Origin: an uncultured delta proteobacterium
GTDB lineage: Bacteria; Desulfobacterota; Desulfobacteria; Desulfobacterales; UBA2156
Length of the DNA stretch: 64,000 bases
Direction: 5' to 3'
Assembly: GCA_963736855.1 (NCBI GenBank)
Contig: CAVTQK010000006.1
Span: 79,328 to 143,327 of the forward strand
Part shown: piece by piece, positions 1-64,000 of the stretch
Position numbering within the stretch: position 1 is the stretch's first letter
How the letters are laid out: each line of letters begins with the position of its first letter
Made by a program: the position numbers and the translations under genes
The notes under the pieces: model-generated
What the model was told of the DNA's origin: nothing
What the model saw: the letters and a program-made list of their open reading frames with translations, nothing else
Databases searched by the model: none

Positions 1-64
1 CATGAAAAATTTTCATCTCCGGACCCATCATAATACACACTTGTTTTCTGAAAGGATTCCCGGT

Positions 65-709
65 ATGATATATAAAATGAAAAGGAAAATCGTTTTCTTG
101 ATCATCGCCGGGATACTATCGGCGACGGGTTGCACCGCCCAGACCGGCTTTCAAAAGACCCCTGCGGAAAGGATGAAACAAGACCGCACCGAAAAGATGC
201 CCACCGGGCAGGCGGCGGCTTTCAAGCCGGGGGAGATTCTGGTCCGCTTCAACCCATCCGCCAAACCGGAGGCCATAGAGGATTTTTGCGCAAAATCCGG
301 CCTTTCCATTTTGCACAGGTTCAATTCGCCTGGACTTTATCTTCTTTCCATCCAGGACCAAAACAAAGTGCCCGAAAAAATCAAGGAAGTCGAAACCCAT
401 CCGCTGGTGGCCTATGCGGAACCCAACTATATTTTCAGCCTCGACAACTCTAAAAAGGAACCGACCCACGTGCCCGGTGAAGCGTTGGTGCGATTTGAGG
501 CGAAGACGGAAAGATCTCGCGTGGAACTCATTCTCAAGGAATTGGATCTTCAAATCATAGAGGCCTTTGCCCTGCCGAATCTCTATCGGGTCAAAGCCAC
601 AGCCCCTTCAACTTCCACAGAAGAGATTGTCAATCGGTTGACAGCCTGTCCGGAAGTGCTCTACGCAGAACCGAATTTTGTCTTTACCCTGGAACCCTCA
701 ACCCGGTAG
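65..709 (+). CDS. Secreted lipoprotein built from two tandem subtilisin-propeptide (inhibitor I9)-like domains, no catalytic domain
   Basis: ORF 2..709. The likely start is ATG 65 or 77, giving MKRKIVFLIIAGILSATGC (lipobox). Two internal repeats (GEILVRFNP...AYAEPNYIFSL and GEALVRFEA...LYAEPNFVFTL) resemble the propeptide of the downstream S8 peptidase (GEVLVKFKP...EYVEPNYIYRI). Confidence 0.6.
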   Translation: MIYKMKRKIVFLIIAGILSATGCTAQTGFQKTPAERMKQDRTEKMPTGQAAAFKPGEILVRFNPSAKPEAIEDFCAKSGLSILHRFNSPGLYLLSIQDQNKVPEKIKEVETHPLVAYAEPNYIFSLDNSKKEPTHVPGEALVRFEAKTERSRVELILKELDLQIIEAFALPNLYRVKATAPSTSTEEIVNRLTACPEVLYAEPNFVFTLEPSTR

Positions 710-723
710 GGAGAGAACTCAAT

Positions 724-2428
724 ATGAAAAAACTATTCGTCTTGCCGCTTTCGGTCCTTCTTCTGTTTTTTCTTTTTTTAAATGTCGCCTGGGCCGAACA
801 TCCTGCAAACGAATCGAACAGGCTGAAATCCCTGGGAGATTATATACCCGGCGAGGTCTTGGTGAAATTCAAGCCTCAGGCGCGGCTTTCCGCTCTCTCC
901 GAATATCAGGATCGGCATAACCTTTCTTCCATTCAAGCCTTTTCCACCATCGGCGTGGAGCATTTAAAGCTGCCGGAAGGATTGGATGTCGTGTCGGCCG
1001 TCAAGATGATGCAATCGGATCCGAACGTCGAGTATGTCGAGCCCAACTACATCTATCGAATTACGACGGTTCCCAATGATCCGTATTTCGGTCTGTTATG
1101 GGGATTGAACAATACCGGCCAGAATGTGAACGGAACCGCAGGGAAGGCCGGAGCGGACATCGACGCCGTGCAGGCATGGGACAGAACCACCGGAAATCCC
1201 AATGTGATCGTGGCGGTCATCGATTCCGGGGTTTTGACGTCCCATCCGGATTTGGCGGCCAACATCTGGGTCAACACCAATGAGATTCCCGGAAACGGGA
1301 TCGATGACGATCTGAACGGGTTTATCGATGACGTGAACGGCTGGGATTTTGTATTCAACGACAGCAATCCCGATGACGAAAACGGCCACGGCACCCATGT
1401 GGCCGGAACGATCGCGGCCGTGGGAAACAACAAAATAGGTGTGACAGGCGTCAGCTGGAACAGCCAAGATTATGGTGCTTCGAGCCTTCGACAGAGACGG
1501 TTTTGGAACCGCGGCTGCTGAACTTAATTCAATCCTGTATGCAAGCTCCAAGGGTGCCCATGTTATCAACAACAGCTGGGGGGGACCCGGCTTCGCGCAA
1601 TCACTAAAAGACGCCATCGATGCATCCCCGGCGGTGGTGGTCTGCGCAGCCGGAAACGGGGGCAATGACAGTATCGGGGATAATAATGATTCTCTTCCTC
1701 ATTATCCCTCGGGGTATTCCAGCGCCAATATCATCGCGGTAGCAGCGACGGATCAAAACGATGACCTTGCCTCTTTCTCAAATTACGGTCCCACTACCGT
1801 AGATGTTGCGGCACCCGGAGTAAATATTCTCAGCACCTGGAATGATGGGGATTATCAATATTTGCAAGGCACCTCCATGGCCACCCCCCATGTCTCCGGG
1901 CTCGCGGCGCTTTTATGGGGATATTCCGGGTCTTCAGCCTCTCAAAACCGGCTCCTGGCTGCCGGGGATATCATCTCCCAAATCCGATCGACCGTGGATC
2001 CCTTGGACTCTCTTTCCGGACTGATCGCCACCGGCGGCCGTATCAATGCGGATAAGGCGCTTGGCGGCAGCGGAGAAGATGATGAAGGCAGCGGATGTTT
2101 TATCGCCACAGCGGCCTTCGGCTCCTATACCGCACCCCATGTCAAAATTCTGCGCAATTTCCGGGATCGCTACCTAAAATCCAGCGACTACGGAAAGGCC
2201 TTTGTACGCTTCTATTACCGAAACTCACCGGAATGGGCCGACAGGATCCGAGGAAATCAAAACCTGCGTTGGGCCGTGCGTACCGCATTGTTGCCGGTAG
2301 TGGGAATCAGCTGGTTGGCTTTGAAAATCGGCATCTTTCCCCTGCTCGCTTCTCTCTTCATCCTCTTGCTCATGGGTTGTATCCCTCGTTTTAGGAAAAA
2401 GGGAGATCGCCCACCGCTTTTGTCGTGA
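724..2428 (+). pseudogene. Subtilisin-like S8 serine peptidase (signal peptide, I9 propeptide, catalytic domain, CFIATAA C-terminal domain) with one frame break
   Basis: ORFs 724..1521 and 1472..2428 are two halves of one S8 peptidase. Asp (VAVIDSGV) and His (HGTHVAGT) lie in the first half, NNSWGG and Ser (GTSMATPHVSG) in the second. The frames join as GVSWN|AKIMVLRAFD if one base is removed near 1461-1465. This may be an assembly error rather than real decay. Confidence 0.8.
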
Positions 2429-2454
2429 AAACCATGAACCCAGGTTTTAATCGA

Positions 2455-2484
2455 GTGTGGGCGGACATGGAAGTCCGCCCACAC
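2455..2484 (+). terminator. Perfect 12-bp GC-rich hairpin between the peptidase gene and gspF (terminator or attenuator candidate, no U-tract)
   Basis: gtgtgggcggac-atggaa-gtccgcccacac, read directly from the sequence. It is followed by tgtctaaagag, not a T-run. Confidence 0.4.
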
Positions 2485-2503
2485 TGTCTAAAGAGCCTGA
2501 CTT

Positions 2504-3733
2504 ATGCCGGTATTCGAATACAGGGCATTGAATGAAAAAGGAAGGCGTGTGTCCGGCATCGTGGACGCCGAAAGTCCGGTTGCGGCCCGGCAAAAACTGC
2601 GCACCTCCCAGATCTTTCCCATCTCCATTCATGAAATATCAAGGCTATCTAACGTAAAGCATCCCCGATCCGTCTCCTTCATGTTGACCCTTTTCAGACG
2701 GATTAGGATCTCGGAGATCGCCATAACCACCCGGGGAATCGCCACTCTCCTGAGTGCCGGTTTTCCCCTGGTTGCCGCCCTGGAGACTCTCATCTTCCAG
2801 ACCAAAGCGCCTGCACTTCAAAAAGTCTTGGCAAAAGTTAAAGATCTTGTTGTCGAGGGGAACAGCTTCGCTTTTGCGCTGTCCCAATTCCCAGGGGCTT
2901 TTTCGCCCCTTTATATCAACATGGCGCAGGCCGGGGAAGCTTCCGGCACCCTGGAAATCATTCTCGAGCGCTTAGCAGACATGATGGAAAATCAGTTGGA
3001 TTTGAACAACCGCATCCGGAATGCGCTGGCCTATCCCCTATTCATGACCCTTTTGGGAACTGCCGTACTTTTCTTTCTGATGACGGTGATCGTCCCCAAT
3101 ATCGCCGCCGTATTTGCCGAAATGGGACGCGTGCTTCCGGCACCGACGCGTCTGCTCATCGCCGCAAGCGATCTCATTCAATCCTTTTGGTGGCTTATCC
3201 TCATCCTTTGTTTCAGCGGGATCATGGTGTTTTTCAGGGTCAAGAAGTCTCCCCATGGCCGCGATTTTATCGATCGCATGATCCTTCGGACACCGCTTAT
3301 CGGGTTTTTAGTCGTTCGCCTTTCTACTGCGCGGTTCGCCCGGACACTCGGTTCTCTTCTGGAAAACGGGGTTCCCCTGCTCCAGGCCCTCGACATTGTT
3401 CAAAACATTGTGGGATATACCCCCATTTCCAAGGCCATTAAGGCTGCCTCCAGGGAAGTCGAGAAAGGAAGCGGACTGGCAGAGGCCATGGCCTCCAATG
3501 GAGTCTTTCCGAATCTCTTCATGCAGATGTTAAAGGTCGGGGAACAAAGCGGCAAACTGGAGGCCATGCTGAAAAGGACCGCCTCCATCTACGAAAAGGA
3601 GGTAACCGCTCAGGTGACCCGGATGACCTCCCTTTTGGAACCGATCATGATCCTGGTTATGGGAGTTATTGTCGGAGGCATCGTTTTGTCCATTTGTCTG
3701 CCCATCTTCGAAATGAATCAACTGGTCTTTTAA
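2504..3733 (+). CDS. gspF: Type II secretion system inner-membrane platform protein GspF
   Basis: 409 aa. The N-terminus MPVFEYRALNEKGRRVSGIVDAESPVAARQKLR is typical of GspF/PilC, with two repeated cytoplasmic/TM modules. It heads a gsp cluster. Confidence 0.9.
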   Translation: MPVFEYRALNEKGRRVSGIVDAESPVAARQKLRTSQIFPISIHEISRLSNVKHPRSVSFMLTLFRRIRISEIAITTRGIATLLSAGFPLVAALETLIFQTKAPALQKVLAKVKDLVVEGNSFAFALSQFPGAFSPLYINMAQAGEASGTLEIILERLADMMENQLDLNNRIRNALAYPLFMTLLGTAVLFFLMTVIVPNIAAVFAEMGRVLPAPTRLLIAASDLIQSFWWLILILCFSGIMVFFRVKKSPHGRDFIDRMILRTPLIGFLVVRLSTARFARTLGSLLENGVPLLQALDIVQNIVGYTPISKAIKAASREVEKGSGLAEAMASNGVFPNLFMQMLKVGEQSGKLEAMLKRTASIYEKEVTAQVTRMTSLLEPIMILVMGVIVGGIVLSICLPIFEMNQLVF

Positions 3734-3754
3734 CAAAAATAGGCGAGGATCACC

Positions 3755-4234
3755 ATGCAAGCTTTGCAACAAAACATACTGAAAAACAGGCCCTGCAAAC
3801 CCTTTATGGGAGAAGCCGGGTTCACCCTGATTGAACTGATGGTCGTTATCGTCATCCTGGGAATTCTTGCAACCCTGATTCTTCCAAAAATCATGGATCG
3901 CCCCGATGAGGCCAAGCAACTCAGTGCGAAAATCCAGATTCAAAGCCTGGAAACCGCCTTGAAGATCTACAGGCTAGATAATGACGGGTATCCCACCACG
4001 GAACAGGGGCTCACGGCCCTGGTGGAACCGCCCCAGACCGGCCCTCCTGCAAAGAAATGGCGTCAGGGCGGGTATCTCGAAAAAGGGAAAGTCCCTAAGG
4101 ATCCCTGGGGAAACGATTTCATTTACCTGAGCCCAGGGGTGCATGGAGACTGTGACATCATTTCTTACGGTGCCGACGGAGTGCCCGAAGGTGAGGGAAA
4201 AAACAAGGATATCGCCAATTGGGAAATCGAATAG
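3755..4234 (+). CDS. gspG: Major pseudopilin GspG
   Basis: Prepilin motif G|[17 protein letters not shown], followed by the GspG-type body ([37 protein letters not shown]). A GAGG RBS lies upstream of ATG 3755. Confidence 0.9.
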
Positions 4235-4712
4235 AGGCTTTTCCCTGGTTGAGCTGGTGGTGGTTTTTGCCTTGATCGGCCTGATGCTTGTTTTTGCAAT
4301 CCCCCGATTTCAGCAAAAGCTGCTTCCGGAAGATTCCCGGAAAGTCGCCCGATGGCTCATGGTACATACCGCAACAGCCCGGACCCGCGCCGTTGCCGAA
4401 CAGGTTCGATTCGTCCTGAATGTGGGGATCAGTGAAAACCGGCTGTGGTTCACGGACAATTCGATGCTCGAAGAAGCGGCACTTGCCGCCAAAGAAAAAT
4501 CCCTGATTTTGGACAATAACATTCGCATCCGGAAAGTAGAATACCCTGGAAAAAATGCTGTCATTTCTGGAGTTGCTGAAATCTCCTTTTATCCCGACGG
4601 CCATGCCGATCCGGCCTGGATTCAATTGACAGATACAACCGGACCGCCGGTCTTTCTTTTCGTTGAACCTTTTTTACCCCGGGTGAGATATCAAGATGCC
4701 AAAGTTGAATGA
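4143..4712 (+). CDS. gspH: Minor pseudopilin (GspH-like)
   Basis: Prepilin motif RG|[17 protein letters not shown]. The only in-frame ATG (4143) lies 92 nt inside gspG, and no ATG/GTG/TTG occurs between it and the cleavage motif, so the start is uncertain. Confidence 0.55.
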
Positions 4713-5094
4713 TTCCAATAAGGCACCCCGGGGGTTCACACTCCTTGAAATCATGGTGGCCGTTTCCATCATCGCCATCGTCTCAACGGCTATCTACCAG
4801 CTGCATTTCTTTTCTCTTTCTGAAAGCCACAGGACTCATCTGGAGGGACAATGTCTCCTGCTAGCCCAGAAAAAACTTTCGGAAATAGATGATTCTAACG
4901 GGGACACCCCAACCAAAGCTTCGGGAGATTTCGGAGAAGATTTCCCGGGCTTTCGATGGGAGATGCAGGTTGACGGGATTCAGTCCGATATTCTTAAGGA
5001 AACCGGGAAAGATTTGAAACAGATTGACCTGAAGGTTTTTTCCGATCGATCATCGGTTCTTTATGCAATCCGTGTTTACCGTTTTTTCCGATAG
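4696..5094 (+). CDS. gspI: Minor pseudopilin (GspI-like)
   Basis: [13 protein letters not shown]|FTLLEIMVAVSIIAIV prepilin N-terminus; the size (132 aa) and position fit GspI. Confidence 0.6.
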   Translation: MPKLNDSNKAPRGFTLLEIMVAVSIIAIVSTAIYQLHFFSLSESHRTHLEGQCLLLAQKKLSEIDDSNGDTPTKASGDFGEDFPGFRWEMQVDGIQSDILKETGKDLKQIDLKVFSDRSSVLYAIRVYRFFR

Positions 5095-5859
5095 ATGAAA
5101 GAGACCAGCGACATGGCTCATCGCCGCATCTATGGAACACCCTCCCATATCACGAGGAGGAAACGTCATTTCTTTCCGGCTATCTGTTCGATAACCCGAG
5201 GATTTACCCTCATCGAGATTCTGCTGGCCTTTTTCATATTCAGTATCGTCGCCGCTACGGTCTTCGGATCCTATCAATCGGTCTTTTCCAATGCCGAGAC
5301 CGTCCTACAGGTGGCTTCCGATGACGAGATGGGGCTTTCTTGCATGCACCGAATGGTTTTAGATCTGTCTTCCATCGTCTTTTCCCTCCCGCCCCTCTAC
5401 AGGGCCAACACGGTCAACGATGAACCTGATTTATACCGCCTCCTGGGAGAAAGGGAGTGGATCGGTGATCAGGACTTTTCTTCCATCCGTTTTGCTACCC
5501 TGGCGTATGTGCCGATGGGAGGAACCCCTGTCGAGGCCATATCCAAGATCCGTTATTTCGTGGAGGCTGTCGGACCCGATAGCTTTATTTTAAAACGTTC
5601 GGCGGATGTGTATCCATTTTTCAAGGATTTCTCTCCAGAAACCGCTTATGTAATATGCGATCGGGTCCGATCCCTGGCGATCACTTTTTTTGGTGAAAAA
5701 GGGGTCACCTTCGACCGTTGGGATTCGGACTCCTCGGATTTCGGCCGGTTGACCCCAAGGGCCGTCCTTATCCGACTCGAAGTCGGCAATAAAGCAGCTT
5801 TTCGAACATTTGAAACCCGTGTAGCCTTCCCTTTGTTCAGAGACCGGATAGCCCAATAA
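5095..5859 (+). CDS. gspJ: Minor pseudopilin (GspJ-like)
   Basis: TRG|FTLIEILLAFFIFSIVAATVF prepilin motif after a long leader. The size (254 aa) and position fit GspJ; an alternative start is Met7. Confidence 0.55.
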   Translation: MKETSDMAHRRIYGTPSHITRRKRHFFPAICSITRGFTLIEILLAFFIFSIVAATVFGSYQSVFSNAETVLQVASDDEMGLSCMHRMVLDLSSIVFSLPPLYRANTVNDEPDLYRLLGEREWIGDQDFSSIRFATLAYVPMGGTPVEAISKIRYFVEAVGPDSFILKRSADVYPFFKDFSPETAYVICDRVRSLAITFFGEKGVTFDRWDSDSSDFGRLTPRAVLIRLEVGNKAAFRTFETRVAFPLFRDRIAQ

Positions 5860-5864
5860 AAAGA

Positions 5865-6959
5865 ATGGATCCAAAGCAGAAGGCACTTTGCCGAAACATC
5901 ATGGGCTCACGCGGGATGGCGCTTTTATTGACCATCGGCGTGATGACCCTAATTGTTTCCACGGTCATTTTCATTCATAAGAGAGTTCGTGACGCCCGAA
6001 TCTTGCCAACAGCTCTTAATCATCGCATGACGCTCCTTTATATGGCATCCTCCGGAATCCATGCCGCCATGGCGGTACTGACCCAGGATAAGGCAAGTTC
6101 GGACATCGATTCCATCCAGGAGGCGTGGGCCGACCCTGCATATTTAAAAAAAGTTTCTGAAACCATACCCTTCGAATCCGGGGAAGTGTCCTTGGTCATC
6201 AGCGACGAACTCGGTAAGATCCAGATTAACGCCCTGGTTAAACAACCCGAAGGACAAAGCTTCAATGACGTCCAGAAGCGTCTGTGGGACAAGTTGCTCC
6301 TTTATTTTAAAGATCAGCTCAAAAATCAGGATATCGACTTTCAGCCGGAGACGATCATCGCCGCCGTTAAAGACTGGATGGATGTCGGGGAAGGGGATAC
6401 CGTCACCGGCCTGGGAGGCGGCGAATCCGACTATTACCAGAGCCTCAATCAGCCCTATTCCTGCAAAAACGGCCCGATAACCCACCTTGGCGAACTCGCC
6501 CTAATTAAAGGGATCCCTCCCGATCTCTTCACAGCGCTGGGAGGAACCGCCGGACTCTCCAAGTATCTTTCGGTTCATGGCGTTTCTCCGTCGAGCGGCA
6601 CCGCGCCCGAATTCAAAGGAAAAATCAACATTAACACCGCCGATCTCCCTATCCTGGCCGCCCTGCTTCCCATCGGAGAAGAGGGGCTGGCTCAGGCCAT
6701 CTACGACTTTCGGGGGGATCGAACGGAAAATACATTCGTTCATAATCTTTCCGATCCGAATTGGTACAAACAGGCTCCGGGGTGTAATCATCTTCGGATC
6801 GATCCCGAACTGATCACCCTCTCAAGCGACCTCTTCCGGATCGAAGCGATCGCAGCCATAGGAACAGCAAAACTTACCGTTGTCACCGTAGTGGCCAGGG
6901 AAAAAAAGGAGGGAACGAAACAGTGGGCCTGTAAGGTGTTGAGTTGGCATGTCATATGA
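5865..6959 (+). CDS. gspK: Minor pseudopilin GspK
   Basis: N-terminal TM segment GMALLLTIGVMTLIV, and a helix-hairpin-helix-like ININTADLPILAALLPIGEEGLAQAIYDFR region typical of GspK. Confidence 0.7.
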   Translation: MDPKQKALCRNIMGSRGMALLLTIGVMTLIVSTVIFIHKRVRDARILPTALNHRMTLLYMASSGIHAAMAVLTQDKASSDIDSIQEAWADPAYLKKVSETIPFESGEVSLVISDELGKIQINALVKQPEGQSFNDVQKRLWDKLLLYFKDQLKNQDIDFQPETIIAAVKDWMDVGEGDTVTGLGGGESDYYQSLNQPYSCKNGPITHLGELALIKGIPPDLFTALGGTAGLSKYLSVHGVSPSSGTAPEFKGKININTADLPILAALLPIGEEGLAQAIYDFRGDRTENTFVHNLSDPNWYKQAPGCNHLRIDPELITLSSDLFRIEAIAAIGTAKLTVVTVVAREKKEGTKQWACKVLSWHVI

Positions 6960-7012
6960 AGTATGGTAAGCGCGACGAGTGATGGTATCCGAAAGGACAT
7001 TGACGATTTTCA

Positions 7013-8482
7013 GTGGAAGGGTGGATGATGCCCCAAAAGACCCTCGGAATCGACATCGGAAACATCGGGATTTCCGCGCTGCTGCTTGAAAGCGGAATCT
7101 TCGGCCACCGGATCGGAGGGTATAAATATATCCCCTTCTCCGATTCACAACCCGATGATGACGCCATCATCTCTGCATTGAAAAGCGCCGTCGATGGTAT
7201 GCCGATAGCCGGAGCCCGTTGTGCGGTATCCATTCCCGCCCGTCACGTCTATTTCCGGAATCTTCGCCTCCCGTCGTTTGAGGCAAAAAAAATAAGGCCC
7301 ATACTCCTTTTTGAACTGGAACCGCTGCTCCCGTTTCCTGTGGAAGATCTGATCACCGACTTCAGCCTTTTTTGGGATTCTCAAAATCCTGATCAAACCG
7401 ACATCGTCACAGCTACCACTCAAAAAGCGGAATTGTCGAAATGGCTTGATATTTTAAAATCCGCAGGCCTCGAACCGGAAACAGTCACCTTCGAGGGATA
7501 CGCCATGGCACGCTGCCTGGCGGAAATGACCCAGGTGCCTGACGATTGGATACTGGCGCATGTCGATAAGACCATAGCCACTCTCTTCGTTTTTCATTCC
7601 GGGCAACTGGCTTTCATCCGGTATTCTTCGATACCTTCAGAGAAAACACTCCTGGAAGACGCCCTTTCTTCCGTCATCCGTCAAACGATCTGGGCCTTTG
7701 AAAATGTTTTTTCTTTTGATTATCAACCTAAAACCGTAAAAATTGACTTTAAAACGGAAAATGGGAATCTGGAACTTTTTAGCGCGCTTGAAAAAATGCT
7801 CAAAATTCCGGTAAAGCCCGTCGACTTTGCCCAAGGAATGAAATCAAAAAAAAATCCTTTCCCGGATCTGCCGGAGGACTCGGTCGGAATCAATTCCGCA
7901 CTTTCCCTTTCACTGATGAAAGGTCAGCAAATACGCGGGATAAACTTCCTTCAGGAAGCCTTTTCCCCCAAAACGCGGTTTGCCGAATATCAATCTGATT
8001 TTTTCAAAACAGGATTGATTTTCCTTGCCGCACTGATCCTTGCAGGTGCCTATTTATTTATGGACATGCGTTCCATGGCGAAAAAAGTATCCCGATTGAA
8101 CGCGCACATGACCCAGACGTTTCAAAGTGCCTTCCCTGAAGAAAAGGTCATTGTTGACCCGGTAGGTCAGATGAAGGCCAAAATTGAAGAGTTGAAAAAA
8201 CGATCGTTTCCAACCGAAAGAAAGGGTAACTGGATAAGACGGATTGACCTTTTAAAAGAAATCAGCACGCGGGTCCCGACACAAATGGATGTGGATATTT
8301 TAAAATTGACGACAGGTGATGAGGATCTCGTGATGACCGGGAATACTGACACCTTCAATACGGTCAACGACATGAAGCGTCAGCTTGAAGGATCCCCCTT
8401 GTTCAAGGAAATCACCATCAGTTCCACGAACCTGAACCGCTCCGGAAACCGCGTGGATTTCGTAATGACGATTCGATTTTAA
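7013..8482 (+). CDS. gspL: T2SS assembly protein GspL-like (actin-like cytoplasmic domain, TM segment, periplasmic domain)
   Basis: TLGIDIGNIGISALLLE actin/PilM-like start, a central TM segment (GLIFLAALILAGAYLF), and a position between gspK and a gspM-like gene. Confidence 0.55.
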   Translation: MEGWMMPQKTLGIDIGNIGISALLLESGIFGHRIGGYKYIPFSDSQPDDDAIISALKSAVDGMPIAGARCAVSIPARHVYFRNLRLPSFEAKKIRPILLFELEPLLPFPVEDLITDFSLFWDSQNPDQTDIVTATTQKAELSKWLDILKSAGLEPETVTFEGYAMARCLAEMTQVPDDWILAHVDKTIATLFVFHSGQLAFIRYSSIPSEKTLLEDALSSVIRQTIWAFENVFSFDYQPKTVKIDFKTENGNLELFSALEKMLKIPVKPVDFAQGMKSKKNPFPDLPEDSVGINSALSLSLMKGQQIRGINFLQEAFSPKTRFAEYQSDFFKTGLIFLAALILAGAYLFMDMRSMAKKVSRLNAHMTQTFQSAFPEEKVIVDPVGQMKAKIEELKKRSFPTERKGNWIRRIDLLKEISTRVPTQMDVDILKLTTGDEDLVMTGNTDTFNTVNDMKRQLEGSPLFKEITISSTNLNRSGNRVDFVMTIRF

Positions 8483-8541
8483 ATGCTCGTAAACCATTCC
8501 GGGCCGGGGCCCAACCAAAGCATGGAGATGCGACCCATAAA

Positions 8542-9090
8542 ATGGACCTTATAAAAGGCCTCAATCGATTGAACCTGACACCCAGGGAAAGACTCGGAAT
8601 CGGTGCAGCCATCGGCGCCATCTTTTTTTTTCTGGTCTTGAAACTGCTGGTTTTTCCTTTTTGGGATGCGCGTCACCGGATGCAAAGAAATATTTCTTCT
8701 AAGCAGGCTATGGTCCAGGAGATGCAAAAACTCCAAGGGGAATATCGCATTGCTGCAGACCGGTCCAAAACTGTCTCAAAACGCATGGATGGGCGACGGA
8801 AAGGATTTACGCTGTTCAGTTTCATGGAAGATGCCGCCGTCAAGTCCGGGATCAAGAGCAAAATTGCTTACATGAAGCCTTCGGTGCAATCCATCAAGGA
8901 TTCAACTTTGAAACAATCTTCCATAGAGATGAAACTTGAATCGATTATATCCGAAGAACTGGTCGATTACCTGTACAATATCGAAATGCGCGATCCTCTG
9001 ATCTTCGTCAGACGCATTTCCCTTTTTAAATCCAGCGGCTCAGACGGAAGCATTCAAGCTGTACTACAGGTGGAAACGATTGAAAGATAA
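8542..9090 (+). CDS. gspM: T2SS protein GspM-like (bitopic)
   Basis: 182 aa with a single N-terminal TM segment (GIGAAIGAIFFFLVLKLLVF) followed by a coiled/ferredoxin-like periplasmic part. Called mainly on synteny. Confidence 0.5.
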   Translation: MDLIKGLNRLNLTPRERLGIGAAIGAIFFFLVLKLLVFPFWDARHRMQRNISSKQAMVQEMQKLQGEYRIAADRSKTVSKRMDGRRKGFTLFSFMEDAAVKSGIKSKIAYMKPSVQSIKDSTLKQSSIEMKLESIISEELVDYLYNIEMRDPLIFVRRISLFKSSGSDGSIQAVLQVETIER

Positions 9091-9120
9091 TCGTATAAAT
9101 ATTAGGCCGGCATTTCGATC

Positions 9121-9996
9121 ATGAAGTCAATCAGGAAGTGGACCCTCTTCGGTGGTTATACTCTGATCACCATCGTTCTTTTCCTGTATCTTCTTTTTCC
9201 GGAAGAAACGATCAAAGAATATGCCCAAAACAGGGTGATACAGATGCAGCCGGATCTTACCGTCACAATCGATACCGTACGTCCCTCTTTCCCGCCGGGA
9301 TTACGCTTCAGGGCAGTGTCTCTTCAACATGCCGGAAAACCACTGTTGGCCTTTAGCAACATCCGGGTTTCACGGGAGCTTTCAACGCTTTTCACAAAAA
9401 ATCAGGCCTATGGATTCCTGGCAGCAGCCTATGACGGGAGCATCAAAGGACGCATTCGAGAATATCCGGACGCCTCGGATGCACACCTTTCAGTTCATGC
9501 CCACATCCAGGACATCGAGATCGGAAAACTTTCCGTTTCCAAAACACTTCCCAAGTTCTCTATCGGGGGAAGGCTCAACGGGGAAATTCTTTTAAACAAA
9601 GACAATAAGGAGCAAGTCGATGTCAACGCCCAACTCGAGATTGAAGAGGCAACAATCGAATTGGATACCCCCCTGATTGTTCTGAAAACCCTGTCTTTTC
9701 AAAAGATCCAGACGGACTTGAAAATGCGCAGCCGGACCCTGATCATTCGTCAGTTGTCGGCAAAAGGACCCCAAATGGATGGACGCATTTCCGGTTCTAT
9801 TTTTTTAAGCGGCAACTTGAAGCAAAGCGTCTTGAACCTGACCGGGAAAATTAAGCTGCACCACCTTCTTTTAGCCGGTATCGGAAAAGGATTTCAGTCC
9901 TTTCTCTCTTCCGAGATGAAAAAGGAGCAGGACGGCATTTCTTTTCGGATCAACGGGACCATCGAAAAACCGGCTTTTTCCTTTGCACCTTCCTGA
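9121..9996 (+). CDS. T2SS protein GspN-like
   Basis: 291 aa with an N-terminal TM segment (WTLFGGYTLITIVLFLYLLF) and a position after the gspM-like gene. The assignment rests on synteny and architecture only. Confidence 0.4.
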   Translation: MKSIRKWTLFGGYTLITIVLFLYLLFPEETIKEYAQNRVIQMQPDLTVTIDTVRPSFPPGLRFRAVSLQHAGKPLLAFSNIRVSRELSTLFTKNQAYGFLAAAYDGSIKGRIREYPDASDAHLSVHAHIQDIEIGKLSVSKTLPKFSIGGRLNGEILLNKDNKEQVDVNAQLEIEEATIELDTPLIVLKTLSFQKIQTDLKMRSRTLIIRQLSAKGPQMDGRISGSIFLSGNLKQSVLNLTGKIKLHHLLLAGIGKGFQSFLSSEMKKEQDGISFRINGTIEKPAFSFAPS

Positions 9997-9999
9997 AAG

Positions 10000-10854
10000 A
10001 TGGGACGCATGAGACGATATTTTATTCTGCTGAATCTGATCGGTGTCACCGTCGCCGTCTTTTTCGTCGTCAAGGTCTTTTACATCTGGGTCACCCAAGA
10101 CCTGACCGTCATCTCCTCACCACGGGGATATTCCGAAACAACAATGGATGTTGAAAAAACATCTCCGCCGCCATCCGATTATCAAAGCATTCTCAAACGC
10201 AACCTTTTTAAAACGGTTTCAAAGGGTATCCCCGGTTCCGGCTCCACCGCAACACCCATCGGGGCGCCCCTACCCATCCAGCTGAATGTGAAACTCTGGG
10301 GGACGGTCACATTTTCAGACGGCAAGGGATTTGCCGTCATCGAAGATGTCCCGGCAAGAAGGCAGGACCTTTTCACAGCGGGAAAAGCAATTCAAAATGC
10401 AACGCTCAAGGAGATCCTGAGGGGCCGGGTGATCTTGAGCGTCAACGGCAGAGACCAAGTTCTCAACATGGAAGATCCGAAAAGCCTTCCGGAAAGGGTG
10501 CAGCCGATTCCCGCATCCGCCCCCCAAAGTACGTCTCAACAAATCGCCCTTTCCCGGCTGCAAATCGATGATGCCGTTCAGAACATCAACGAGCTCATGA
10601 CACAGATCAAGATTCGACCCCATTTCCTGGACGGAAGGCCCGATGGCATTGTCGTAGGTGCAATTGTACCGGACTCCATCTTCAGCAGAATGGGTCTTCA
10701 AAACGGCGACATCATCGCGGGTATCAACGGAGAAAAAATTTTATCGGTGGATGATGCCCTCAAATTGTATCAGGGCATCAAATCCGGAAGCAGCGTGAAC
10801 ATCGAACTCAAGCGGGCGGGGAAAACGGAAACTCTGATGTACCAGATTGAATAG
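10000..10854 (+). CDS. gspC: T2SS protein GspC-like with C-terminal PDZ domain
   Basis: N-terminal TM segment, then a PDZ-like C-terminus (SIFSRMGLQNGDIIAGINGEKILSVDDALKLYQGIKSGSSVNIELKRAG). It lies immediately upstream of the secretin. Confidence 0.6.
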   Translation: MGRMRRYFILLNLIGVTVAVFFVVKVFYIWVTQDLTVISSPRGYSETTMDVEKTSPPPSDYQSILKRNLFKTVSKGIPGSGSTATPIGAPLPIQLNVKLWGTVTFSDGKGFAVIEDVPARRQDLFTAGKAIQNATLKEILRGRVILSVNGRDQVLNMEDPKSLPERVQPIPASAPQSTSQQIALSRLQIDDAVQNINELMTQIKIRPHFLDGRPDGIVVGAIVPDSIFSRMGLQNGDIIAGINGEKILSVDDALKLYQGIKSGSSVNIELKRAGKTETLMYQIE

Positions 10855-10856
10855 AA

Positions 10857-12917
10857 ATGCTAAAAAAGGATTACCCTATGAATGCAACCGTGAACGCCTT
10901 CCTCAATCGACGGCGGCACCTTTTTTGCCTACTGGCATTGACCGTTACCATCTCCCTTGCAGCTCTCTTTGGTGTATTTCACCCGGGGGCTTTGGGTCAA
11001 AATCCTGAAAGCGTGAGTCCCGGGAATGCACAGAAATTAGGCCCCAATCAAAGCGACCAGAGTATTTCCATCGATTTCAACAATGTGGATCTTGCCGTTT
11101 TTATCAAATTTATCAGCGAGCTTTTAGGGAAAAATTTTGTAGTGGACGATCGCGTCAAGGGAAAAGTCACCATCATCTCTCCCAAGAAGGTCTCTATTAA
11201 AGAAGCTTACGATATTTTCGAGTCGGTTCTGGAAGTCTACGGCTACGCCGTCATACCGGCCGGAGAAATCCTCAAAATCGTCCCTTCTCCGGACGCCCGT
11301 ACCAAAAGCATCGAAACCCGGATGAAAGAAGACGCCGATTCCCCCGAAGACCGTGTCGTCACTCAGATCATTCCATTGAAATACGCGGATCCCGAGGAAG
11401 TCAAACGGCTACTTGCCCCATTGATACCGAAAAACAGCGTGATTTTAGCCTACTCCCCGACCAACACCCTGGTGGTCACGGATGTCTACTCCAACATCCG
11501 GCGGTTGATGCGCATCCTGGAAGTCATCGATGTGGCCGGTATCGATCGTGCTGTTTCCGTCATCCCCCTTCAATTTTCCTATGCCGAAAAGATCGTTAAA
11601 CTGATCGAATCCGTTTTCAAAACGTCTCAGCAGCCGCCAAAACCGGTTTCCGATCGTGAAGTAAAGGTCGTTGCCGACGAACGAACGAATTCCATCGTCG
11701 TCATCGCCAGTGAAAGTGATACTCTGAAGATCAAAAGGCTCATCGAGCTTCTCGACAAAGACGTCCCAAAAGGCAAAGAAAAGATCCATATTTATTATTT
11801 GGAAAACGCCGAGGCAGAGGCGCTCGCTAAAGTCCTTCAGGATCTTCCCGCAAAAGAAGAAGCCCCTAAGCCCGGTCAGCCTGCAGTACCGAAAAGGATA
11901 CAACCTTCGGTCACCGAATCTATCACCATCACGCCGGACAAGGCCACTAACAGCCTGATCATTCGCGGAGACGCGGACGACTACAAGTCACTCGAAGAAA
12001 TCATCCAAAAACTCGACATCCCGCGTTCCATGGTCTACATCGAATGCCTTATCATGGAAGTGGACGTAAACAAGGAATTCGAACTGGGAACGGAGTGGAG
12101 CGCGTTCGGAGGCGATCTCCGGGATGACGGATCTTTCCGGGGAGGAGGAGGAGGATTCAGCGGTAGCGGGTTCAACAAAATCCCTCCCATCGACCCGGAC
12201 ACGGGGCTCCCCACCCAGACGCTGCCTTCCGGCTTTTCTCTGGGGATATTCGAAACCATCAAAATCGGAAATGTCTATTTTCCGAACCTGGCCGCCATCG
12301 TGACGGCATACAAAAAAGACAAAGACGTGCATATCCTGTCTACTCCCCAGGTCCTGACCACCGACAATCAGGAAGCCAAGATCACCATCGGGAAAAATAT
12401 CCCTTACCAGACCAAGGAAGGAACCACATCCGCCAACGAGACGTACAGTACTTATGAATACAAGGATGTCGGCATTTCCCTCAAGATCACCCCTTCCATC
12501 AGCAAGGATCGCCTGGTTCGGATGAACATCTCCCAGGAATTTTCTCAACTCGAATCGACCACCGACTTCCGCCCCACCACCCTAAAACGCACCCTCGATA
12601 CCACGGTCATCGTCCATGATAATAATACCGTAGTCATCGGCGGTCTTATCGGGGACGCCTTTTCCAAAACCGAATACCGCGTTCCCTGTCTGGGGGACAT
12701 CCCGGTGGCGGGTTGGCTCTTCAGGTCCTTGGCCAAAGGAGGGGAAAAAACCAACCTCTTTGTTTTTTTGACCCCCCGCGTCATCAATAATGCCGCAGAG
12801 GCCAAGCGCATTTATGAACTCAAAAAAAATGAGTTCGATCGTCTACAGGAAAACCTTTCGAATCCTCGAAAAAAGGAAATGCCGGATGCAGGAAAAGCGA
12901 GGGACAACCGACCGTAA
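10857..12917 (+). CDS. gspD: T2SS outer-membrane secretin GspD
   Basis: 686 aa. N0/N1 domains (IDFNNVDLAVFIKFISELLGKNFVVDDRVKGKVTI) and a secretin C-domain (VIVHDNNTVVIGGLI...VPCLGDIPVAGWLFR). Confidence 0.9.
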   Translation: MLKKDYPMNATVNAFLNRRRHLFCLLALTVTISLAALFGVFHPGALGQNPESVSPGNAQKLGPNQSDQSISIDFNNVDLAVFIKFISELLGKNFVVDDRVKGKVTIISPKKVSIKEAYDIFESVLEVYGYAVIPAGEILKIVPSPDARTKSIETRMKEDADSPEDRVVTQIIPLKYADPEEVKRLLAPLIPKNSVILAYSPTNTLVVTDVYSNIRRLMRILEVIDVAGIDRAVSVIPLQFSYAEKIVKLIESVFKTSQQPPKPVSDREVKVVADERTNSIVVIASESDTLKIKRLIELLDKDVPKGKEKIHIYYLENAEAEALAKVLQDLPAKEEAPKPGQPAVPKRIQPSVTESITITPDKATNSLIIRGDADDYKSLEEIIQKLDIPRSMVYIECLIMEVDVNKEFELGTEWSAFGGDLRDDGSFRGGGGGFSGSGFNKIPPIDPDTGLPTQTLPSGFSLGIFETIKIGNVYFPNLAAIVTAYKKDKDVHILSTPQVLTTDNQEAKITIGKNIPYQTKEGTTSANETYSTYEYKDVGISLKITPSISKDRLVRMNISQEFSQLESTTDFRPTTLKRTLDTTVIVHDNNTVVIGGLIGDAFSKTEYRVPCLGDIPVAGWLFRSLAKGGEKTNLFVFLTPRVINNAAEAKRIYELKKNEFDRLQENLSNPRKKEMPDAGKARDNRP

Positions 12918-12956
12918 GCGCCAACCGGCACGAGGTTTGGGAGGAGAACAAGGGCC

Positions 12957-14717
12957 ATGCAAAACCGCCTGATTGAAGTACTCACCAACCGATTCCAGAT
13001 TCAAGCAGAGGATATCCGGGAGGCATTGACACTTCGGAACCGAAAAGGATCCGGTTTGGGAGATATTCTGATTCAGAAAAAATTGCTTTCTGAAGAAAAA
13101 CTCCTCGAAGCCTTTAGCCTGGTTTACGGTATCCCATATTGGCCGGATCTTCCCATGGAAAATATCTGTTCAGAGTTCACAAAGCGTCTGCCTATCGGTT
13201 TTTTGAAAAAGCATATCATGATCCCACTTTGGGAGCCTGAACCCGCGTTGAATCAAAGTCTATCGTCCGGGCCGAATGGAAAGGCGGAGAAGCCGGATCA
13301 AATTTCCTCACGGAGTTATGTCGTTGCGGTCCGAAGTCTCAACAGTCTCCAGGCGGTGGACGACCTGGTCCGGATCATGGGAATTGAAGATTATCGCCTG
13401 GTCCTTTCCACCAGAGGGGCCATCCTGTCGGCCATCAACATGTCCTTTGAGTTGTGCCGGGATTCGGCGGAGCAAATTGTTCAGGACATGGAGGAAGATG
13501 GGAAAGCGATCCTCAGTGAAATCAAGGACCGGGCCGACCTGTTAGACGACACCAGTGATGCACCGATCGTCAAATTGGTCAACCACATCATCTCTCAGGC
13601 CGTAAAAGCCAGGGCCAGCGACATCCACGTAGAACCGTATCATGACAGCTTCAAAATCCGTTACCGCATCGACGGAATCCTTTACGATACCCTCACCCCG
13701 CCAAAATGGATTCAGCCCGCCCTCATTTCGCGCATTAAAATCATGACTCAGATGAACATCGCCGAAAAGAGACTTCCTCAGGACGGCCGTTTTGACGTGA
13801 AAGTGGGAGACCAGGAGATCGATATCCGGGTATCCACCATTCCCACCGCCTTTGGCGAGCGGGTGGTGTTGCGGCTTCTCAACAAATCAAGCTCCCTGTT
13901 GAAGCTGACCGAAATCGGCCTGGAGGCCGAGCGACTGGCCGAACTGAAAAGCCTGATTCAGAATACCAACGGCGTCATCCTGATCACAGGCCCCACCGGC
14001 AGCGGAAAGACCACCACTCTGTATGCTGTTTTGTCATTTCTTAATACACCGGGCATCAACATCATCACCATCGAAGATCCCGTGGAATACCAAATCAAAG
14101 GGATCAATCAGATTCAGGTCAACCCCAAGATCGATTTGACCTTTGCCCGTGGGCTCCGCCATATTGTGAGGCAGGATCCGGATGTCATTCTCGTGGGGGA
14201 GATCCGAGACTTGGAAACCGCTGAAATCGCCGTCCAGTCGGCCCTTACCGGCCACCTCGTCTTTTCGACCCTTCACACGAACGACTCGGCCAGCGCCATC
14301 ACGCGTCTGGTAGATATCGGTATCGAACCTTTTTTAATATCTTCTTCCGTAAAAGGGGTCGCCGCACAGAGGCTGATCCGGGTTCTGTGTAACGAATGCA
14401 AAGAACCCTACACACCGGACGAAGCAGCGCTTCAGGCCATCGGGATTCCTCCGGATAAAGTCGCCGACGGAGCCATTTATCATTCCGTGGGGTGTCCGAT
14501 CTGCTTTCAAACCGGATATCGGGGCCGCATCGGCATCTTCGAGGTCATGACCATTGACTCGACCCTTTCCAACCTCCTTCTGAAGACTTACGATGCCAAC
14601 CGGATCAAGGCCCAAGCCGTCGAAAAAGGTATGGTGGCCTTACGTGAGGACGGTATCCGCAAGGTCCTGAAAGGAATCACTACCATTGAAGAAGTCCTGC
14701 GGGTTACCCAGAAATAA
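12957..14717 (+). CDS. gspE: T2SS ATPase GspE
   Basis: Walker A GPTGSGKTTTLYA, Asp/His boxes (VRQDPDVILVGEIRDLETAEIAVQSALTGHLVFSTLHTND), and a tetracysteine motif CNEC...CPIC. Confidence 0.9.
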   Translation: MQNRLIEVLTNRFQIQAEDIREALTLRNRKGSGLGDILIQKKLLSEEKLLEAFSLVYGIPYWPDLPMENICSEFTKRLPIGFLKKHIMIPLWEPEPALNQSLSSGPNGKAEKPDQISSRSYVVAVRSLNSLQAVDDLVRIMGIEDYRLVLSTRGAILSAINMSFELCRDSAEQIVQDMEEDGKAILSEIKDRADLLDDTSDAPIVKLVNHIISQAVKARASDIHVEPYHDSFKIRYRIDGILYDTLTPPKWIQPALISRIKIMTQMNIAEKRLPQDGRFDVKVGDQEIDIRVSTIPTAFGERVVLRLLNKSSSLLKLTEIGLEAERLAELKSLIQNTNGVILITGPTGSGKTTTLYAVLSFLNTPGINIITIEDPVEYQIKGINQIQVNPKIDLTFARGLRHIVRQDPDVILVGEIRDLETAEIAVQSALTGHLVFSTLHTNDSASAITRLVDIGIEPFLISSSVKGVAAQRLIRVLCNECKEPYTPDEAALQAIGIPPDKVADGAIYHSVGCPICFQTGYRGRIGIFEVMTIDSTLSNLLLKTYDANRIKAQAVEKGMVALREDGIRKVLKGITTIEEVLRVTQK

Positions 14718-15717
14718 TAAAAATATCCCGGCTTTTCAATTCAAAAACCAGAAGAATCTTCCGGGGTTTTTCGAAAACAAAAAGATACTGGCCGCCGGGA
14801 CCTTTCTGGTATGGGTGCTGACTCTTCTAATACCGCCGGGAGTTCATTCAACCGCCGAAAGCCAGCCCCGATACTGCATCACGGCCGATGTTCAGTTTGC
14901 CTATGCCCTCAGTCTTTATGACAAGGCGGAGTATCCGGAATCTGTGGTCGAGTTTAGACGGTTCATTCAGTTTTTTCCAGATGATGTCCGGATCGAAACA
15001 GCATGGTACCATATCGGCATGTCATTTTTTCACACCGATCAATATCCCAGAGCCGTCCGCTCCTTTCAAACCCTCATCGAAACATTCGGGCAGACGACAC
15101 TGGGCGTGAAATCGCATTTTAATATCAGCGAATCCTATTTGAAGCTGAATAACACAGGCCAGGCCTTGATCGCGCTCTTTAATCTGATCACCCTCGCCGA
15201 CGATTCCGCCGTGAAAAATATGGCATACTATCAGGCAGGATGGATCTATCTGGAAATGGCGCAATGGGACAAGGCTCGGGCCGCCTTTGAAAACATCACC
15301 CCCGGTGACCAAGATCATTTCGGCGTAAAAGTGCTGCTGGATCATCTGGAAAGCCATCGGGAACTGAAAAATAAAGATCCAAAGTTCGCCGGTCTCTTGG
15401 CCGTCGTACCGGGTGCCGGGCATCTGTATTGCACGCGATACCGGGACGCCTTCACGGCGTTTGTGGTCAACGGGCTCTTGGCCTGGGCAGCCTGGGAGGC
15501 TTTTGACAAAGACAGCCCCGCCCTGGGAAGCGCCATTGCGGTGGTCGGGTTCGGATTTTACGCAGGATCCATTTTTGGGTCTGTCTCCGCTGCGCACAAA
15601 TTCAACCAAGAACAGACCCGACATTTCATCGATAAATTAAAAAGCGAGGTAAAGGTAACCCTTTCTGCCTCACCCAAGTTGGACGGAGGTGTACTGATGG
15701 CGCATTTCTTCTTCTAA
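14686..15717 (+). CDS. TPR-repeat protein with signal/TM segment and C-terminal membrane domain, co-oriented with the gsp cluster
   Basis: TPR-like helices (FAYALSLYDKAEYPESVVEFRRFIQFFPDD..., YQAGWIYLEMAQWDKARAAF). C-terminal hydrophobic segments (FAGLLAVVPGAGHLY, VVNGLLAWAAWEAF). The start is uncertain. Confidence 0.5.
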   Translation: MKKSCGLPRNNKNIPAFQFKNQKNLPGFFENKKILAAGTFLVWVLTLLIPPGVHSTAESQPRYCITADVQFAYALSLYDKAEYPESVVEFRRFIQFFPDDVRIETAWYHIGMSFFHTDQYPRAVRSFQTLIETFGQTTLGVKSHFNISESYLKLNNTGQALIALFNLITLADDSAVKNMAYYQAGWIYLEMAQWDKARAAFENITPGDQDHFGVKVLLDHLESHRELKNKDPKFAGLLAVVPGAGHLYCTRYRDAFTAFVVNGLLAWAAWEAFDKDSPALGSAIAVVGFGFYAGSIFGSVSAAHKFNQEQTRHFIDKLKSEVKVTLSASPKLDGGVLMAHFFF

Positions 15718-15734
15718 CGGCTGAAAGGCACCAC

Positions 15735-16874
15735 ATGGAAAAAATTCTGAAAGGATGCTTGGTGCTGGACCTTTCCAGGCTCTTGCCCGGTCCGTTTTGT
15801 TCGATGGTTTTAGCCGACCACGGGGCCCGTGTCATATCTGTTGAAGGGCATCGCTTTGAAAAAGACGCAATTTACCATTATCGGAGCATCAATCGGAACA
15901 AGGAACACATGGCTCTCGATCTGAAAGCCCCGGAGGGAAAGGAGATCTTTTTCATGCTGGCCCGGCGAGCGGACATCATCCTGGAGGGGTTTCGCCCCGG
16001 GGTCGTCAAACGGCTCGGGATCGGATATTCGGACATTGCATCCGTCAACCCCTCCATCATCTACTGCTCCATCACCGGATATGGCCAGGAAGGCCCGCTT
16101 TCCGACCAGGCAGGCCACGACGTGAATTATTTGGGATACAGCGGAGTCCTTTCTCTTATCGGGCGTAAAAACGGACCGCCTTGTATCCCGGGAATCCAGA
16201 TCGCCGACATCAGCGGAGGCTTAAACGCCGCGATTGCCATCTTGATGGCCCTTTACCACAGGGAAAAAACCGGAGCCGGTCGGTATATCGATGTTTCCAT
16301 GACCGACTCCCTTATGGCCATGCTTTCACAGGCAGCCGGCCAGATTTGGGAGTCCGGCTCATCGCCGGAGAGAGGCGACTCCCTACTTTCGCACCGATTT
16401 GCCTGTTACAACGTTTATGGAACCCAGGATGACCGATACATTACCCTCGCCGCCCTGGAAATGCGCTTCTGGGAAAGCCTGTGTCGTTATTTCAGTGTCC
16501 CGGAATTTGTCTCCCTGCAATACGAGGAGAAGGAACAAGACCGGCTGATCACTTTTTTTAAAAAAACTTTTTTATCCAAAACCCGTGATGCGTGGGTCGC
16601 ACTTTTTTCAAAAAAAGATGTGTGCTTAGGGCCGGTTCTCACTGTCCCTGAAGCCCAGGAGAGTGAGTATGCCAGGGCACGCAATACGGTGGTGGAGACC
16701 ACGGATTCAAAAGGGATGTATCGCGTCCTGGGCTTGCCGTTTCGGTTTTCAGAGGCTCCGCAAACGCATCCCTCCCGTCCTCCCGCCTTCGGCGAAAACA
16801 CGGCCGCCATTCTGGAAGAGCTGGGTTTTTCTGAAGAAGAAATCAGGAAATTGGCGCGAAAGCAGGTGATCTAA
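15735..16874 (+). CDS. Family III CoA-transferase (CaiB/BaiF / alpha-methylacyl-CoA racemase family)
   Basis: N-terminus LKGCLVLDLSRLLPGPFCSMVLADHGARVISVE and the central GIQIADISGGLNAAIAILMAL are typical of the family. Confidence 0.8.
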   Translation: MEKILKGCLVLDLSRLLPGPFCSMVLADHGARVISVEGHRFEKDAIYHYRSINRNKEHMALDLKAPEGKEIFFMLARRADIILEGFRPGVVKRLGIGYSDIASVNPSIIYCSITGYGQEGPLSDQAGHDVNYLGYSGVLSLIGRKNGPPCIPGIQIADISGGLNAAIAILMALYHREKTGAGRYIDVSMTDSLMAMLSQAAGQIWESGSSPERGDSLLSHRFACYNVYGTQDDRYITLAALEMRFWESLCRYFSVPEFVSLQYEEKEQDRLITFFKKTFLSKTRDAWVALFSKKDVCLGPVLTVPEAQESEYARARNTVVETTDSKGMYRVLGLPFRFSEAPQTHPSRPPAFGENTAAILEELGFSEEEIRKLARKQVI

Positions 16875-16945
16875 AAGCGAGGTCGGTGCTTCCCCCGGTG
16901 CACCCAGCCTTTTTTAAACCGGGCAACAGTACCAACCCGGGGGGT

Positions 16946-19243
16946 TTAAGAGTCGGAGTCGTAGCCGCGAACAAGGACTTCCCTCGGCTTCACACCGTCG
17001 GAAGGACCCACAATTCCTTCTCTTTCCATGGTTTCGATAATCCGGGCCGCCCGGTTATATCCGATACGCAGATGACGCTGAACCATGGAGATGGATGCCT
17101 GGCGCGTTCGGGTCACTAAGGCCACGGCATCGTCATAGTGCTCATCGTATTCTCCCGAATCGGCTTTCGTGACCTCCTCTTTTGGAGCCCGTGTGACTTC
17201 CTCCAGGTACTGAGGGGCTTTTTGCTTTTTCAAAAATTCTACAATCCGTGTCAGTTCCCCCTCGGAAAGATAAGCCCCATGAATGCGCTGGAGTTTCCCC
17301 GTGCCGGGCGGAAGGAAAAGCATGTCTCCGCTCCCCAGAAGGGCCTCGGCACCGTTGGTGTCGATGATGGTTCGGGAATCGGTCTTGGAGGAGACTTGAA
17401 ACGTCAGACGCGTGGGAAAGTTGGCCTTGATGACCCCGGTCAATACATCCACGGATGGCCTCTGCGTGGCGATGATAAGATGGATTCCGGCCGCCCGCGC
17501 CATCTGTGCCAGGCGCATCAGGGCAAACTCCACGTCCCGGGATGCCACCATCATGAGGTCTGACAGCTCATCGATAACTACCACAATATACGGGAGTTGT
17601 TCGGTGCCCTCTTCTTTTTTCTCTTTTCTCTCCTGCTCGATCTTTTGGTTGTACTGCCGGATGTTCCTCGCCTTTTTTTCGGAAAGCACGACGTATCGCC
17701 GCTCCATTTCCCGCACCGCCCAGAAAAGGGCGTTGTTGGCCTCTTTCACGTCGGTCACTACGGGCGTGATCAGGTGCGGGATGCCGTTGTAGAGGGAAAG
17801 CTCGATCCTTTTAGGATCGATAAGAATCATCTTCACTTCGTTGGGGGAAGCCTTATAGAGCATGCTGCAGATCATTCCGTTGAGGGCCACGCTCTTCCCC
17901 GTTCCGGTTGCGCCGGCGATCAGCAGATGCGGCATTTGACCCAGGTCCGTAACAATCGGTTCTCCTACGATATCCTTTCCCAGACATATGGTCAGCTTGG
18001 ACTTAGACTTTTCAAAGGCACTCGAAATGATGACCTCCTTGAACCGGACAATTTCGCGCACAGCATTGGGAATCTCGATGCCGATCACCGATTTTCCGGG
18101 AATCGGTGCGACGATGCGCACGCTGAGTGCACGAAGGGCCAGGGAAAGGTCGTCCGCCAATCCGGCGATCTTGCTGATTTTGACTCCCGGGGCGGGCTCA
18201 TATTCGAAGGTGGTTATGACCGGTCCGGGCGCCACGGACACGACCCGCCCCTCCACGCCGAAGTCGGCCAGTTTCTTCTCCAAAAGTTTGGACTGCATTT
18301 TTAGGTTTTCGCTGTCCACCTGCACCGCCCGGACCCCCGGGTCCTCCAGGAGATTGGTCCCGGGCCCCTGATATCCGGATTCTTTCTTCATGAAATCAAA
18401 AACAGCCTGCTTGGGGACCGGAGCTTCCTTGATCGGTTTCTGCGGAGGGGTCTTGATGGTGATGGATTCTCCTGAAGGAATCCGTCGGGACACGATTTTT
18501 CTTTTCCGGACCTTCTCCCTCCGTTCCTTTTGCTTGGTGACGAAAGCCTTTATACGGTCGACCAGGGAACGCCAGGAGCGAGAGAGGATTCTGAAAAAGC
18601 TCACAATAGAGAACCCGGTGGCCAGGACAAAACCGATGATCCAGATCACCAAAAGGGTGATCAGCCCACCGGTAGTGTTGGCATAGCCGGTGAAAAACGA
18701 TTTCATCGGCAGGCCGATCAGCCCGCCCGAGGAAAAGGGTTGACCGAAAATTTGAAAGGTCATCTGTTTAAAGGCCAGGAGACTTCCTGTTGTAACGATA
18801 AGAAGAACCCCTCCGAAAAGCGTCGTCAATATGGCTTTTTTGGGGTGATCACCGAAAAAATGGATGCTTGAAAGAAGTAAAAGGACGGGGATCCAGAACG
18901 CTCCGATGCCAAAAAGCCCGACCAAAAAACCTGCGAGCTGAGCGCCGAACAGACCGAATAGATTATGAATCGTTTTTCCTGCGGCGGCGGTGTGAATGGA
19001 AGGATCCGACGGACTGAAAGACAGCAAACTGATCAGCGTCAGAATCACCAGGAAAAACAAAATAATGCCGGCTATTTCTTTCCGCATAATTGGGGACACC
19101 CGGTGCATTCCATTGCGTTTGAGGTTAACATGGCGGTGATCATTTCGTCCTTTTGACCATTCCTGTTTTCGTTGTAACATGGGGCGGGTTTCTTCCCATT
19201 TTTGCCCTCTCTCCCTTGTTTCTTTGCCACTTTTAAACTTCAA
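16946..19243 (-). CDS. ftsK: DNA translocase FtsK
   Basis: N-terminal multi-TM region, a Pro/Lys linker, the motor domain with Walker A LLIAGATGTGKSV, and a C-terminal gamma winged-helix (LYDDAVALVTRTRQASISMVQRHLRIGYNRAARIIE). The true start may be an internal Met (MHRVSPIMRKE). Confidence 0.9.
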   Translation of the reverse strand: MKFKSGKETRERGQKWEETRPMLQRKQEWSKGRNDHRHVNLKRNGMHRVSPIMRKEIAGIILFFLVILTLISLLSFSPSDPSIHTAAAGKTIHNLFGLFGAQLAGFLVGLFGIGAFWIPVLLLLSSIHFFGDHPKKAILTTLFGGVLLIVTTGSLLAFKQMTFQIFGQPFSSGGLIGLPMKSFFTGYANTTGGLITLLVIWIIGFVLATGFSIVSFFRILSRSWRSLVDRIKAFVTKQKERREKVRKRKIVSRRIPSGESITIKTPPQKPIKEAPVPKQAVFDFMKKESGYQGPGTNLLEDPGVRAVQVDSENLKMQSKLLEKKLADFGVEGRVVSVAPGPVITTFEYEPAPGVKISKIAGLADDLSLALRALSVRIVAPIPGKSVIGIEIPNAVREIVRFKEVIISSAFEKSKSKLTICLGKDIVGEPIVTDLGQMPHLLIAGATGTGKSVALNGMICSMLYKASPNEVKMILIDPKRIELSLYNGIPHLITPVVTDVKEANNALFWAVREMERRYVVLSEKKARNIRQYNQKIEQERKEKKEEGTEQLPYIVVVIDELSDLMMVASRDVEFALMRLAQMARAAGIHLIIATQRPSVDVLTGVIKANFPTRLTFQVSSKTDSRTIIDTNGAEALLGSGDMLFLPPGTGKLQRIHGAYLSEGELTRIVEFLKKQKAPQYLEEVTRAPKEEVTKADSGEYDEHYDDAVALVTRTRQASISMVQRHLRIGYNRAARIIETMEREGIVGPSDGVKPREVLVRGYDSDS

Positions 19244-20897
19244 TAATAAAAGGGAGAATCACCGGACGGCGCTGGATTGCAAAATAGAAGTATTGCCTGA
19301 GCGCCGACTGAATTTTCGTGCGGATCTTTTCGATCCGATTTGGGATTTCAGGGGGAATTTCCTCGACGATTTCTAATATCACACACTTGGCGTCCTCCAG
19401 AAGATAGCCGGATTCGGTTTCAAAAATAAAGCCCCGCGACACCACATCCGGACCATAGGCTATAATACCGGTCTCCTCGTCAAAGGCCATATTCACCACG
19501 ACCAGGCCGTCTTCCGACAAGAGACGCCGCTCCTTGAGAACACTTCTTCCCACATCTCCGATCCCCTTTCCATCCACCAGAACCCGCCCTGTAAAAACCC
19601 GATCACGGATTCTCCCTCCCTTCGAATCGAATTCGATGATTTGACCGTTCTCCGCCAAAAGCACCCGTTCTTTGGGTATGCCGACTTTTTCAGCCAATCG
19701 TGCATGCAGCGCCAAATGACGGTATTCTCCGTGAACCGGAATGAAATATTTCGGCCGGGTCAGGGCGATCATCAATTTCAATTCTTCCCGAAAGGCGTGA
19801 CCGCTGGCATGGATATTGGATATTTTCTCATAAATAACGTCTGCCTCCAGGCGGCAGAGCTTGTTGATGATATTGCCGATGGCTCTTTCATTTCCCGGAA
19901 TAAACTTGGATGAAAGAATAACCATGTCCCCTCTTTTGATAGCAACCCACTTATGGGTCTTGGTGGCCATGCGTGCCAGAGAAGACATGGGTTCCCCCTG
20001 GCTCCCCGTGGTGATCAAAAGGAGCTCTTCATCCGGGAACTCCCCAATCCGACTGATGTCGATCTGCATCTGTTCGGGAATATCGATTAAACCCAGCTCC
20101 TTGGCGATATTGACGGTGGTTTCGATGCTTTTTCCGTCTAGTACCACCTTTCGACCCTGGGCTTTGGCGATCTCCACAATCTTCCCGATACGGGTAATGT
20201 TGGAAGCAAAAAGAGAGATGATCACGCGCCCCTTGTGACTGTGTGTAACCTGTGACAGGGTTTCGGCGATTTCTTCGGCGGATACGGTATGCCCTTCCCT
20301 TTCCACATTGGTGGAATCGGATAGCAGGGCTAAAACCCCTTCATCGCCGCATCGAGCAAAATGATTCACGTCTGTGGTCATTCCCCCCGAAGCCGCATGG
20401 TTGATATTGAAATCCCCGGTATGCACCACCAATCCGTAGGGAGTGTGGATCGCCACGCCGACGCCGCCGACCACACTATGTCCCACCCGGATAAATTCAA
20501 GTTCCAGCTTTCCGATTTTCAGAAGCTCTCCGGGAGAGATATCATGCAGATCACAGGAAGACAGTATTCCGTATTCTTCGAGTTTGCGTCTCACAACCCC
20601 CAAGGTGAAGGGCGTCCCGAAAACCGGAGCATGAATATCTTTGAGCAGGTAGGGGAGTGCGCCGATGTGATCCTCGTGGGCATGGGTCAAGACAATGCCG
20701 GAAAGACGGGGCCCCGCCTTTTTCAGATAGGTCATGTCGGGGATCACTAAATCGACCCCGAGCATATATTCCTCCGGAAACATGAGACCGGCGTCGATGA
20801 CGAAAAGCGTATCTTGATACTGGATCGCCATCATATTCAGGCCTATTTCTCCCAGGCCGCCCAGAGGTATCAGTTTGAGCACCTCACGTCCCTCCAT
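19233..20897 (-). CDS. rnj: Ribonuclease J (metallo-beta-lactamase/beta-CASP)
   Basis: LKLIPLGGLGEIGLNMM, the HAHEDHIGALPYL metal motif, and 554 aa with an RNase J type C-terminal domain. Confidence 0.85.
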   Translation of the reverse strand: MEGREVLKLIPLGGLGEIGLNMMAIQYQDTLFVIDAGLMFPEEYMLGVDLVIPDMTYLKKAGPRLSGIVLTHAHEDHIGALPYLLKDIHAPVFGTPFTLGVVRRKLEEYGILSSCDLHDISPGELLKIGKLELEFIRVGHSVVGGVGVAIHTPYGLVVHTGDFNINHAASGGMTTDVNHFARCGDEGVLALLSDSTNVEREGHTVSAEEIAETLSQVTHSHKGRVIISLFASNITRIGKIVEIAKAQGRKVVLDGKSIETTVNIAKELGLIDIPEQMQIDISRIGEFPDEELLLITTGSQGEPMSSLARMATKTHKWVAIKRGDMVILSSKFIPGNERAIGNIINKLCRLEADVIYEKISNIHASGHAFREELKLMIALTRPKYFIPVHGEYRHLALHARLAEKVGIPKERVLLAENGQIIEFDSKGGRIRDRVFTGRVLVDGKGIGDVGRSVLKERRLLSEDGLVVVNMAFDEETGIIAYGPDVVSRGFIFETESGYLLEDAKCVILEIVEEIPPEIPNRIEKIRTKIQSALRQYFYFAIQRRPVILPFIIEV

Positions 20898-21619
20898 GAG
20901 TCCGACTCAAAGGAATTTTTCATAATGTCCCGTATCTTTTCCAGCAGGGCATCCTTATTTTTCCTGCTGAAATTTCGGGTCTCAACAGGGGACAGCACTT
21001 GAAGAACCACGCTTCCGGGCCGGATCGTCAACCCCTCTTTGGACATAATGGACCAAGTACCGAACAAAATAACAGGAACGATGGGAACTCCGGCTTCCGT
21101 TGCCAGGACGAAGCCGCCCTTCTTGAACGGACTTATTCGGCCGTCACGACTCCTTGTCCCTTCGGGAAATATGAGCACCGACGCACCATCCCGGATGGTT
21201 TGAGCTGCCTGCTTCAGGCTTAAAAAAGCACTCTTACGATCAGATCGATCGATGCTGATGTAACCTGCCTTTCGCATGGCCCGGCCGAAAACAGGGATCT
21301 TGAAAAGCTCGGCCTTTGCCAGCCACCGGAACTGAACCTTGAGATGGGCCAGCAGAACCGGGATGTCGAAATTGCTCTGATGATTGGCCATGAAGATATA
21401 GCTTTTGTTTGGGTCGATATTAGAAAAACCCTCCACCTGAACTCGAATCCGGCTGATGAGAAGGATGCACCTGCCCCAAATTCTGGCGATCTTATGACTG
21501 CTTTTATCCGGACTTCCGAAAAAGGAGACGATCACTGCCATGGTACCAAAAAAAGCGGTCAAGAAGACGACAACCGCTATGATGCAAAATGTCCGAACCA
21601 TATCTGCTGCGCGTTTCAC
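20870..21619 (-). CDS. plsC: 1-acyl-sn-glycerol-3-phosphate acyltransferase
   Basis: NHQSNFDIPV (HX4D-type block) and FPEGTRSRDG motifs, with an N-terminal TM segment. Confidence 0.85.
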   Translation of the reverse strand: MKRAADMVRTFCIIAVVVFLTAFFGTMAVIVSFFGSPDKSSHKIARIWGRCILLISRIRVQVEGFSNIDPNKSYIFMANHQSNFDIPVLLAHLKVQFRWLAKAELFKIPVFGRAMRKAGYISIDRSDRKSAFLSLKQAAQTIRDGASVLIFPEGTRSRDGRISPFKKGGFVLATEAGVPIVPVILFGTWSIMSKEGLTIRPGSVVLQVLSPVETRNFSRKNKDALLEKIRDIMKNSFESDSWRDVRCSN

Positions 21620-21734
21620 GATGCTTTCCCTTTGTGTTGACCCTGCTGTTGCAAAAGCCGAGGATGCCCCGGATCCAAGGCGTCCAAGGGCGAAGCCGTA
21701 GTATTTTACTGGGAGCCCTTGGTAACGAAGGAGA

Positions 21735-21900
21735 CGGGGCGTTCTCGGCTTTCCCTCCGGGTAAAAAACATGACAAATTTTTTATTCGTTTTAGAAGTCA
21801 CTAAAAGTTTATTCGCGAACCATGCCTAAACGTATTCAAATGCCCTGTTATCATTCTTTTTTTCTATTCCTTGTCATGTTTTTATGCAACTGCAGGGTTG
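21735..21900 (-). repeat. Copy 1 of a ~165-bp intergenic repeat (upstream of plsC)
   Basis: About 90 percent identical by eye to 31764-31860 plus 32052-32125 on the opposite strand. It ends with ATGTTTTTTACCC(G/A)GAGGGAAAGCC. Confidence 0.8.
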
Positions 21901-21911
21901 ATTTCCGGAGT

Positions 21912-22244
21912 TTAGGTCTGGATTCCCAACTCATCAAAAATCGCATCGATGAACCGAATGAGCCAGTTGCGCTGGGTTTCGGTAGCATACCCCATACAGG
22001 CGCAGTGTACCCGTTGATGGGTACGGATCAGCAATTCGCAGGCCAACCGGTCTTTGTGCATCTCAAAAGCGAAGTAAAACGGCTGGCATGCTTGATGTTC
22101 GCACTGAAGATCAGTGAGGATCCCCGGTTCAAGGGAAATCCAGTATATGTTTTCCAAACCGCCGAGGGTGTAATGTTCATCAAGATACGCTTTGATTTTT
22201 TCGTGGTCCTGCTCGCGGAGTTCATCGATGACATATTGCTTCAT
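21912..22244 (-). CDS. Conserved-looking hypothetical protein with Cys/His clusters
   Basis: 110-aa ORF in a good coding context, with CEHQAC and HCAC clusters. I do not recognise a family. Confidence 0.4.
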   Translation of the reverse strand: MKQYVIDELREQDHEKIKAYLDEHYTLGGLENIYWISLEPGILTDLQCEHQACQPFYFAFEMHKDRLACELLIRTHQRVHCACMGYATETQRNWLIRFIDAIFDELGIQT

Positions 22245-22321
22245 GATTTATTAAGATTACCACACACACCCTTTCGTTGCAATAAGCATGGGAAAAACCT
22301 TTTTTCCTAAAAAAGTCTTTC

Positions 22322-22351
22322 TTGACAAAAAGAACCTTTAAAGTTTATGTT
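22322..22351 (+). promoter_or_regulatory. Sigma70-like promoter candidate for the thi operon
   Basis: TTGACA (22322-22327), an 18-nt spacer, then TATGTT (22346-22351), just upstream of the riboswitch. Confidence 0.4.
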
Positions 22352-22363
22352 AAAAAAAATGAG

Positions 22364-22456
22364 ATCCACCACAGGGGCGGCGAAGCAAGCCTGAGAAGGT
22401 ACCCTTTGAACCTGATCCGGGTAATGCCGGCGTAGGGATGAGATGCGGTGGAGATT
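22364..22456 (+). ncRNA. TPP (THI-box) riboswitch
   Basis: P1 arms tccaccac / gcggtgga enclose GGGGCG...CTGAGAAGGTACCCTTTGAACCTGATCCGGGTAATGCCGGCGTAGGGA, matching the TPP aptamer consensus. It sits directly upstream of thiM-thiE-thiL. Confidence 0.9.
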
Positions 22457-22470
22457 TTCAGAGGGGACCA

Positions 22471-22508
22471 AGGGTTGTTTTTGCCAAAAAAACAACCCTT
22501 TTTTTATT
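22471..22508 (+). terminator. Riboswitch expression platform: intrinsic terminator hairpin plus T-run
   Basis: agggttgttttt-gcc-aaaaaaacaaccct followed by tttttttatt. Confidence 0.7.
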
Positions 22509-22523
22509 CCAAAGGAGATGTCC

Positions 22524-23330
22524 ATGACACATTTTTCCAGCCAGGCTGCTTTAAATCTCCGGATGATTCGGGACACGAGACCGCTGATCCACAACATCAC
22601 CAACTATGTGGTCATGAACTATACAGCCAACGCCCTTTTGTGCGCCGGGGCCTCTCCCGTGATGGCTCATGCCGCGGGAGAGGTGGAAGACATGGTCTCC
22701 CTGTCGAAAGCCCTGGTCCTCAACATCGGGACCCTCACCGATGATTGGGTCGCCTCGATGATCCAGGCTGGAAAGCGTGCCAATGTGTTAAATATACCAG
22801 TGATCCTGGATCCTGTAGGATCGGGGGCCACTGCATTGCGAACCCGTTCGGCCAAGCGGATCCTCGAGCAGACTTCCGTCAAGGTGCTGCGGGGAAACGC
22901 ATCGGAAATTCTGTCACTGAGAAGTGCTGACTCGAAAACCAAGGGCGTCGATTCGATCCATTCCGTTGAAGACGCCGCCGATATAGCCGGGACTCTTGCC
23001 CGGGAATTGAAAACCACCCTGGCCATCACGGGAGCCGTGGACATGGTCACTGACGGAAAACAGAAGGTTCGAGTCGAAAACGGACATCCCCTGATGGGAA
23101 AAGTCACGGGAACCGGATGCACGGCAACGGCAATCATCGGCGCTTTTCTGGCCGTAGACGGCGATCCGGTCATCGCAGCCTCAACCGCCCTGGCCTTTTT
23201 CGGCCTGGCCGGAGAGTACGCCGCTAAAAAAGCTCAATCTCCGGGGAGTTTCATGATCGCACTTCTGGACGCCCTGTATGACATTTCACCCGATGAACTC
23301 GAAAAAGAGTGCCGGATCCGAGAAGCGTAA
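22524..23330 (+). CDS. thiM: Hydroxyethylthiazole kinase
   Basis: LIHNITNYVVMNYTANALLCAGASPVMAHA motif. ORF 22443 extends over the riboswitch; ATG 22524 has GGAG 6 nt upstream. Confidence 0.85.
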   Translation: MTHFSSQAALNLRMIRDTRPLIHNITNYVVMNYTANALLCAGASPVMAHAAGEVEDMVSLSKALVLNIGTLTDDWVASMIQAGKRANVLNIPVILDPVGSGATALRTRSAKRILEQTSVKVLRGNASEILSLRSADSKTKGVDSIHSVEDAADIAGTLARELKTTLAITGAVDMVTDGKQKVRVENGHPLMGKVTGTGCTATAIIGAFLAVDGDPVIAASTALAFFGLAGEYAAKKAQSPGSFMIALLDALYDISPDELEKECRIREA

Positions 23331-23980
23331 TGGAAGATTTTTCAAGACGGATCGATTATTCCCTATACCTCGTTACAGACCGGGGTCTTGCTGGAGGAAA
23401 AAGCACCCTCGAAATCGTCCGGGCCGCGGTGATGGGGGGTGTGACCTGCGTCCAGCTTAGGGAAAAAAAGGGCTCCACCCGGGAATTTGTCGCCGAGGCT
23501 CTTGCTGTTCGCGACCTTTTGAGAAGTCTACATATTCCCCTCATCATTAATGACCGCCTGGACGTGGCCTTGGCGGTTCAAGCCGACGGTCTGCATCTGG
23601 GACAAACGGACATACCCCTTGAATTTGCCCGGCGCATCGTCGGAAGATCCATGATCATCGGCATCTCGGCTGAATCCGTAAATGATGCCGTCGAGGCGGA
23701 AAAGGGCGGGGCGGATTATATCAGCGTCAGCCCCGTCTTCTCGACCCCGACAAAGACCGACACCGCACCTCCCCTCGGACTGGAAGGACTTAAAAAAATC
23801 CGGGGACGGGTTGCACCCCCCTTGGTGGCCATCGGCGGGCTGAACCGGGAAAATATCGAAGCGGTCATCCGGAATGGGGCAGACGGGGTAGCCGTGGTAT
23901 CATCCATTGTCTGCGCACAAGATCCCATGCAGGAGGCACAAGAATTGAAACGTCTCATTCAAAAGGCCAGATCCACTTGA
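23330..23980 (+). CDS. thiE: Thiamine-phosphate synthase
   Basis: YLVTDR...VQLREK...GADYISVSPVFSTPTK motifs. ATG 23330 overlaps the thiM stop (TAATG); ORF-track start 23309 is the alternative. Confidence 0.85.
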   Translation: MEDFSRRIDYSLYLVTDRGLAGGKSTLEIVRAAVMGGVTCVQLREKKGSTREFVAEALAVRDLLRSLHIPLIINDRLDVALAVQADGLHLGQTDIPLEFARRIVGRSMIIGISAESVNDAVEAEKGGADYISVSPVFSTPTKTDTAPPLGLEGLKKIRGRVAPPLVAIGGLNRENIEAVIRNGADGVAVVSSIVCAQDPMQEAQELKRLIQKARST

Positions 23981-24981
23981 AACTTAAAGAGATCGGTGAG
24001 TTCGGATGGATCGACCGGATTCGCGGAGGATGCCTGATCCGCGAGGACACAATCCTGAAAGGAATCGGGGACGATGCAGCCGTTTTCTTCACCCGGCCTG
24101 ACATGGCCACACTGGTCACGACCGACTTGCTGGTGGAACGCGTCCATTTCCTGAAAAACGCCACTTCGGCATTCAACTTGGGATATAAGGCCATGGCCAT
24201 GAATTTAAGCGATATCGCAGCTATGGGAGGAGAGCCGAGAGAGGCTTTTGTCAGCATCGGGATCCCCCAAGATTGCTCCATTGAGTTCTTGGACGAACTC
24301 TACGAAGGGATGAAGCATCTTGCCGCCGAACACCGGGTGAACATACTCGGCGGGGATACCACAGGCTCTAAAACCGATCTCATCATCAATATCACGGTGG
24401 TCGGAACGATACCCCCTTCCGAGGTTCTTTATCGTCATGCCGCACAACCCGGAGACGCGATCCTGTCCACTGGATTTTTAGGGAACAGCCGGGCAGGACT
24501 TCACATTATCCTGGAAGGGATCCCGATAGATGCCCCCTTTCTCCAAGAGCTCGTGGATGCCCACCTGAAGCCCCGGCCCTACGTGCTCGAAGCAAGATTC
24601 CTGGCAAGTCTGGGAGGGGTCCATGCAGCAATTGATGTCAGCGACGGCCTGAGCTCGGATCTGGGCCATATCCTCAAGTCAAGCAGCGTAGGCGCGCAAT
24701 TGGTAGCCCAAAAGATCCCCATCTCCGAAAACCTGAAACGATTCTGCGCGAGATTCAGCCGGGATCCATTGGAATACGCTCTCTCCGGCGGTGAAGACTA
24801 CACCCTTTTGATCACGGTGTCTCCCGACAGGGAAAAAACGGTCCGCGAGGCTTATAAGAAAACCTTTGAAACCCCCTTATTCCCGATCGGCTGGATCAAC
24901 GATTCCCGAAAGCTGGAGATGGTGAGCACCTCGGGGGCCTTGAATAAGGTAACGGCGTCCGGATGGGATCACTTCAAGTGA
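23977..24981 (+). CDS. thiL: Thiamine-monophosphate kinase
   Basis: MKLKEIGEFGWIDRI...GIGDDAAV N-terminus, an AIR-synthase-like fold, and an ATGA overlap with thiE. Confidence 0.85.
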   Translation: MKLKEIGEFGWIDRIRGGCLIREDTILKGIGDDAAVFFTRPDMATLVTTDLLVERVHFLKNATSAFNLGYKAMAMNLSDIAAMGGEPREAFVSIGIPQDCSIEFLDELYEGMKHLAAEHRVNILGGDTTGSKTDLIINITVVGTIPPSEVLYRHAAQPGDAILSTGFLGNSRAGLHIILEGIPIDAPFLQELVDAHLKPRPYVLEARFLASLGGVHAAIDVSDGLSSDLGHILKSSSVGAQLVAQKIPISENLKRFCARFSRDPLEYALSGGEDYTLLITVSPDREKTVREAYKKTFETPLFPIGWINDSRKLEMVSTSGALNKVTASGWDHFK

Positions 24982-25215
24982 GGTTTTGGGTGTTGTGCTT
25001 TTCCAGGTCAATGAGGGCCTGTTTAAGGGGCATCCCCCCGCCAAATTGACCCGGCGTGCCATCGCTTCGGATCACCAGGTGGCAGGGTATCAACAACGGC
25101 AGAGGGTTTTTTTTCGGTACAACACCGCTGAATAGCCAAACAAGGTTTGAAAAATCAATGAATACCCTGACTTTCGAGTCATACCGGCTTGCGGCATGGA
25201 CTGGGATGTCATCCC
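24974..25215 (-). pseudogene. Degenerate remnant of an O6-alkylguanine-DNA alkyltransferase (MGMT/Ogt) DNA-binding domain
   Basis: The minus-strand frame reads (TAA)WDDIPVHAASRY...NPLPLLIPCHLVIRSDGTPGQFGGGMPLKQALIDLEKH*, compared with the family pattern IP.G...SY...NP.P..IPCHRV....G..GGY.GG. There is no start codon, a stop lies just upstream of W, and the helix-turn-helix part is not conserved. Confidence 0.5.
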
Positions 25216-25299
25216 ATTATTTCATAAATATCGGGGTGGCAAATAATTTAGGTTTCGGAAAAGATCTTTTTCGATAAATGGAAGGGGGCTTAAGAACTT

Positions 25300-25334
25300 A
25301 ATCCCCCCGGCCCTGAAAGAGGGCCGGGGGGATT
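25300..25334. terminator. 14-bp GC-rich hairpin (bidirectional terminator candidate downstream of the ferredoxin gene)
   Basis: aatccccccggccc-tgaaaga-gggccggggggatt, with perfect arms read from the sequence. Confidence 0.55.
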
Positions 25335-25348
25335 AAAAACCATATCGC

Positions 25349-25537
25349 TTAGGTCTCCTCTACGGTGATGGCGCCAGGCTCACAGACTTCCACGCAGCTC
25401 TCACAACCCAGGCATTCGTCAGCATTGACCGGGACGGACTTGTCATCTACCAGTTCAAAGACTTCGACCGGGCAGACTTCCACGCATTCTCCGCAACCTT
25501 CGCACTTGTCATTGTCAACTGCCACGCTATATCCCAT
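25349..25537 (-). CDS. 2x[4Fe-4S] ferredoxin
   Basis: 62 aa with CEGCGECVEVCP and CLGCESCVEVCE motifs. A strong RBS (GAAAGGAGG) lies upstream. Confidence 0.9.
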   Translation of the reverse strand: MGYSVAVDNDKCEGCGECVEVCPVEVFELVDDKSVPVNADECLGCESCVEVCEPGAITVEET

Positions 25538-25610
25538 TTCGAAAAGCCTCCTTTCATAGTTTCTTAAGATCTCATTGACCGATCTTTGGTTTTCAGATTA
25601 AGGCAAGCCA

Positions 25611-25637
25611 CTTATACCAATCCATATCCCGAGTCAA
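25611..25637 (-). promoter_or_regulatory. Sigma70-like promoter candidate for the ferredoxin gene
   Basis: On the minus strand: TTGACT, a 15-16 nt spacer, then TATAAG. The spacer is short, so confidence is low. Confidence 0.3.
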
Positions 25638-25686
25638 GCTTTATTCGAACTTTTTTTTGGCGACTTTTTAAAAAACATGCCGGAAT

Positions 25687-26700
25687 TTATGCCGATAAAT
25701 GGACCACAAGTGTCCTTCTTGCAAGCATTCCCTGAAATTTGGGGAGCGGCGAAAAATCGGCAGCACGCCCAAAAAAGGTCGAGGGACTTTCATCGACGGC
25801 ATGCACGGTCACGAGCAACGCTCTATGTCCGCCGAAGGGGATCGATGCTTCCACAAGGGGGTCGGAGATACGGAAATCCGGATCCTCCAATGCTTTTGCC
25901 AACCCTTCTTGAAAGGCCTCTTTCCAAGGGTCAGTCCCTTCGGCTCTACCATTCGCGGTCGGAATGGCATGAAATTGCACCGACCGGTATGAAAGTGGTG
26001 CAAGTTCCAGCAGATGTTCCATCGCCGGCCTGCTGTGAGTCACCCAAACGAGGGTTTTATCGCTGTCTTCCGGAACGACGCCGTGAAGGAGCAATCGGGC
26101 CCATGCGGCCAGCCGCTCCGGAACCATGTAGTCTTCCGGTGTATCCGATCCGAAAGCGTCGATCTTTGTATGGGTAGACGCCTCTCCCGTGAGGCTTTGA
26201 AATAGTTTCTTTTCCGTCCGAGCTAAGGATCTCAGGTCTTTTTGAACCTCGAAGCTTTCGATATCGTATTGCTGAGCCATATGAAGGAAAAGGGCTGCCC
26301 TGAATACGAGATCCTCAGGCTTTTGACTCAAACCGGCCTTACCGTTTTTTTTCATGGAAGAAACGATTTGGGATGCAATTTTTTCATCGTCTGGTTCGGT
26401 GGATCCCTCCAGCCAGGCAACAAACCGGGTTTTAAGATCCCCTTTGGATCCATGCATTCGGGCAAAGGCCTGAAATTCGTTAAAGGCCTCGGTCAGCCGA
26501 GCCCGCTGATCCACCATCACTGGACAAACGGTTAAGAAGCCGCCTTCGATAGCCGCCGACATAGATTCCGGAACCTTAAGCAGGAACGGCTGAATCGTTT
26601 CAACCGAAGCAAAGCACGCCGCAAGGTCCTCTAGAACGGTTTCCTGAACAACCGTGTTGGGGAAATATATCGCTTTTATGGCTTTCATTTCTCCTGTCAT
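25687..26700 (-). CDS. Hypothetical protein (about 338 aa), no recognised family
   Basis: ORF 25687..26862. The upstream 54 codons overlap the preceding gene, so the likely start is ATG 26700 (MTGEMKAIKAIYFPN). It is co-oriented with the CysK::CysRS-like gene and the ferredoxin. Confidence 0.5.
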   Translation of the reverse strand: MTGEMKAIKAIYFPNTVVQETVLEDLAACFASVETIQPFLLKVPESMSAAIEGGFLTVCPVMVDQRARLTEAFNEFQAFARMHGSKGDLKTRFVAWLEGSTEPDDEKIASQIVSSMKKNGKAGLSQKPEDLVFRAALFLHMAQQYDIESFEVQKDLRSLARTEKKLFQSLTGEASTHTKIDAFGSDTPEDYMVPERLAAWARLLLHGVVPEDSDKTLVWVTHSRPAMEHLLELAPLSYRSVQFHAIPTANGRAEGTDPWKEAFQEGLAKALEDPDFRISDPLVEASIPFGGHRALLVTVHAVDESPSTFFGRAADFSPLPKFQGMLARRTLVVHLSA

Positions 26701-26746
26701 CTGAACATCCCGTTCCGCCTTTGCTGTAGACTTAACTGAGCCCTTA

Positions 26747-29068
26747 TTAAGCAGGGACGTCCCTGATTTCGATTCCCATGGACCGAAGCCGGTCCCGGAT
26801 TCGGTCCGCAGCGTCCCAGTCTCCGGCGTTACGGGCTGCTTCCCTGCTTTTGATGAGGGCAATGATCTCCGGGTTTGGTGTGCTGTCCTGAAACCGGAAA
26901 ATGTTTAAAACCCTGTCGATATCCTGAAATGCGCGGATAATCTTTTCAGCTCCCTTATCATCAATTTTTCTTTGCCGGATGTCGATGTTGATCTTTCTGA
27001 TATTATTAAAAAGCGACGCCAATGCCTCAGGCATATTTAAATCGTCATCCATGGCCGAAAGGAATCCATGCTTGATGTCATAAAGGAGTTGATCCACCTC
27101 GGGGTCCGGGGCTCCCCCTTTGATCTGCCGGAGGGAATGAATACAAGCGTCGATCCGTCTCAAAACACGTCTGGCTTCTTCCAGCCGATCCTGCGAAAAA
27201 GCCAGCGGCTTTCGATAATGATTGGAAAGAAGCCAATATCGAATTTCGCGGCCGGAGAACCCCTTATCAAACAGATCCTTAAGGGTCACTCCGCCTTGCT
27301 TTTTTTCCTTTTCTGCAGCGTTGAACAGGACCCGCTCACAGTGAATCCAGTAATTGGCCATGGGGTGCCCGGTCAAGGCCACGGAAATGGCGATGTGATT
27401 TTCATGGTGGGGAAAAACCAGCTCCCGACCGCTGGTATGAATATCGTACCGATCCCCCATGGACTTCCTGGCTATTGCCGCACACTGAAGGTGCCACGAC
27501 GGACGAACATTCCCCCACTCGGTCTTAACGAAAATCCCGCGTTTGAGTTCGGAAAGTCTCGACCGTTTCATGAGGGTGAAATCCCTGGGATTGTCCTTTT
27601 CGTATTCATCCAGATCCACCGTAGCCCCGAGCTTGATTTTATTGATATCGATTCCGGACAGTTTTCCGTAATCCGGGATCCGGGAAATATTAAAATAAAG
27701 GGATCTCAGCTTTTCATAGGCAAACCCGCTCTTCTTGAGGTCACGGGCCATCTGAACCATATCTTGGAGATTTCCGCTTGTCCGGGGATAGCTGTCCGCC
27801 GGCCGGACGCCCAGGGATTCAAGGTCCTTTTGAAACCATTGAATGTGCTCATCCGTAAACTCGGGAAGGGAGATATTGGCCGATTCCGATCCTGCCAGGG
27901 TTTTGTCGTCGAAGTCGGTGATGTTTACGATATGACGCACCGCATACCCCCGGTATCCGAGGTACCGGCAAAGCAGATCGGAAAATACGAATCGGCGGCA
28001 TTCTTCGATTTGCATTCGGGCATGTGCGGTGGGACCGCAGGTATAGAGCGAGGCCTTACCGGGAATCAGGGGCTTAAAGATCTCCTCTTTCCGGCTCATT
28101 GTGTTAAAGAGCCTCAAGTCCACCTTTTCTTTTATTGCAAAGAGAGTCGTGCTGAGATACCTTTCCCCGCCGTCCGGAAGGATTACCACCATGACACCCT
28201 TTTCCATGAGAGCGGCTTCCCTGCAAGCAATTGCCATGGCCGCGCCGCTGCTCATCCCTGCAAAAATCCCCTCTTCTTTGGCCAGCCGTCGGGTCATCTC
28301 GAAAGCTTCTTCATCCTCGACGTTGATCTTTTTATCCAGGCGATTCTTATCGAAGATTTCAGGCTGGTAAGCCTCTTTCATGTTCTTAAGCCCCTGGATT
28401 TTATGACCCAGGTAAGGCTCCACACCGATAATCTGGACGGCCGGATTGTATTCCTTCAGCCGCCTCGAGATCCCCATAAGGGTGCCTGATGTCCCCAGGG
28501 TCGCCACCACAGCGGTAACCGCTCCATGGGTCTGGCGCCAGATCTCTTCGGCAGTTCCATGGTAATGGGCTTGCCAGTTGGCATCGTTGTTATACTGATC
28601 CGGCATGAAATAAAAATTCGGATTCTCCCGGGACATCCGATAAACTTCCTCGATGGCGCCGTCGGTTCCTAAGTGTCCCGGGGTCAGAAGGATCTCCGCC
28701 CCCCGAGCCTTAAGGATTTTTCTTCGCTCTTCACTCACCGCTTCCGACATGGCCAAGAGGAGGTGGTATCCCTTCACTGTACATACCAATGCCAGGCCGA
28801 TTCCCGTGTTACCGCTGGTGGCTTCGATGACCGTTTTGTCGGGCTTCAAAAGGCCGCAATGTTCCCCGGCTTCAATCATGGAAAGCGCAGGGCGATCTTT
28901 CACCGATCCGCCCGGATTAAACGATTCCAGTTTCGCCAATAGCCTCACCCTCGGGTTGGGGTTTAACCGCCGAATCTCCACTATAGGGGTGTTGCCGATG
29001 GCATCAAGGATGGACTGGTTCATTCGTGCTGGATCCTCAAATTCGGCCAGAGCCTGCACGCATGCCAT
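26747..29068 (-). CDS. Fusion protein: PLP-dependent cysteine synthase (CysK/CysM-like) N-domain plus cysteinyl-tRNA-synthetase-like C-domain with degenerate class-I motifs
   Basis: Residues 1-310 carry NTPIVE, GGSVKDRPA (PLP Lys), TSGNTGIGLA and ILPDGGERYLST. From about residue 318, LRLFNTMSRKEEIFKP...LYTCGP...NITDFDDK...WHLQCAAIA...FPHHENHIA aligns to CysRS. However, HIGH is replaced by MQIE and KMSKS by KEKKQ. Confidence 0.8.
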   Translation of the reverse strand: MACVQALAEFEDPARMNQSILDAIGNTPIVEIRRLNPNPRVRLLAKLESFNPGGSVKDRPALSMIEAGEHCGLLKPDKTVIEATSGNTGIGLALVCTVKGYHLLLAMSEAVSEERRKILKARGAEILLTPGHLGTDGAIEEVYRMSRENPNFYFMPDQYNNDANWQAHYHGTAEEIWRQTHGAVTAVVATLGTSGTLMGISRRLKEYNPAVQIIGVEPYLGHKIQGLKNMKEAYQPEIFDKNRLDKKINVEDEEAFEMTRRLAKEEGIFAGMSSGAAMAIACREAALMEKGVMVVILPDGGERYLSTTLFAIKEKVDLRLFNTMSRKEEIFKPLIPGKASLYTCGPTAHARMQIEECRRFVFSDLLCRYLGYRGYAVRHIVNITDFDDKTLAGSESANISLPEFTDEHIQWFQKDLESLGVRPADSYPRTSGNLQDMVQMARDLKKSGFAYEKLRSLYFNISRIPDYGKLSGIDINKIKLGATVDLDEYEKDNPRDFTLMKRSRLSELKRGIFVKTEWGNVRPSWHLQCAAIARKSMGDRYDIHTSGRELVFPHHENHIAISVALTGHPMANYWIHCERVLFNAAEKEKKQGGVTLKDLFDKGFSGREIRYWLLSNHYRKPLAFSQDRLEEARRVLRRIDACIHSLRQIKGGAPDPEVDQLLYDIKHGFLSAMDDDLNMPEALASLFNNIRKINIDIRQRKIDDKGAEKIIRAFQDIDRVLNIFRFQDSTPNPEIIALIKSREAARNAGDWDAADRIRDRLRSMGIEIRDVPA

Positions 29069-29086
29069 CGGCTTCGTTTTCCCGGA

Positions 29087-29740
29087 TCATGACCTTTTTT
29101 CCTTCTTGTTTAGAAGACTTTCGGGGAGCATCCCGATCACCTGGCGGAACACCTTATCCTCGGTGGACGTCGCATCGATAATGCGGATCCGCTGCGGTTG
29201 TGCCTTGGCCATCTCCAGGTATCCTTTTCTCACCTTCTCATGAAAGGATAAGGCTTCTTCCTCGAAACGGCTTTCATCACAAACACCCGAATCCTTGATG
29301 ATCCTTGCCCAAGCCCGGGCCAATCCTTTTTCGGCAGGTAGGTCCAGAAGAAAAGTCAGATCCGGTGCAATCCCGCTGAGAGCGATCGAGTGAAAGGCGT
29401 GGATGAGTGGAATATCCAGGCCTCTTCCATACCCTTGATAAGCGACAGTGGCATCCAGGAATCGATCGCAAAGCACCGACTTTCCTTCAGCCAGAGCCGG
29501 TTCGATGATCTCCTTCACGTGCTGGGCACGATCCGCCATGTAAAGCATCAGTTCGGCCGTCGCATCCAGCATCGAATGATTCCGGTCGAGCAAGATTTCA
29601 CGGATCTTCACGCCGATCTTCGTCCCACCAGGCTCCCGGGTGACGATACAATGATGTCCCGAATCCTTCAGATAATCCGCTACCCGCTGCACCTGGGTGG
29701 TTTTTCCGGAGCCTTCGATCCCTTCAAAGGTAATAAACAT
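29087..29740 (-). CDS. tmk: Thymidylate kinase
   Basis: MFITFEGIEGSGKTTQ P-loop start at ATG 29740. The ORF-track N-terminal extension to 29887 overlaps the upstream gene. Confidence 0.85.
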   Translation of the reverse strand: MFITFEGIEGSGKTTQVQRVADYLKDSGHHCIVTREPGGTKIGVKIREILLDRNHSMLDATAELMLYMADRAQHVKEIIEPALAEGKSVLCDRFLDATVAYQGYGRGLDIPLIHAFHSIALSGIAPDLTFLLDLPAEKGLARAWARIIKDSGVCDESRFEEEALSFHEKVRKGYLEMAKAQPQRIRIIDATSTEDKVFRQVIGMLPESLLNKKEKRS

Positions 29741-29832
29741 GGCAACCTCTTTATCCGTTATGTGTTGGATTGATGGGGTGGAATCGGATCCAGTCAACAG
29801 CCACGATGAAAGAGAAGCTGGGTTATTTTTTT

Positions 29833-30798
29833 TCAACCCTTTTTCCGATAGAACTGCCGCTCCAACACCCTGTGATAGGATGTCCACTGATCGCCCGGGG
29901 AATCGGATTCAATGAACTCCCGTATCCCATTGATCTTGGAATCGATTTCGTCGATGTAATGGAGTAAGACCGCTTCGACGGTCTTGGGAACTTCGGGAGA
30001 TCCGTATTCCCGGCTGCCATGATGGCTGAGAACCAAGTGTTTCAGGAGCATGGCTTTTTCATCAGGGAAATCCCTTATCTCCTTTAATTTTTCCTCTAGC
30101 ATGTGTACACCTATGACGATATGTCCCAAAAGCCGACCCCCATCCGAATAGTCGATCACATGATCATAAATAAATTCTTTGGTTTTACCGATATCATGTA
30201 AAACAGCACCTGCCAAGAGGAGGTCGCGGTCGATGCCTCGGTAGTGACCGGCAATGGCGTCGCTGAGACAGACCATGGACAGGGTATGCTCCAACAGTCC
30301 CCCGACATAAGCATGATGCATCATTTTCGCCGCAGGTGCCTTCTTGAATTGGGCTATCAGCTCCGAATCATCAAAAAACGCCTTCAGAAGTTTTTTCAGG
30401 TGCGCGTCCTTAATGGATTGGGATATGCGATCCAGTTTATCAAACATATCTTCGATATCTCGTCGGGTTTTCGGGAGAAACGCCTCCGGATCAATGTCCG
30501 TCTCCTGAAAAGGGAAGATCTCTTTCACCACTACCTGGAGCTGCCCATGGTATTCCGAAACGAATCCTTTAACCTGGACAAGCTTCCCTTTCCGGATATT
30601 GGCGGCGGCCAGGTCCGCATTTTCCCACATGACGGCCCGGATGCCTCCGGATCGATCGCTAAGGGTCATGGTAAGATAGCTGTTTCCATCTCTCTTTTTC
30701 CCTAATACTTTCTCTGAGAGAGCAAAGATTTCGTCTATGGGTTCCCCCGGCTTCAGATCCGCTGCAAAACGACCTTTGATCGGTTTACTCCCCATCAA
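29833..30798 (-). CDS. OB-fold plus HD-domain 3'-5' exoribonuclease (YhaM/Cbf1-like)
   Basis: N-terminal OB fold (YLTMTLSDRSGGIRAVMWE...KGKLVQVKGFVSEYHGQLQ), and an HD domain (HHAYVGGLLEHTL, LHDIGK). Confidence 0.7.
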   Translation of the reverse strand: MMGSKPIKGRFAADLKPGEPIDEIFALSEKVLGKKRDGNSYLTMTLSDRSGGIRAVMWENADLAAANIRKGKLVQVKGFVSEYHGQLQVVVKEIFPFQETDIDPEAFLPKTRRDIEDMFDKLDRISQSIKDAHLKKLLKAFFDDSELIAQFKKAPAAKMMHHAYVGGLLEHTLSMVCLSDAIAGHYRGIDRDLLLAGAVLHDIGKTKEFIYDHVIDYSDGGRLLGHIVIGVHMLEEKLKEIRDFPDEKAMLLKHLVLSHHGSREYGSPEVPKTVEAVLLHYIDEIDSKINGIREFIESDSPGDQWTSYHRVLERQFYRKKG

Positions 30799-31558
30799 AT
30801 TTGTGAGGCTCCAATTGCCATCCTTTCAATTTTTCAAGGATGTCATGATCGGTGATGTCACACCGGATAGGCGTCAGGGTGATATAGTTTCGACTCAAGG
30901 CCGCCCCGTCCGTATCCGGCCCGCTGAAGGCCCTTTGCTGTTCGCAACCTTGCCAATAATAGGCTCGATTCCTTGGATCCGTCCGCCTTTCAAAGTGTTC
31001 TTCAACGGGGAACATTTCGAGCCGGGTGATCCGAACTCCGGCGGTTTGATCCATAGGAATATCGGGGATGTTGATATTCAAGACAGTTCCGTGATAAATT
31101 GGATGTTCCAACACTCTTTGGGCCACTTGTTCCACGAATGCCGCCGCGTTATCGATATACCGGCCCTCTCCCGGCATAGACACAGCAATGGCCGGAATGC
31201 CGTAAAAACCGGCTTCCCGGGCCGCGCAGACCGTTCCGGAATAATTCACGTTGAAGCCGATATTTGCCCCAGGATTGATTCCGGACAGAACCAAATCGGG
31301 CTTGATGTCCATCAGTTCCAGGATCGCGAGCTTGATGCAATCTGCCGGAGTCCCATTCACTGCATACCCAAAAACATTTCCCTCCAAGTGAATCCGTTCA
31401 CATCGGATCGGTTTGTGCAACGTGATGGAATGCCCAACCGCGCTGCGTTGCCGGTCCGGTGCGACAATGAAAACTTCATGTTTCATTGAAAAACGACGGT
31501 AAAGAGCAAAAAGGCCTCTGGCATGAATCCCGTCGTCATTGGTCAACAAGATACGCAT
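30785..31558 (-). CDS. surE: 5'/3'-nucleotidase SurE
   Basis: MRILLTNDDGIHARGL start at ATG 31558, with GINPGANIG and YSGTV motifs. Confidence 0.85.
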   Translation of the reverse strand: MRILLTNDDGIHARGLFALYRRFSMKHEVFIVAPDRQRSAVGHSITLHKPIRCERIHLEGNVFGYAVNGTPADCIKLAILELMDIKPDLVLSGINPGANIGFNVNYSGTVCAAREAGFYGIPAIAVSMPGEGRYIDNAAAFVEQVAQRVLEHPIYHGTVLNINIPDIPMDQTAGVRITRLEMFPVEEHFERRTDPRNRAYYWQGCEQQRAFSGPDTDGAALSRNYITLTPIRCDITDHDILEKLKGWQLEPHKFDGE

Positions 31559-31763
31559 CTGCTTATCCCTGAAACGCATCTCAACCGGAAATGTCGCTTG
31601 CAAACAGCGGCACCAAACTTTATAAAATCCGAAAGGCGAGCGTAAAACCCCGGTCTATAAAAAGGCCATTCAACTTCATATTGACTTTTAACATCGATTC
31701 GGATCTATACATAAAACTTCATTCGCGTTCAAGAAAGTTATCCATAACAGGCCGAAGCCCTCT

Positions 31764-31860
31764 AAACCCTGAAGTTGCATAAAAAACATGACGGGGAATA
31801 GAAAAAAAGAATGATAACAGAGCATTTGAATACGTTTAGGTATGGTTCTCGAATAAACTT
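31764..31860 (+). repeat. Copy 2 (left part) of the ~165-bp intergenic repeat, split by a MITE
   Basis: Matches the reverse complement of 21805-21900 at about 90 percent by eye. Confidence 0.8.
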
Positions 31861-32051
31861 GGATGGCTTCGTAAAAAGGTTTTATGAGCGCCATCCAAGT
31901 CTTTTCGGAAAAAGAGAGGCAAAGGGTTGAGCGTTAAAAATCTCAAGCTGTTTGAGGCACTTGTGCCGAGTTCTTGAGATTTAGCGAAACCCTTTGGATC
32001 TTCCGAAAAGAATTGCGGCGCGAGAAAAATCGGCCTTTTTACGATTTCATC
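31861..32051. mobile_element. 191-bp MITE-like insertion with imperfect terminal inverted repeats and a 5-bp AACTT target duplication
   Basis: The left end GGATGGCTTCGTAAAAAGG pairs with the reverse complement of the right end, GATGAAATCGTAAAAAGGCC. AACTT occurs at 31856-31860 and 32052-32056. The uninterrupted paralog at 21795-21815 reads ...AATAAACTTTTAGTGAC... and acts as an empty site. The interior folds into a long hairpin (31898-32013). Confidence 0.75.
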
Positions 32052-32125
32052 AACTTTTGGTGACTTCTAAAACAAATAAAAAATTTGTCATGTTTTTTAC
32101 CCAGAGGGAAAGCCAAGGATGCCAT
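32052..32125 (+). repeat. Copy 2 (right part) of the ~165-bp intergenic repeat, includes the lptD start codon
   Basis: Matches the reverse complement of 21735-21809. It contains ATGTTTTTTACCCAGAGGGAAAGCC. Confidence 0.75.
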
Positions 32126-34429
32126 GTCGATCCTCTCTGGCGAGGGAAATTGGCTCTCTTTCTCTCCCTTTTTGTTGTCCTTTTAGGGATGGCGCTTTCC
32201 GGAATGTCCCATGCCGCATCTCGGTCCGAGAATGTCTTTGGATCCACTACCGCCGATGCAAGCTCGCCCTGGCAGGTCACGGCCGATTCCCTGTTTTATG
32301 ACCAAGAAGCCGACCATTACGTCGCCAAGGGACATGTCGTCGTCGTCAAAAAGAGGATGCGCCTCAGCGGCGACTTCGTTCAGCTGAATCACAAAACGGG
32401 CCAGGCTCTTGCCATCGGAAACGCCGTCTTGTCCGATGGAGAGGACATCCTCACCGGGGAGCGCATCCGCTTCGACCTGAAAAATGAAACCGGAAGCGCC
32501 TATCACGGCACCGTCTTTTTAAAACAAAACCATTTTTATATCCAGGGGGATAAGATACAAAAGACCGGCGAAAAGACTTATAGTGCCCAATCGGCAAGCA
32601 TTTCCACCTGTGACGGTGAGAACCCGGCCTGGAGGGTCACGGCCCGAAATGTCTCTGTGGCGCTGGAAGGATACGGCTCCGCCACACACAGTACTCTGTG
32701 GCTAAAAAAGGTGCCGGTGCTTTATACTCCATACTTTGTCTTCCCCGCCAAAACCAAACGCCAGTCCGGATTTCTTCCCCCTCGCCTGGGGGTCTCCGAC
32801 CGGAAGGGAACCGAATATGAACAGCCCTATTTCTGGGCCATCAATGATAATTCGGATGCCACACTCTACTTAGACCATATGGATCGACGGGGAGAAAAAG
32901 TCGGGCTTGAATACCGCTACGTCCTGAGTCGCCTTTCCAAAGGTGCCCTCATGGGAGATTTCCTCAATGATCGTCAGTTGGACGACGGAACCGGCGATTC
33001 AAGCGATCGCTGGGGTTACGAGGACGACAAGTACTTAAGACCCAACCACGACCGTTATTGGTTCAGGATGAAACACGACCAGGTCCTTCCGTGGGACTTT
33101 TTCGCCAAACTCGATCTCGACATTGTCTCGGACCAGGATTATTTGGTGGAATTCAAAAGCGGCTACAATGGCTTCGATGAAACCAATCAGTATTTTGAAA
33201 CCGTCTTCGGCAGGGGCGTGGACGATTATACGGACACCACCCGATTGAACCGCCTGAACCTGAATCGGGCTTGGAACCGAAGCAGCCTCAACATCGAAGG
33301 CCGATGGTATGACAATGTTCTTTTCCGCAGGCACAGCGATCCGGACGACTTAGATAAGACCCTTCAGCGCCTCCCGTTCGTCGAATACGACATTTCCAAA
33401 GGGCGGTTACTAGATACCCCATTTTATTACGATATGTCCTCAGATTATGTCCGTTACTACCGTAAAGACGGGCTGCGGGGGCACCGTGTGGATGTTTATC
33501 CGAAGGCGTATCTACCCGTAAAACTAAACAATTATCTGTCCCTGGAACCTTTTATGGGGCTTCGGGAAACATTCTGGCATATCGACCAGTACGAAACCGA
33601 TAAGGAAGATCAGGACCGCACCCAGCTCAGAGACCTCTATGACGCAGGCGTCAATCTCAGCACGGAATTGTATCGGATTTACAACACCGGAGGGAAAACC
33701 CTCGATAAGATCCGCCACAGCATCCTCCCAAAGATCACCTATCGCTATCTACCGGAAAAAGAACAGGATCAATACCCCAAATTCGACGACGTCGACCGGA
33801 TCGGAAGAGTCAACCAGGTCGGCTACTCGCTGACGAACACGTTCACCTCAAGGTCCCTCAAGAAAAAACCGGACACGGAAAATCCTCAATATATATACCG
33901 GGAATTCGCAAGACTCGGCGTCAGTCAGAGCTACAATATCTATGAAGCCACAGACGAGGACATTGAAGAGAAAGAACCGTTTTCCAACATTAATGGTCGG
34001 CTGGAACTCAGACCCATGGATCATATATCCGTTGACGCCGATGCCCAGTGGTCCGTTTACGAACATGACTGGATGTCTTATAATGCTCAGTGTAAGGCCT
34101 CGGATTATCGAGGGGACAGCTTCCATGTCGAATATCGTTACCGGCGGGATTCAGCCGAAGGTAAATCGAACGGGAAGGAGTCCATTTATACCCGGCTTTA
34201 TGCCAACCTTTTTGGGGGTTTCTCCGCTTTTTGGGAATATGAACGCAACCTGTACGACAAAGAGGATATCAAAACCGGAATCGGGGTGATCTATAAAGCC
34301 CAATGCTGGTCCATCGATTTTCGATATACTGACGAATTCGAAGACCGGGCCTACTCCGTAATGATTAACCTTTACGGCCTCGGCGGCTTCGGAAGCAGCA
34401 TTGGAACCGAAAAACAAGAAACCGAATGA
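32090..34429 (+). CDS. lptD: LPS-assembly outer-membrane protein LptD (OstA family)
   Basis: Signal peptide RGKLALFLSLFVVLLGMALSGMSHA. An OstA N-domain (ADSLFYDQEADHYVAKGHVVV) and a large beta-barrel. ORF-track start 31994 lies inside the MITE, so ATG 32090 is preferred. Confidence 0.8.
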   Translation: MFFTQRESQGCHVDPLWRGKLALFLSLFVVLLGMALSGMSHAASRSENVFGSTTADASSPWQVTADSLFYDQEADHYVAKGHVVVVKKRMRLSGDFVQLNHKTGQALAIGNAVLSDGEDILTGERIRFDLKNETGSAYHGTVFLKQNHFYIQGDKIQKTGEKTYSAQSASISTCDGENPAWRVTARNVSVALEGYGSATHSTLWLKKVPVLYTPYFVFPAKTKRQSGFLPPRLGVSDRKGTEYEQPYFWAINDNSDATLYLDHMDRRGEKVGLEYRYVLSRLSKGALMGDFLNDRQLDDGTGDSSDRWGYEDDKYLRPNHDRYWFRMKHDQVLPWDFFAKLDLDIVSDQDYLVEFKSGYNGFDETNQYFETVFGRGVDDYTDTTRLNRLNLNRAWNRSSLNIEGRWYDNVLFRRHSDPDDLDKTLQRLPFVEYDISKGRLLDTPFYYDMSSDYVRYYRKDGLRGHRVDVYPKAYLPVKLNNYLSLEPFMGLRETFWHIDQYETDKEDQDRTQLRDLYDAGVNLSTELYRIYNTGGKTLDKIRHSILPKITYRYLPEKEQDQYPKFDDVDRIGRVNQVGYSLTNTFTSRSLKKKPDTENPQYIYREFARLGVSQSYNIYEATDEDIEEKEPFSNINGRLELRPMDHISVDADAQWSVYEHDWMSYNAQCKASDYRGDSFHVEYRYRRDSAEGKSNGKESIYTRLYANLFGGFSAFWEYERNLYDKEDIKTGIGVIYKAQCWSIDFRYTDEFEDRAYSVMINLYGLGGFGSSIGTEKQETE

Positions 34430-34462
34430 ATACTTAGGTATCAAGGAAGCAAAACATCAGCC

Positions 34463-35458
34463 ATGGTCATCGTCAAGACACCTCTTCGACTAAGCTTTGT
34501 GGGCGGCGGCTCAGACATGAAGCCCTTTTACTCGAAACAGCCGGGGCAGGTCATTTGCACGGCCATCGACAAATTCGTTTATGCCATCGTCAAGGAACGT
34601 TTCGACGACATGATCTATATCAACTATTCCAAAAAAGAGTGCGTTGAACATGTCTCGGAAGTCCGACATGACCTTGTCCGTGAGGCCATGAAGATCACCG
34701 GTGTTGAAAAAGGGATCGAGATCACCACGCTGGCCGATGTCCCTTCCAGCGGATCGGGCCTAGGGAGTTCAAGCTCCATCACCGTGGCACTTTTACACGC
34801 TCTCTATGCTTACCAAAATCTTCTTATCACTGCAGAGCAACTGGCCCAAGACGCCTGCCGGGTCGAAATCGATATCCTTAAAAAGCCCATCGGCAGGCAG
34901 GATCAATACGCGGCTGCTTATGGCGGTGTGAACCAGTTCATTTTTCATGAAAACGAAACCACCACTCGCATTCCTGTCACCATGGACCGTGCAGCAAAGA
35001 GAAAATTCACATCATCTCTTCTCCTGTACTACACCGGAATTACCCGGAAAGCCGATTGGATCCTTGCCGATCAGCAAAAAAAATTTTCCGAGAAATCTGC
35101 CTTTGATGCCATGGTTCGGATGACAACTTTCGTGGACCCTTTCAGAGAAGCGATGAGCATCGGTAATATCTTAGAATGCGGGCATCTCTTGGATGAAAAT
35201 TGGCGCCTCAAGCAACATATGGCCGAAGGAATCACCAACAACTCCGTCGAGAAAATGATCCGGAAGGCCAGGAAGGCAGGGGCGATAGGTGCAAAGATCG
35301 CCGGGGCCGGAGGCGGCGGATTTCTCCTCTTGATCGCTCCCCGAGAAAAACAGGGAGAAATCATGGAAGCGATGAAGGACTACCGGGAGCTCCCGTTTAT
35401 GCTCGAAGAGAGCGGATCCAAAGTGATCTTCGACGATCGATCGTACTCGAGCAAGTAG
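34463..35458 (+). CDS. GHMP-family sugar kinase (heptose-7-phosphate kinase HddA-like)
   Basis: MVIVKTPLRLSFVGGGSD start and the GHMP motif PSSGSGLGSSSSITVALL. A GmhA-like isomerase lies nearby. Confidence 0.65.
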   Translation: MVIVKTPLRLSFVGGGSDMKPFYSKQPGQVICTAIDKFVYAIVKERFDDMIYINYSKKECVEHVSEVRHDLVREAMKITGVEKGIEITTLADVPSSGSGLGSSSSITVALLHALYAYQNLLITAEQLAQDACRVEIDILKKPIGRQDQYAAAYGGVNQFIFHENETTTRIPVTMDRAAKRKFTSSLLLYYTGITRKADWILADQQKKFSEKSAFDAMVRMTTFVDPFREAMSIGNILECGHLLDENWRLKQHMAEGITNNSVEKMIRKARKAGAIGAKIAGAGGGGFLLLIAPREKQGEIMEAMKDYRELPFMLEESGSKVIFDDRSYSSK

Positions 35459-35523
35459 GAAAAGGGATTCAACATATCCTCGTCTTCGGTAAAACACACC
35501 GGGACAATTCAAGGACAACATTG

Positions 35524-36663
35524 ATGGCTTATCGGGTTTTGGTTACCGGCGGTGCCGGGTTTATCGGCTCACACACAGTGGATGCCCTTATTCAAAAGGG
35601 AAATCAGGTGCGGATTCTGGATAATTTTTCGAAAAGGGTCCATCCCCATGGAATACCGGAATACCTGAATGCGAAAGCCGAATTGATGGTAGGAGATGTT
35701 CGCGAAAAGGGGGTCTGGGAAGAAGCGCTCAAGGGCATCGATGTGGTTTACCATTTTGCTGCATATCAGGATTACATGCCCGACTTTTCCACCTTTTTTC
35801 ATGTGAACGCCGTATCCACCGCTTTGCTTTATGAAGTGCTGGTGGAAAAGCGCATGACTGAAAAAATCAGGAAAATCATTGTTGCGGCAAGCCAGGCGGT
35901 CATGGGGGAAGGGCGCCACAGATGTCCCACCTGCCATCCCGAGGGGGGGCATTTCATCTATCCTTCCATCCGGCTGGAATCCCGGCTTTCTAAGGGAGAG
36001 TGGGATCACCAATGCCCCGCATGCAATACCGTCCTCCAATGGGTACCCTCTGACGAATCCGTGGTTCATCCCTGCAACCAATATGCGCTCTCCAAATATT
36101 CCCAGGAGCAGATCGCCCTGAATCTGGCAAAGCGATACGGCATTCCTTCCGTGGTTCTGCGCTATTCCATCGTTCAGGGAGAAAGGCAGTCCTTTTATAA
36201 CGCGTATTCCGGCGCCATGCGAATATTTGCCCTTTGCCTGCTGTTTGACTCAAGCCCGGTGATTTTCGAGGACGGACACCAGGTCCGGGACTTCGTCAAC
36301 ATCAAAGACGTGGTGGATGCCAACTTGCTGGTATTGGAAAATGATGCGGCAAATGGGCGCGTTATTAATGTGGGAGGCGGTATCCCCTGGACCATCCTCG
36401 ACTTTTATCGGTCGATGCAACAAACCCTTAAAAAGGACATCGAACCCCAGATTCCGGGCCGCTATCGGTTCGGAGATACGCGACATATCGTCTCCGATAT
36501 CACCCGTCTCCAAACCCTGGGATGGTCGCCTCGACGCACCGTCAAAGACAGCATCAGGGCTTACTGGTCCTATATTACCGGCGAAAAGGCACAAAAAGAG
36601 GTTTTGGAATTCGCCGAACAGCAGATGAAACAAATGCAAGTCATTCGGGAAGTTCAACACTAA
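35524..36663 (+). CDS. NAD-dependent sugar epimerase/dehydratase (extended SDR) with an inserted Cys4 zinc-ribbon
   Basis: Rossmann motif VLVTGGAGFIGSH begins at ATG 35524 (ORF-track start 35200 overlaps the kinase). Catalytic YALSK. CPTC...33 aa...CPAC is inserted just before it. Confidence 0.8.
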   Translation: MAYRVLVTGGAGFIGSHTVDALIQKGNQVRILDNFSKRVHPHGIPEYLNAKAELMVGDVREKGVWEEALKGIDVVYHFAAYQDYMPDFSTFFHVNAVSTALLYEVLVEKRMTEKIRKIIVAASQAVMGEGRHRCPTCHPEGGHFIYPSIRLESRLSKGEWDHQCPACNTVLQWVPSDESVVHPCNQYALSKYSQEQIALNLAKRYGIPSVVLRYSIVQGERQSFYNAYSGAMRIFALCLLFDSSPVIFEDGHQVRDFVNIKDVVDANLLVLENDAANGRVINVGGGIPWTILDFYRSMQQTLKKDIEPQIPGRYRFGDTRHIVSDITRLQTLGWSPRRTVKDSIRAYWSYITGEKAQKEVLEFAEQQMKQMQVIREVQH

Positions 36664-36678
36664 TGCGAGGTTTCTCAA

Positions 36679-37263
36679 ATGGATATCAAAGCCTTTGCGG
36701 ACCGTTATCTTGCCGAGCTTTCGGATGTGCTATCCGCCTTTAACAAGGAACAATTCGACAAGCTGACCCGGCTCATCCTGGAGGCTTATGATCTCAATCG
36801 GTGCATCTTCATCATGGGAAACGGGGGGAGCGGCGCAACAGCATCCCATTTTGCCTGTGATATCAACAAGGGGTGCTGCATGGATGTGGAAAAAAAATTC
36901 AAGGTCATCTGCCTGAATGACAACATCCCCACTCTTCTGGCTTACGCCAACGACTTATCCTACGACAGGATTTTCGTGGAACCGATGAAGAACTTTTTCA
37001 GCAAGGGGGATGTGGTGATCGGGATATCGGCAAGCGGAAATTCAGAAAATGTCATTAAAGCTATTGCTTTTGCCAATGAAAATGGCGGAAAGACTGCGGG
37101 TCTGTGCGGTTTTTCTGGAGGCAGGCTGGCTCAGATGGCGCATGTTCCTTTCGTGGTTCGCGTGGACGACATGCAGAAAGTGGAAGATGTCCACGTCATC
37201 GTCATCCACATGATCATGCAGGCGGTCTATGCGGAGCTGCATCCGGAGAACGGACTTCGATGA
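36679..37263 (+). CDS. gmhA: SIS-domain phosphoheptose isomerase (GmhA-like)
   Basis: IFIMGNGGSGATASHFACD and GISASGNSENV motifs; 194 aa. Confidence 0.75.
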   Translation: MDIKAFADRYLAELSDVLSAFNKEQFDKLTRLILEAYDLNRCIFIMGNGGSGATASHFACDINKGCCMDVEKKFKVICLNDNIPTLLAYANDLSYDRIFVEPMKNFFSKGDVVIGISASGNSENVIKAIAFANENGGKTAGLCGFSGGRLAQMAHVPFVVRVDDMQKVEDVHVIVIHMIMQAVYAELHPENGLR

Positions 37264-37787
37264 AACATGAGGCGCTTGTCCGGAAATGGTATGTGCTCCA
37301 TACCAAAAGCCGTTTTGAAAACGTCGTCACCGAAGGCCTGACGAAAAAATCGTTGGAAGTCTTTCTTCCAAAGATTCAGGTTCAAAGCAGACGCAAAGAC
37401 CGAAAGCTCCTAATCCGGGTTCCCCTATTTCCCGGATATGTCTTTGTAAAAACCGACTTAAACCCTTATCAGCATCTGGAAATCGTCAAGACGGTGGGGG
37501 CGGTCCGACTCATCGGGAATAAAACCGGACCGGTTCCAGTTAGGGATGAAACGGTGACTTCTCTTCAAATCATGATAGCCACCGATCATTCGATTTCCAC
37601 AGGGAGTCGTCTGAAAAGAGGAGACCGGGTCATGGTGGTAAATGGACCCTTTACCGGGGTGACCGGCATCTTCATCCGTTACAAGAGCCAGAGCCGGGTC
37701 GTGGTCAATATCGAGGCGCTTGGCCAGTATGCCGCCGTGGATGTAGATCAGGACGATGTGGAAAAGATCCCCCATTTCATTCCTTAA
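37260..37787 (+). CDS. NusG-paralog transcription antiterminator (RfaH/UpxY/LoaP-like)
   Basis: The start ATG overlaps the gmhA stop (ATGA). NGN domain WYVLHTKSRFENVV...PLFPGYVFVK and a KOW motif GDRVMVVNGPFTGVTGIF. Confidence 0.75.
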   Translation: MKHEALVRKWYVLHTKSRFENVVTEGLTKKSLEVFLPKIQVQSRRKDRKLLIRVPLFPGYVFVKTDLNPYQHLEIVKTVGAVRLIGNKTGPVPVRDETVTSLQIMIATDHSISTGSRLKRGDRVMVVNGPFTGVTGIFIRYKSQSRVVVNIEALGQYAAVDVDQDDVEKIPHFIP

Positions 37788-37859
37788 ATCTTGCCTTATT
37801 GCCCTTTTTCTTTTAGACTGTCTCCCGTGGTTTGACATCGGAAACCAATTTAAGCAGAG

Positions 37860-38951
37860 ATGGTGATCTCGTCGATGGAACCTGATTTTGACATCTTGAA
37901 ACACCAGAAGCATGCGAACCGCCTTCTCGGGGCTTTTCTCAAAAGCGGCCATATCCCCCACGCCCTCCTATTCACGGGAATCGAGGGATCGGGTAAAAGA
38001 GACGCCGCTTTTGCCTTTGCCATGGCCTGCAACTGCGAGGAGTCCCCGACAGACTGGGTTCAAGGCTTAAAAAAAACCGTCTTCGGACCGATTCCCTGCG
38101 GTTGTTGTCTGCCCTGCCGCAAGATCGTTTCGGGGAATCACCCCGATATGATCCTTCTTGCCCCTGAACAATCAGTGATCAAGATCGCCCGGATCCGCCA
38201 ACTCAGTCACGAACTCTCTTTAAAAGCCTATGAAGCCAAAAGACGCGTTGCAGTGATCGTCGATGCGCCCCGGATGACACCGGAAGCTGGGAATGCCTTG
38301 CTCAAAATGCTGGAGGAACCTCCTCCTCAGACACTTTTGATTCTTACTGCTGTTCAGCGTTCCGATCTGCTCCCGACTCTGGTTTCCCGCTGCCACTCCA
38401 TACGGTTCCACCCCCTCCCGGAGAGTCATATTGCCGCCGTCTTGCAGAACCGTCTCGGCCTTTCCGCGGAAGAGGCCGATGCACTGGCTCCTATGGCCAA
38501 CGGGAGCCTGTCACGGGCACTTGCCATGGCGAACAGGGAGGCTGGTGCCTCAAAGTGGCTGAATCGCAGGGAGGCGATTATTTCCGCCTCCGGGTTAGAT
38601 CACCCGGAAACGTTCTCTTTCGAGCCGCTCACCTTGTCCCTGGCCTTTGCAGAGCGGCTGTCTGACGAAAAGGAGCGTATCCCAGAGGCCCTCGAAATTC
38701 TGCAATGCTACCTTCGGGACCTCATAGCGCTTCGATGGACGTCACCCTATTTATTCAATAAAGACTTGACCCAAGAGATGCAATATGCTTCACAACATAC
38801 CCGTCTGGAAGTGCTTATAACGCAAATTGAAGCGATTCAGCGGGCTCAAAGAAACCTTACGGCCAACGTGAATCCCAGGCTGGCATTGGAAACCATGATG
38901 ATTCATCTTCGAAACGCCTGTCATGAACAAGATTGTCGGAATCCGTTTTAA
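37860..38951 (+). CDS. holB: DNA polymerase III delta' subunit
   Basis: HALLFTGIEGSGKRDAAFAFAMACNC, a Cys cluster CGCCLPCRKI, and VIVDAPRMTPEAGNALLKMLEEPP. Confidence 0.85.
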   Translation: MVISSMEPDFDILKHQKHANRLLGAFLKSGHIPHALLFTGIEGSGKRDAAFAFAMACNCEESPTDWVQGLKKTVFGPIPCGCCLPCRKIVSGNHPDMILLAPEQSVIKIARIRQLSHELSLKAYEAKRRVAVIVDAPRMTPEAGNALLKMLEEPPPQTLLILTAVQRSDLLPTLVSRCHSIRFHPLPESHIAAVLQNRLGLSAEEADALAPMANGSLSRALAMANREAGASKWLNRREAIISASGLDHPETFSFEPLTLSLAFAERLSDEKERIPEALEILQCYLRDLIALRWTSPYLFNKDLTQEMQYASQHTRLEVLITQIEAIQRAQRNLTANVNPRLALETMMIHLRNACHEQDCRNPF

Positions 38952-39747
38952 GCCGACCGGGAAGGTCTATCATTTTGATTGCGGAGCCTTCGTGCTACAT
39001 GAAAAGGACTCGGTGATCGTCGAAACCGAACAGGGTCTCGAACTGGGCACTGTGGTGGTCGCTCCCTTTACTCGCGATGAAGACTTTTCGGGCAAACCTT
39101 TGAAAAAGGTGTATCGACTGGCCGTGGAGAACGATTTCAAGCAACTGGAACAAAACCGGGAAACAGAAAGGCGCGCCCTTGCCTTTTGTTTGAACAGCAT
39201 CCTAAACTTGGGGCTTTCCATGCATCTATTTTCAGTGGAAAGTAATTTCGACGGCAACAAGCTGACCTTCTTCTTCACCGCGGAAGGGCGTATCGATTTC
39301 CGCCAGCTTGTGAAAATGTTGGTAAAAGAACTCGGTACCAGGGTGGAAATGCGTCAGGTCGGAATTCGGAATCAGGCTAAGATGTGCGGCGGGATCGGGC
39401 GCTGTGGAAGGATGTTCTGCTGCTCGAATTTTATCGAGAAGTTCGAGCCGATTTCCATACGTATGGCCAAAGAGCAGGGGCTGTCCCTCAACCCAACCAA
39501 GATTTCCGGGCAGTGTGGCAGATTGATGTGCTGTTTAACCTTCGAAAACGAAACCTATTTGGAATTGAAAAAAGAACTCCCGCCCATCGGCCATACGGTG
39601 AAGACCGCTCGAGGAGAAGGAAAAGTGGTCCGCCACAACATCATTTGTGGCCGCATGGTCATTCAAATAGCCGACGGCCAGGAAATCGAAATTCATCGAG
39701 ACGAAATCCAAGAAACAGAAAAGAGGTACAACAAAATTGACATCTGA
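38923..39747 (+). CDS. ricT: PSP1-domain protein (RicT/YaaT family)
   Basis: MNKIVGIRFKPTGKVYHFD start and a PSP1 C-domain with CGGIGRCGRMFCCSNF...CGRLMCCL. It follows holB, as in many bacteria. Confidence 0.75.
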   Translation: MNKIVGIRFKPTGKVYHFDCGAFVLHEKDSVIVETEQGLELGTVVVAPFTRDEDFSGKPLKKVYRLAVENDFKQLEQNRETERRALAFCLNSILNLGLSMHLFSVESNFDGNKLTFFFTAEGRIDFRQLVKMLVKELGTRVEMRQVGIRNQAKMCGGIGRCGRMFCCSNFIEKFEPISIRMAKEQGLSLNPTKISGQCGRLMCCLTFENETYLELKKELPPIGHTVKTARGEGKVVRHNIICGRMVIQIADGQEIEIHRDEIQETEKRYNKIDI

Positions 39748-41662
39748 ACCTTTTTACGTCACCACCCCTATTTATTATGTCAATGCCCGGCCACACTTGG
39801 GACACGCCTATACGACTCTTGTTGCGGATGTCCTGTGCCGGTACCAACAAATGAAGCAAAAGGAGACATTCCTTCTGACCGGCACGGATGAACACGGCGA
39901 CAAAGTGGTCCAAGCCGCAAAGGCGGAAAACGAAAGCCCCAAGGATTATGTGGATAAAATCAGCGGCCTTTTCCGTGACCTATGGCCGAAGCTGAACGTA
40001 CGGCACCACGACTTCATCAGAACCACGGAGCCCCGGCACATTGCGGTGGTGGAACGTGTGCTTCAAAAGATCTACGACGCCGGCGATATCTACTTCAGCG
40101 AATACGAAGGCCTCTATTGTTTTGGGTGCGAACGTTTTTATACCGAACATGAACTTAAAGACGGCAAATGCCCGGATCATGAAACGGAGCCCGAACGAAT
40201 TAGAGAGCATAATTATTTCTTCAAGATGAGCCGGTATCAGGGATGGCTCATCGATCACATTCAGTCCCATCCCGATTTCATCCGTCCGCAGCGGTACCGA
40301 AACGAGGTCCTGTCATTTCTGAAAGAACCCTTAGAGGACCTGTGTATCTCCCGCCCCAAGACCCGCCTGCAATGGGGCATTACGCTGCCGTTCGACAATA
40401 ATTACGTCACCTATGTCTGGTTCGACGCTCTCTTGAACTATGTGTCCGCACTGGGATACCCCGACGGTGAGCGTTTCTTGAAACTCTGGCCCCATGCCCA
40501 ACACATCGTTGCCAAAGACATCTTAAAGCCCCACGGCATATACTGGCCTACTATGCTCAAGGCCGCCGGAATCCCGGTCTACCAGCACCTCAACGTGCAT
40601 GGATATTGGAACGTGGACCAAAGCAAAATGTCCAAAAGCCTCAAAAACGTCATTGACCCCCTTGCCTTGATTCAAAGCTATGGACTGGATGCTTTTCGAT
40701 TCTTCCTCATGCGAGAGATGGTCTTCGGGTTGGATGCCGGCTTTTCCGAGGCGGCTCTGGTCGCCCGCATCAACTCCGATTTGGCCAACGACTTGGGTAA
40801 TCTGTTTTCAAGAACGTTGGCCATGGCCCACAAATACTTCAAAGGACGCGTTCCGGAAGTCTCACTCGAAGCCCGGCATGAAATAGGATTCAGCATTGAA
40901 AAAAAAGCAGGGGATACCGTTTCGGAATTTGAAGCGGCCATGGAATCCTTTGCCTTCCATAAAGCCCTCATGGCGGTCTGGGAATTTATCAACCAGTTGA
41001 ACAAATACATCGACGTCACGGCTCCCTGGATACTGGCTAAGGACCCTTCCCAACACGACCTTCTTGCCGCAGTCATCTCTAACCTGTTGGAAGGACTGTA
41101 TGTCATATCGGGCCTGATCTATCCGGTCATGCCGAAAACAGCTCAAACCATGCAAAAACATTTAGGGCTGGAGCCCGATGCCCGGTTTTTCGACCTTGAT
41201 CGGATAGGCCCGTTTAACCGGATACGCTCCGGAACTCATCTTCCTAAAGCGACTGCCCTTTTTCCGAGGATCGACACGGAGAAAAGAAAAAACCAAGGAT
41301 CCGACGAGACCCATCCGGTCGTAGCGTTGCAAGCCGTCAAACCTGAGATTGACATAGAAACCTTCCGTAAGCTTGACCTTCGGGTAGTCACCGTCTTGAA
41401 GGCCGAATCGATCCCTAAGGCCAAGAAACTTTTAGCGCTGGAAGTCGATATGGGAGAAATACGGACCGTAGTATCGGGCATCGCCCAAAGCTACAAGCCG
41501 GAAGACCTCATCGGCAAACAGATCGTTATGGCAGCCAACTTAAAGCCGGCTAAAATCATGGGAGTGCTTTCCAAAGGGATGATGCTGGCCGTCGCAGACG
41601 GAGATCATGCCGTCGCCCTGACCGTGGATAAACCGGTCAAGGCGGGGACTCCCGTCACTTGA
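39737..41662 (+). CDS. metG: Methionyl-tRNA synthetase with C-terminal tRNA-binding (EMAPII-like) domain
   Basis: HIGH as PHLGHAYT, KMSKS intact, a zinc knuckle CFGCERF...CPDH, and a C-terminal LDLRVVTVLKAESIPKAKKLL domain. Confidence 0.9.
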   Translation: MTSEPFYVTTPIYYVNARPHLGHAYTTLVADVLCRYQQMKQKETFLLTGTDEHGDKVVQAAKAENESPKDYVDKISGLFRDLWPKLNVRHHDFIRTTEPRHIAVVERVLQKIYDAGDIYFSEYEGLYCFGCERFYTEHELKDGKCPDHETEPERIREHNYFFKMSRYQGWLIDHIQSHPDFIRPQRYRNEVLSFLKEPLEDLCISRPKTRLQWGITLPFDNNYVTYVWFDALLNYVSALGYPDGERFLKLWPHAQHIVAKDILKPHGIYWPTMLKAAGIPVYQHLNVHGYWNVDQSKMSKSLKNVIDPLALIQSYGLDAFRFFLMREMVFGLDAGFSEAALVARINSDLANDLGNLFSRTLAMAHKYFKGRVPEVSLEARHEIGFSIEKKAGDTVSEFEAAMESFAFHKALMAVWEFINQLNKYIDVTAPWILAKDPSQHDLLAAVISNLLEGLYVISGLIYPVMPKTAQTMQKHLGLEPDARFFDLDRIGPFNRIRSGTHLPKATALFPRIDTEKRKNQGSDETHPVVALQAVKPEIDIETFRKLDLRVVTVLKAESIPKAKKLLALEVDMGEIRTVVSGIAQSYKPEDLIGKQIVMAANLKPAKIMGVLSKGMMLAVADGDHAVALTVDKPVKAGTPVT

Positions 41663-41717
41663 AACCCACAATCGGCAACATGCACAGCTGGATTTAAAAC
41701 GATTTAGCCTAAATCTC

Positions 41718-43139
41718 ATGAAACCCGAACTCTCCAAAGAAAAACCCATATTGACCCCATCACCCCGTCAAACCTGGCAGGACTATCAGGCCGAATTGAA
41801 ACGCCGGAATATCCGCAAAAGACACACCCGCAGGTTGGTTCGGTGTGTCATGTTCCTGCTGGTCCTTGCAGCATCTCTTTACGGTCTGTCGGTAAGGATC
41901 GATGGATTCTCCGGCACTCCGAAAGATTTTTCCGAACCAAAGCCGAGCCTTGCTCTCTCTGATCCGTCAGATTCCCAAGCGAATAAAACACCGGATTTGG
42001 ATATTAAGAAAAACAATTGGACGGCCTTGTGGAGAAACCCGTCGTCCTTAAAAGAAATACGACCTCAATGGACCTTCCATCAAGACGGCAAGCGCTTTTC
42101 CGTGGAAACTACACTAAACGCTTCCCTGCAGCACTTTTTGAATGATAAGATAGATCGAAAATTACCGAAACAGGTCGCCGTAGTGGTCGTAGAGCCTTCA
42201 ACCGGACGTATCTTGGCCCTTGCAGGGCACGACCGGATCAATCCTACAAACAACCCGTGCTTGAAAAGCGACTTTCCGGCAGCCAGTATTTTCAAAATCG
42301 TCACTGCTTCGGCCGCTGTTGAAAAACACGCTTTTAAACCCGAGACCTCGTTTTTCTACAACGGACAAAAACATACTCTGTATAAATCCCAGCTAAAGAA
42401 CACCAGGAATAAATACAGCCATTGGATCACGTTACGGGATTCCTTTGCCCAATCCATCAATCCTATATTCGGGAAATTGGGTATTTATCATCTTGATATG
42501 TCTGAAATCGAAAATTATGCCCGGGCATTCGGATTCGGAGAAGAAATCGAATTTGAGTTGGGAAAGTTCCGAAGCAGTCTGTTCGTTTCCGAGGAGCCTT
42601 ATCATTTGGCGGAGATTGCCAGCGGATTCAACCGGAAAACCACCCTCTCTCCATTGCACGGAGCCCTCATCGCATCGGCTGTCCTCAACGGCGGGAGGTT
42701 CATGTCGCCGTCACTCATCGATCGGGTCACCAACGGGGACGGCGAAACGGTTTATCAGGGTCATACTTCCCAGATCAGCCAAGCGATATCTCCAAGCACC
42801 GCATCGGTCCTCTCGGATCTCATGCAGGCCACCATCCGATCCGGAACCTCCCGTAGAGCCTTCAGCGGTTACCGTTATGACAAGGTGTTGTCGAAGCTGA
42901 TCATCGGAGGAAAAACCGGTTCAATTTCCAACATCACCCAGACTTCCAAATATGACTGGTTCGTCGGCTTTGCCAAGGAAAAAGGGAGGGCGGAAAGCAT
43001 CGCCGTCTCGGTGCTCGTGGTTCACGGAGAAACGCTTTCCAGGAGAGCCGGATCTTATGCGCGGATGGCCATTAAGGCCTATTATGAGGAGCATTTCAAT
43101 GGAAAATCGGCCGTTTCCAATAATAAAAGGCGTTCCTGA
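41718..43139 (+). CDS. Penicillin-binding protein, transpeptidase domain with N-terminal membrane anchor
   Basis: TM segment VMFLLVLAASLYGL. SxxK (ASIFK), SxN (SIN) and KTG (GGKTGS) motifs. Confidence 0.75.
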   Translation: MKPELSKEKPILTPSPRQTWQDYQAELKRRNIRKRHTRRLVRCVMFLLVLAASLYGLSVRIDGFSGTPKDFSEPKPSLALSDPSDSQANKTPDLDIKKNNWTALWRNPSSLKEIRPQWTFHQDGKRFSVETTLNASLQHFLNDKIDRKLPKQVAVVVVEPSTGRILALAGHDRINPTNNPCLKSDFPAASIFKIVTASAAVEKHAFKPETSFFYNGQKHTLYKSQLKNTRNKYSHWITLRDSFAQSINPIFGKLGIYHLDMSEIENYARAFGFGEEIEFELGKFRSSLFVSEEPYHLAEIASGFNRKTTLSPLHGALIASAVLNGGRFMSPSLIDRVTNGDGETVYQGHTSQISQAISPSTASVLSDLMQATIRSGTSRRAFSGYRYDKVLSKLIIGGKTGSISNITQTSKYDWFVGFAKEKGRAESIAVSVLVVHGETLSRRAGSYARMAIKAYYEEHFNGKSAVSNNKRRS

Positions 43140-43185
43140 TGCGGTATCAAGCCCATAATCTAAAAAAAGTTTGAGGAGATAGAAT

Positions 43186-44376
43186 ATGCCCGGATTTGAA
43201 CGGTTTGATGATGCAGAGAGGAAAGAAGTCCAGGAAGTCCTTGAAACCGGCGTTTTGTTCCGTTACGGATTCGATTCGGCGAGGCGCGGCCGGTGGAAGG
43301 CTCTTGAATTCGAAAGGGCTTTTGCCAAACGACTGGGAGTCGGGTTCTGTTACTTGTGCTCCAACGGGACGGCCTCCCTCAGCATCGCCCTGGCATCCTG
43401 CGGCATCGGCGCCGGAGACGAAGTCATCGTCCCACCCTTTACCTTTGTAGCCACCATTGAAGCGGTCCTTCTTGCCGGAGCGATACCGATCTACACCGAA
43501 ATCGACGATACCCTCTGTCTGGACCCCGATGCCGTTAAAAAGACCATCTCCAGCCGCACAAAAGCGGTTATCGTTGTCCATATGTGCGGCGCCATGGCCA
43601 GAATCGATGAGATTCAGGCCGTATGCCGTGAACATGATGTGGTGCTCATCGAGGATGCCTGCCAATCCGTCGGCGCCACTTTCCAAGGTCAAGCCATAGG
43701 CACCTTCGGCCACATGGGATGCTTTTCCTTTGACCCGGTAAAGACCATCACCTGCGGGGAAGGAGGTGCTGTGGCTACCGACGATGAGAAGCGGTACCGG
43801 ACGGCCATGGCCTTTGCCGATCACGGGCACGATCATTTGGGAACCGACCGGGGCCGCGAGGGGCATCCGATCTTGGGAACCAATTTCCGTATCAGCGAAC
43901 TCAATGCAGCGGTGGGCCTGGCCCAGTTGAGAAAACTCGATACCTTCCTGGAGTTACAACGGAGACATAAACATCAGCTCTTGGAAATGATGGGTGCATT
44001 CCCCCGTATCACACCCCGGTACATCCCGGATAACGCCGGGGATTCGGCCACTTTTCTTTCTTTCTTCCTTCCAAACGAGGAAAGCGCGCGGAAAACCGCA
44101 TGCGCATTGGCGGAAAAAGGAGTTGATGGATGTTTTTACTGGTACGACAACAACTGGCATTACCTAAAACAATGGGACCATATCAAGAGGCTTAAAGCGC
44201 CCGCAAAGCTGCCTATCAGACTCATCGAATCAAGACCGGACTATCAGAAGATTCATCTTCCCCGTTCGGACAGCATCATGAGCTGTATGATTTCCATGCA
44301 GATCAAGCTCTCCTGGACCGAAGAGGATATCCAAAAAAGAATGGATGCGATGGCTGATATATTTTCCAAAATTTGA
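43186..44376 (+). CDS. DegT/DnrJ/EryC1/StrS-family PLP aminotransferase
   Basis: GDEVIVPPFTFVATIEAV, IEDACQSVGA, and FSFDPVKTITCGEGG (PLP Lys). Confidence 0.8.
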   Translation: MPGFERFDDAERKEVQEVLETGVLFRYGFDSARRGRWKALEFERAFAKRLGVGFCYLCSNGTASLSIALASCGIGAGDEVIVPPFTFVATIEAVLLAGAIPIYTEIDDTLCLDPDAVKKTISSRTKAVIVVHMCGAMARIDEIQAVCREHDVVLIEDACQSVGATFQGQAIGTFGHMGCFSFDPVKTITCGEGGAVATDDEKRYRTAMAFADHGHDHLGTDRGREGHPILGTNFRISELNAAVGLAQLRKLDTFLELQRRHKHQLLEMMGAFPRITPRYIPDNAGDSATFLSFFLPNEESARKTACALAEKGVDGCFYWYDNNWHYLKQWDHIKRLKAPAKLPIRLIESRPDYQKIHLPRSDSIMSCMISMQIKLSWTEEDIQKRMDAMADIFSKI

Positions 44377-44462
44377 CGAGGTATCTCTACCTAATTCCGG
44401 GGAGCACTCAGATCGGATAATTTAAAACACCGACAATTCGAAAACGACAAGGACTGACAATC

Positions 44463-45530
44463 ATGTTTCGAAACTTTAAAACAGTCTCACGGGTGCTCTA
44501 TGGCCGTGGCAGCTTCGATCAGCTGGAGGATATCCTTCGAGAAAAACGGAAGGAAAATGGATCTTATATCGTCTTTATGGTGGATGAAGTATTCAAGGAC
44601 CAACCTTTTCAGGACCGTATTCCCGCCCTTGAAACGGACCGGGTCATTTTTATCAACGTTAAGGAAGAACCCACCACCGATTATGTCGATGATCTGACTC
44701 TCAGAGTTCAGCGTCTTTCTGCAACGCCTCCGAACGGAGTCGTGGGAATCGGAGGGGGAAGCACCATGGACCTGGCAAAGGCCGTGTCATTGATGCTGAC
44801 CAATCCCGGATCGGCAGCCGACTACCAGGGTTGGGACCTCATCCGAAACCCCGCGGTTTACCATGTGGGAGTGCCGACCCTTTCAGGAACCGGAGCGGAG
44901 GTATCCCGAACCACCGTGCTGATCGGTCCTCAACGAAAACTAGGGATCAACTCCGACCATACGGTTTTTGACCAGATCCTCCTCGACCCGGATCTGATCG
45001 CATCGCCACCGGCCGATCAACGATTTTATACCGGGATGGATTGCTATATCCATTGTGTAGAATCCCTGAGCGGAACCTATTTAAATGCCTTCAGCAAGGC
45101 CTACGGTGAAAAAGCCATGGCCCTTTGCCGTGAAGTCTTCCTGACACCCACCACCGACGCGGATGAAAAGTTGATGATGGCATCTTATTTCGGAGGTATG
45201 AGTATCGTTTATTCACAAGTGGGTGTCTGTCACGCCTTATCCTACGGTCTTTCTTTCGTACTGGGGATCCACCATGGCATCGGAAATTGCATCGTCTTCA
45301 ATCGGCTTGAAGAATTCTATCCCGAAGGTGTTCGCGAATTCAGGCGGATGATGGATTTCAACGGGATCTCTTTGCCGGAAAATCGGGTCTCCGGCATCGA
45401 GGTTCAAAAACTGGAAAAGATGATCGACGTCTCTTTAACACTGGATCCCCTTTGGGAGAATGCGCTGGGAAAAACCTGGAAACGCGTTATGACCCGGGAT
45501 CGGATCAAAGAACTGTATTTACGGATGTAA
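44463..45530 (+). CDS. Iron-containing (group III) alcohol dehydrogenase family protein
   Basis: GIGGGSTMDLAKA nucleotide motif and metal-ligand His clusters (DCYIHCVES, CHALSYGL...HHGIGN). Confidence 0.75.
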   Translation: MFRNFKTVSRVLYGRGSFDQLEDILREKRKENGSYIVFMVDEVFKDQPFQDRIPALETDRVIFINVKEEPTTDYVDDLTLRVQRLSATPPNGVVGIGGGSTMDLAKAVSLMLTNPGSAADYQGWDLIRNPAVYHVGVPTLSGTGAEVSRTTVLIGPQRKLGINSDHTVFDQILLDPDLIASPPADQRFYTGMDCYIHCVESLSGTYLNAFSKAYGEKAMALCREVFLTPTTDADEKLMMASYFGGMSIVYSQVGVCHALSYGLSFVLGIHHGIGNCIVFNRLEEFYPEGVREFRRMMDFNGISLPENRVSGIEVQKLEKMIDVSLTLDPLWENALGKTWKRVMTRDRIKELYLRM

Positions 45531-45536
45531 ATCAAA

Positions 45537-48500
45537 ATGAAGATTCTACGCTTTTTTGAAACGAAGGTGTGGCCTCGGACGGCCGGTATTGCAGGATGGC
45601 TTACGCCGTATCTTAAGGCCAACATCTTTTTCGCCAGGGCCTTATCAAGCGTTCCGGCTAATTCCATCGTCTTTTTTCCGGTTGCGATGAACCGTCTGTG
45701 TTGCGGTATTGCCGGAATCATATCATTCGTCCCTCCAAAGAAAATGCAACAGACACCGGATATCCAAGCGGCTGAAAAGCTGTTTGCCCGCATTCGATCC
45801 AACCCGATTTTCTTGCAGGTCGAAAAGGATCCTGAGAGCGGGGACCCGGAAAATCTGCGATCCCGCCTTTTTGATGCCGTTCGAATGCTCAAGCAAGATA
45901 TCCCTTTTTCCCACATCCTTTTGAATCCGCACAGTTACGAGGGTCTGCTGCAACTTGGCCGGGATATCTCCGGTTTTGCGATATCGGAAGACACATGGCT
46001 GGCCGGGAAGATGGGAGTTTTAAAGCCTGAAACCGTGGAATACGCCGTGCATGGCATCGAAACCCTGAAGGACGTATCCTGGTCTCTGCTTTCTGAAATC
46101 GGCGAAAATGTGATCAAGGTGAAGGCACTCCTGAAGGATCAGGAAAAGGACTACCCCTTACACGCGATCCTTACGGCCAAAAAAATCAATTCCGTACTCA
46201 ACAGCATCGACCGCCTTGAAGTCAGGGGCCGGGACTCTGCCGGCATCTCCCTGATTGTGCTTCTCGACAAACCGGTCTTTGATGATTTTCAAAAGGCCCT
46301 GGATGCCCGGGACCTGACCGCATCGTTTCGAGATCGTATGGAAGCGGAATATTTAGTTAATCGGGGAATCGATTGCCGCGAAACCACCTATGAAAACAGT
46401 CGCCCCCTCGTCAGCGTGACTTTGACTTACAAAGTCGCTGCGGAAATCGGGAAACTGGGGGACAATGTCCGTTTTCTTCGAGGACAAATCCGAAATGATT
46501 CCATTTTTCATACCCTGATCCAGCACATTCCCCGGTATTACTCGATATTGTGCCACACCCGATGGGCTTCCATCGGCGGCATCACCGAAGCCAACTGCCA
46601 TCCTGTAGACAACCATTGTCCGGGCACATCATCTCAAAAATCTGGCGTCATTCATGTCTGCTTGAACGGTGATATCGACAATTATCTGGATCTGAAAAGA
46701 ACCTTTGACGAAAACGGGATCCGCATCCACCCCGAGGTCTCAACGGACACTAAAATCATCCCCCTCCAAATTGGAAGCTATCTCAAAAAGGGCTTCGGAG
46801 TCGCGGAAGCGTTCCGCCTGGCGGTCAACGGGTTCGACGGGTCCCATGCCATTGCCATGCACACGGACTTAGCGCCGGGAAAGCTCTTTTTGGCCCAAAG
46901 GGGAAGCGGACAGGCGATTTTCGTCGGCATTGCCCCGGACCATTACATCCCCGCCTCAGAGGTGTATGGTTTCGTGGAAGAAACTCCCGTTTACATCAAG
47001 TTGGAAGGCGACAAAGAAACGGCGGAAAAAACCAAAGGACAGATCTTCATTCTCAATCAGGCTTGCGCCGGCGGGCTTTCAGGCATTTCCGCCATGGGGT
47101 ATGACGGTTCCCCGATCTTGCTTTCGGATGCCGACTTGAAGACCACGGCGATTACCTCCCGGGACATCGATCGACAAGGTTTCTCTCATTACTTTCTGAA
47201 AGAAATCTCCGAATCCCCTCGTTCGGTCAAACAGACCCTCCGGAATCGATGGCATATTGAGGAAGGCCCTCATCGACTGTACAAGGTAAGACTCGATGAG
47301 AAGTCCTTTCCGTCCGCCCTGCGGCAGGCATTCCTTGACAACCAAATCCGACGGATCTTTTTCATCGGCCAGGGAACGGCCGGAGTCGCCGCCGCCGCCT
47401 GCGCTGAGATTTTCAACTATTACCTCAATGACTCTTTGCTGCACATCCACGCAATGAAAGCCACCGAGCTGAGCGGGTTCCGTCTTGACGAAAAAGATGG
47501 GGCGACCGATATGGCCGACGCCCTGGTGGTTGCCATCTCCCAGTCCGGAACCACTACCGATACCAATCGGACTGTGGACATGGTCAGGGAAAGAGGGGCG
47601 CATACTCTGGCTATCGTGAATCGGAGGGACTCGGACATCACTTTCAAGGTTGACGGCATCTTCTATACCAGCAGTGGCCGGGACATCGAGATGTCCGTGG
47701 CTTCCACCAAGGCCTTCTATTCCCAAATCGTGGCCGGGGCGCTCTTGGGCCTTTACATCACTGATCTGAAAAATCGCCGGGACGCCGCGTTTATTTCCAA
47801 AGAGATCCAAAACCTTCTCCGACTCCCGGAGCAGATGGAAACAATTCTTTCCACAAAAGATAAAATCGCTGCATCGGCTGCCAGGCTGGCCGTCACAAAA
47901 ACCTATTGGGCAGTTGTGGGAAGCGGTCCCAACAAGGTGTCCGCAGACGAAATCCGGATCAAACTGAGCGAATTGTGTTATAAAACCATCTCTTCGGACT
48001 ATGTGGAGGATAAAAAACATATCGATCTTTCCTCGGAACCCTTGATTATTGTATGTGCCGCCGGCACTAAAACCACCGTCATTTCCGACATCGTCAAAGA
48101 CACAGCCATCTTTCATGCTCACAAGGCAACCCCCATCGTCATAACCGACGATGGAGATCATCGGTTTGATCCCTATGCCGCAGACGTCTTTCATGTTCCC
48201 ATGGTCGACCAGCACCTCGCCCCCATATTGAATACCCTGGTAGGACACATTTGGGGGTATTACGCCGCCTTGGCCATCAATGAGGGCTCCCGATTCCTCT
48301 TTGATTTTCGGTCAAACCTCCAGAAAATCATAGATGACCACTCAGCAAAAGGGTTGGACATCTACGAATTAATGCTGGAGGAAACGTTTCGGGAAAAAAT
48401 TATTTCATTTTACCATGCATTCCGCAAGAAGAAGGCCGACCACCGGTTCTCCGGCACCATCGGTTTCGACATCGCATCGGAACTGCCCCTTTTGCTCAAA

Positions 48501-49280
48501 TATCTATCCGGCAGGCTCCCGGTGACAGACTTCGAGCTCGATTTCGGTCTCAAGGGGACAGCCTCCAACATGCTGCAATCCCTGTTTCATTATCTGGGCA
48601 AATCCATCAACCAAATGGCCCGACCGGTGGACGCCATCAAGCATCAGGCCAAGACCGTCACTGTCGGGACCAGCCGGATCCGTGAAAAGGTAGAGGGGAT
48701 CCTTTTTGACACCCTTTTTGCACGCCGGTTCGACATCTCCCAGATCACCAACAAGAACGTCATCGTCTTGAAAAATCTGCAGGCGATCATTCGGACGATC
48801 AATGGATCGACCCTATATCGAATCCACGGATTGAATCTGCTGGGAGAACCCTCCGACGAAACCACCATCGAAATGGTGGCAAGGGATGGCACATCCCTTA
48901 CGATCCCTTCCCGCGTCGAAAAGGACACAACGCTGAAAGGTACCAAACGAATCATCGTCCGGGAGGGAAATGTTTACATCGGCAAAGGGCGAAAAGACGA
49001 CCGCAGCATCTTGATCATTCCCATCATCTCCCTTTCCAGCGATCAGCCGAACTTTATCGAACACCTGTTGCTTTTGGATGTCTCCTTCAAAACGGATGTC
49101 TCCTTATCGGACAAGATAAAGGCTCTCGGCGGCAAATACGAACGGATCAAAAACATCGTTCAGGAAAACAGCTTGTCCTGGGAAGACGCCTATCTTAATG
49201 CCATCAAGATGGATGAGCTGTTTGGAAGGTCGGCGGAAAAAATCGGCGAGCAGATCGTCGATCGCTTTAAGAAGGGATGA
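45537..49280 (+). CDS. Giant GlmS-like protein: class-II (Ntn) glutamine amidotransferase domain with a large insertion, two SIS domains and a long C-terminal extension
   Basis: CGIAGI at residues 56-61, RGRDSAG at 230-236, HTRWASIGGITEANCHP, and NGDIDNY. SIS motifs FFIGQGTAG...ISQSGTTTDT and VVGSGPNK. A GlmS-tail-like KTVTVG sits well before the end. 1247 aa, compared with about 609 for GlmS. The start is uncertain (45537 or ATG 45687). Confidence 0.7.
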   Translation: MKILRFFETKVWPRTAGIAGWLTPYLKANIFFARALSSVPANSIVFFPVAMNRLCCGIAGIISFVPPKKMQQTPDIQAAEKLFARIRSNPIFLQVEKDPESGDPENLRSRLFDAVRMLKQDIPFSHILLNPHSYEGLLQLGRDISGFAISEDTWLAGKMGVLKPETVEYAVHGIETLKDVSWSLLSEIGENVIKVKALLKDQEKDYPLHAILTAKKINSVLNSIDRLEVRGRDSAGISLIVLLDKPVFDDFQKALDARDLTASFRDRMEAEYLVNRGIDCRETTYENSRPLVSVTLTYKVAAEIGKLGDNVRFLRGQIRNDSIFHTLIQHIPRYYSILCHTRWASIGGITEANCHPVDNHCPGTSSQKSGVIHVCLNGDIDNYLDLKRTFDENGIRIHPEVSTDTKIIPLQIGSYLKKGFGVAEAFRLAVNGFDGSHAIAMHTDLAPGKLFLAQRGSGQAIFVGIAPDHYIPASEVYGFVEETPVYIKLEGDKETAEKTKGQIFILNQACAGGLSGISAMGYDGSPILLSDADLKTTAITSRDIDRQGFSHYFLKEISESPRSVKQTLRNRWHIEEGPHRLYKVRLDEKSFPSALRQAFLDNQIRRIFFIGQGTAGVAAAACAEIFNYYLNDSLLHIHAMKATELSGFRLDEKDGATDMADALVVAISQSGTTTDTNRTVDMVRERGAHTLAIVNRRDSDITFKVDGIFYTSSGRDIEMSVASTKAFYSQIVAGALLGLYITDLKNRRDAAFISKEIQNLLRLPEQMETILSTKDKIAASAARLAVTKTYWAVVGSGPNKVSADEIRIKLSELCYKTISSDYVEDKKHIDLSSEPLIIVCAAGTKTTVISDIVKDTAIFHAHKATPIVITDDGDHRFDPYAADVFHVPMVDQHLAPILNTLVGHIWGYYAALAINEGSRFLFDFRSNLQKIIDDHSAKGLDIYELMLEETFREKIISFYHAFRKKKADHRFSGTIGFDIASELPLLLKYLSGRLPVTDFELDFGLKGTASNMLQSLFHYLGKSINQMARPVDAIKHQAKTVTVGTSRIREKVEGILFDTLFARRFDISQITNKNVIVLKNLQAIIRTINGSTLYRIHGLNLLGEPSDETTIEMVARDGTSLTIPSRVEKDTTLKGTKRIIVREGNVYIGKGRKDDRSILIIPIISLSSDQPNFIEHLLLLDVSFKTDVSLSDKIKALGGKYERIKNIVQENSLSWEDAYLNAIKMDELFGRSAEKIGEQIVDRFKKG

Positions 49281-49292
49281 GTTGCCCCAGAC

Positions 49293-51641
49293 TCAAGGCG
49301 TGTTCCAAAAAAGCCGGGCTCCCAAAGCATCTAAAAATGCATCTGCGGCATGAGCTTTTAACCAGTCCAAACCCGATTCCTCTAGCGATTTAAAACCCGA
49401 TTCAATGAAGAGTATCCCCAACTCCTGAGAGCCTTCGGTTTGAAGGATCCGGATGAGTTCAGAAACGATAGCTTCCTGAAAAAGCTCCATGAGGGCATGC
49501 AGGGCAAACTCCCTCTTGCGAAAATCCCCCTGGCGTAGATCGGATAAAAGAATTTCCCTGGCCTGGGTCGCTTCAGGAGTCACACTCCGGTTGGATAGGG
49601 CCAGATCGTAATAAAGTTGTTCTGCCTGCGTTTTCGGCTGCCATCCGAACCCGGCAAGGGCCGCCGCCGCTTGATGTCCTGCCCATCGATCCGGCAGGGA
49701 ATCCACCAAGGCGGGTATCGCTTTGGGATCCTTGATCTTTCCCAGTCCCTGGACCGCAAAATATCGGACCTCCGGGCTTCGATGGAATACGACTCCCATC
49801 AATGCGCCAATGGCCGCCGGATTCCCGATCTCCGTCAGAGCTTTGACCGCCCTCCATAGACGGTCCGGGTCCTGTATTTCTACCAACTGCACTAGAGGGA
49901 AAACGGCAAGTTCACCGATTTTGACAAGGATATCCGAACAGCGGCTTTGAATCACCGGATCCGGATCCGACAGGTGTTCGATCAAACCCGGAACAGCCGA
50001 CGCTCCGGTTTCAATTAAAATACCGGTAACCGTTTCTTCGATATGCACATCCGCCCGGTTCAGCAATCTGATCAGCGATTCCACAGCCGGAGCACCTATT
50101 TTTCTTAAAGTGGCTTCGGCCAGGCTTTGAACGGGTGATTCCGGATCCTCCATGGCCTGGATCAAGGGCGAAACCGCCGGCTTACCTATTTTAGCCAGAG
50201 CTTCTGCAGAAACCTCCCGCATCTCCGGTTCTTCAGCCCCCAAGGTTTTCATCAAGGGGGCGATACCCTTTTCATCTCCAATCTCTCCGAGGGCTTTGAC
50301 GCAACGGATCCGCATTGCCAAATCATCGGTTTTCAATCCCTCTTTGAGAAACGGTACTGCCGGAGAGCCGATGGCCGAAAGAAGCCGAACCGCCAGATCT
50401 CCTGTGGAAAGAGCATCCTCTTTGAGAATGGACATTAAAGGCTCCACTGCTGGAACCCCGATGGCAGGCACCACGTCCATCACTAAATCCTCGAATCGGG
50501 TTGGATCGGATGCCATTTCAATGAATAGGGGAGGCACGGCCTTGGCCCCGATTCCAATCAGTGCGGTGACAGCCACCTGCCGGGCACTTCCGTTTGCCGC
50601 TGCCGCCTGCATGAGAGGAATGACGGATGCTTCTCCTATGCTAATCAGCGCATCGGATGCAGCCCGACTTAGAAAAGGATCCTCCTTTTCGAGCGCTCTG
50701 ATCAGGAATTCAACCGTCCGTTCATCTTTGATCTCACCCAATGCTTTCGCGGCCAGCCGGGCAACCTCCAAGTCCGTATCTTCAACGGCCCGGATCAGCG
50801 GTTCCACAGCAACGGATCCGATCTTCGCTATGGCATGCGGTATCTCGTGCAGTCCCGGTGAGGCCTTTTCATAGAGCGCTTCCATGATCGGTCCTACGGC
50901 TCTTTCATCGCCCAGATCGCCAAGGGCGATTGTTGCTGCAATACGAACCCTGTCCGGAAAGGGTGATCCAAAGGCTACAAGTAAAGGCGGAAGCGCCGAT
51001 GGATCCTTGATCTTTCCTAGAATCCGGGCCGATGCTTCCTGAATATGAACATCGACATGTTTCAGTGAAGCGATCAAAGGCACAACCGCCTCTGACCCGA
51101 ACCCGATGAGCACCTGTTCCGTCACATACCGCACGCCCGGGTCATCGTGATCCAAAAGACGGATCAAGGTCGCCACAGCTCCTGGGTGGTCAATGGCTCC
51201 CAGAGCCAAAACAGCGCTTTGAACCACTTCGGGATCCGGATCCTGTAACAGCGCCATCAGGTTCGGCATCCATCCAGGGTCCTTTGTCCGACCCAAAGTC
51301 CGGGCTGCGTCCATTCTCGTTTCCGGTTCAGGGTCTCCGAGATTCAGAACCGTTTGTCGAGAAACAGAGGCGCAGCCCTGTATGAATATCAAGATGGAGA
51401 AGGTAACCGAAAATAGACTGTGACAGAATGTTTTCCACCCACATATCCGTTGTCGGAAGCAGGCACGCCCGTCTCGGCAAATCAAGCCGACGCTAAACCA
51501 AGTCCCTTTTTGAATCTGGATGTCGATGATTTTTTCAGGCACCTTAAAATTTTCCTTCCCGGCGGATTGCATTTGCTGAAATACGATAAGGTCGAACCGG
51601 CGGATTGTGCATCTTAGCGGATTATCCCCTTCGGTTGTCAA
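49293..51641 (-). CDS. HEAT-repeat (PBS-lyase type) protein, probable lipoprotein
   Basis: More than 15 repeats of the pattern D..VR..A..ALG.IGD..AV.PLI..L. A lipobox-like FSILIFIQGCAS lies about 90 residues into the ORF. The start is uncertain. Confidence 0.7.
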   Translation of the reverse strand: MTTEGDNPLRCTIRRFDLIVFQQMQSAGKENFKVPEKIIDIQIQKGTWFSVGLICRDGRACFRQRICGWKTFCHSLFSVTFSILIFIQGCASVSRQTVLNLGDPEPETRMDAARTLGRTKDPGWMPNLMALLQDPDPEVVQSAVLALGAIDHPGAVATLIRLLDHDDPGVRYVTEQVLIGFGSEAVVPLIASLKHVDVHIQEASARILGKIKDPSALPPLLVAFGSPFPDRVRIAATIALGDLGDERAVGPIMEALYEKASPGLHEIPHAIAKIGSVAVEPLIRAVEDTDLEVARLAAKALGEIKDERTVEFLIRALEKEDPFLSRAASDALISIGEASVIPLMQAAAANGSARQVAVTALIGIGAKAVPPLFIEMASDPTRFEDLVMDVVPAIGVPAVEPLMSILKEDALSTGDLAVRLLSAIGSPAVPFLKEGLKTDDLAMRIRCVKALGEIGDEKGIAPLMKTLGAEEPEMREVSAEALAKIGKPAVSPLIQAMEDPESPVQSLAEATLRKIGAPAVESLIRLLNRADVHIEETVTGILIETGASAVPGLIEHLSDPDPVIQSRCSDILVKIGELAVFPLVQLVEIQDPDRLWRAVKALTEIGNPAAIGALMGVVFHRSPEVRYFAVQGLGKIKDPKAIPALVDSLPDRWAGHQAAAALAGFGWQPKTQAEQLYYDLALSNRSVTPEATQAREILLSDLRQGDFRKREFALHALMELFQEAIVSELIRILQTEGSQELGILFIESGFKSLEESGLDWLKAHAADAFLDALGARLFWNTP

Positions 51642-51736
51642 TGAAAAAGCGGCAACCTTGTTAAAACTTGGGTTTCAAGAACGGGATTACTTTTTTCTCC
51701 TTGAAAAGAGTCGCTGTTTTTCTTAAAATTCGGATT

Positions 51737-52483
51737 ATGGGATACGTCTTTGACTTCAATGATGCTCTATCATATGAAATTTGGCTGGCGGATCCAAAAA
51801 ATCAGTCCACCTTGAGGCTTCAAACACAGCTTGTCTTTGATTTGCTCCAACCGTCTCCCGGAGAAACGCTTCTTGACATCGGGTGCGGCGCCGGATTTCA
51901 TCTGTCGGCTTTTGCGAGCCAAAAACTTCAAGTCACCGGAATCGATCCTTCCCCATACCTGCTTGATATCGCTTATAAAACCCTGGGAAATCGGGTGGAC
52001 CTGCATCGGGGTTTTGCCGAAGATCTTCCCTTTGACGACAATGAATTCAATTACGCGTGTCTGATTACCGTTCTGGAATTCGCTGAAAATCCCCAAAAAG
52101 CCCTTCAGGAGGCGTTTCGGGTGGCCAAGGATCGGGTGATCCTGGGGATATTGAACCGATATGCCCTCAAGGGATTGGAACGCCGAATTAAAGGGATTTT
52201 CACTCATACCATTTATAACAGAGCTCGATTTTTCAGTATCTGGGAGATCAAACGTATGGCTTTTTCACTCTTGGGTGAGGTCCCTATCACCTGGGGAACG
52301 ATATGCCAGCTCCCGATTTCTACCAGCCGAATGGCCAGACGGATCCAGATGTCTCCGATGATACAGCGGTGGCCCTTTGGGGCCTTTGCAGCCATTTCCG
52401 TGACGCTGGCTCCGCGCTTCAGGACCTGGTCGCTTCCATTGGAATTTGGAGCCAAACACACCATCAGCTCTTTAACGGGGTGA
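51737..52483 (+). CDS. Class I SAM-dependent methyltransferase
   Basis: Motif I LLDIGCGAGFHL, motif post-I, and DDNEFNYACLITVLEF. The start is taken as ATG 51737 (MGYVFDF). Confidence 0.7.
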   Translation: MGYVFDFNDALSYEIWLADPKNQSTLRLQTQLVFDLLQPSPGETLLDIGCGAGFHLSAFASQKLQVTGIDPSPYLLDIAYKTLGNRVDLHRGFAEDLPFDDNEFNYACLITVLEFAENPQKALQEAFRVAKDRVILGILNRYALKGLERRIKGIFTHTIYNRARFFSIWEIKRMAFSLLGEVPITWGTICQLPISTSRMARRIQMSPMIQRWPFGAFAAISVTLAPRFRTWSLPLEFGAKHTISSLTG

Positions 52484-52486
52484 CAT

Positions 52487-53503
52487 ATGGAAGCGGTTCT
52501 CTATGATAAACAGGCGGATAAGCTATTGGTAAATTGCCGGCTTTGCAACCATCGCTGCCTCATACCGGAAGGAAAACGCGGGATCTGTGGGGTTCGGGAA
52601 AACCAATCCGGCATTCTGAAAACCCTGGTCTACGGTAAACTCGTTGCCCAACACGTTGACCCTATTGAGAAAAAGCCGCTTTTTCATTTTTTACCCGGGA
52701 CCCTTTCTTATTCCATCGCCACGGCAGGATGCAATTTCAAGTGTGATTTTTGCCAGAATGCAGACATCTCGCAGATGCCCTCGGATAGAGGGGGCATGAT
52801 CCTGGGGAAAGATTCAACACCCCAAGATATTGTGGACGCCGCCCTTGGATCTCAGTGCGACAGCATTTCTTATACCTACACGGAACCCACCGTCTTTTTC
52901 GAATTTGCATTTGATACGGCCCGCCTCGCCCATGATAAGGGGCTTAAAAATGTTTTTGTGACCAATGGATATATGACTTTAGAGGCTCTGGATAGGATCC
53001 GGCCTTTCCTGCATGCAGCCAATGTGGATCTCAAGGCTTTCCGCGACAGCTTTTACAAGAAGCACTGCGGTGCAAAGCTTGAACCGGTTAAAGAAACTCT
53101 GATCCATATGAAATCTTTGGGGATCCTTGTTGAGGTAACCACCTTGTTGATTCCGGAGCTTAATGACGATCCCGCAGAATTAAAGGAGCTGGCCGCCTTT
53201 TTAGCCGAATCCCTCGGGACGGATACGCCATGGCATATCAGCCGGTTTCATCCCACCTACCGGCTGATGGATCGTCCCGTCACTCCGGTGCAAACCCTCA
53301 GGAACGCCCGCCGCATCGGCACTGAGGCTGGGTTGAAATACGTTTACATGGGAAACGTCCCCGGAGAAGATGGAGAAAAGACCTTTTGCCCTGCCTGCAA
53401 GGCGCTGCTCATTGACCGATGGGGATTCTCTGTAAAGAAAAATGTTATTGAAGCCGGCCGGTGTCCCCGCTGCGGTGCCGCGATCGAAGGGGTCTGGGGA
53501 TGA
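52487..53503 (+). CDS. AmmeMemoRadiSam-system radical SAM enzyme (PFL-activase-like)
   Basis: N-terminal CRLCNHRC...GICGVR cluster, the radical SAM CNFKCDFCQN motif, and C-terminal CPAC...CPRCG. Confidence 0.75.
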   Translation: MEAVLYDKQADKLLVNCRLCNHRCLIPEGKRGICGVRENQSGILKTLVYGKLVAQHVDPIEKKPLFHFLPGTLSYSIATAGCNFKCDFCQNADISQMPSDRGGMILGKDSTPQDIVDAALGSQCDSISYTYTEPTVFFEFAFDTARLAHDKGLKNVFVTNGYMTLEALDRIRPFLHAANVDLKAFRDSFYKKHCGAKLEPVKETLIHMKSLGILVEVTTLLIPELNDDPAELKELAAFLAESLGTDTPWHISRFHPTYRLMDRPVTPVQTLRNARRIGTEAGLKYVYMGNVPGEDGEKTFCPACKALLIDRWGFSVKKNVIEAGRCPRCGAAIEGVWG

Positions 53504-53519
53504 TACAGTAGGCTACCCC

Positions 53520-53780
53520 TTATTTCAAACCGGCCTCGTAACAGCGGCGCTCCATATAATATCGGGTTTTAGGGTCATACGCCGCTTCGTTTTCATGGAT
53601 ATATTTCGCGCCCCCCTCCCAGGCTCCGCAGGCTAGTACCACGGTGTCCCCAAGCGAAAATTTCTTGCCACATGCAGGACACCCCTCTGCATTGAGGGAG
53701 TTGACCTTCTCAAGATCGAGCATGAGTTTTTCCTCTTTTTTCACAAATCCTCCCACTCTTCGATTCCCAAAATCCGACAC
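53520..53780 (-). CDS. Small hypothetical protein with a CPAC motif
   Basis: 86-aa ORF; the alternative start is MLDLEKV. No family recognised. Confidence 0.35.
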   Translation of the reverse strand: MSDFGNRRVGGFVKKEEKLMLDLEKVNSLNAEGCPACGKKFSLGDTVVLACGAWEGGAKYIHENEAAYDPKTRYYMERRCYEAGLK

Positions 53781-53813
53781 CTTCCGTCGCCTGATTATAT
53801 TTTGAGCTCCGGC

Positions 53814-54308
53814 TTAATTCAGGCGCACACGCTTTTTGAGGCGCTGAGCGCTCTTTTCATCCCTGAAGGAGACGAGTGTGATCGGTGAGTGACGGAACAT
53901 TTTTTCCGCCACAGATCCCACCAGGAAGTGTTCCAATTCCGTGTGCGCCTTGATCCCGACGACGATCATATCGGCCCCCTCTTCAACGGCAACCCGGATC
54001 AGGGTTTCCGTCGGATGGCCGACCTTGAATATCGATTTGAATCTTTGCTGAGGGAATGCTGTTTCTTGAATCAGGGAGTCAAGAAGGCGCTGCCGGTCTT
54101 CTTTCAGCCGAGCCACATAATTCTCACCGCTGATTTCATACCCCATCAGGGCAATCTTCGAGATGCCGTCCACATCTCTTTCATTGATGACATTAACGGC
54201 CACAAGATCGGAATTCAGCTTTAAAGCAAGCCCTGCGGCAAAATCAAACAGCTCGGATACATTCTCCGAAAATTCCATGGCAACCATCACCTTGCGGATT
54301 TCTTTCAT
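53814..54308 (-). CDS. Universal stress protein (UspA family)
   Basis: IRKVMVAMEFSENS...ADMIVVGIKAHTELEHFLVGSVAEKMFRHSPITLV is typical of the Usp fold. Confidence 0.8.
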   Translation of the reverse strand: MKEIRKVMVAMEFSENVSELFDFAAGLALKLNSDLVAVNVINERDVDGISKIALMGYEISGENYVARLKEDRQRLLDSLIQETAFPQQRFKSIFKVGHPTETLIRVAVEEGADMIVVGIKAHTELEHFLVGSVAEKMFRHSPITLVSFRDEKSAQRLKKRVRLN

Positions 54309-54501
54309 AAGAGCCTCCTCACACAGAGAAAGTACGCTATTTATAAAAAGCAGATGATCAGTTGGATTACCTGAATAGATAGTAATTCAGAACAATAGCT
54401 TTTCGACATGATATCCGAACACGGATTTTTAGAATTTTATATCAAAACAAAATCCGCGGCACAAGCCTGGATTAAAAACGATTTTCGGTATCCTTGAAAA
54501 C

Positions 54502-54536
54502 GAAACGCCTGGCCGAAAATATTGGCCGGGCGTTTC
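54502..54536. terminator. 13-bp hairpin terminator candidate downstream of metF
   Basis: gaaacgcctggcc-gaaaatatt-ggccgggcgtttc, flanked by T-rich tracts on both strands. Confidence 0.55.
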
Positions 54537-54600
54537 TTTGAATGATCCTGTCAGGAGCAAGCGATCCGGAACGTTTTGTCGTCGGTCCTTTCTGCCGTAA

Positions 54601-55527
54601 TTAATTCACTTTAGGGCGAGGCAAAACTTTGGCCATTTCGGCGATTTCCGGGACCTTATGCTCCCACTCAATGGCCATAAGGTGCACGCCAGCCACCCCT
54701 TTCAATTCCTTAAACTCTTCGATCTGCTCCACGGCCATCTTGATTCCTTCCTCCCCCTGTTTTTTCTTGTCCACCCCCTGCAGGCGGCTGATGATCTCGT
54801 CAGGAACGTCCATCCCGGGAACCTTGTTCTTCATATACTTGGCCATGCCGATACTTTTCATGGGAGTGACCCCCGCCAGGATATAGGCTTTTTCCGTCAA
54901 CCCCATGTCGTTGGCTTGTTTGATGAATTCCCGGAATTTATTCATGTTGTAGATGCATTGGGTCTGAATGAAATCGACGCCGGCGGCGACCTTTTTGGCC
55001 AAACGATGCACCCGCCATTCAAAAGGATCGGCGAAGGGGTTCGCAGCTGCTCCGATAAACATTTTTGGAGCCCCGTCCAGATCGGCGCCGCTTAGGAATT
55101 TCCCCTCGTCCCGCATCTTTTTGACCGTAGCGATCAGCTGTATGGAGTCGATATCAAAAACTCCTTTGGCCTGAGGGTGATCCCCGAATTTGCAGTGGTC
55201 TCCGGACAGACATAAAATATTACGTATGCCGTGCGCGTAGGCACCCAGGATGTCCGACTGCATGGCAAGGCGATTCCGGTCCCGGCACACCATCTGGTAG
55301 TTGGGTTCGATTCCATCCTGGATTAAAAAAATGCAGGAAGCCCAGCTTGACATTCGGACCATTGCGGTCTGGTTATCCGTGATGTTGACCGAATCGACAT
55401 TCCCCTTCAAGAAAGCGGCCTTTTTTCGCACTTCTTCGGCGTTTGCACCCCTGGGTGGGCCCAATTCGCCGGTGAATGCAAAATGCCCTGCCCTTAAAAC
55501 CTTTTCCAAATTGCTTCCTGATTTCAT
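54601..55527 (-). CDS. metF: Methylenetetrahydrofolate reductase (acetogen/SRB-type MetF)
   Basis: MKSGSNLEKVLRAGHFAFTGELGPPRG...VNITDNQTAMVRMSS is typical of MTHFR. It is paired with the small GPCGG protein upstream. Confidence 0.8.
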   Translation of the reverse strand: MKSGSNLEKVLRAGHFAFTGELGPPRGANAEEVRKKAAFLKGNVDSVNITDNQTAMVRMSSWASCIFLIQDGIEPNYQMVCRDRNRLAMQSDILGAYAHGIRNILCLSGDHCKFGDHPQAKGVFDIDSIQLIATVKKMRDEGKFLSGADLDGAPKMFIGAAANPFADPFEWRVHRLAKKVAAGVDFIQTQCIYNMNKFREFIKQANDMGLTEKAYILAGVTPMKSIGMAKYMKNKVPGMDVPDEIISRLQGVDKKKQGEEGIKMAVEQIEEFKELKGVAGVHLMAIEWEHKVPEIAEMAKVLPRPKVN

Positions 55528-55581
55528 GGTCGTCTTTCCCTGCTATATTCCATGTTTAACGATATAAATCCCTGCCGAACA

Positions 55582-55815
55582 CTACTTCTTCTGCCCGGCG
55601 TTATCGGGTTTCGAGTATCCCGGTTGGACCAGGGTTCGAGGTCCGATGTCCTGCCAGTCATTGGCGGGATGCACCTTCATCATCAGATCGAGGCGCCCCT
55701 GCCTGGAAAGACGCTCAAAAATCATAAACCAGGCACAAGGCTGATCCGGATTGATTTCGCAGCTCCCTTTGTTGGTACCTCCGCAGGGACCGTTATACAA
55801 TCCCTTGGCGCACAT
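55582..55815 (-). CDS. metV: MTHFR C-terminal-domain zinc-ribbon protein (MetV-like)
   Basis: MCAKGLYNGPCGGTNKGSCEINPDQPCAWF signature, with the start at ATG 55815. The ORF-track extension to 55944 runs into IS-derived DNA. Confidence 0.65.
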   Translation of the reverse strand: MCAKGLYNGPCGGTNKGSCEINPDQPCAWFMIFERLSRQGRLDLMMKVHPANDWQDIGPRTLVQPGYSKPDNAGQKK

Positions 55816-55946
55816 GGTGTTATCACGGTCACACACTTCCAGGTAGTATATAATCTTTTGTGTAAATTTTAAAAAAGGGTAAAAAAAGGGCGCTTTTTCT
55901 TTAAAAGGGTTTTGGCAAAAAACACCATAAGAAAGGAAAAGCACCC

Positions 55947-56095
55947 ATGTAAGTAGAAATTAGCGTACCTGAGTTTGTAAATATTTTCAAGGAAATCCAG
56001 CAGCAGCCGGAGAATATTTTTGAGATGATCCGCGTAGAGATCAAAGAGAGCGTCGGTCAATACCTGAGCTAACTGATGGATTTGGAAAAGCACTC
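55947..56095 (+). mobile_element. IS256-family (mutator-type) transposase N-terminal fragment with two in-frame TAA stops
   Basis: Reads M*VEISVPEFVNIFKEIQQQPENIFEMIRVEIKESVGQYLS*LMDLEK, resembling IS256-type N-termini (..LMxxELTxFLG). TAA stops at 55950 and 56070. It is truncated at about 56095. Confidence 0.4.
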
Positions 56096-56973
56096 ATGCA
56101 AATGAATCTGCAGCTGCATCACGTCGTCAGCGATATTACAGGTGCCACGGGAATGAAAATCATTCGTTCAATCATTGCGGGAGAACGTTCCGCCAAAAAG
56201 CTTGCCTCCTACCGAGACGTGCGCTGCAAAAAGTCCGAGCAGACTATCTCCGATGTACTAACCGGCAACTATCGTCCAGAGCACGTTTTTGCCCTTAAAC
56301 AAGCTGTTTCGCTATATGATTTCTATCAGGGGCAGATTGCCGAGTGTGATAAAGAAATTGAAGCGATGTTATCAAAGCTGAAAACTGAAAAGCCTGCACC
56401 GAACCAGACCCTTCCCAAGGCGCGTCACCGGACCAAGCAGAAAAACGAGCCTGATTTTGCCCTTCGCCAGTCGCTTTACATGTTGGTTGAAGTGGATCTG
56501 ACTAAAAAAACGGAATCGGTGCATACACGGCCTTGCGTCTTATTGCCGAATGCGACAACGATATGGGCAAATGGCCGACATTAAAGCATTTTGCATCGTG
56601 GCTCTGCCTATCACCCGGCAATAAAATATCCGGCGGCAAGGTGCTGGCGAGCAACAAGCGTAAAACCAAGAGCAGGGCAGCAACACTTTTTCGAATAGCT
56701 GCGGTGAATGTCGGAAAAACCCAGACCGCTTTAGGTGCATTTTATCAACGTTTATCCACCAGAATCGGCAAGGCAAAAGCCGTCACTTCCACGGCCAGAA
56801 AGCTTGCCGTCTTGTTTTACAATGTGATGCGGTACGGAACATCATTTGTTGAAACCGGTTCTGATTATTACGAAAAACAGTATATAAAAAAAGTTCTGCA
56901 AAACCTGTCCCGTCGAGCAAAAGATCTGTGCTTCGAATTGATAAAGATGAAGGGACATGCTGCTGCTCCGTGA
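56096..56973 (+). mobile_element. IS110-family transposase pseudogene: 5'-truncated (catalytic DEDD domain missing) and frameshifted
   Basis: NLQLHHVVSDITGATGMKIIRSIIAGE... then NGIGAYTALRLIAECDNDMGKWPTLKHFASWLCLSPGNKISGGK...ARKLAVLFYNVMRYG (Transposase_20 region). The frame changes inside the A7 run at 56504-56510. Confidence 0.8.
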
Positions 56974-57925
56974 ATGTTTCTTAGGAAAGCCACCGCGTAC
57001 TTTGCCAAGGAGTCGCTGCACGGCATGCGGTGATGGAGGAGATGCGACTCGACTATCCGTTGGGGTGTTGTGCCGGGTATTTGGGGTATCGGCCAGCGGA
57101 TTTCATGCCAGGCGCAGCCGTGGGCCTTCTCGGAGGGCGCGGGAAGAGGGACAGTTGGAAACTGAGATCCGGGCCGCCCACAAGCGTACGCGGGAGACCT
57201 ACGGTCCGGAGCGTTTGCAGCGGGATCTGGCGGCTCACGGAGTGCATATCGGGGTACATCGGATTAAGCGCATTCGTCGCAATCTTGGCCTGCGGTGCAG
57301 GCAGAAGCGAAAATTCAAGGTTACCACCGACTCTCGGCACAGTCTGCCGGTGGCCGACAATCTGTTGAACCAGCGGTTCCAGGCCGAGGCACCCTCCCGG
57401 GCGTGGCTGAGTGACATGACTTATATTCCCACCGATGAGGGGTGGCTTTACCTGGTCGGCCACAAGGACTTGTGCACCCGCAAGATCGTCGGCCATGCCA
57501 TGGGCGAGCGCATGACTCGGAATCTTGTGATCGAGTCGCTGCTGCGGGCTGTGGAGACCACAGGATCCTGTACCGGTCTGCTTCATCACTCGGACAAGGG
57601 GAACCAGTACTGCTCTCACGAATACCGAAAGATGCTCGATTGCCTCGGGATGACGGTCTCGATGAGCGGAACCGGGAACTGTTACGACAATGCCCCTATG
57701 GAGAGCTTCTGGGCAACGCTTAAGACCGAGTTGATCTTTCATCGACGTTTCGCTACCCGACTCCAGGCCATTCGGGAAATAACCGAATACATTGAAGTGT
57801 TCTACAATAGACACAGAATTCAGAAAAAGCTGGACTATTTTTCACCAGCGGCATTCGAACACCGATTCTATGAACAGCGGTTAGCAGCATGATAAATTGG
57901 TGTCCACTATTGACGACCGATACCA
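56974..57925 (+). mobile_element. IS3-family element remnant: last ~17 codons of orfA plus DDE orfB, 5'-truncated, with an extra frame break
   Basis: orfA tail LRKATAYFAKESLHGMR*. orfB has D (WLSDMTYIP), D (HHSDKGNQY) and E (YDNAPMESFWATLKTE). The N-terminal EEMRLDYP is in a different frame from VGVLCRVFGVSASG (break near 57059). The right end, near 57925, is a guess. Confidence 0.8.
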
Positions 57926-58154
57926 AGATATGGAATTCTTCAAACTTAAAAATTTTCGCGCTCCACGAGGCAAAGTAAGCTTTAGTCGGATGAACCGAAA
58001 TTTCACTTGACAGTGCATATTTCTCCACGATATCAAAAATTTGTAAGCCTTGACAACTGCAGGTTCCCATATCTTGGGGTGCAGATGATGCCAAAATATA
58101 TTCCATGCCCGCACTTAATCCGCCCAAAAAAAAGCGAGTTGTTATCAATTTTTC

Positions 58155-58184
58155 TTGACTTATGGAGGCGTATTGATTGAGAAT
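58155..58184 (+). promoter_or_regulatory. Sigma70-like promoter candidate upstream of the hdrA-like gene
   Basis: TTGACT (58155-58160), an 18-nt spacer, then GAGAAT (58179-58184). Confidence 0.25.
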
Positions 58185-58297
58185 TAAAACTTATGTTATC
58201 TGGTTTGCTGTCAGGGTGTTGATCAAGCCAATCGACGCCCAAATGAATAAGGATATTGATGTTAACCGCCTTAAGATTAATTTTTAAAGGAGTTTTA

Positions 58298-61200
58298 CAT
58301 GACCACTAAAGTTCATGGATCTGTAATGGTAGTAGGCGGCGGAATCGCTGGAATGCAATCCGCCCTGGATCTCGCCAATTCTGGATACTATGTGTATCTT
58401 GTTGAAAAGTCCGCAGCCGTCGGAGGGTTGATGTCCCAGATTGACAAGACCTTCCCCACAAACGACTGCGCCATGTGAATTATCTCACCCAAACTGGTCG
58501 AGGTCGGCCGGCACCTCAATATTGAACTCATTACAACAGCAGAATTAATTGATTTGCAAGGCGAACCTGGGCGGTTCAGCGCTCGGATTCGCCAGGAACC
58601 CCGCTTCGTAGACCTGTTAAAGTGTACAAGCTGCGGGGAATGTGCTAAAGTTTGCCCAGTGTCACTCCCCAACGAATATGATGAAAACCTCTCCCAAAAG
58701 CACGCCGCTTACAAACAATATGCCCAGGCTATTCCGGGAGCTTATGCGATCCAAAAGGCGGATAAAGCGCCTTGCCGTTTAGCCTGCCCTGCTGGTTTGA
58801 ATGTTCAGGGATATGTCCAGATGGTTGGCCAGGGTAAATACAAGGAAGCTCTGGAAATCATCATGGAAGATCTTCCCCTGCCCGGAGTACTCGGCAGGAT
58901 TTGCCCTCATGGGTGCGAAGAAGCTTGCAGGCGGTGTCAAGTTGATGAGCCGGTTTCTATTCGTAATCTTAAGCGCCTTGCAGCAGATCAATTTGATCCG
59001 CGCAAAATAGAAATCAAATGCTTGCCAAGAAGGGAAGAAAAGGTTGCAATCATTGGATCGGGTCCGGCAGGACTTTCAGCAGCTTATCAATTGGCTCGAA
59101 AAGGAATCCTTTCGACAATTTTTGAAGCACAGCCAAAACCAGGTGGAATGTTGAGATTGGGTATCCCCGATCATCGTCTGCCTATCGAAGTTCTGGATAG
59201 AGAAATAGAAGTCATTACCAATCTGGGTGTAGAAATTAAAACCAATTCACCTCTCGGACCGGACTTGACCGTTGATGACCTTTTTAAGAAGGGCTATAAA
59301 GCGGTTTACTTGGCAATAGGCGCCCATAAAGGGATTGAACTGGGTATCCCTGGTGAAAAAGCAAAAGGCGTCCGCCAGGGCGTTGAATTTTTACGTGAAG
59401 TAAACCTTGCAGGCAAAACAACAGTTGGCAAAAAAGTTGCTGTTATCGGAGGCGGAAATGTTGCCATAGATGTTTCCCGCGCAGCAGTTCGATTAGGTGC
59501 GGAGAAGGTGATGATCATCTATCGCCGGACAAGAGCCGAAATGCCTGCCTGGGAAGAGGAAATTCAAGCGGCGGAATCAGAAGGCGTTGAAATTACATAC
59601 CTTTCAGCACCTCAGGAAATTCTTATTGAGGATGGCAAAATCGTTGGGGTGCGCTGCATCCGGATGGAACTTACAGAACCGGATTCTTCAGGACGAAGAA
59701 GACCTGTGCCGGTTCCCAGATCGGAATACGACATTGAAATCGACCAGATTATCCCTGCAATCGGTCAACGTGCGGACCTGAGTTCTATCGAAGATGTTCC
59801 GGATTTGAAATTTACACGGTGGGGAACAGTTGAAGTTGATCCCATCACTTATGCAACAGGAAAAGAAGGTGTATTTGCAGGCGGTGATCTGCAAAGCGGT
59901 CCATGGATCGCAATCGGAGCAATTGCTACCGGGAAGGAAGCTGCCGAATCCATTTTCAGATTCATAGAGGGTCGTGACATGGCAGAAGGAAGGGAAGCCA
60001 TTACCAATGAAAATCCTGTTTACCAACCCATTCCTGAAAATGAGCCTCGTAAAGCCAGGGCAAAAATGCCGCATCTTCTTTTAGAAGAGCGGAAAGACAG
60101 CTTTAAAGAAGTTGAAATGGGGTTTGATGAGACTTCGGGAAAAGAAGAAGCCAAACGATGTTTGAATTGCGGTTATTGTTGTGAGTGTTTTCAGTGTGTG
60201 GGCGCATGTCTTGCAGGCGCTATCGATCATAGCCAGGTTCCGGTGGAAAGAACCATTGATGTCGGTAGCGTAATTCTTTCACCCGGAACTGAAGTCTTTG
60301 ATCCTTCAAAGATGGATGAATTTTACCATTATAAAACAAATCCCAATGTCATGACGGCATTAGAATTTGAACGTATTTTAAGCGCTTCCGGACCAACCAT
60401 GGGACATCTGGTTCGACCCTCGGATCACAAAGAACCGAAGAGAATCGCATGGCTTCAATGTATCGGTTCAAGGGATACCAACAGATGCGGAAACAGTTAT
60501 TGTTCTTCTGTTTGTTGCACCTATGCAGTCAAAGAGGCGATGATCGCCAAAGAACATTCCCACGGCGATCTGGATTGCGCTGTATTCTATATGGATATCC
60601 GGACATTCGGAAAAGATTATGAAAAATATTATAACCGTGCTCGTCATAAAAACGGTGTTCGGTTTGTTAAAGCCAGAGTTCATACCATTAACGAGGAGCG
60701 GGACAATAAAAATTTAATCATCCGATATGCAGATGAGACCGGTCAAATTCAGGAAGAAATTTTTGACATGGTGGTTCTGTCGGTTGGGTTGGAAGTACCC
60801 AAGTCAACAATTGAATTGGCAAAACGGCTCAACATTGAACTCAATCCCCATAATTTTGCTGTAACTCCGACATTTGCCCCGGTTGAAACCACAAGACCCG
60901 GCGTTTATGCTTCCGGTATCTTCCAGGGACCAAAGGATATTCCGAGTTCGGTTACTGAAGCAAGTGCTGCGGCGTGCGCTGCGGGCACATTCATTGCCGA
61001 AGGTCGCGATACGCTAACTAAAAAAGTCGAAGTTCCTGAAGAAATTGATGTTGCAAATAAGGAACCGCGGGTAGGTGTTTTTGTTTGTAACTGCGGCATA
61101 AATATTGCGGGTGTTCTGGATTGTAATGCATTGGTGGAGTATGCCAAGAGCCTTCCTAATGTGGCTTTTGCCAAGCAAAACCTCTTTACCTGCTCCCAGG

Positions 61201-62729
61201 ACTCTCAGGAGATAATGAAGAAAGATATCGAGGAGAACAATCTTAACCGTGTAGTGGTGGCTGCATGCACCCCTAAAACCCATGAAGCCATTTTTATGAG
61301 CACGATGGAAAGTATCGGTTTAAATAAGTACCTCTTTGAAATGGCTAACATCCGCAATCAGGATTCCTGGGTTCATGCAAATAATCCGGATCTCGGCACG
61401 AAAAAAGCGAAAGAATTGATTCGCATGTCGGTGTCTAGAGCTGCCAGTTTAAATCCCCTCAAAGAAAAAGTAATCCCAGTAACCAAGCGGGCGCTTGTCA
61501 TCGGAGGCGGGATTGCCGGTATGAATGCCGCGCTTGGGATTGCACAACAGGGGTATGATGTCGCTCTTGTGGAAAAGGAAAAAGAACTCGGTGGAATGGC
61601 AAGAAATCTTTTTCATACCATTGAAGGAGATGACATCCAGGCATACCTCAAAAAATTGATCGGAGAAGTGAAAAACAAATCCAAAATCAAAGTATATACG
61701 GACGCCCGTATTACTGAATTTAAGGGCTTTAAAGGAAATTTCGTCACAACAGTCACGGTTGGAGGAGAAAAACAGGAAATTAAGCACGGCATAATTATTA
61801 TCTCAACCGGAGCTAAAGAATATCGACCCAAGGAATTCCATTATGGAGAAGATCCACGCGTTGTTACTCAGTTGGAACTGGGCAAACGATTGGAGGAAAA
61901 GGGTGCTTCAGATATTTCAACAGCGGTCATGATTCAATGTGTTGGTTCTCGGAATGAAGAAAATGAAAATTGCTCTCGTATCTGTTGCCAGAATGCAATA
62001 AAGAATGCTTTGACAATTAAAAAAACAAACCCGGATTGTCAGATTTTTGTGCTTTACCGGGATATGAGAACTTACGGATTTTTGGAAGATTATTACCTAG
62101 AAGCCAGAAATCGCGGCGTCATATTTATTCGTTTTGAGCAGGAAGAACCACCGGTCGTCAGTAGCTCATCCGAAGGTCTTGTTGTACGAGTGAAGGATCA
62201 TGTGTTGCAGAGAGACATAGAGATTTCAGCAGATATTCTAGCGCTGAGCGCAGGCGTAGTTGCAGCGGATACCGATGAACTCAGCGGCATCATGAAACTG
62301 AATCGAAGCCCTGAAGGCTTTTTTATAGAAGCCCATGTGAAACTCAGACCTGTGGACATGCCCAGCGAGGGTATTTTCCTCTGCGGTACTGCCCATTCGC
62401 CGAAACTGATATCTGAAACCATTGCCCAAGCGCAAGCAGCCGCTTCTCGGGCGATGACATTCCTTGCCAAGTCAGAACTCAAGCTTTCTGCAATCACAGC
62501 TAAAGTTGATACGGATCATTGTGTGAAGTGTTTAACATGTGTTCGTTCATGCCCATTTGGCGTGCCAGTGTTTAATGAAAAGGAAAAGGTTATTGAAATT
62601 GATGAGGCGCTCTGTCATGGGTGTGGCATTTGTGCGTGTGTTTGTCCGAGGGAAACAATACAACTCAGTTACTATGAGGATGATCAAATAACCAGTAAAA
62701 TTGACGCATTGTTGGCGGAGGGGATGTAA
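58298..62729 (+). CDS. Giant HdrA-GltD-HdrA fusion flavo-iron-sulfur protein (HdrL-type) with a TGA (Sec candidate) at 58476 and a +1 frame break at 58440-58442
   Basis: AAGGAG plus ATG 58298 encodes [17 protein letters not shown]. After a 1-nt shift the frame reads [22 protein letters not shown], then continues as ORF 58554..62729. That ORF contains a GltD/NfnB-like module ([51 protein letters not shown]) and HdrA Cys clusters ([15 protein letters not shown]). It also has a second HdrA module ([27 protein letters not shown]) and a C-terminal 2x[4Fe-4S] region ([24 protein letters not shown]). Confidence 0.75.
58494..58511 (+). promoter_or_regulatory. Candidate SECIS hairpin for TGA 58476
   Basis: CUGGUCG-AGGU-CGGCCGG (7 bp including 2 G-U pairs), starting 15 nt after the TGA. 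Folded by hand only. Confidence 0.35.
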
Positions 62730-63152
62730 TGGCAGAATTTGAACCTAAAATTATTGCATTTTGCTGTGACTATTGAGGATATTCAGCCGCGGACCTGGCA
62801 GGTTCCATGCGACTGGAATATCCAACGAACGTCAAAATAATCCGGGTGCCTTGTACCGGAAAAGTTGATGTCATGCACCTTCTAAGGGCGATTCAAAAGG
62901 GCGCAGATGGCGTTTATTGCGTGGGCTGTTTGGAAGGGGCTTGTCATTATAACGCAGGTAACCTGAGAGCCCGGGAGCGTGTTGAATATGTAAAAAAACT
63001 TCTCAGAAGAGGTAGGGTTGGAGGGTGATAGGGTCAGGATGTATAATCTGACATCGGGTGAAGGTCCAACTTTTGCTGCATATGCAAAAGAAATGACCGA
63101 AAATATCAAAGCGCTGGGACCCAATCCATTAAAGAAATACACAACAACCTAA
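62729..63152 (+). CDS. mvhD: MvhD-like (methyl-viologen-reducing hydrogenase delta subunit family) protein with a TGA (Sec candidate) at 62774 and a +1 frame break near the A7 run at 62992-62998
   Basis: ATG overlaps the hdrA-like stop (TAATG). Reads [49 protein letters not shown]...GADGVYCVGCLEGACHY...EYVKK, then in the next frame EEVGLEGDRVRMYNLTSGEGPTFAAYAKEMTENIKALGPNP. The MvhD consensus is FCCNWCSYAGADLAG. Confidence 0.7.
62788..62811 (+). promoter_or_regulatory. Candidate SECIS hairpin for TGA 62774
   Basis: CGC-GGACC-UGGCA-GGU(U)CC-AU-GCG, with a bulged U, starting 11 nt after the TGA. Folded by hand only. Confidence 0.4.
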
Positions 63153-63157
63153 ATAAT

Positions 63158-64000
63158 ATGGGATCAACTATGGCACAGAAAGAAGTCATTAAAATCGGGG
63201 GAAAGAAGAAGAGCAAGTTCTTGGACAAAGTCAGGGAGATCCTTCCTGAAGAAGGACACCTGAACATGTGTCTGACGTGTGGGCTCTGTTCCTCGGGATG
63301 CCCTGCGACAGGGTTGGAAGGGCTTGATCCGAGGAAAGTGCTTCGCATGGCTGCTCTTGGAATGGATGAAGAATTGTTAAGCACTACAATGGGCATGGAT
63401 GTGCAGTATGTGCTGGCGATGTATGGTCGCATGCCCTATGAAAATCGATATCCCACAATTGGTCTTTAATATGCGGAAAAGCTGGCCTAGTAGAAACTCG
63501 ACCCAAAGGCATATTAGGTTCATGTGATATGGCGTTAAGAAGCGATACGTGTAGCGCCATGGGAGCGACTGAAGAAGATTTTGAATTTGTTGTCAATGAT
63601 GTGCTGGAAGAATATCGGGAAGGACAACCTGAACTTGCAGAAATGCAGGCTCCCATCAACAAGCAGGGTGCAGAATTTTTCTTGAATCAGAATTCAAGAG
63701 AGCCGGTTACAGAACCCGACGAAATGGTTCCGCTATGGAAAATCCTTCATCTGGTTGGCGCAGATTGGACATATGGAACCAAAGGCTGGGCTGCGGAAAA
63801 CTATTGTTTATTCATAGCAGATGACGAGGGCTGGAAGCATATTGTCCAGGTCAAAGCAAAAGCGGTAGATGATCTGGGCTGTAAAGTCTGGCTCAATACG
63901 GAGTGAGGGCACGAACTATTTGCAGTCCGGGCTGGACTGAAAAAATTCAACATTCCTTACAAGTTTGAAATCAAAAGCATCATTCAATATTATGCGCAAT
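63158..64000 (+). CDS. HdrD/DsrK/GlpC-family Fe-S oxidoreductase (partial, runs off the window), two frame breaks and a TGA (Sec candidate) at 63904
   Basis: The first CxxCxxCxxxCP motif (CLTCGLCSSGCP) is in frame 63158. The second (CSMCWRCMVACP) is in the +1 frame from about 63381. The remainder (VETRPKGILGSCDMALRS...DDLGCKVWLNTE-TGA-GHELFAV...) is in a further +1 frame from about 63480. The frame stays open for 31 codons after the TGA to the window end. Confidence 0.5.
63919..63942 (+). promoter_or_regulatory. Candidate SECIS hairpin for TGA 63904
   Basis: UUU-G-CAGUCC-GGGCU-GGACUG-AAA, with a perfect 6-bp core stem, starting 12-16 nt after the TGA. Folded by hand only. Confidence 0.4.

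Follow-up and report, generated by a model that had tools for sequence, protein, structure and literature searches.

The Correia elements of Neisseria duplicate the dinucleotide TA at their insertion sites, and promoters, IHF sites and processing by RNase III have been demonstrated in them. The Correia elements, the enterobacterial ERIC sequences and the 'Chunjie' elements of Geobacter resemble the repeat described here in being short, palindromic, high-copy and intergenic MITEs (non-autonomous DNA transposons), a likeness that implies no sequence relationship. Such elements are likewise often co-transcribed with their neighbours, lie inside operons without destroying them, and are able to form long RNA hairpins. 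Among autonomous elements, insertion sequences of the IS1380 family, as catalogued in ISfinder, have CC ends and produce duplications of 4-5 bp, and IS30 and IS911 have been reported to insert next to sequences resembling their own ends.

The DNA stretch analyzed here (64,000 nt, hereafter the window) samples its genome over 64 kb. The original prediction had placed a common module of about 165 bp, roughly 90% identical between its two copies, in front of two envelope genes, plsC and lptD. A repeat search in the window bears out this similarity: the minus strand at 21733-21900, on the plsC side, is homologous to the plus strand at 31767-31860 and 32049-32128, on the lptD side, in the form of two inverted pairs (21805-21883 against 31782-31860, 79 nt, 94% identity; and 21733-21812 against 32049-32128, 80 nt, 89% identity). 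Two strings taken from it, a 19-mer and a 24-mer, occur exactly twice each in the window, against shuffle expectations of 0.01 and 0.00, respectively. The neighbouring genes are also those predicted, i.e. a plsC-type PF01553 acyltransferase (20870-21619, minus strand) and LptD (about 32150-34429, plus strand), the break in the lptD copy between 31860 and 32052 is real, and the module end, AAAAAATTTGTC-ATG-TTTTTTACCC(G/A)GAGGGAAAGCC, is correct on reading both copies. Taken as a whole, these data are best explained, with high confidence, by two copies of one MITE lying in front of two genes, whose pairing as envelope genes is coincidental.

Alignment of copies from two MAGs defines a full unit of 258 bp that begins CCCTGCAGTTGCATAAAAAACATGAC and finishes GGCTTTTGCAACAACAGGG. 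Read from left to right, the ends of the MITE are CCCTGCAGTTGCAT...TTGCAACAACAGGG, and the module common to plsC and lptD makes up its left two-thirds. All complete copies have terminal inverted repeats, CCCTGCAGTTGCA on the left and CCCTGTTGTTGCA (inverted) on the right, which are imperfect, CCCTG(CA/TT)GTTGCA, and a 4-bp direct duplication flanks every complete copy in the first set examined. On the plsC side, an nhmmer profile of full copies (positions 1-258, 310 bits) delimits a complete copy of 257 bp, CCCTGCAGTTGCAT...TTGCAACAGCAGGG, at 21641-21897 on the minus strand, where sequence reading places a left and a right target duplication, both TCAA, at 21898-21901 and 21637-21640. The predicted 165-bp module thus corresponds to a real similarity, but not to a unit: at plsC the element continues past 21735 to 21641, and the 165 bp represent positions 1 to ~169 of 258.

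Further copies are numerous. A scan of one genome per species with a 19-mer from the module returned 13 loci in the MAG "Deltaproteobacteria bacterium RBG_13_49_15" and six in the MAG "Desulfobacterales bacterium CG23_combo 52_9" (CG23 MAG), plus two unrelated loci that have only the 19-mer in common (L009 and L015; L-numbers denote collected loci). At least 120 metagenome stretches matched the 19-nt left terminus, and nhmmer over all collected loci gave at least 52 full-length MITE copies, at least 25 internal partial hits and at least 17 hits cut by contig ends, while a blastn search against PLSDB plasmids gave no match to the MITE. Among the matches listed, distinct flanks define 43 insertion sites, with both flanks readable in 42; a perfect 4-bp target duplication of consensus TNNA is present at 33 of these 42 distinct sites (TAAA 12, TTAA 8, TTTA 7, TCAA 5, TCTA 3, and others). 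The element has no coding capacity, its sole internal ORF being variable among copies. With its 258 bp, inverted termini, 4-bp duplication, dispersed copies and empty sites (see below), it is a MITE, and the possibility of a dispersed repeat family, which the original prediction had also raised, proves correct, with many copies at unrelated locations in related bacteria and metagenomes.

The genes beside other copies have no common function and no link to the envelope. They code for an FMN reductase fused to a low-molecular-weight phosphatase, an MFS transporter, a GNAT acetyltransferase, an FAA hydrolase, a GlgB-like enzyme, an RlpA-like protein, a PMT_2 glycosyltransferase, a BadF/BcrA-type ATPase, a PEP-utilising enzyme and a methyltransferase. 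Moreover, only about half of the copies checked have a downstream gene that points the same way as the MITE; elsewhere, about half face a convergent one. Many copies at unrelated locations are the outcome that the original prediction had itself named as indicating a generic repeat. The search for further copies therefore speaks against the promoter reading, and a duplicated promoter/leader that would co-regulate phospholipid and LPS assembly is unsupported, as copies elsewhere adjoin unrelated genes and promoter scans remain at chance level. Because copies are scattered beside unrelated genes in related bacteria, the module is an ordinary mobile repeat and no dedicated regulator of envelope genes, and the orientation of both window copies toward such genes is coincidental.

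At six left junctions (L001, L002, L007, L012, L018 and L021) the first three bases of the duplication are the stop codon of a co-oriented upstream gene with Pfam support. Targeting of stop codons was suggested by these 6 of the first 17 sites, and was dropped since they amount to 6 of 42 in the wider sample and the target is a symmetric TNNA; the stop codons at MITE junctions probably result from target preference plus selection against disruptive insertions.

The plsC copy separates a 110-aa ORF (stop at 21912-21914) from plsC, its right end falling 21 nt before the plsC GTG (21619-21617). Removal of the MITE and one TCAA leaves a spacer of 36 nt between the small ORF and plsC. Two syntenic relatives, identified via their LptD homologues, L142 (LptD 78% identical) and L143 (70%), keep the order thiM-thiE-thiL ... 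surE / lptD, and neither has any trace of the MITE, their lptD site being empty. In L143, plsC and the small ORF are present as well, with 7 nt between the stop of the ORF and the plsC ATG, so that the plsC site is empty too. As the spacer measures 7 nt in L143 and 36 nt in the window without the MITE, the element inserted into a short spacer between plsC and the small co-oriented ORF, and the two genes are probably co-transcribed as an operon. The small ORF is itself conserved (110-116 aa, no Pfam match) directly upstream of plsC, at 21912-22244 (minus strand) in the window and at 320-670 in L143. Divergent from this unit, a TPP riboswitch (Rfam RF00059, 61.6 bits; 22363-22456, plus strand) precedes thiM (22443-23330), thiE and a thiL-like gene, in an ordinary and known arrangement.

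A 21-codon uORF had been described about 90 nt before plsC. It does exist in the plsC copy, but only there, and is unconserved among 39 distinct MITE copies: its ATG context is absent in 15 of them, and the others have frames of 6 to 44 codons, with a modal length of 9.

In the CG23 MAG, two orthologous loci with 93-96% nucleotide identity to the window (L011 and L014) carry both MITE copies. Presence at orthologous loci implies that both insertions predate the split of the window and CG23 lineages, and their retention there implies that both copies are stably tolerated beside essential genes. The 10-kb segment between the inverted copies was also considered as a composite transposon or an invertible segment, and this was rejected because its gene order is conserved in relatives without the MITE.

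The lptD copy (31767-32128, plus strand) is incomplete and interrupted. Repeat search and profile place its left segment (MITE positions 1 to ~94) at 31767-31860, preceded by a typical target, TAAA (31763-31766), and its right segment (MITE positions ~95 to 169) at 32057-32128, the likeness to the element stopping near 32123-32128. The copy lacks its right hairpin arm and right inverted repeat as well as a second target duplication, and the profile match covers positions 1 to ~169 only. Because the right-hand duplication is absent, truncation is likelier than a distinct short variant of the MITE, which we disfavour.

The ATG of the module had been taken as the probable start of lptD. This codon (32090-32092, plus strand) lies inside the MITE and, by comparison with L014, is in frame with lptD in the window only; in L014 it is out of frame because the variant MITE segment there differs in length. 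At L014:4699-4740, as compared with 32090-32128 of the window, the internal arm ACCCAGAGGGAAAGCCAAGGATGCC of the lptD copy is replaced by ACCCTGCTGTTGCAAAAGCCGAGGATGCC, which is the exact inverse of the right end of the MITE at the plsC copy of the same genome. This arm swap puts the MITE ATG into another frame and has the appearance of template switching, or of conversion, inside a quasi-palindrome. A TTG at 32150-32152 (plus strand), preceded by GAGGG at 32142-32146, is the sole in-frame start upstream of the hydrophobic core of the signal peptide that keeps one position in the window and L014. In 11 of the 12 LptD homologues read, the called start lies 30-50 residues before the conserved motif W-(H/Q)-I-(T/S/N)-A-(D/E) (the N-terminus of P0002 is cut short), and several homologues open directly with a hydrophobic run (e.g. 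MAYLAFALVIL, MLLVLLLIM); the corresponding distance is 40 residues from TTG 32150 and 60 from ATG 32090. Given that its frame is kept in L014 and that the homologue N-termini fit it better, TTG 32150 appears the likelier start, and the assignment of the MITE ATG is probably wrong.

The interruption of the lptD copy is a second element of 191 bp (31861-32051, plus strand), recognized by its terminal inverted repeats, GGATGGCTTCGTAAAAAGG / CCTTTTTACGATTTCATC, by its folding as a single long hairpin (-45.7 kcal/mol as DNA, z = -6.1) and by its absence from L014, and flanked by AACTT at 31856-31860 and 32052-32056. Since the orthologous locus L014 lacks the insert, the nested insertion is a recent event in the lineage of the window. 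A second hairpin family with termini GATGGCTTCGTAAAAAG, variable interiors and lengths of 64-318 bp occurs at further loci (L018:6754-, L074:7506-7638, L109:3987-4119, L016:5500-5563, and L127:3437-3614 and 10020-10337). Its members sit at the same AAAC/TT site in three MITE copies with different flanks (window, L018 and L074/L109), i.e. three times independently, each time with another interior of the second element. The MITE sequence directly 3' of this site, TTGGTGACTTCTAAAAC, resembles the second element's own terminus, GATGGCTTCGTAAAAAG, and this terminus-like sequence may explain the repeated targeting. The repeated presence of the second element at AAAC/TT next to TTGGTGACTTCTAAAAC is akin to the targeting by IS30 and IS911; unlike in these systems, neither a parent insertion sequence nor a transposase for the second element was found in the collected loci, and the target duplication is ambiguous, AACTT flanking the element in the window and no duplication being evident at L016 or L127. 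Such repeated nesting at a single site, of which the locus offers a modest natural case, is its sole mildly unusual aspect. A more elaborate reading would have two layers of mobile hairpin DNA remodelling the lptD leader, with the MITE co-opted in the lptD and plsC leaders through promoter or RNA-processing effects, and the second element acting as a target-specific 'MITE-in-MITE' that recognizes the terminus-like MITE sequence; we consider this unlikely.

Concerning the mobility of the MITE, many of the metagenome matches listed for the 19-nt terminus continue without the MITE interior. One recurrent class has, after the terminus, a promoter-like sequence, a Shine-Dalgarno sequence and an ORF of 460-473 aa, which matches the NCBIfam equivalog NF033539 (IS1380 family transposase; 234.8 and 226.9 bits, cutoff 180) and Pfam PF13701 (1.3e-41). 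Among the matches listed there are six complete copies of this insertion sequence, of 1535-1539 bp (L040:4176-5714, L052:4103-5641, L093:2129-3666, L029:320-1854, L077:558-2096 and L121:11-1549), whose right end, (T/A)TGCAA(C/T)G(C/T)T(G/A)(G/A)GG, is an inverted version of the left end. A perfect duplication (TCAT) is present in one of the six, L040; the other five have unequal flanks of TNNA type, which could reflect recombination between copies. The candidate parent is like members of the IS1380 family such as ISEcp1 and ISPme1 in its size of about 1.5 kb, its single ORF, its inverted termini beginning with CC and, in one copy of the six (L040), its 4-bp duplication, whereas its transposase is less than 25% identical to those of plasmid-borne members.

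The MITE and the insertion sequence are identical in their first 19 nt and similar at their right terminus, and their interiors are unrelated beyond ~20 nt. Among the collected loci, the two are seen together in one genome only on contig L023, where the MITE match is weak (74 bits). Because the terminus is common and the target type similar, this IS1380-family insertion sequence, or a close relative, would most likely mobilise the MITE in trans, as far as can be judged from sequence. The left 30-45 nt, CCCTGCAGTTGCATAAAAAACATG(A/G)CAA..., also head other short elements with unrelated interiors (L026/L030, L048, L049, L057, L059, L080, L089, L091, L123, L126, L139, and others). As matches with these common 30-45 nt differ in their interiors, the left terminus heads a broader set of non-autonomous variants, which suggests a superfamily of mosaic elements under one left terminus. 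Loose recognition of the right end has been reported for IS1380-family transposases (PMC9330008), and the mosaic variants may be related to it.

Concerning a possible promoter, the module had been proposed to contain promoter-like hexamers, TTGCAT...TAGAAA, and a promoter role finds no support: consensus scans for promoters and terminators detected nothing above chance, the plsC copy having a single weak 9/12 site (ATGACA-16-AATGAT) and the lptD copy and its region no site, both within shuffle expectation. An alignment of the window, L014, L142 and L143 reveals a conserved intergenic block at 31671-31745 (plus strand), with TTGACT (31682-31687), an 18-nt spacer and TATACA (31706-31711), which lies upstream of the lptD MITE copy and is kept in L142 and L143, both without the MITE. 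This block probably represents the native surE/lptD promoter region, either direction being possible, and as it sits upstream of the MITE copy, the lptD leader is most likely longer by the MITE and its nested insert. The left 45 nt of most MITE copies contains TTGCAT-N16-TATAGA, conserved across variants with different interiors, and members of the IS1380 family carry outward promoters (PMC9330008); some promoter activity is therefore possible, and the conservation of this sequence could reflect it, beyond transposase binding.

Folded as RNA, the plsC copy reaches a predicted -93.6 kcal/mol, against -64.7 ± 4.5 for shuffled sequences (z = -6.5), as two hairpins that the terminal repeats close off. 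When 39 distinct MITE copies are aligned (mean identity 86%), the minor allele amounts to 2% in consensus-paired columns and 11.5% in unpaired ones; the low variation of paired columns fits conserved transposase-binding ends plus a palindromic core. Covariation, which had been put forward as a sign of RNA structure, is divided in the same alignment, with 14 compensatory and 19 broken cells, and these data are compatible with constraint at the DNA level as well as at the RNA level.

It might be argued that the two MITE copies have been co-opted, their left end serving as a sigma-70-type promoter (TTGCAT-N16/17-TATAGA/TAGAAA) and their hairpins as processing or attenuation sites, so as to give plsC and lptD a common regulatory input. 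The maintenance of both insertions at orthologous sites in a related MAG would agree with this, as would the left ~45 nt conserved even among variants with different interiors, the outward promoters known in the IS1380 family (PMC9330008), the strong predicted transcript fold (z = -6.5) and the lower variability of paired columns (2% vs 11.5%). However, transposase binding alone would yield conserved termini, and the scans stayed within chance, with nothing in the lptD copy and a single weak 9/12 site at plsC. The -10-like hexamer of both window copies is moreover the weaker GGAATAGAAA form. At the two genes themselves, the promoter-like block conserved in relatives without the MITE remains upstream of lptD, and plsC directly follows a co-oriented ORF, probably in one operon; elsewhere, about one copy in two faces a convergent downstream gene. 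We consequently find such a co-option decidedly improbable. Finally, a family of structured non-coding RNAs or cis-regulatory leaders (riboswitch-like or sRNA), with no transposon involved, would account for the strong predicted folding and for some compensatory cells (14 vs 19 broken), but it is largely refuted by the precise 4-bp target duplications with inverted termini and by the empty sites in related genomes, and is scarcely credible in view also of the terminus common to an insertion sequence, of assemblies that often break at copies (at least 17 nhmmer hits cut by contig ends), of copies that lie downstream of, convergent with or between unrelated genes, and of the lack of any Rfam match up to E = 10 at 21400-22100, the TPP riboswitch (22363-22456) being the only hit at gathering threshold in the whole window.

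We thus favour two insertions of one MITE, for which the following history can be proposed. The element would have been moved in trans by the transposase of the 1.54-kb IS1380-family insertion sequence with the same first 19 nt. One copy entered the ~36-nt spacer between the small ORF and plsC, and the other the surE-lptD intergenic region, downstream of the conserved promoter-like block. The lptD copy has probably lost its right third since then, and in the lineage of the window only it has gained the nested hairpin element. Because of these insertion places, i.e. the spacer between the small ORF and plsC and a position downstream of the promoter-like block, both copies are probably transcribed within the plsC and lptD leaders.

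These results have a direct consequence for annotation, in that neither a regulatory element nor an lptD start codon nor a uORF should be assigned to the predicted upstream module. They also define, for uncultivated bacteria of the Desulfobacterales type, a MITE family and its probable parent in the IS1380 family. Our literature search found no description of an IS1380-derived MITE family in these bacteria, and the family appears to be undescribed in the literature searched. Its presence explains contig breaks in the MAGs concerned, and its definition aids repeat masking and the calling of gene starts. As for the biology of these bacteria, the two insertions show that the leaders of essential envelope genes can accommodate hairpin-forming mobile DNA of up to ~360 bp.

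Follow-up and report, generated by a model that had tools for sequence, protein, structure and literature searches.

A likely MITE inserted upstream of lptD in an uncultured Desulfobacterota bacterium and its candidate IS1182-like partner

Between surE and lptD, in the 64,000-nucleotide stretch of DNA analysed here (the window), an intergenic repeat is interrupted by a segment of about 190 bp that is missing from a second copy of the same repeat, upstream of a plsC-type acyltransferase gene. The locus thus raises the question of whether this segment is a mobile element, what could have moved it, and what its presence means for lptD.

The interrupted repeat and the ends of the element

The occupied site reads ...TCGAATAAACTT/GGATGGCTTCGTAAAAAGG...CCTTTTTACGATTTCATCA/ACTTTTGGTGAC... 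(slashes mark the borders of the element). Its uninterrupted version, GAATAAACTTTTAGTGACTTC, occurs once in the window, at 21794-21814 on the minus strand. A repeat search of the window returned two inverted matches, one pairing 21805-21883 with 31782-31860 (79 nt, 94%) and the other pairing 21733-21812 with 32049-32128 (80 nt, 89%). Both adjoin in the plsC copy, indicating that the halves flanking the insert are contiguous there, and gapped local alignment with the insert removed gives a host repeat of ~174 bp. A sequence-only reading of this DNA had already noticed that the insert is absent upstream of plsC, and the continuous copy at 21794-21814 bears this out. The same reading placed a 191-bp insert at 31861-32051 between two copies of AACTT (31856-31860 and 32052-32056). 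The insertion and both AACTT copies are indeed there, but the A that seemed to be a fifth duplicated base is in fact the element's own conserved final base (...CATCA). The duplication is thus 4-bp ACTT, and the element, as judged from its family ends, measures 192 bp (31861-32052; Table 1).

The terminal inverted repeats (TIRs) of the window element, GATGGCTTCGTAAAAAGG and GATGAAATCGTAAAAAGG, match at 15 of 18 positions, in agreement with the imperfect ends estimated by the sequence-only reading. In all subfamilies of the family described below, the ends follow the form 5'-TGAYnnnnTCGTAAAAAGG...CCTTTTTACGAnnnnRTCA-3' (19-bp termini). The window element begins with G instead of the consensus T. 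The outermost T and A stay constant although the flanks are unrelated, so both bases belong to the element. Alignment of 15 MITE and IS ends shows that G2, A3 and T9-G18 are invariant.

Perfect 4-bp duplications border nine of the 12 copies of the window's subfamily (ACTT, ACAT, AAGT, CTTT, AATA, ACTT, TCTT, AAAT and AATT). Likewise, across the whole family, 31 of 76 short elements carry a perfect 4-bp duplication, as against 1 of 76 in a shifted control that takes the next four bases outward, and 77% of the duplicated bases are A/T. A duplication of 5 or 6 bp was rejected: copy L027 (ACAT/ACAT) fits the 4-bp model only, and the T and A conserved across subfamilies with unrelated flanks also rule it out.

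Table 1. Coordinates of features around the interrupted repeat upstream of lptD and its uninterrupted paralogue (window positions).
Feature	Position	Strand	Remarks
plsC-type acyltransferase gene	20870-21619	-	Pfam Acyltransferase
Uninterrupted host-repeat paralogue	about 21729-21900	-	upstream of the PlsC-type acyltransferase; unoccupied ACTT target at 21805-21808
surE	30785-31558	-	Pfam SurE, 3.2e-62; divergent left neighbour of lptD
Promoter-like block	31671-31745	+	TTGACT-N19-TATACATAAAAC...GCGTTCAAGAAAGTTATCC; conserved upstream of lptD in L032 and L033
Host intergenic repeat, left part	31765-31860	+	split by the element; from repeat alignment
Left target-site duplication copy	31857-31860		ACTT, 4 bp
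Likely MITE	31861-32052	+	non-coding; imperfect palindrome over its full length; 192 bp
Left terminal inverted repeat	31861-31879	+	GGATGGCTTCGTAAAAAGG; TGA-type tip; TCGTAAAAAG box at positions 9-18
Predicted 65-pair rod hairpin	31869-32044	+	from the TIR boxes to the GGCA-CUUG-UGCC tip at ~31956-31967
Right terminal inverted repeat	32034-32052	-	reverse complement TGATGAAATCGTAAAAAGG
Right target-site duplication copy	32053-32056		ACTT, 4 bp
Host intergenic repeat, right part	32057-32134	+	reaches into the lptD start region; contiguous with the left part in L031
lptD	32090-34429	+	Pfam LptD, LptD_2, LptD_N; start uncertain, ATG 32090 or TTG 32149

A dispersed family and an IS1182-like candidate partner

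The sequence-only reading had proposed a search for further copies. We scanned one genome per species with the pattern TCGTAAAAAGG-N(140-170)-CCTTTTTACGA, which matched 29 loci, almost all in Desulfobacterota, where a simple estimate predicts ~2 by chance. Nine of these loci lie in MAG Meg22_1012_Bin_147, eleven in a Desulfocapsa MAG and two in Desulfobacterales CG23_52_9; Desulfosarcina widdelii PP31, a Syntrophaceae MAG and others have one each. The window's own subfamily accounts for 11 of the 29 (85-97% identity, the best being L027 at 97.4%), and metagenome contigs add L191, L103 and one incomplete copy. The 64-kb window holds a single copy, and the search brings the number of other copies to 14, all 85-97% identical; the loci are unrelated and are spread over two sediment metagenome contigs and at least five Desulfobacterota MAGs. 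The window copy and the 11 recovered from genomes can be aligned end to end, with a mean column identity of 89%.

A metagenome scan with TGAYNNNNTCGTAAAAAGGY returned at least 120 loci. Among the matches listed, 46 loci have an inverted partner end, and most of the elements paired in this way are 47-293 bp long and represent many subfamilies. Their interiors are palindromic in each subfamily but wholly different between subfamilies. In viral contigs all 58 matches were solitary and about the number expected by chance, with no real element among them, and blastn against the plasmid collection gave no match. Two partial matches within the window, at 39747-39776 and ~10203, fall in coding sequence and were discarded as chance. 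A full-text search of the literature for MITEs in sulfate reducers or Desulfobacter retrieved nothing relevant. The MITE family, found mainly in Desulfobacterota, is large and apparently undescribed.

Pairs of TIRs lying 2-3 kb apart in the Desulfocapsa loci L006 and L022 were considered as autonomous elements and rejected, since they enclose ordinary genes; the pairs in L161 and L162 are likewise separate elements. Between the L006 and L022 pairs lie genes for DAHP synthase, an aminotransferase and the DNA polymerase beta clamp, with the elements in the neighbouring spacers.

The only insertion sequence found with these ends is IS1182-like. On contig L193, a TIR pair at 522-2419 (1898 bp) encloses a single 575-aa ORF, and its counterpart on L212 spans 1368-3260 (1893 bp); partner elements occur in L193 and in L212-L224. 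They are ~1.9 kb long and have one DDE transposase ORF of 575-579 aa and ~22-bp inverted repeats. The transposase matches Pfam DUF772, DDE_Tnp_1 and DDE_Tnp_1_6, each above its cut-off. Its best NCBIfam model is IS1182 (NF033551), with scores of 149-181 bits (148.9 for L193 and 167-181 for its relatives; E = 2e-43 to 4e-53), all below the cut-off of 270, and with alignments that cover about 445-457 of the 488 profile positions (29-485 to 42-485); the assignment of this transposase to the IS1182 family should thus be read as approximate. The L193 transposase has more than 4,100 relatives at E < 1e-20; most of them sit on contigs of ~2 kb, the pattern that an IS present in many copies would give. 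One of the relatives is named just "transposase" by NCBI.

To compare the IS ends, we used 13 contigs for three relatives together with L193, giving 14 loci. The left end reads TGATGGTCTCGTAAAAAGT... and the right end ...ACTTTTTACGAGTTCATCA, or close variants of these, and the motif is present at every end that lies within its contig at all 14 loci (the left end of L221 is not covered). Perfect 4-bp duplications flank the IS at three independent sites (AAAA, AAAT and AGGT). Furthermore, 17 of 19 positions agree between the right TIR of the window MITE and the IS right end TGATGAACTCGTAAAAAGT. Several short IS contigs have non-matching flanks, which recur in different combinations; we assume that these reflect chimeric assembly of a multicopy element. 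Since MITE and IS have only the first ~19 nt in common, the link between them rests on the ends and the duplication length, and not on descent of the interior.

The claim of the sequence-only reading that the element encodes no transposase stands, both by the ORFs that cross it and by tblastn with the partner transposase. The latter search found no transposase of this type in the window or in the MITE-bearing loci, except for a degenerate fragment in L185. The parental IS that the same reading proposed to look for now has a candidate with equal termini and equal duplication length, and we regard the IS1182-like element as the probable mobilising partner of the MITE. In the mechanism that we propose, the DDE transposase of the ~1.9-kb IS would mobilise the MITE in trans. 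The transposase would bind to the invariant TCGTAAAAAG box at positions 9-18 and would cleave at the TGA/TCA tips.

Elements of the IS3 family have TG...CA ends and make duplications of 3-5 bp, and IS3 parentage was the first guess from the TGA...TCA tips and the 4-bp duplications. It was rejected because the sole IS with these ends is IS1182-like; this IS has a single ORF, and the hallmarks of IS3 (orfA/orfB frameshift, rve domain) are absent from it. More generally, the MITE could be mobilised by a transposase of another family, IS3 being one example, and its likeness to the IS1182-like ends could be convergent. The tips do resemble IS3 behaviour, as do the duplications and the head-to-tail junctions described below, both of 4 bp, and the IS1182-like transposase is absent from the MITE-bearing loci examined, bar the fragment in L185, but an 18-nt motif with 12 invariant positions is found in the MITEs and in every IS1182-like end examined, and ~1 Mb of MITE-bearing loci yielded no other IS with these ends. 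Mobilisation by another family is thus improbable.

The head-to-tail junctions are strikingly regular in spacing. Of ~170 right ends, 12 are separated from the next left end by exactly 4 nt, one by 3 nt, two by 5 nt, and only three by any other distance up to 60 nt. All three 4-mers are identical in the complete neighbour pairs (AAGT three times in L024, CTCT three times in L097). The abutting neighbours belong to different subfamilies, indicating that they are not dimers but later insertions that landed in the duplication of an element already present. The likeliest cause of the 4-bp arrays is insertion guided by the resident end or by its palindrome. A bolder proposal, which we put forward as a rather doubtful possibility, is that the IS1182-like transposase reads DNA structure as well as sequence, so that its MITEs would have to be palindromes from end to end and would integrate by preference precisely at the border of a resident element. 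Obligate palindromy would account for the palindromic but unrelated interiors and for the compensatory restoration of pairs described below, and integration at the outer border of a resident, re-using its 4-bp duplication, would let head-to-tail arrays grow. End-adjacent insertion and obligate palindromy are the parts most deserving follow-up; if true, they would make the family a tractable model of how structure and ends guide the choice of target in IS1182 elements, which are poorly characterised.

The hairpin and what it could mean

The whole element folds with a predicted energy of -77.9 kcal/mol, compared with -50.1 +/- 4.3 kcal/mol for shuffled sequences (z = -6.5; 0 of 200 as good). The sequence-only reading had described a ~115-nt hairpin in the interior; the arms that it named and the GGCA-CUUG-UGCC tip are part of the fold, but pairing extends over the whole element. 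Likewise, RNAalifold returned a 65-pair rod for the 12 aligned copies, in which 98.3% of cells are paired. No shuffle reaches this value, and sliding the pairing partners by one to three columns lowers it to 34-54%. Compensatory changes are seen in four pairs, a number reached by 17 of 500 shuffles, and one pair changed twice independently, from G-C to A-U and to U-A. These results are moderate evidence that pairing is maintained in the family, the sequences being closely related and the structure being derived from them. A manual count of single-side changes gave about equal numbers of G.U and A.C events, suggesting that neither strand is favoured as RNA.

A fold of this stability could belong to a structured regulatory RNA or a small-RNA gene of the lptD leader, in which the hairpin is functional and the segment is not mobile. 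We consider this highly improbable. The four pairs kept by compensatory changes and the probable position of the element within the lptD 5' leader would suit such an RNA. Rfam searches at the gathering threshold, however, found only a TPP riboswitch in the window and nothing for the element, and the interval 31560-32200 gave no match even at E <= 1. The copies adjoin unrelated genes, in both orientations and with target duplications, and the element is absent from a related strain and from more distant orthologues. The equal G.U and A.C counts, which favour neither strand, also argue against an RNA.

It is hardly credible, too, that the element is a REP/REPIN-like palindrome, spread through single-stranded hairpins by a single-copy Y1 (RAYT/IS200-type) transposase. 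The entire element is a hairpin with compensatory changes, the family is very abundant between genes, and in the Desulfocapsa MAG its elements flank ordinary genes, all as such an origin would have it; but 4-bp duplications are the signature of staggered cutting by DDE enzymes and REPINs produce none, a DDE IS with identical ends exists, and the GTAG-type REP head is absent.

We conclude that 31861-32052 is very probably a MITE, that is, a non-autonomous DNA transposon. The segment, at 192 bp, is below the limit of about 500 bp for bacterial MITEs and has no transposase gene, it has TIRs and a duplication of fixed length, copies are dispersed, both an occupied and an empty site are available, and an IS has matching ends.

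Arrival at lptD, likely effects and relation to known systems

A LptD protein 91% identical to that of the window (P0001) is encoded on contig L031 of a closely related strain, and the site upstream of this lptD is without the element (...GAATAAACTTTTGGTGACTTC..., within positions 1-60). The contig starts 40 nt left of the site, reads catttgaatacgtttaggcatggttcgcgaataaACTTttggtgacttctaaaac... and then runs into lptD. To the right of the site, L031 has the lptD-type TTGG, whereas the plsC paralogue has TTAG. To the left, it has two bases in common with the plsC copy (GGCATGG, TTCGCG), which we read as the ancestral repeat, the lptD copy of the window having changed. For L031 to be a chimera of the two paralogues, an assembler would have had to bridge them over ~6 nt of common sequence, which is presumably too short. 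Two more distant contigs, L032 and L033, encode LptD proteins of 74% identity in the same surE/lptD synteny, and their surE-lptD spacers (263 and 201 bp, respectively) contain neither the host repeat nor the MITE. With both absent from the distant orthologues and the MITE absent from L031, the host repeat came first and the MITE second, and the MITE arrived in the window lineage only.

Comparison of these sites thus shows that 31861-32052 is an insertion, at an ACTT inside a host repeat that was already in the lptD leader. The opposite polarity, raised by the sequence-only reading itself, in which the plsC-upstream copy lost 196 bp between AACTT repeats and the lptD copy is ancestral with nothing inserted, draws on the facts that the window alone cannot polarise the two states and that short direct repeats can mediate deletion, but it is already refuted by the uninterrupted orthologous site of L031 and by 192-bp units with identical ends, and with their own 4-bp duplications, at 14 unrelated loci elsewhere. 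The record of this MITE is unusually complete, comprising the occupied site, paralogous and orthologous empty sites, a family consensus and a candidate transposase.

The host repeat and the MITE sit between lptD and the promoter-like block, which can also be written TTGACT-N19-TATACATAAAAC...GCGTTCAAGAA.GTTATCC and which in L032 and L033 lies ~60 nt upstream of the lptD start codons. The block at 31671-31745 was not called in a consensus promoter scan, and promoter and terminator scans gave nothing in or beside the element; we infer that the block functions as a promoter. Since the insertion lies downstream of this conserved block, the 5' leader of the lptD mRNA probably includes the -78 kcal/mol hairpin. 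If the block is the promoter, the leader would have grown from about 100 to about 360 nt.

The MITE ends 38 nt upstream of the ATG at 32090. An indel in L031 between the MITE site and ~32108, located at about 32103-32108, is not a multiple of three, suggesting that the stretch before ~32108 is probably not coding, and the real start of lptD may be TTG 32149. The open frame of lptD extends back through the MITE to 31994, where the sequence-only reading had placed a spurious upstream ATG; an in-frame start is indeed present there, but its codon is TTG. Besides this read-through extension, the only ORF that crosses the element encodes 68 aa on the minus strand. The artefactual extension to TTG 31994 would be the sole coding effect of the insertion.

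In annotation, the element accounts for a spuriously extended N-terminus of lptD and for the inflated spacer between surE and lptD. The leader of lptD, an essential envelope gene, has been invaded twice, the host repeat arriving before the MITE, and the window and L031 form a natural allele pair for the effect of a 190-nt 5'-leader hairpin on expression. Furthermore, relatives of the MITE break metagenome assemblies and produce fold-back contig ends. Together the MITE and its candidate IS make up a very abundant system in Desulfobacterota and other sediment anaerobes, in which the ends and the duplication length are defined and a candidate transposase is available.

The enterobacterial ERIC/IRU and neisserial Correia elements are MITE-like intergenic repeats of 100-200 bp that are imperfect palindromes over their full length. 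Co-transcription of these elements yields long RNA hairpins, which can affect how stable the adjoining mRNA is or how it is processed; Correia elements duplicate TA. We know of no mobilising transposase for ERIC or Correia. The present MITE is similar to them in size and palindromy, is not known to resemble them in sequence, and differs in having a candidate transposase.

Members of the IS1182 family are about 1.3-1.95 kb long and have inverted repeats (range in ISfinder). The candidate partner agrees with this architecture in its single DDE ORF with the DUF772, DDE_Tnp_1 and DDE_Tnp_1_6 domains, its length of 1893-1898 bp, its terminal inverted repeats and its 4-bp duplications; unlike curated IS1182, it scores below the NCBIfam cut-off (149-181 vs 270 bits). 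The family is described as heterogeneous: its repeats range from 2 to 60 bp, and palindromes are the target of some of its members (PMC7335449, PMC5678879). ISPse1 is 1653 bp long, with IR 16/16 and DR 4 (PMC3281130). IS1272, of 1934 bp, makes no duplication and replaces palindromes (PMC5678879), in contrast to the partner elements, which make regular 4-bp duplications.

MITEs of the IS1182-family element ISMac2 have been described in Methanosarcina acetivorans, with sizes of 160 and 169 bp, IR 25-26 and DR 4, the 4-bp direct repeat belonging to the 160-bp MITE (PMC3852290). As judged from this description, the present elements are similar in being small, multicopy and non-coding, in having TIRs in common with an IS1182-type IS and, relative to the 160-bp MITE, in their 4-bp repeat. 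Unlike the ISMac2 MITEs, whose host is an archaeon, they form a Desulfobacterota family with a fixed TGAYnnnnTCGTAAAAAG terminus and with many subfamilies whose palindromic interiors are unrelated. The element upstream of lptD represents either a new family within a class that is already well known or an additional member of that class, namely MITEs, here with a candidate IS1182-like partner.

Regions upstream of lptD and plsC

The AT-rich host repeat interrupted by the MITE (GC 35%, vs 50.5% in the window) is present upstream of both lptD and plsC, the two copies sharing about 92-93% identity. It contains an internal 12-bp inverted repeat, AAAAAACATGAC...GTCATGTTTTTT. The orthologous surE-lptD spacers of the two more distant loci, L032 and L033, lack the host repeat. 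The host repeat may be a second mobile module or a duplicated regulatory module.

Nested palindromes span the entire plsC upstream region (21620-21900, minus strand), with a predicted fold of -93.6 kcal/mol (z = -6.0). The motif AAAGCCGAG(G/A)A(T/C)GCC occurs there as two inverted copies, at 21654-21668 and 21738-21752, and a third copy lies immediately ahead of lptD, at 32109-32123. At the lptD position of L031, the contig encoding a 91%-identical LptD, the variant ACCCTGCTGTTGCAAAAGCCGAGGATGCC takes its place.

Upstream of lptD, a promoter-like block, TTGAC(T/A)-N19-TATACATAAAACTT...GCGTTCAAGAA.GTTATCC, is conserved in three genomes, the rest of the spacers being unalignable. Comparison of window 32090-32150 with L031 42-130 leaves the lptD start codon uncertain between ATG 32090 and TTG 32149. 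Because of an indel, the ATG is out of frame in the L031 orthologue; the earliest start conserved in frame between the two sequences is TTG 32149, with GAGGG ahead of it.

Coordinates of features in the window and at related loci
Feature	Locus	Position	Remark
Promoter-like block upstream of lptD	window	31671-31745	
	L032	about 4850-4930	
	L033	about 4840-4925	
Host repeat, lptD copy	window	31765-31860 + 32057-32134	~174 bp with insert taken out
Host repeat, plsC copy	window	21729-21900	minus strand
Head-to-tail element arrays	L024	2351-2680	
	L097	12931-13214	
	L144	7335-7659	
	L016	2581-2796	
	L033	8378-8700	
Reverse-complementary flanks at contig ends	L006, L008, L011, L012, L014, L018, L022, L023, L025		
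IS1182-like copies at toxin-antitoxin genes	L193	440-521	
	L214	850-3387	
	L217	197-2599	

Arrays, copy variants and contig ends of the MITE family

In the tabulated arrays, head-to-tail neighbours from different subfamilies are spaced by exactly 4 bp, with an identical 4-mer on all sides, an arrangement seen at 12 of ~170 right ends of the family. One copy of the window subfamily (L009, about 3297-3312) carries about 11 additional bases at its hairpin tip, which form a G+C-rich mini-hairpin, CCCGCCGAAGGCGGGA. At contig ends of Desulfocapsa TAG_MAG_00006, the two flanks of the element are mutually reverse-complementary. These look like fold-back assembly artefacts, arising because the elements are near-perfectly palindromic, and such ends are unfit for duplication or synteny calls.

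Neighbouring genes and other features

Copies of the IS1182-like element, the candidate mobilising partner, lie inside or adjoining small toxin-antitoxin genes of the HTH/XRE and HigB-like types. The sequence bordering the L193 copy on its left resembles a truncated XRE-type gene, and the flanks of this copy lack a matching duplication.

Elsewhere in the window, Rfam identifies a TPP riboswitch (RF00059, 61.6 bits) at 22363-22456 on the plus strand, ahead of ORFs that, from their sequence, we take to be thiM/thiE/thiL. A 773-aa ORF (26747-29068, minus strand) is an apparent fusion of a PALP (cysteine synthase-like) domain with cysteinyl-tRNA synthetase; its orthologues in L032 and L033 carry PF00291, PF01406, DALR_2 and CysS_C.

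Follow-up and report, generated by a model that had tools for sequence, protein, structure and literature searches.

The open reading frame (ORF) track of the window (the whole 64-kb stretch of DNA that was analysed) starts an hdrA-like gene at 58554, and its frame can be followed further upstream across an in-frame TGA at 58476-58478. The question raised by this locus is whether this TGA ends a short peptide or is read as selenocysteine (Sec) within one long gene. The second reading is very probably correct, and the TGA was assigned as a Sec codon inside a single 1476-residue gene at 58299-62729. The features of this gene are listed below.

58299-62729, plus strand: hdrL-type gene, 1476 codons with the very probable Sec at residue 60, followed by a TAA stop
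58287-58292, plus strand: Shine-Dalgarno motif AAGGAG, 6 nt 5' of the ATG, read from the sequence
58299-58301, plus strand: start codon ATG, the first start past the in-frame TAA at 58278-58280
58467-58469, plus strand: TGC, Cys57, partner in the C-x-x-U pair and equivalent of HdrA Cys194 in the ungapped alignment with 5odc_A and 9sfi_A
58476-58478, plus strand: TGA, very probable Sec residue 60, equivalent of HdrA residue 197; TGA in relatives, Cys in distant homologs
58494-58511, plus strand: bacterial SECIS hairpin CUGGUCG-AGGU-CGGCCGG, with stems at 58494-58500 and 58505-58511 and the loop at 58501-58504

The upstream frame runs through the TGA into the ORF at 58554-62729 and is the same frame throughout. 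Read through, 58299-62729 consists of 1476 sense codons with the TGA as the single internal stop. A hidden 5' end of the hdrA-like gene had been proposed in a preliminary description of this DNA, and the ATG at 58299 with its Shine-Dalgarno motif and the frame open across the TGA bear this out. The TGA coordinates given there were exact; the upstream ATG and AAGGAG were indeed present, but both had been placed one base too low. AGGAG-like motifs were found at the equivalent place in most relatives; the most frequent layout among them, with 59 codons ahead of the TGA as here, was seen in 32/80. Since the TGA is taken as a genuine Sec codon with a recoding hairpin, the hdrL-type gene begins 255 bases 5' of the start on the ORF track.

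The TGA was placed by alignment with HdrA entries of the PDB. Residues 9-163 matched residues 146-300 of 5odc_A without any gap across the TGA (phmmer against PDB, E = 5.4e-50), and the N-terminal 227 residues were aligned ungapped to both 5odc and 9sfi (E = 5e-50 to 2e-45). The TGA column corresponds to HdrA residue 197, for which 5odc has Cys and 9sfi a non-standard residue (X), so that the earlier placement of the TGA at the second Cys of FPTNDC(S/A)MC holds. Sec197 of Methanococcus maripaludis HdrA, together with its Cys-Sec197 pair, has been published (PMC13518236). When homologs with Sec or with Cys were aligned, as had been proposed, TGA was found at this site in 80/80 related Desulfobacterales loci from different species (84/84 instances), among them those of the completely sequenced Desulfosarcina alkanivorans PL12 and D. 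widdelii PP31, and Cys was found in 119/120 more distant homologs. The relatives' loci were gathered by six scan patterns, none of which was able to select for TGA. The sole pattern spanning the site, NDCAMCII, spells Cys and thus could not match the TGA loci, which were brought in by the other patterns, placed in different parts of the protein.

The sequence after the TGA contains a hairpin with a 7-bp stem and a 4-nt AGGU loop, which begins 15 nt past the TGA in a region folding at -10.2 kcal/mol. The published bacterial SECIS model asks for a small apical loop, a G followed by G/U at loop positions 2-3 and a minimum free energy below -7.5 kcal/mol, and the stem, loop, 22-nt spacing and energy of the hairpin all agree with it (PMC13188914). 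All 18 nt of the hairpin are identical across paralogous copies and at least 80 species of Desulfobacterales, although synonymous sites on either side of it are saturated. Among 80 distinct sequences, zero synonymous variation was observed in codons +6 to +11, which form the hairpin, whereas the remaining degenerate codons from -45 to +60 have a synonymous entropy of 0.65-2.4 bits; the exception is Lys +5 (0.17 bits), directly before the hairpin. In contrast, seven homologs with TGT (Cys) differ from the hairpin at 1-8 of 18 nt, although five of the seven encode the identical LVEVGR peptide. In the Cys homolog of D. cetonica, GTG stands in place of GTC and GAA in place of GAG. Judged from the sequences compared, the synonymous-site invariance of the hairpin is specific to TGA-bearing sequences. 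The naming of this hairpin as a SECIS element in the preliminary description is thus supported by the bacterial SECIS model and by an invariance that accompanies only the TGA.

Other structural measures were less informative. The hairpin is the minimum free energy structure, but its folding energy is no better than that of shuffled sequences (z = -0.18 to -1.14), and it was therefore validated by sequence comparison instead of thermodynamics. In a consensus structure over 26 sequences (RNAalifold), all seven pairs were invariant and no compensatory changes were seen, because the hairpin never varies. Since covariation was uninformative, it was replaced by the synonymous-site entropy and the Cys-homolog control. 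No conserved extended lower stem was found around the hairpin in the 26 sequences, and a search of 57800-59200 with Rfam in E-value mode gave chance-level miRNA and snoRNA matches only and no SECIS family. Like the bacterial SECIS consensus (bSECISearch model; E. coli fdhF type), the hairpin is a stem-loop directly 3' of the UGA within the coding region. Compared with G23/U24 of E. coli fdhF, its loop GGU presumably lies about 5 nt farther from the UGA. Bacterial SECIS elements are generally described as dissimilar between genes, whereas the hdrL hairpin is invariant across the whole order. It is possible, though doubtful, that the SelB of this lineage reads the hairpin sequence with far greater stringency than the permissive bacterial SECIS model implies, or that the hairpin has a second role (e.g. 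selenium-dependent control of the hdrL-mvhD-metFV operon), with the C-x-x-U motif being obligately Sec in the clade. If true, this would offer a tractable bacterial system in which the relay proposed for HdrA in 2026, a selenenylsulfide between the FAD and the N-terminal cluster, could be tested.

The genes following hdrL carry similar signals, as listed below.

62729-63152, plus strand: mvhD (VhuD/FlpD family), ATG overlapping the hdrL TAA; FlpD E = 1e-48
62774-62776 and 62791-62805, plus strand: Sec codon TGA of mvhD and its hairpin; TGA in 44/44, invariant GCGGACCTGGCAGGT
63158-64000, plus strand: HdrC/HdrD/HmcF-like Fe-S gene, running past the window end
63904-63906 and 63923-63939, plus strand: Sec-type TGA of the HdrD-like gene and its hairpin; TGA in 3/3

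The order hdrL then mvhD was found in 44 loci and hdrL-mvhD-metF in 31 loci. In the window, metF and metV adjoin the hdrL region in divergent orientation, with an IS110 fragment and an IS3 transposase between metFV and hdrL, just upstream of hdrL; metF is thus on the opposite strand here, while in the 31 relatives it lies downstream on the same strand. The frames of both downstream genes are broken, that of mvhD by one extra base near 63004 and that of the HdrD-like gene twice in the same manner, near 63387 and at 63491, which makes three frameshifts within about 490 bp. Homopolymer slippage as their cause was not supported, since the extra bases aligned outside long homopolymers. The frameshifts may reflect decay of the operon in the source genome or indel errors in the assembly. 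A subtilisin-like gene (724-2428) and the IS110 transposase of the window look split as well.

The machinery for Sec insertion was also searched for. No tRNA of any kind, including tRNA-Sec (selC), was found in the 64-kb window by ARAGORN, and no selA, selB or selD was found in the window by an NCBIfam scan of 50 ORFs covering 2-57892. Since these 64 kb hold no Sec-insertion machinery, we infer decoding in the source genome. Related cultured Desulfobacteraceae possess selA/B/D together with Sec-containing HdrA, HdrL and MvhD (PMC2702500, PMC5109826), and the two further conserved pairs of TGA and hairpin within the same operon as hdrL suggest that the lineage uses Sec. ThiL (23977-24981) gave a weak paralogous match to the SelD model, below the cut-off.

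Two other readings of the TGA itself were considered, and both are very improbable. If it were a true stop, the locus would encode two products, a peptide of 59 residues and another protein with its start at the TTG at 58554 or farther downstream. Gene callers do annotate it so everywhere: the public call of the hdrL-type gene has 1190 aa instead of 1476, with the first 286 residues missing, and the best 120 database homologs are all N-terminally truncated (1190-1418 aa), lacking the N-terminal 58-286 residues. However, two database entries start directly after the TGA, which reveals the truncation as a gene-caller artefact. A stop would also leave the rest of the TrxR domain without its CxxC motif and its FAD-binding Rossmann fold, and a nonsense codon would not be expected to persist at a single column in 80 species when the protein is strongly conserved to either side of it and the hairpin behind it is constrained. 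It is just as improbable that an error of sequencing or assembly turned TGC/TGT into TGA, or that the TGA is decoded as Trp or Cys by a reassigned code or near-cognate read-through. The window does seem to hold some indel errors, and one database protein has W at the TGA column, where some pipeline read TGA as Trp. Against this, TGA is present in 84/84 independent assemblies, and the SECIS hairpin is under purifying selection only in TGA-bearing sequences. Furthermore, TGA is the ordinary stop for 21 of the 45 genes in the window; the code is therefore standard, and reassignment was rejected.

An explanation that accepts the Sec codon as ancestral and real for the family is that the operon here is decaying and non-functional, with hdrL recently orphaned and mvhD and the HdrD-like gene being pseudogenes. 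This is unlikely as well, if less so than the two readings above. It would fit the three single-base insertions relative to the relatives' loci L002 and L052, none of which is in a long homopolymer, the IS elements between metFV and hdrL and the reversed metF. On the other hand, hdrL is intact over 4.4 kb with its TGA, its invariant SECIS and all its domains, and both mvhD and the HdrD-like gene retain their Sec codons and hairpins. Since other genes in the window look split, assembly indel errors explain the frameshifts equally well. The preferred reading is a Sec codon within an intact hdrL-type gene.

The protein encoded by the complete gene was compared with known domain families, which gave the following modules.

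Residues 10-153 and 626-846: HdrA TrxR-like module 1 (Pfam, 5odc_A alignment)
Residues about 156-620: nested NfnB/GltD-like NAD(P)H module (Pfam, NfnA/GltD-like matches)
Residues 921-1075: HdrA N-terminal Fe-S domain and start of the second TrxR module
Residues 1324-1471: TrxR end and C-terminal 2x[4Fe-4S] domain

By these matches the product is a flavo-iron-sulfur protein of the HdrL type, in which one HdrA unit has an NfnB/GltD-like NAD(P)H module nested in it and is joined to a second HdrA unit. The full protein was aligned to HdrA 5odc_A in four segments (E = 4e-180). Fer4_20 and Pyr_redox_2 were found at residues 143-545 (Pfam), matches to NfnA, GltD and DPD at residues 155-634, and PRK12771 scored 574 bits, over its cut-off of 516 (NCBIfam). 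The NAD(P)H module is nested in the inserted ferredoxin domain of module 1, which bears C57-x-x-U60; the second TrxR-like module has no CxxC motif. The NCBIfam models HdrA2 and HdrA reached 954 bits (cut-off 1100) and 735 bits (cut-off 1400), each in four separate stretches. A canonical methanogen CoB-CoM heterodisulfide reductase HdrA was rejected as an identity, since these whole-protein scores are under the cut-offs; as predicted from its primary structure, the protein is HdrA-like in fold and motif and is not the methanogen enzyme.

A working model can be drawn from established bacterial Sec decoding and from known HdrA proteins. During translation, the mRNA hairpin would form 15 nt past the UGA and bring SelB-GTP-Sec-tRNA(Sec) to the ribosome, so that Sec would be inserted without termination. 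By analogy, Sec60 would be at the position of archaeal HdrA Cys197/Sec197, the residue contacting or ligating the [4Fe-4S] cluster of the N-terminal domain, and might, as in M. maripaludis, take part in a Cys-Sec selenenylsulfide-like link between the N-terminal cluster and the bifurcating FAD. The synteny suggests that HdrL, the Sec-containing MvhD and the HdrCB/HdrD-like subunit most likely make up a flavin-based module for electron bifurcation or confurcation with a link to NAD(P)H, which would serve the methylene-tetrahydrofolate reductase (MetFV) of the Wood-Ljungdahl pathway in a Desulfobacterales sulfate reducer.

That HdrA is a known selenoprotein family, as the preliminary description stated, is documented (PMC1794560, PMC2702500), and accounts of HdrA and HdrL with Sec date from 2006 and 2009. 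With the family so well established, what is gained is a corrected annotation and not a discovery. The gene adds to the known HdrA/HdrL selenoproteins, and the knowledge of Sec decoding and of HdrA is unchanged. Nevertheless, the hdrL-type gene and essentially all its relatives are mis-called in public protein sets, and the part lost at the N-terminus holds the redox-active C-x-x-U motif as well as the FAD-binding fold. As a result, metabolic inference from the domains of these abundant marine sulfate reducers uses decapitated proteins. The locus also provides an order-wide bacterial example of Sec at HdrA residue 197, whose role in electron bifurcation was called unresolved in 2026, and a three-selenoprotein operon linked to methylene-THF reductase.

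Among known systems, HdrL of HRM2 (L1, L2 or L3) is, by its description, alike in being a soluble HdrA-like protein of large size that has Sec and, nested within it, an NADH-binding domain similar to the glutamate synthase small subunit, in being followed by mvhD (often itself a selenoprotein) and in coming from a Desulfobacteraceae sulfate reducer with complete substrate oxidation (PMC2702500). HdrL was called unique to HRM2 in 2009 (PMC2702500), whereas here it was found in at least 80 Desulfobacterales species, often beside metFV and not dsrABC. HdrA of M. maripaludis (Sec197, 9sfi) and of Methanothermococcus thermolithotrophicus (Cys197, 5odc) shares with it the position of the Sec, the motif DKTFPT.DC..[C/U]I..PK and the TrxR-like FAD domain (PMC13518236, PMC9012536). 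However, archaeal HdrA is a homodimer of about 650 residues with an archaeal SECIS in the 3'-UTR, while hdrL encodes a 1476-residue fused, permuted double HdrA with an NfnB-like insert and has an in-frame bacterial SECIS. The N-terminal Fe-S domain contacted by residue 197 sits, unlike in archaeal HdrA, in the second half of the same polypeptide.

The MetFV-HdrABC-MvhD complex of Moorella thermoacetica, as cited in PMC9012536, is alike in its linked hdrA-like, mvhD, hdrCB-like, metV and metF genes and in a fused double HdrA where Cys197 and the N-terminal domain complement each other in the same way. Compared with that account, the present locus differs by its divergent metFV, the IS elements between metFV and hdrL and the NAD(P)H module fused into HdrL. 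BamE of the class II benzoyl-CoA reductase is also a fused HdrA dimer whose first TrxR module has the bifurcating FAD (bioRxiv 10.64898/2026.04.10.717634). It differs by its published description, which mentions no NfnB/GltD-like insert and places it in a tungsten-dependent aromatic-ring reductase complex. Its Cys59-Cys62 pair occupies nearly the same positions as C57/U60 of the HdrL-type protein, and Sec19 of the MvhD-like adaptor BamF is comparable with Sec16 of MvhD here (bioRxiv 10.64898/2026.04.10.717634).

The gene structure of hdrL, the giant HdrA-like gene, was demonstrated by following its frame upstream of TTG 58554, where the mechanical ORF list begins the gene. The TGA-containing frame upstream is continuous with that ORF. 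Four elements were read from the sequence and are followed by a hairpin:

58278-58280 (+), in-frame TAA upstream of hdrL
58287-58292 (+), AAGGAG (Shine-Dalgarno)
58299-58301 (+), ATG start of hdrL, after the in-frame TAA
58476-58478 (+), in-frame TGA
58494-58511 (+), hairpin CUGGUCG-AGGU-CGGCCGG, 15 nt 3' of the TGA, the minimum-energy structure of the region

With read-through, the frame 58299-62729 comprises 1476 sense codons and a single internal stop, the TGA at 58476-58478. The preliminary description of this hidden 5' end had the frame, the TGA and the hairpin as found here, while its ATG and AAGGAG were each placed one base off. An ATG with a Shine-Dalgarno sequence followed by 59 codons to the TGA is the commonest layout in the relatives, as in the window, and the open frame 3' of the TGA has at least 1400 codons in 62 of 80 relatives.

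The alignment with HdrA is gapless across the TGA, which corresponds to HdrA residue 197 in the motif DKTFPTNDC-x-x-[C]-I. The structures 5odc, 8rvv, 8rvu and 7bkb have Cys here, and 9sfi_A has a non-standard residue, printed X. For the Hdr-Vhu-Fwd assembly of Methanococcus maripaludis, studied by cryo-EM in 2026, Sec197 was reported at the equivalent HdrA position; there a Cys-Sec link joins the A3 [4Fe-4S] cluster to FAD, and the authors termed its role unresolved (PMC13518236). The best 120 database homologs of the hdrL product are all N-terminally short (1190-1418 aa), and two of them begin immediately past the TGA position. When one genome was scanned for each species, 80 loci were obtained, all of Desulfobacterales type with 76-84% identity, among them the complete genomes of Desulfosarcina alkanivorans PL12 and D. 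widdelii PP31. The aligned codon is TGA in all 80 loci (84/84 instances when second copies are counted). No pattern among the six used in the scan could have selected for TGA; the one that spans the site, NDCAMCII, spells Cys and therefore does not match the TGA loci, which entered via patterns elsewhere in the protein. Among 120 more distant homologs spanning the site (at most 72% identity), 119 have Cys and the remaining one shows W, that is, TGA translated under another code. The proposal that the TGA sits at a conserved Cys column was thus borne out, and the Sec/Cys pair of hdrL is demonstrated. In three loci from other genomes (L001, L056 and L078), a second HdrA-like paralog lies about 5.2-5.4 kb downstream of hdrL with the same TGA and an identical 18-nt hairpin; in L001 at least, whose copy was read completely, the protein sequence diverges right after the hairpin.

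The hairpin has a 7-bp stem, the loop AGGU, a 22-nt spacing and a folding energy of -10.2 kcal/mol, all in line with the published bacterial SECIS model (PMC13188914). By energy alone the region was not significant against shuffles, an Rfam search of it gave no family match, and no covariation was seen in the stem because the stem never varies. The six codons +6 to +11 from the TGA (CTG GTC GAG GTC GGC CGG) have no synonymous variant in 80 distinct sequences. The other degenerate codons from -45 to +60 have entropies of 0.65-2.4 bits, save Lys +5, just before the hairpin, at 0.17 bits. The sole change within the hairpin codons is in the loop (AGGU to AGUU, Val to Phe; 6/80 sequences). Seven homologs carry TGT at the site, and in them 1-8 of the 18 hairpin nt are changed; five of the seven encode the identical LVEVGR peptide. 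Synonymous invariance in the TGA sequences together with divergence in the TGT homologs places the constraint at the RNA level and links it to the TGA. We regard this synonymous-site constraint as the decisive evidence for a SECIS element; an RNA hairpin under selection is demonstrated for hdrL, and the preliminary description was right in both observation and interpretation. Two of these Cys (TGT) homologs, L082 (Desulfosarcina cetonica) and L085, are two and one substitutions, respectively, from the Sec-clade hairpin, and their sequences have the look of fossil SECIS elements remaining after a Sec-to-Cys conversion.

Two further TGA-hairpin pairs were found downstream of hdrL:

62729-63152 (+), mvhD (FlpD/VhuD family), its ATG overlapped by the hdrL TAA
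62774-62776 (+), Sec-type in-frame TGA of mvhD, FCCDY-U-GYSAADLAG in the window (motif FCC-x-[YF]-U-GY-x-AADLAG)
62791-62805 (+), small hairpin with GGC loop, formed by the invariant GCGGACCTGGCAGGT 3' of the mvhD TGA
63158-64000 (+), HdrC/HdrD/HmcF-like gene following mvhD and running off the window
63904-63906 (+), Sec-type TGA of the HdrD-like gene, WLNTE-U-GHELF
63923-63939 (+), 6-bp hairpin 3' of that TGA

The mvhD TGA, then the invariant GCGGACCTGGCAGGT, is present in 44/44 related loci; the ORF list gives mvhD only after Met 62807. The TGA of the HdrD-like gene is kept in all three loci having the gene (the window and two related loci, L002 and L052), and its hairpin loop is GGGUC in L002 and L052 and GGGCU in the window (a Val to Ala change). 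Multi-selenoprotein operons with HdrA, MvhD/FrhD and GlpC-like proteins have been documented in Deltaproteobacteria (PMC1794560). Compared with both L002 and L052, the window has three additional single bases, one near 63004, one near 63387 and one at 63491, none in a long homopolymer. Over about 490 bp, the frame of mvhD is broken by one of them and that of the HdrD-like gene by two; hdrL itself is intact. Either assembly error or early gene decay (pseudogenisation) accounts for the extra bases. Another apparent frameshift splits a subtilisin-like protease with a CFI-box-CTERM domain into two ORFs, 724-1521 and 1472-2428, which overlap and lie in different frames.

TGA is the ordinary stop of 21 of the 45 genes in the window, which therefore uses the standard genetic code. 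No tRNA gene, selA, selB or selD was found within the 64 kb. Sec decoding in the source organism is inferred from the three separate TGA-hairpin pairs of the operon, which are under purifying selection, from the conserved TGA in relatives and from the Sec machinery published for cultured Desulfobacteraceae (PMC2702500, PMC5109826). By the established bacterial mechanism, SelB-GTP-Sec-tRNA(Sec) would bind the hairpin and the UGA would be recoded.

Pfam assigned to the hdrL product FAD/NAD Rossmann domains, a Fer4_20 + Pyr_redox_2 unit (residues 143-545) and a C-terminal two-cluster ferredoxin domain. Against solved structures, HdrA (5odc_A) was matched with E = 4e-180 in four pieces, which demonstrate the domain order:

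product residues 10-153, HdrA 147-290
product residues 626-846, HdrA 292-510
product residues 921-1075, HdrA 2-156
product residues 1324-1471, HdrA 500-649

Residues ~156-634 match NfnA, NfnI-alpha, GltD and dihydropyrimidine dehydrogenase modules. The four-piece match and the NfnA/GltD-type match together define the product as a double HdrA, fused and permuted, whose first unit has an NAD(P)H module nested within its inserted ferredoxin domain. The product scored under the NCBIfam cut-offs for methanogen HdrA and for HdrA2; judged by its sequence, it is HdrA-like and not the methanogen enzyme. Chadwick et al. described Cys197 of one HdrA protomer as a ligand to the other protomer's N-terminal cluster, and fused HdrAs with Cys197 kept in one half and the N-terminal domain in the other (PMC9012536). 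The hdrL product shows the complementarity of these fused forms, with its CxxU motif in unit 1 and the N-terminal domain in unit 2. By analogy with HdrA structures, Cys57 and Sec60 would adjoin the FAD in the first TrxR unit, and their interaction partner would be the [4Fe-4S] cluster in the internal N-terminal-type domain.

The region upstream of hdrL contains:

54601-55527 (-), metF, divergent from hdrL
55582-55944 (-), MetV-like gene ('methylene-THF reductase C-terminal' domain)
56096-56584 and 56533-56973, IS110-family transposase fragment split over two frames
56957-57892, IS3-family transposase after the IS110 fragment

Insertion of the two IS elements separates metFV from hdrL. Thirty-one relatives have hdrL, mvhD and metF in that order on a single strand, with metF downstream, and this synteny ties the hdrL family to methylene-THF reductase. 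A similar link is provided by the Moorella MetFV-HdrABC-MvhD complex, as cited in PMC9012536. From domains and synteny, the complex would use flavin-based electron bifurcation or confurcation to couple NAD(P)H, ferredoxin and the MetFV reaction.

As the preliminary description stated, HdrA is a known selenoprotein family. Its recognition in bacteria and archaea dates from 2006 at the latest, that of HdrL from 2009. The protein is of a known kind, and its Sec lies at the position seen in a solved structure; what is gained is a corrected annotation and a clean demonstration, by comparison, of a SECIS element. Elsewhere in the window, a single 773-residue ORF at 26747-29068 (-) joins cysteine synthase (CysM/CysK, residues 17-311) to cysteinyl-tRNA synthetase (CysS, residues 318-771), a fusion that is unusual, if real. 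A complete type II secretion cluster (gspF, G, H, I, K, L, M, N, C, D, E) occupies 2504-14717.

Follow-up and report, generated by a model that had tools for sequence, protein, structure and literature searches.

The closest described system is the MetFV-HdrABC-MvhD complex of Moorella thermoacetica, whose 1487-aa HdrA has the same architecture as the protein described here (Kremp et al. 2022, PMC9430772). This complex is classed as an Hdr-type or '6S-type' methylene-tetrahydrofolate (THF) reductase (Mock et al. 2014, as cited in PMC9430772 and PMC5861303), reaches 190 U/mg as an NADH:benzyl-viologen oxidoreductase (Kremp et al. 2022, PMC9430772) and, when purified, catalyzes viologen-dependent methylene-THF reduction (reviewed by Buckel and Thauer, PMC5861303). 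The first-pass annotation of our sequence described the role of such proteins as not established; this is half correct, in that the physiological reaction of the Moorella complex is not established, but the complex and its viologen activities are published (PMC9430772, PMC5861303). The same annotation named the protein HdrL, and it indeed corresponds to the 'heterodisulfide reductase/glutamate synthase fusion' of Strittmatter et al. 2009 (PMC2702500). In Desulfobacterium autotrophicum HRM2, HdrL1-3 are always followed by mvhD and two of the three are selenoproteins; those authors proposed that HdrL transfers electrons from NADH to sulfite reduction and called it unique to HRM2 (PMC2702500). 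In ANME archaea, fused or tandem HdrAs have lost Cys197 and the N-terminal domain in a complementary manner between their two halves (Chadwick et al. 2022, PMC9012536), and in the NfnB-inserted HdrA9-11 (ANME-1 included) an NfnB-like insert of ∼500 aa interrupts the inserted ferredoxin domain (PMC9012536). In Methanococcus maripaludis HdrA, selenocysteine (Sec) 197 is located between the A3 cluster and FAD (PMC13518236).

Domain anatomy and selenocysteine codon of HdrL

We analyzed a window of 64,000 nucleotides, in which hdrL and its parts occupy the following positions:

58299–62729, plus strand: hdrL, 1476 codons, one UGA (Sec) at codon 60, TAA stop (translation and full-length colinear homologues)
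58299–58763, plus strand: module 1, first part (aa 1–155), aligning to HdrA 147–290
58476–58478, plus strand: UGA Sec codon (U60), exact equivalent of Cys/Sec197 of HdrA
58494–58511, plus strand: SECIS-like hairpin CUGGUCG-AGGU-CGGCCGG, 15 nt 3' of the UGA (fold)
58764–60173, plus strand: NfnB/GltD-type module (aa 156–625; Pfam Fer4_20, Pyr_redox_2)
60174–61043, plus strand: module 1, second part (aa 626–915), aligning to HdrA 292–510
61059–61478, plus strand: HdrA N-terminal (MvhD-like) domain of module 2 (aa 921–1060), aligning to HdrA 2–156 (E=8e-49)
61479–62498, plus strand: module 2 thioredoxin-reductase-like FAD domain (aa 1061–1400; BLASTP against module 1)
62499–62726, plus strand: C-terminal 2x[4Fe-4S] ferredoxin domain (aa 1401–1476; Pfam Fer4_9, Fer4_21)

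Translation from the ATG at 58299 to the TAA at 62727–62729 gives 1476 residues; the reading frame proposed earlier is real, with its start one base too early at 58298. The sole in-frame stop is the TGA at codon 60, within a 12-residue motif, and across 4431 nt the frame is otherwise intact, with no frameshift or premature stop and with all cofactor motifs kept. Full-length colinear homologues occur at 80 genome loci with 61–75% identity and among 19 distant cluster representatives with 38–50% identity; the Desulfobacterales genomes that have them number at least 80, and Clostridia have them as well. Profile and structure-chain matches are far beyond chance (Pyr_redox_2, E=9e-57; Fer4_20, E=7e-18; HdrA 5odc_A, E=4e-180; NfnB-like chains, E=1e-88 to 1e-130). 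HdrA 5odc_A is matched in four colinear pieces, and the NfnB-like block falls between its residues 290 and 292. An NfnB/GltD-type FAD/NAD(P)H module therefore splits the inserted ferredoxin domain of the first HdrA module.

The first part of module 1 is the start of the thioredoxin-reductase-like FAD domain of HdrA, with GGGIAG (13–18) and the C57/U60 pair. It also holds a 12-residue ferredoxin-like motif (109–120) in which C109/112/115/119 form the first [4Fe-4S] motif of the inserted ferredoxin domain; across the family, G13/G15/G18 and the Cys residues do not vary. The NfnB/GltD-type module carries CRLACP (159–164), CPHGCEEAC (202–210), GSGPAG (253–258) and GGGNVAID (384–391). It has two [4Fe-4S] sites (C159/C163/C621/C624 and C202/C206/C210), an FAD site (G253xGxxG) and an NAD(P)H site (G384GG with Y408-R-R-T). 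Its motifs are invariant in 74/74 family members. The module is colinear with residues 101–574 of 9bov_A and 8oh5_C and circularly permuted relative to NfnB, as 4ylf_B 9–43 align after 4ylf_B 46–461. A 13-residue motif lies at 621–633. The second part of module 1 contains the second inserted-ferredoxin [4Fe-4S] motif (C627/630/633/637) and the remainder of the FAD domain, whose own cluster (C721/735/739/740) falls in QCIGSRD (720–726) and CSSVCC (735–740). E691/K745, the equivalents of E356/K409 as cited in PMC9430772, are invariant in 74/74 members; this invariance is confined to module 1.

The HdrA N-terminal domain is absent from the first HdrA module; it is found instead in front of module 2 as the MvhD-like domain, with four invariant Cys (C930/932/965/990). 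Module 2 matches module 1 by BLASTP (E=2e-23 and 2e-12) and has GGGIAG (1069–1074; G1069xGxxG) and an 18-residue motif (1213–1230) with cluster ligands C1214/1225/1229/1230. Alignment to module 1 and the family alignment show no equivalents of Cys/Sec197, the inserted ferredoxin domain or E356 in module 2; ∼9 residues stand in the place of module 1's ferredoxin and NfnB insert, and position 1195 is A/G/D/S across the family. Residues 1324–1471 align to HdrA 500–649, and two CxxCxxCxxxC motifs lie at the C-terminus (1408–1418 and 1439–1449). Nine sets of cluster ligands and three dinucleotide-binding motifs show no variation among the 74 family members, and the 38–50%-identical representatives keep them too.

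The HdrA-GltD/NfnB-HdrA fusion claimed by the first-pass annotation is thus borne out: Pfam and structure-chain alignments detect both HdrA modules and the NfnB-type module, every motif that it listed is present in the translation in the order stated, and homologues colinear over the full length exclude an assembly chimera. Its anatomy was incomplete in three respects. The MvhD-like cluster domain (921–1060) between the modules was missed, the lack of an inserted ferredoxin domain in the second module was overlooked, and the motif CLNCG was not recognized as belonging by homology to the circularly permuted NfnB-type module.

Codon 60 of hdrL is read as selenocysteine, in agreement with the earlier selenoprotein reading. 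Query 10–153 pairs with HdrA 147–290 in the 5odc_A alignment, an offset of 137 residues that places U60 at residue 197. Among 91 homologous motifs, 81 have TGA at this position and the other 10 have TGT/TGC; in the family alignment it is Sec in 71/74 members. Synonymous sites of the hairpin are frozen: third-codon positions within it are 99–100% conserved among the 81 TGA genes versus 33–88% at flanking third positions, and the same hairpin positions are 50–70% conserved in the 10 Cys-coding genes. The hairpin shows no excess stability over shuffled sequence (z = −0.08), and none of the Rfam SECIS models matches it.

Conserved operon and the damaged locus

Related loci show the co-occurrence with mvhD and metV-metF that the first-pass annotation had suggested surveying. 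mvhD lies directly 3' of hdrL at 66/67 loci, and metV-metF is found 3' of hdrL at 46/58 (79% of those with enough sequence), co-directional and immediately downstream in this gene's clade. At least 15 loci carry an hdrD-like (fused hdrCB) gene, and many encode a CCG protein. The linkage to the same partner genes recurs in a Clostridia genome (locus L081), while at locus L082 an intact orthologous operon adjoins CdhC and CooC-like genes. metVF is missing at 12/58 loci, mainly in a Desulfosarcina-type clade (61–62% identity), where Fer4_22 and NfnA/FlxA-like genes take its place. The earlier description of HdrL as a "self-contained" unit does not agree with this conserved operon of mvhD, metV-metF and often fused hdrCB.

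In the window the neighboring genes are as follows:

54601–55527, minus strand: metF, methylene-THF reductase, 308 aa, intact (Pfam MTHFR, E=5e-38)
55582–55818, minus strand: metV remnant, last 73 of ∼222 codons (tblastn with L003 MetV)
56096–57892, plus strand: insertion-sequence (IS) remnants between the metV remnant and hdrL (Pfam Transposase_20, rve/HTH_21)
62729–63152, plus strand: mvhD, FlpD family (Pfam FlpD, E=1e-48 on the frame-corrected product; DNA alignment with four orthologues)
63158–64000, plus strand: hdrD-like gene (fused HdrC ferredoxin and HdrB CCG protein), cut by the window end (DNA alignment; Pfam Fer4_8/Fer4_17)

Window metF, on the strand opposite to hdrL, is 78–86% identical to the metF that follows hdrL-mvhD-(hdrD)-metV in L002, L003, L004, L013 and L053. 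MetV of L003 finds only its residues 150–222 by tblastn (55600–55818), the remnant covers only positions 42–95 of the Pfam DUF5981 profile, and nucleotide homology stops at ∼55819. From 55820 to ∼58280, nucleotide comparison showed nothing homologous to the orthologous loci. The IS remnants (54–55% G+C versus ∼46% nearby) comprise IS110-family fragments (56096–56973) and an IS3-family OrfB (56957–57892). Downstream, mvhD keeps its conserved Sec codon (62774–62776), and one inserted base near 63005 puts it out of frame beyond codon 92; the hdrD-like gene keeps a conserved Sec codon (63904–63906) and has one-base insertions near 63376 and 63491. The full hdrD-like orthologue from L003 has Fer4 and CCG domains (Pfam).

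One could read this locus as a decaying relic left by an IS-associated inversion and truncation, with hdrL either a pseudogene-to-be or serving paralogous partners encoded elsewhere. The loss of the first 149 codons of metV, IS110 and IS3 remnants at the breakpoint, three one-base insertions in mvhD and the hdrD-like gene relative to four orthologues, and the absence from the window of the conserved upstream kinase, sigma-54 regulator and GcvH-like genes all fit such a history. Generally poor sequence is an unlikely cause of the lesions because the rest of the window showed no split genes; the three insertions could nevertheless be residual assembly errors in a paralogous repeat, and the window ends at 64000. 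We consider the relic reading doubtful: all HdrL cofactor motifs are intact, and hdrL has no lesion in 4431 nt where the three in the next 1270 nt would lead one to expect ∼10 (Poisson P ∼3e-5), suggesting continued selection on hdrL. The activity of this particular copy is uncertain because its partner genes are damaged in this genome.

Proposed role and alternative readings

We regard it as reasonably likely that the gene encodes a Sec-containing HdrL, the large HdrA-type subunit and NAD(P)H-binding core of an Hdr-type methylene-THF reductase composed of HdrL, MvhD, fused HdrCB ('HdrD-like'), MetV and MetF, most probably with reversible, flavin-based bifurcating/confurcating coupling. The anatomy, the conservation of cofactor motifs and operon, and the Sec decoding signals are observed; from them we infer a wiring, an NADPH preference, a reaction and a direction. 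Two HdrA modules whose losses complement each other make HdrL a kind of intramolecular 'heterodimer'. Module 1 retains the E/K signature found in bifurcating HdrA flavins, the inserted ferredoxin domain and, at HdrA residue 197, the Cys57/Sec60 pair. Such losses would leave only one complete HdrA-type low-potential wire, and this wire would end not at a ferredoxin docking site but at the built-in NfnB/GltD-type FAD module with its NADPH-type (Y-R-R-T) site. Electrons may pass from module-1 FAD via C57/U60 and the N-domain [4Fe-4S] cluster to the two inserted-ferredoxin clusters, and from there via the two NfnB-type clusters and NfnB-type FAD to NADP(H). Other exits from the module-1 flavin toward partner subunits could lead through its own [4Fe-4S] cluster, module 2 and the C-terminal ferredoxin, and MvhD. 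The family shows no variation in Y408-R-R-T, which is also present in the NADPH-binding chains NfnB, StnC and NfnA, and by this motif the Sec-containing HdrL subclade is probably NADPH-linked. Three couples may be linked: methylene-THF/methyl-THF (−200 mV, via MetVF), NADP+/NADPH, and a third via a CCG protein or ferredoxin. In complete-oxidizing sulfate reducers the reaction would run toward methyl-THF oxidation.

The same complex might instead operate in the Moorella-type direction, with NAD(P)H as the mid-potential donor entering via the NfnB-type module. GltD-type modules, as in glutamate synthase and DPD, which are homologues of the HdrL module, normally take in NAD(P)H electrons; this direction is moreover the published proposal for MetFV-HdrABC-MvhD, and the gene set is identical. 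We hold it possible but unlikely, as the inserted ferredoxin domain of canonical HdrA is a low-potential exit rather than an entry, and ferredoxin, as the Moorella work has been summarized, failed as second acceptor. Desulfobacterales are mostly complete oxidizers, which should run the methylene-THF step as methyl-THF oxidation.

Less probable still is a HdrL that works independently of MetVF, as an NAD(P)H-linked reductase of a protein disulfide/trisulfide (DsrC or similar) feeding sulfite reduction, with metVF proximity reflecting co-regulation. Such a role was first proposed for Desulfobacterium autotrophicum, in which HdrL1-mvhD adjoins dsrABC. Detection of HdrABC/HdrL in Syntrophobacter fumaroxidans was limited to conditions with sulfate, and the authors of that work linked HdrL to DsrC; many loci also encode a CCG protein, and one HdrL clade is without metVF. 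It is opposed by the co-directional, immediately downstream metV-metF of this gene's clade, by the same linkage in non-sulfate-reducing Clostridia, and by Sporomusa pull-downs in which MetVF binds HdrA and MvhD (PMC9430772). That the long frame is an artefact (a chimeric assembly of separate hdrA and gltD, or a gene ending at the TGA) is already contradicted by the same full-length domain order in 80 independent assemblies and 19 distant representatives and by alignment of the TGA, followed by a conserved hairpin, with Cys; only the in-frame TGA speaks for it, along with public gene callers that shorten hdrL (∼1394 aa) or split the L082 copy (59 aa + 1356 aa).

Comparison with known systems

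Relative to canonical HdrA (MvhADG-HdrABC, Hdr-Vhu-Fwd; 5odc, 8rvu; PMC13518236), HdrL has stretches of 45–55% identity across all four HdrA domains and shares the cluster motifs, the E/K signature and Sec197. Canonical HdrA, however, forms homodimers of 650-aa chains; its donor is a hydrogenase or formate dehydrogenase, and its low-potential acceptor is ferredoxin or polyferredoxin; the called-gene lists of L081 and L082 contain no hydrogenase or formate dehydrogenase donor genes. With NfnB and the NfnB-like domains of StnC and NfnA (Bfu type) (4ylf_B, 8oh5_C, 9bov_A), HdrL has in common the Rossmann domains for FAD and NADPH, a pair of [4Fe-4S] sites and the Y-R-R-T loop. Its insert, colinear with StnC/NfnA 101–574 and permuted relative to NfnB, is not a free subunit, and no NfnA-type partner gene adjoins hdrL in the window. 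In ANME, complementary loss and the NfnB insert occur in different proteins, whereas HdrL combines both in one chain; the half order also differs, the N-domain half being first in ANME fused forms and the Cys197-bearing half first in HdrL. By description, HdrL1-3 of HRM2 resemble the window HdrL in fusion type, downstream mvhD and Desulfobacterales host. In contrast to the uniqueness claimed for HRM2, our survey finds a very large HdrL family linked to metVF.

[quoted passage not shown] The second halves span 922–1487 and 921–1476, and E696/K750 in Moorella correspond to E691/K745 in HdrL (PMC9430772). Unlike in Moorella, the HdrA-197 position is Sec here, Sec is encoded in MvhD and the CCG protein as well, HdrC is fused to HdrB, the HdrL clade has lost the second-module glutamate (E1204 in Moorella), the nucleotide loop is of the NADPH type (Y-R-R-T) whereas the Moorella enzyme oxidizes NADH, and the host belongs to the Desulfobacterales, with the operon broken in the window. 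The partner sets are alike (MvhD, MetV, MetF and HdrB/C-type proteins), and HdrL is, on these likenesses, a new member of an already known kind of protein, within a Sec-containing subclade.

Gene structure and domain anatomy of HdrL

Translation of the window places hdrL at 58299–62729 on the forward strand, where 1476 codons run from an ATG at 58299 to a TAA at 62727–62729. The first-pass annotation had correctly seen a single long gene here (58298–62729) but began it one base early. The sole internal stop is a TGA at 58476–58478 (codon 60), and the mechanical ORF list gives the gene solely as its post-TGA part (58554–62729). All of the motifs quoted in that annotation are found in HdrL in the order stated. 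Its CLNCG motif is present but is part of an NfnB-type cluster, the HdrA ferredoxin motif beginning at C627.

A Pfam scan recognized a GltD/DPD-type Fer4_20 domain at residues 143–233 (E=7e-18), Pyr_redox_2 at 248–545 (E=9e-57), a 2x[4Fe-4S] domain at 1401–1455, and FAD Rossmann motifs beginning at residues 10, 248 and 1065; the second HdrA module was recovered by alignment with an HdrA structure. Among solved structures HdrA chains ranked at the top (5odc_A, E=4e-180) and the NfnB-type chains 9bov_A, 8oh5_C, 4ylf_B and 5jca_L matched at E=1e-83 to 1e-130, with no fused HdrA present in the PDB copy searched. HdrL aligns with HdrA (5odc_A) in four pieces:

HdrL 10–153: HdrA 147–290
HdrL 626–846: HdrA 292–510
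HdrL 921–1075: HdrA 2–156
HdrL 1324–1471: HdrA 500–649

[quoted passage not shown] The inserted block is an NfnB/GltD-type module that is colinear with residues 101–574 of StnC (8oh5_C) and NfnA (9bov_A), matching 9bov_A at E=5e-131 and Thermotoga NfnB (4ylf_B) at E=4e-90. Its order is a circular permutation of that in Thermotoga NfnB, of which residues 9–43, with the RCLxC Cys pair, align with HdrL 591–625, past the Rossmann domains; CLNCG is therefore assigned to the NfnB-type cluster.

The two HdrA halves, modules 1 and 2, are not identical. Module 1, which holds the insert, has neither the HdrA N-terminal domain nor the C-terminal ferredoxin, while module 2 starts with the MvhD-like HdrA N-terminal domain (921–1060) and finishes with the C-terminal ferredoxin. 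With the insert spliced out, module 1 gives two colinear BLASTP matches to module 2 (E=2e-12 and 2e-23), and both TrxR-like FAD domains carry the QCxGSR...C-x3-CC cluster motif in a single chain. Module 2 has only ∼9 residues at the place of the module 1 ferredoxin domain, and TIEGDD where module 1 has DCAMU. Conservation of the putative ligands was assessed in an alignment of the window protein with hdrL translated from 73 related loci.

Ligands and motifs of HdrL in the family alignment (n=74)
C57 and position 60: invariant (position 60 is Sec in 71, Cys in 3)
C109/112/115/119: invariant
C159/163/621/624: invariant
C202/206/210: invariant
C627/630/633/637: invariant
C721/735/739/740: invariant
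C930/932/965/990: invariant
C1214/1225/1229/1230: invariant
Eight C-terminal Cys: kept in 72–73 of 74, the remainder being alignment gaps
Three GxGxxG motifs: all invariant
Nucleotide site G384GG/Y408-R-R-T: invariant

HdrL is predicted to hold three flavins and up to nine [4Fe-4S] clusters; for the Moorella HdrA eight clusters were predicted (PMC9430772). The E356/K409 pair, by which bifurcating flavins of HdrA are said to be recognized (Appel et al. 2021, cited from PMC9430772), has its equivalents at E691/K745 of module 1 in all 74 members. At position 1195, the module 2 counterpart of the glutamate, the window clade has A, G, D or S, unlike most distant family representatives, which have E; K1235 is found in 66/74. 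The full-length representatives P0121–P0150 form two classes at residues 408–411, Y-R-R-T/S and C-L-E.

Spread of the family and the in-frame TGA

Anaerobes very commonly encode proteins of the HdrL type. At E≤1e-20 HdrL has over 7900 database matches; the best 120 of them are ∼70% identical and mostly ∼1394 aa long, a length which indicates that gene callers begin past the TGA. The public gene call that is 100% identical to the window protein (P0001) has 1190 aa. A scan of species-representative genomes yielded 80 loci with matches colinear over HdrL residues 1–1476, contradicting a chimeric origin of the long ORF, a concern of the first-pass annotation. Nearly all of these loci come from Desulfobacterales MAGs, with Desulfosarcina alkanivorans and strain NaphS2 among them, and the closest relatives are Desulfobacterales MAGs at 75% identity, one of which is a Desulfonema limicola MAG. 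At E≤1e-30 a library clustered at 50% identity contains 7131 matching proteins, a count that includes ordinary HdrA and NfnB/GltD relatives. Nineteen representatives (1472–1532 aa, 38–50% identity) are colinear across the entire HdrL and keep nearly every cluster ligand, and one distant full-length clade is made up of Clostridia, Synergistota and related MAGs.

Codon 60 corresponds exactly to HdrA residue 197 (alignment offset of 137 residues). Over the fetched loci the motif FPTxDCxx[U/C] ends in TGA 81 times and in TGT or TGC 10 times, and all 19 distant representatives have Cys at this position. Folding places a hairpin at 58494–58511, 15 nt past the UGA, with a 7-bp stem and an AGGU loop. 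Third-codon positions within the hairpin are 99–100% conserved in TGA genes, as compared with 33–88% at the adjoining third positions and 50–70% at the same hairpin positions in Cys-coding genes. This synonymous-site freeze, confined to the TGA genes, is the trace that a SECIS element should leave. In folding stability the hairpin region does not exceed shuffled sequence (z-score not significant), and an Rfam scan of 58200–64000 at E≤5 gave no curated SECIS family, only unrelated chance matches; the missing Rfam match weighs little because short bacterial SECIS hairpins are weakly modelled. The case for selenocysteine thus rests on comparative conservation. TGA codons also occur in the two genes that follow hdrL, mvhD (FlpD family) and an hdrD-like gene, and are kept in four orthologues.

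The hdrL operon in relatives and in the window

We surveyed the neighbours of hdrL by tblastn with the window's neighbouring genes, counting only loci having room. The co-occurrence with mvhD and the methylene-THF reductase genes metV-metF that the first-pass annotation had thought worth surveying is borne out: mvhD lies directly 3' of hdrL in 66/67 loci, metV downstream in 49/61, and metF (at least 50% identity) downstream in 46/58. At least 15 loci also have an hdrD-like gene, whose orthologue combines an HdrC-type dicluster domain with an HdrB-type CCG domain; it is placed past metF in some and between mvhD and metV in others, the closest relatives L003, L004 and L013 being of the latter kind. 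The unit is thus not "self-contained" as first annotated, since hdrL belongs to a conserved operon with mvhD, metV-metF and often the hdrD-like gene. In an intact orthologous locus (L082) two GcvH-like genes and a divergent PAS kinase and sigma-54 regulator precede hdrL, which is followed by mvhD, hdrD-like, metV (224 aa), metF (310 aa), and then CdhC and a CooC-like ATPase. Linkage of hdrL to metVF crosses phyla: Anoxybacterium hadale (Clostridia, L081) has metV-metF-hdrC-like on one side of the gene for a 1507-aa HdrL and mvhD on the other.

Several further features of these neighbourhoods were recorded. The PAS histidine kinase and sigma-54 response regulator are encoded divergently upstream of hdrL in 57–58 of the 80 loci (L082 2815–9311; L070 5034–9585). 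Beyond them, 23/80 loci encode two GcvH-like lipoyl-carrier-type proteins of ∼310–330 aa, which might serve the CCG protein as thiol/disulfide substrates. A second MetF homologue, 33–38% identical to the operon metF and without an adjoining metV, lies immediately upstream of hdrL in 36/68 loci (for example L021 9060–9917). Twelve loci are without metVF and belong mostly to a Desulfosarcina-type clade (61–62% identity), in which hdrL-mvhD is followed by Fer4_8, Fer4_22 and NfnA/FlxA-like genes (L070 15166–18191) in place of metVF. The NfnA/FlxA-like gene content is FAD_binding_6/NAD_binding_1/[2Fe-2S]. The Clostridia locus L081 carries metVF plus an NfnA-like gene (13010–15877). With an NfnA-like partner, the NfnB-type module could have a high-potential branch to itself.

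In the window itself the partners of hdrL are damaged. Two genes follow it:

62729–63152, forward strand: mvhD, FlpD family (E=1e-48), overlapping the hdrL stop (TAATG)
63158–64000, forward strand: hdrD-like gene, a fusion of HdrC and HdrB that runs off the window end

Compared with four orthologues, mvhD has a one-base insertion near 63005, which cuts the product after residue 92, and the hdrD-like gene has one-base insertions near 63376 and 63491. The Sec codons of both are conserved: that of mvhD at 62774–62776 in the motif CCDY-U-GY, and that of the hdrD-like gene at 63904–63906 in LNTE-U-GH, at the expected place of a CCG-type motif. A programmed frameshift in mvhD was rejected, there being no slippery sequence at the site and two more insertions in the following gene. 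Upstream of hdrL, on the opposite strand, lie an intact metF and a remnant of metV (a 54601–57892 stretch with IS sequences). Only the last 73 of ∼222 metV codons are left, the first 149 are missing, and homology stops at 55819. A 54–55% G+C stretch with degenerate IS110-family fragments and an IS3 OrfB without OrfA separates the metV remnant from hdrL. The order metF(-), metV3'(-), IS, hdrL(+), mvhD(+), hdrD(+) would fit an inversion of the segment from hdrL to the 5' part of metV, as judged from gene order, with its second junction past the window end. A promoter and terminator scan of 55.5–58.4 kb gave no clear difference from shuffled sequences. The conserved kinase, sigma-54 regulator and GcvH-like genes have no counterpart in the whole window, and the window genes at 39.7–54.3 kb and the IS ORFs have none in any of the 80 loci.

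Two other ORFs of the window are recorded here. The reverse strand at 26747–29068 encodes in one 773-aa ORF a PLP-dependent cysteine-synthase-like domain (PALP, 20–299) and a complete cysteinyl-tRNA synthetase (331–771), and a 1247-aa protein is encoded on the forward strand at 45537–49280, in which Pfam recognizes one SIS domain only (604–737).

With respect to the origin of the lesions, generally poor sequence is unlikely since there are no split genes elsewhere in the window, and a local assembly error in a paralogous repeat is possible. hdrL has 0 lesions in 4431 nt as compared with 3 in the next 1270 nt. At an equal rate ∼10 would be expected in hdrL (Poisson P ∼3e-5 by our own calculation), which points either to continued selection on hdrL or to lesions that are local artefacts. 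That the locus is decaying in this genome is a possible but less favoured reading.

Proposed electron path and comparison with known systems

Read against HdrA structures (PMC9012536, PMC13518236), the observed domain order, conserved ligands, selenocysteine signals and operon suggest a wiring. HdrL would have one complete low-potential wire, because C57/U60 and the inserted ferredoxin are found only in module 1 and the N-domain only in module 2. Starting at the module 1 FAD, electrons would pass C57/U60 and then the N-domain cluster before reaching both clusters of the inserted ferredoxin. As the NfnB-type module is grafted at exactly this point, the wire would not stop at a docking surface for ferredoxin but go on, by way of two NfnB-type clusters and a third flavin, to NAD(P)(H). 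The Y-R-R-T loop is common to the NADPH-binding NfnB, StnC and NfnA chains and to HdrL, which predicts that the window clade would use NADPH; the C-L-E loop of other family members would fit NADH. The module 1 flavin, with its bifurcation signature, would be the bifurcating one, and the module 2 flavin, which has no such signature in the window clade, is more likely a relay. Judged by gene linkage, other exits may lead through the TrxR-domain clusters, the C-terminal ferredoxin and MvhD to MetV/MetF and the CCG protein.

Given this putative wire, the Y-R-R-T loop, the module 1 signature and the gene linkage, we consider the system most likely to be an NADP(H)-linked HdrA-type bifurcating or confurcating methylene-THF reductase or methyl-THF dehydrogenase. 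A scheme of the Moorella type, in which NAD(P)H is the donor to methylene-THF and a low-potential acceptor, is possible although doubtful. In Moorella a NADH:benzyl-viologen activity of 190 U/mg has been measured (cited by PMC9430772), MetVF of Sporomusa binds HdrA and MvhD in pull-downs (PMC9430772), and NAD(P)H:viologen and viologen:methylene-THF oxidoreductase activities are reported for Moorella and Sporomusa only (PMC5861303, PMC9430772). We regard as unlikely a more specific proposal for the Desulfobacterales Sec-HdrL-MvhD-HdrD-MetVF system, namely a bifurcating enzyme in which NADP+, via the NfnB-type module, replaces ferredoxin as low-potential acceptor, methyl-THF is the donor and the high-potential acceptor is a protein disulfide on which the CCG protein acts. 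Here methyl-THF (-200 mV) would enter via MetVF and MvhD in the usual position of the hydrogenase, and the candidate disulfides would be DsrC or the GcvH-like lipoyl proteins. If true, it would explain how complete-oxidising sulfate reducers pass the thermodynamically awkward oxidation of methyl-THF, and it would supply the "second substrate" long sought for methylene-THF reductases of the Hdr type. Still less probable is an NAD(P)H:DsrC-type reductase working independently of MetVF, whose genes are absent from a minority of loci and linked to hdrL in the majority.

The preferred reading, an NADP(H)-linked methylene-THF reductase or methyl-THF dehydrogenase, puts HdrL at the one Wood-Ljungdahl step whose electron carriers are still open in Hdr-type acetogens and complete-oxidising sulfate reducers. 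The anatomy offers testable handles in the single complete low-potential wire, Sec at HdrA-197, the permuted NfnB module, the NADPH-type loop of the window clade versus C-L-E elsewhere, and the lost second-module glutamate. The family is important, and the window copy has damaged partners.

Canonical HdrA of MvhADG-HdrABC has four domains per ∼650-aa chain and forms a homodimer, whereas HdrL spreads these domains over two fused non-identical modules, and its E356/K409 signature is present in module 1 with the glutamate lost in module 2. Among the larger ORFs of 51.6–64 kb scanned with Pfam (methyltransferase, radical-SAM protein, Usp, metF, metV, IS remnants, hdrL, mvhD and hdrD-like) there are no hydrogenase (mvhAG) or formate dehydrogenase donor genes, which are also absent from the called-gene lists of L081 and L082. 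Its domains being divided between two fused modules, with no donor gene among the adjoining ORFs scanned, HdrL is not a canonical HdrA. NfnB has an FAD, an NADPH site and two [4Fe-4S] clusters, as does the HdrL insert including the Y-R-R-T loop. In contrast to the embedded and permuted HdrL module, NfnB is a free ∼470-aa subunit paired with NfnA (FAD/[2Fe-2S], the high-potential branch). Pfam recognized no NfnA-like product in the window ORFs that were scanned; NfnA/FlxA-like genes do lie near hdrL in L070 and L081. HdrL is accordingly not an NfnB subunit, its module being embedded and permuted and having no NfnA partner among those window ORFs.

The closest systems are the HdrL family and the Hdr-type methylene-THF reductases. 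HdrL was coined for a "heterodisulfide reductase/glutamate synthase fusion" in Desulfobacterium autotrophicum, where mvhD follows each HdrL, two are selenoproteins, and a flow of NADH electrons to sulfite reduction was proposed (Strittmatter et al. 2009, PMC2702500). In Syntrophobacter HdrABC/HdrL was detected only with sulfate (Sedano-Nunez et al. 2018). As in this family, the window HdrL has two HdrA TrxR-like FAD domains in one chain, a GltD/NfnB-type module splitting the first-half ferredoxin domain, and a second half consisting of an MvhD-like N-domain, a TrxR-like domain without the ferredoxin insert and a C-terminal 2x[4Fe-4S] domain. All sequence-level defining features of the family are found, and the identification as an HdrA-GltD-HdrA protein of HdrL type was right. 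The mvhD that immediately follows hdrL in the family is there as well, frameshifted. Of the Hdr-type methylene-THF reductase operon (metV-metF with hdrB/hdrC-type genes) the window holds an intact metF on the opposite strand, a truncated metV, and an hdrD-like gene that has frameshifts and is incomplete at the window end.

Fused HdrAs have been described as pseudo-heterodimers with complementary loss of Cys197 and the N-domain, and ANME-1 HdrAs carry NfnB inserts within the ferredoxin domain (Chadwick et al. 2022, PMC9012536). In Methanococcus HdrA, Sec197 was located between the FAD and the N-domain cluster A3 by cryo-EM in 2026, and a Cys-Sec relay was suggested, its role being left open (PMC13518236). 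The HdrA of the Moorella thermoacetica MetFV-HdrABC-MvhD complex has 1487 aa (Kremp et al. 2022, PMC9430772); ferredoxin and TrxR-like domains interrupted by a GltD domain make up its N-terminal part, and the remainder, residues 922–1487, starts with an MvhD-like domain, continues with a TrxR-like domain that lacks the ferredoxin insert, and closes with a C-terminal ferredoxin (PMC9430772). This architecture is that of the window HdrL, a comparison made via published text, since a search via P0125, one of the homologues, gave Clostridia and Synergistota relatives instead. The first-pass view that the role of HdrL is not established holds for the physiological reaction, which along with the second acceptor is still open in Moorella (PMC5861303, PMC9430772), and not for the architecture and the viologen-linked activities, which had already been described. 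The window HdrL belongs to a family recognized since 2009–2014, and the window holds no new kind of system. Within the family its subclade is marked by Sec at HdrA-197, selenoprotein partners, a fused HdrCB, an NADPH-type loop and the loss of the second-module glutamate.
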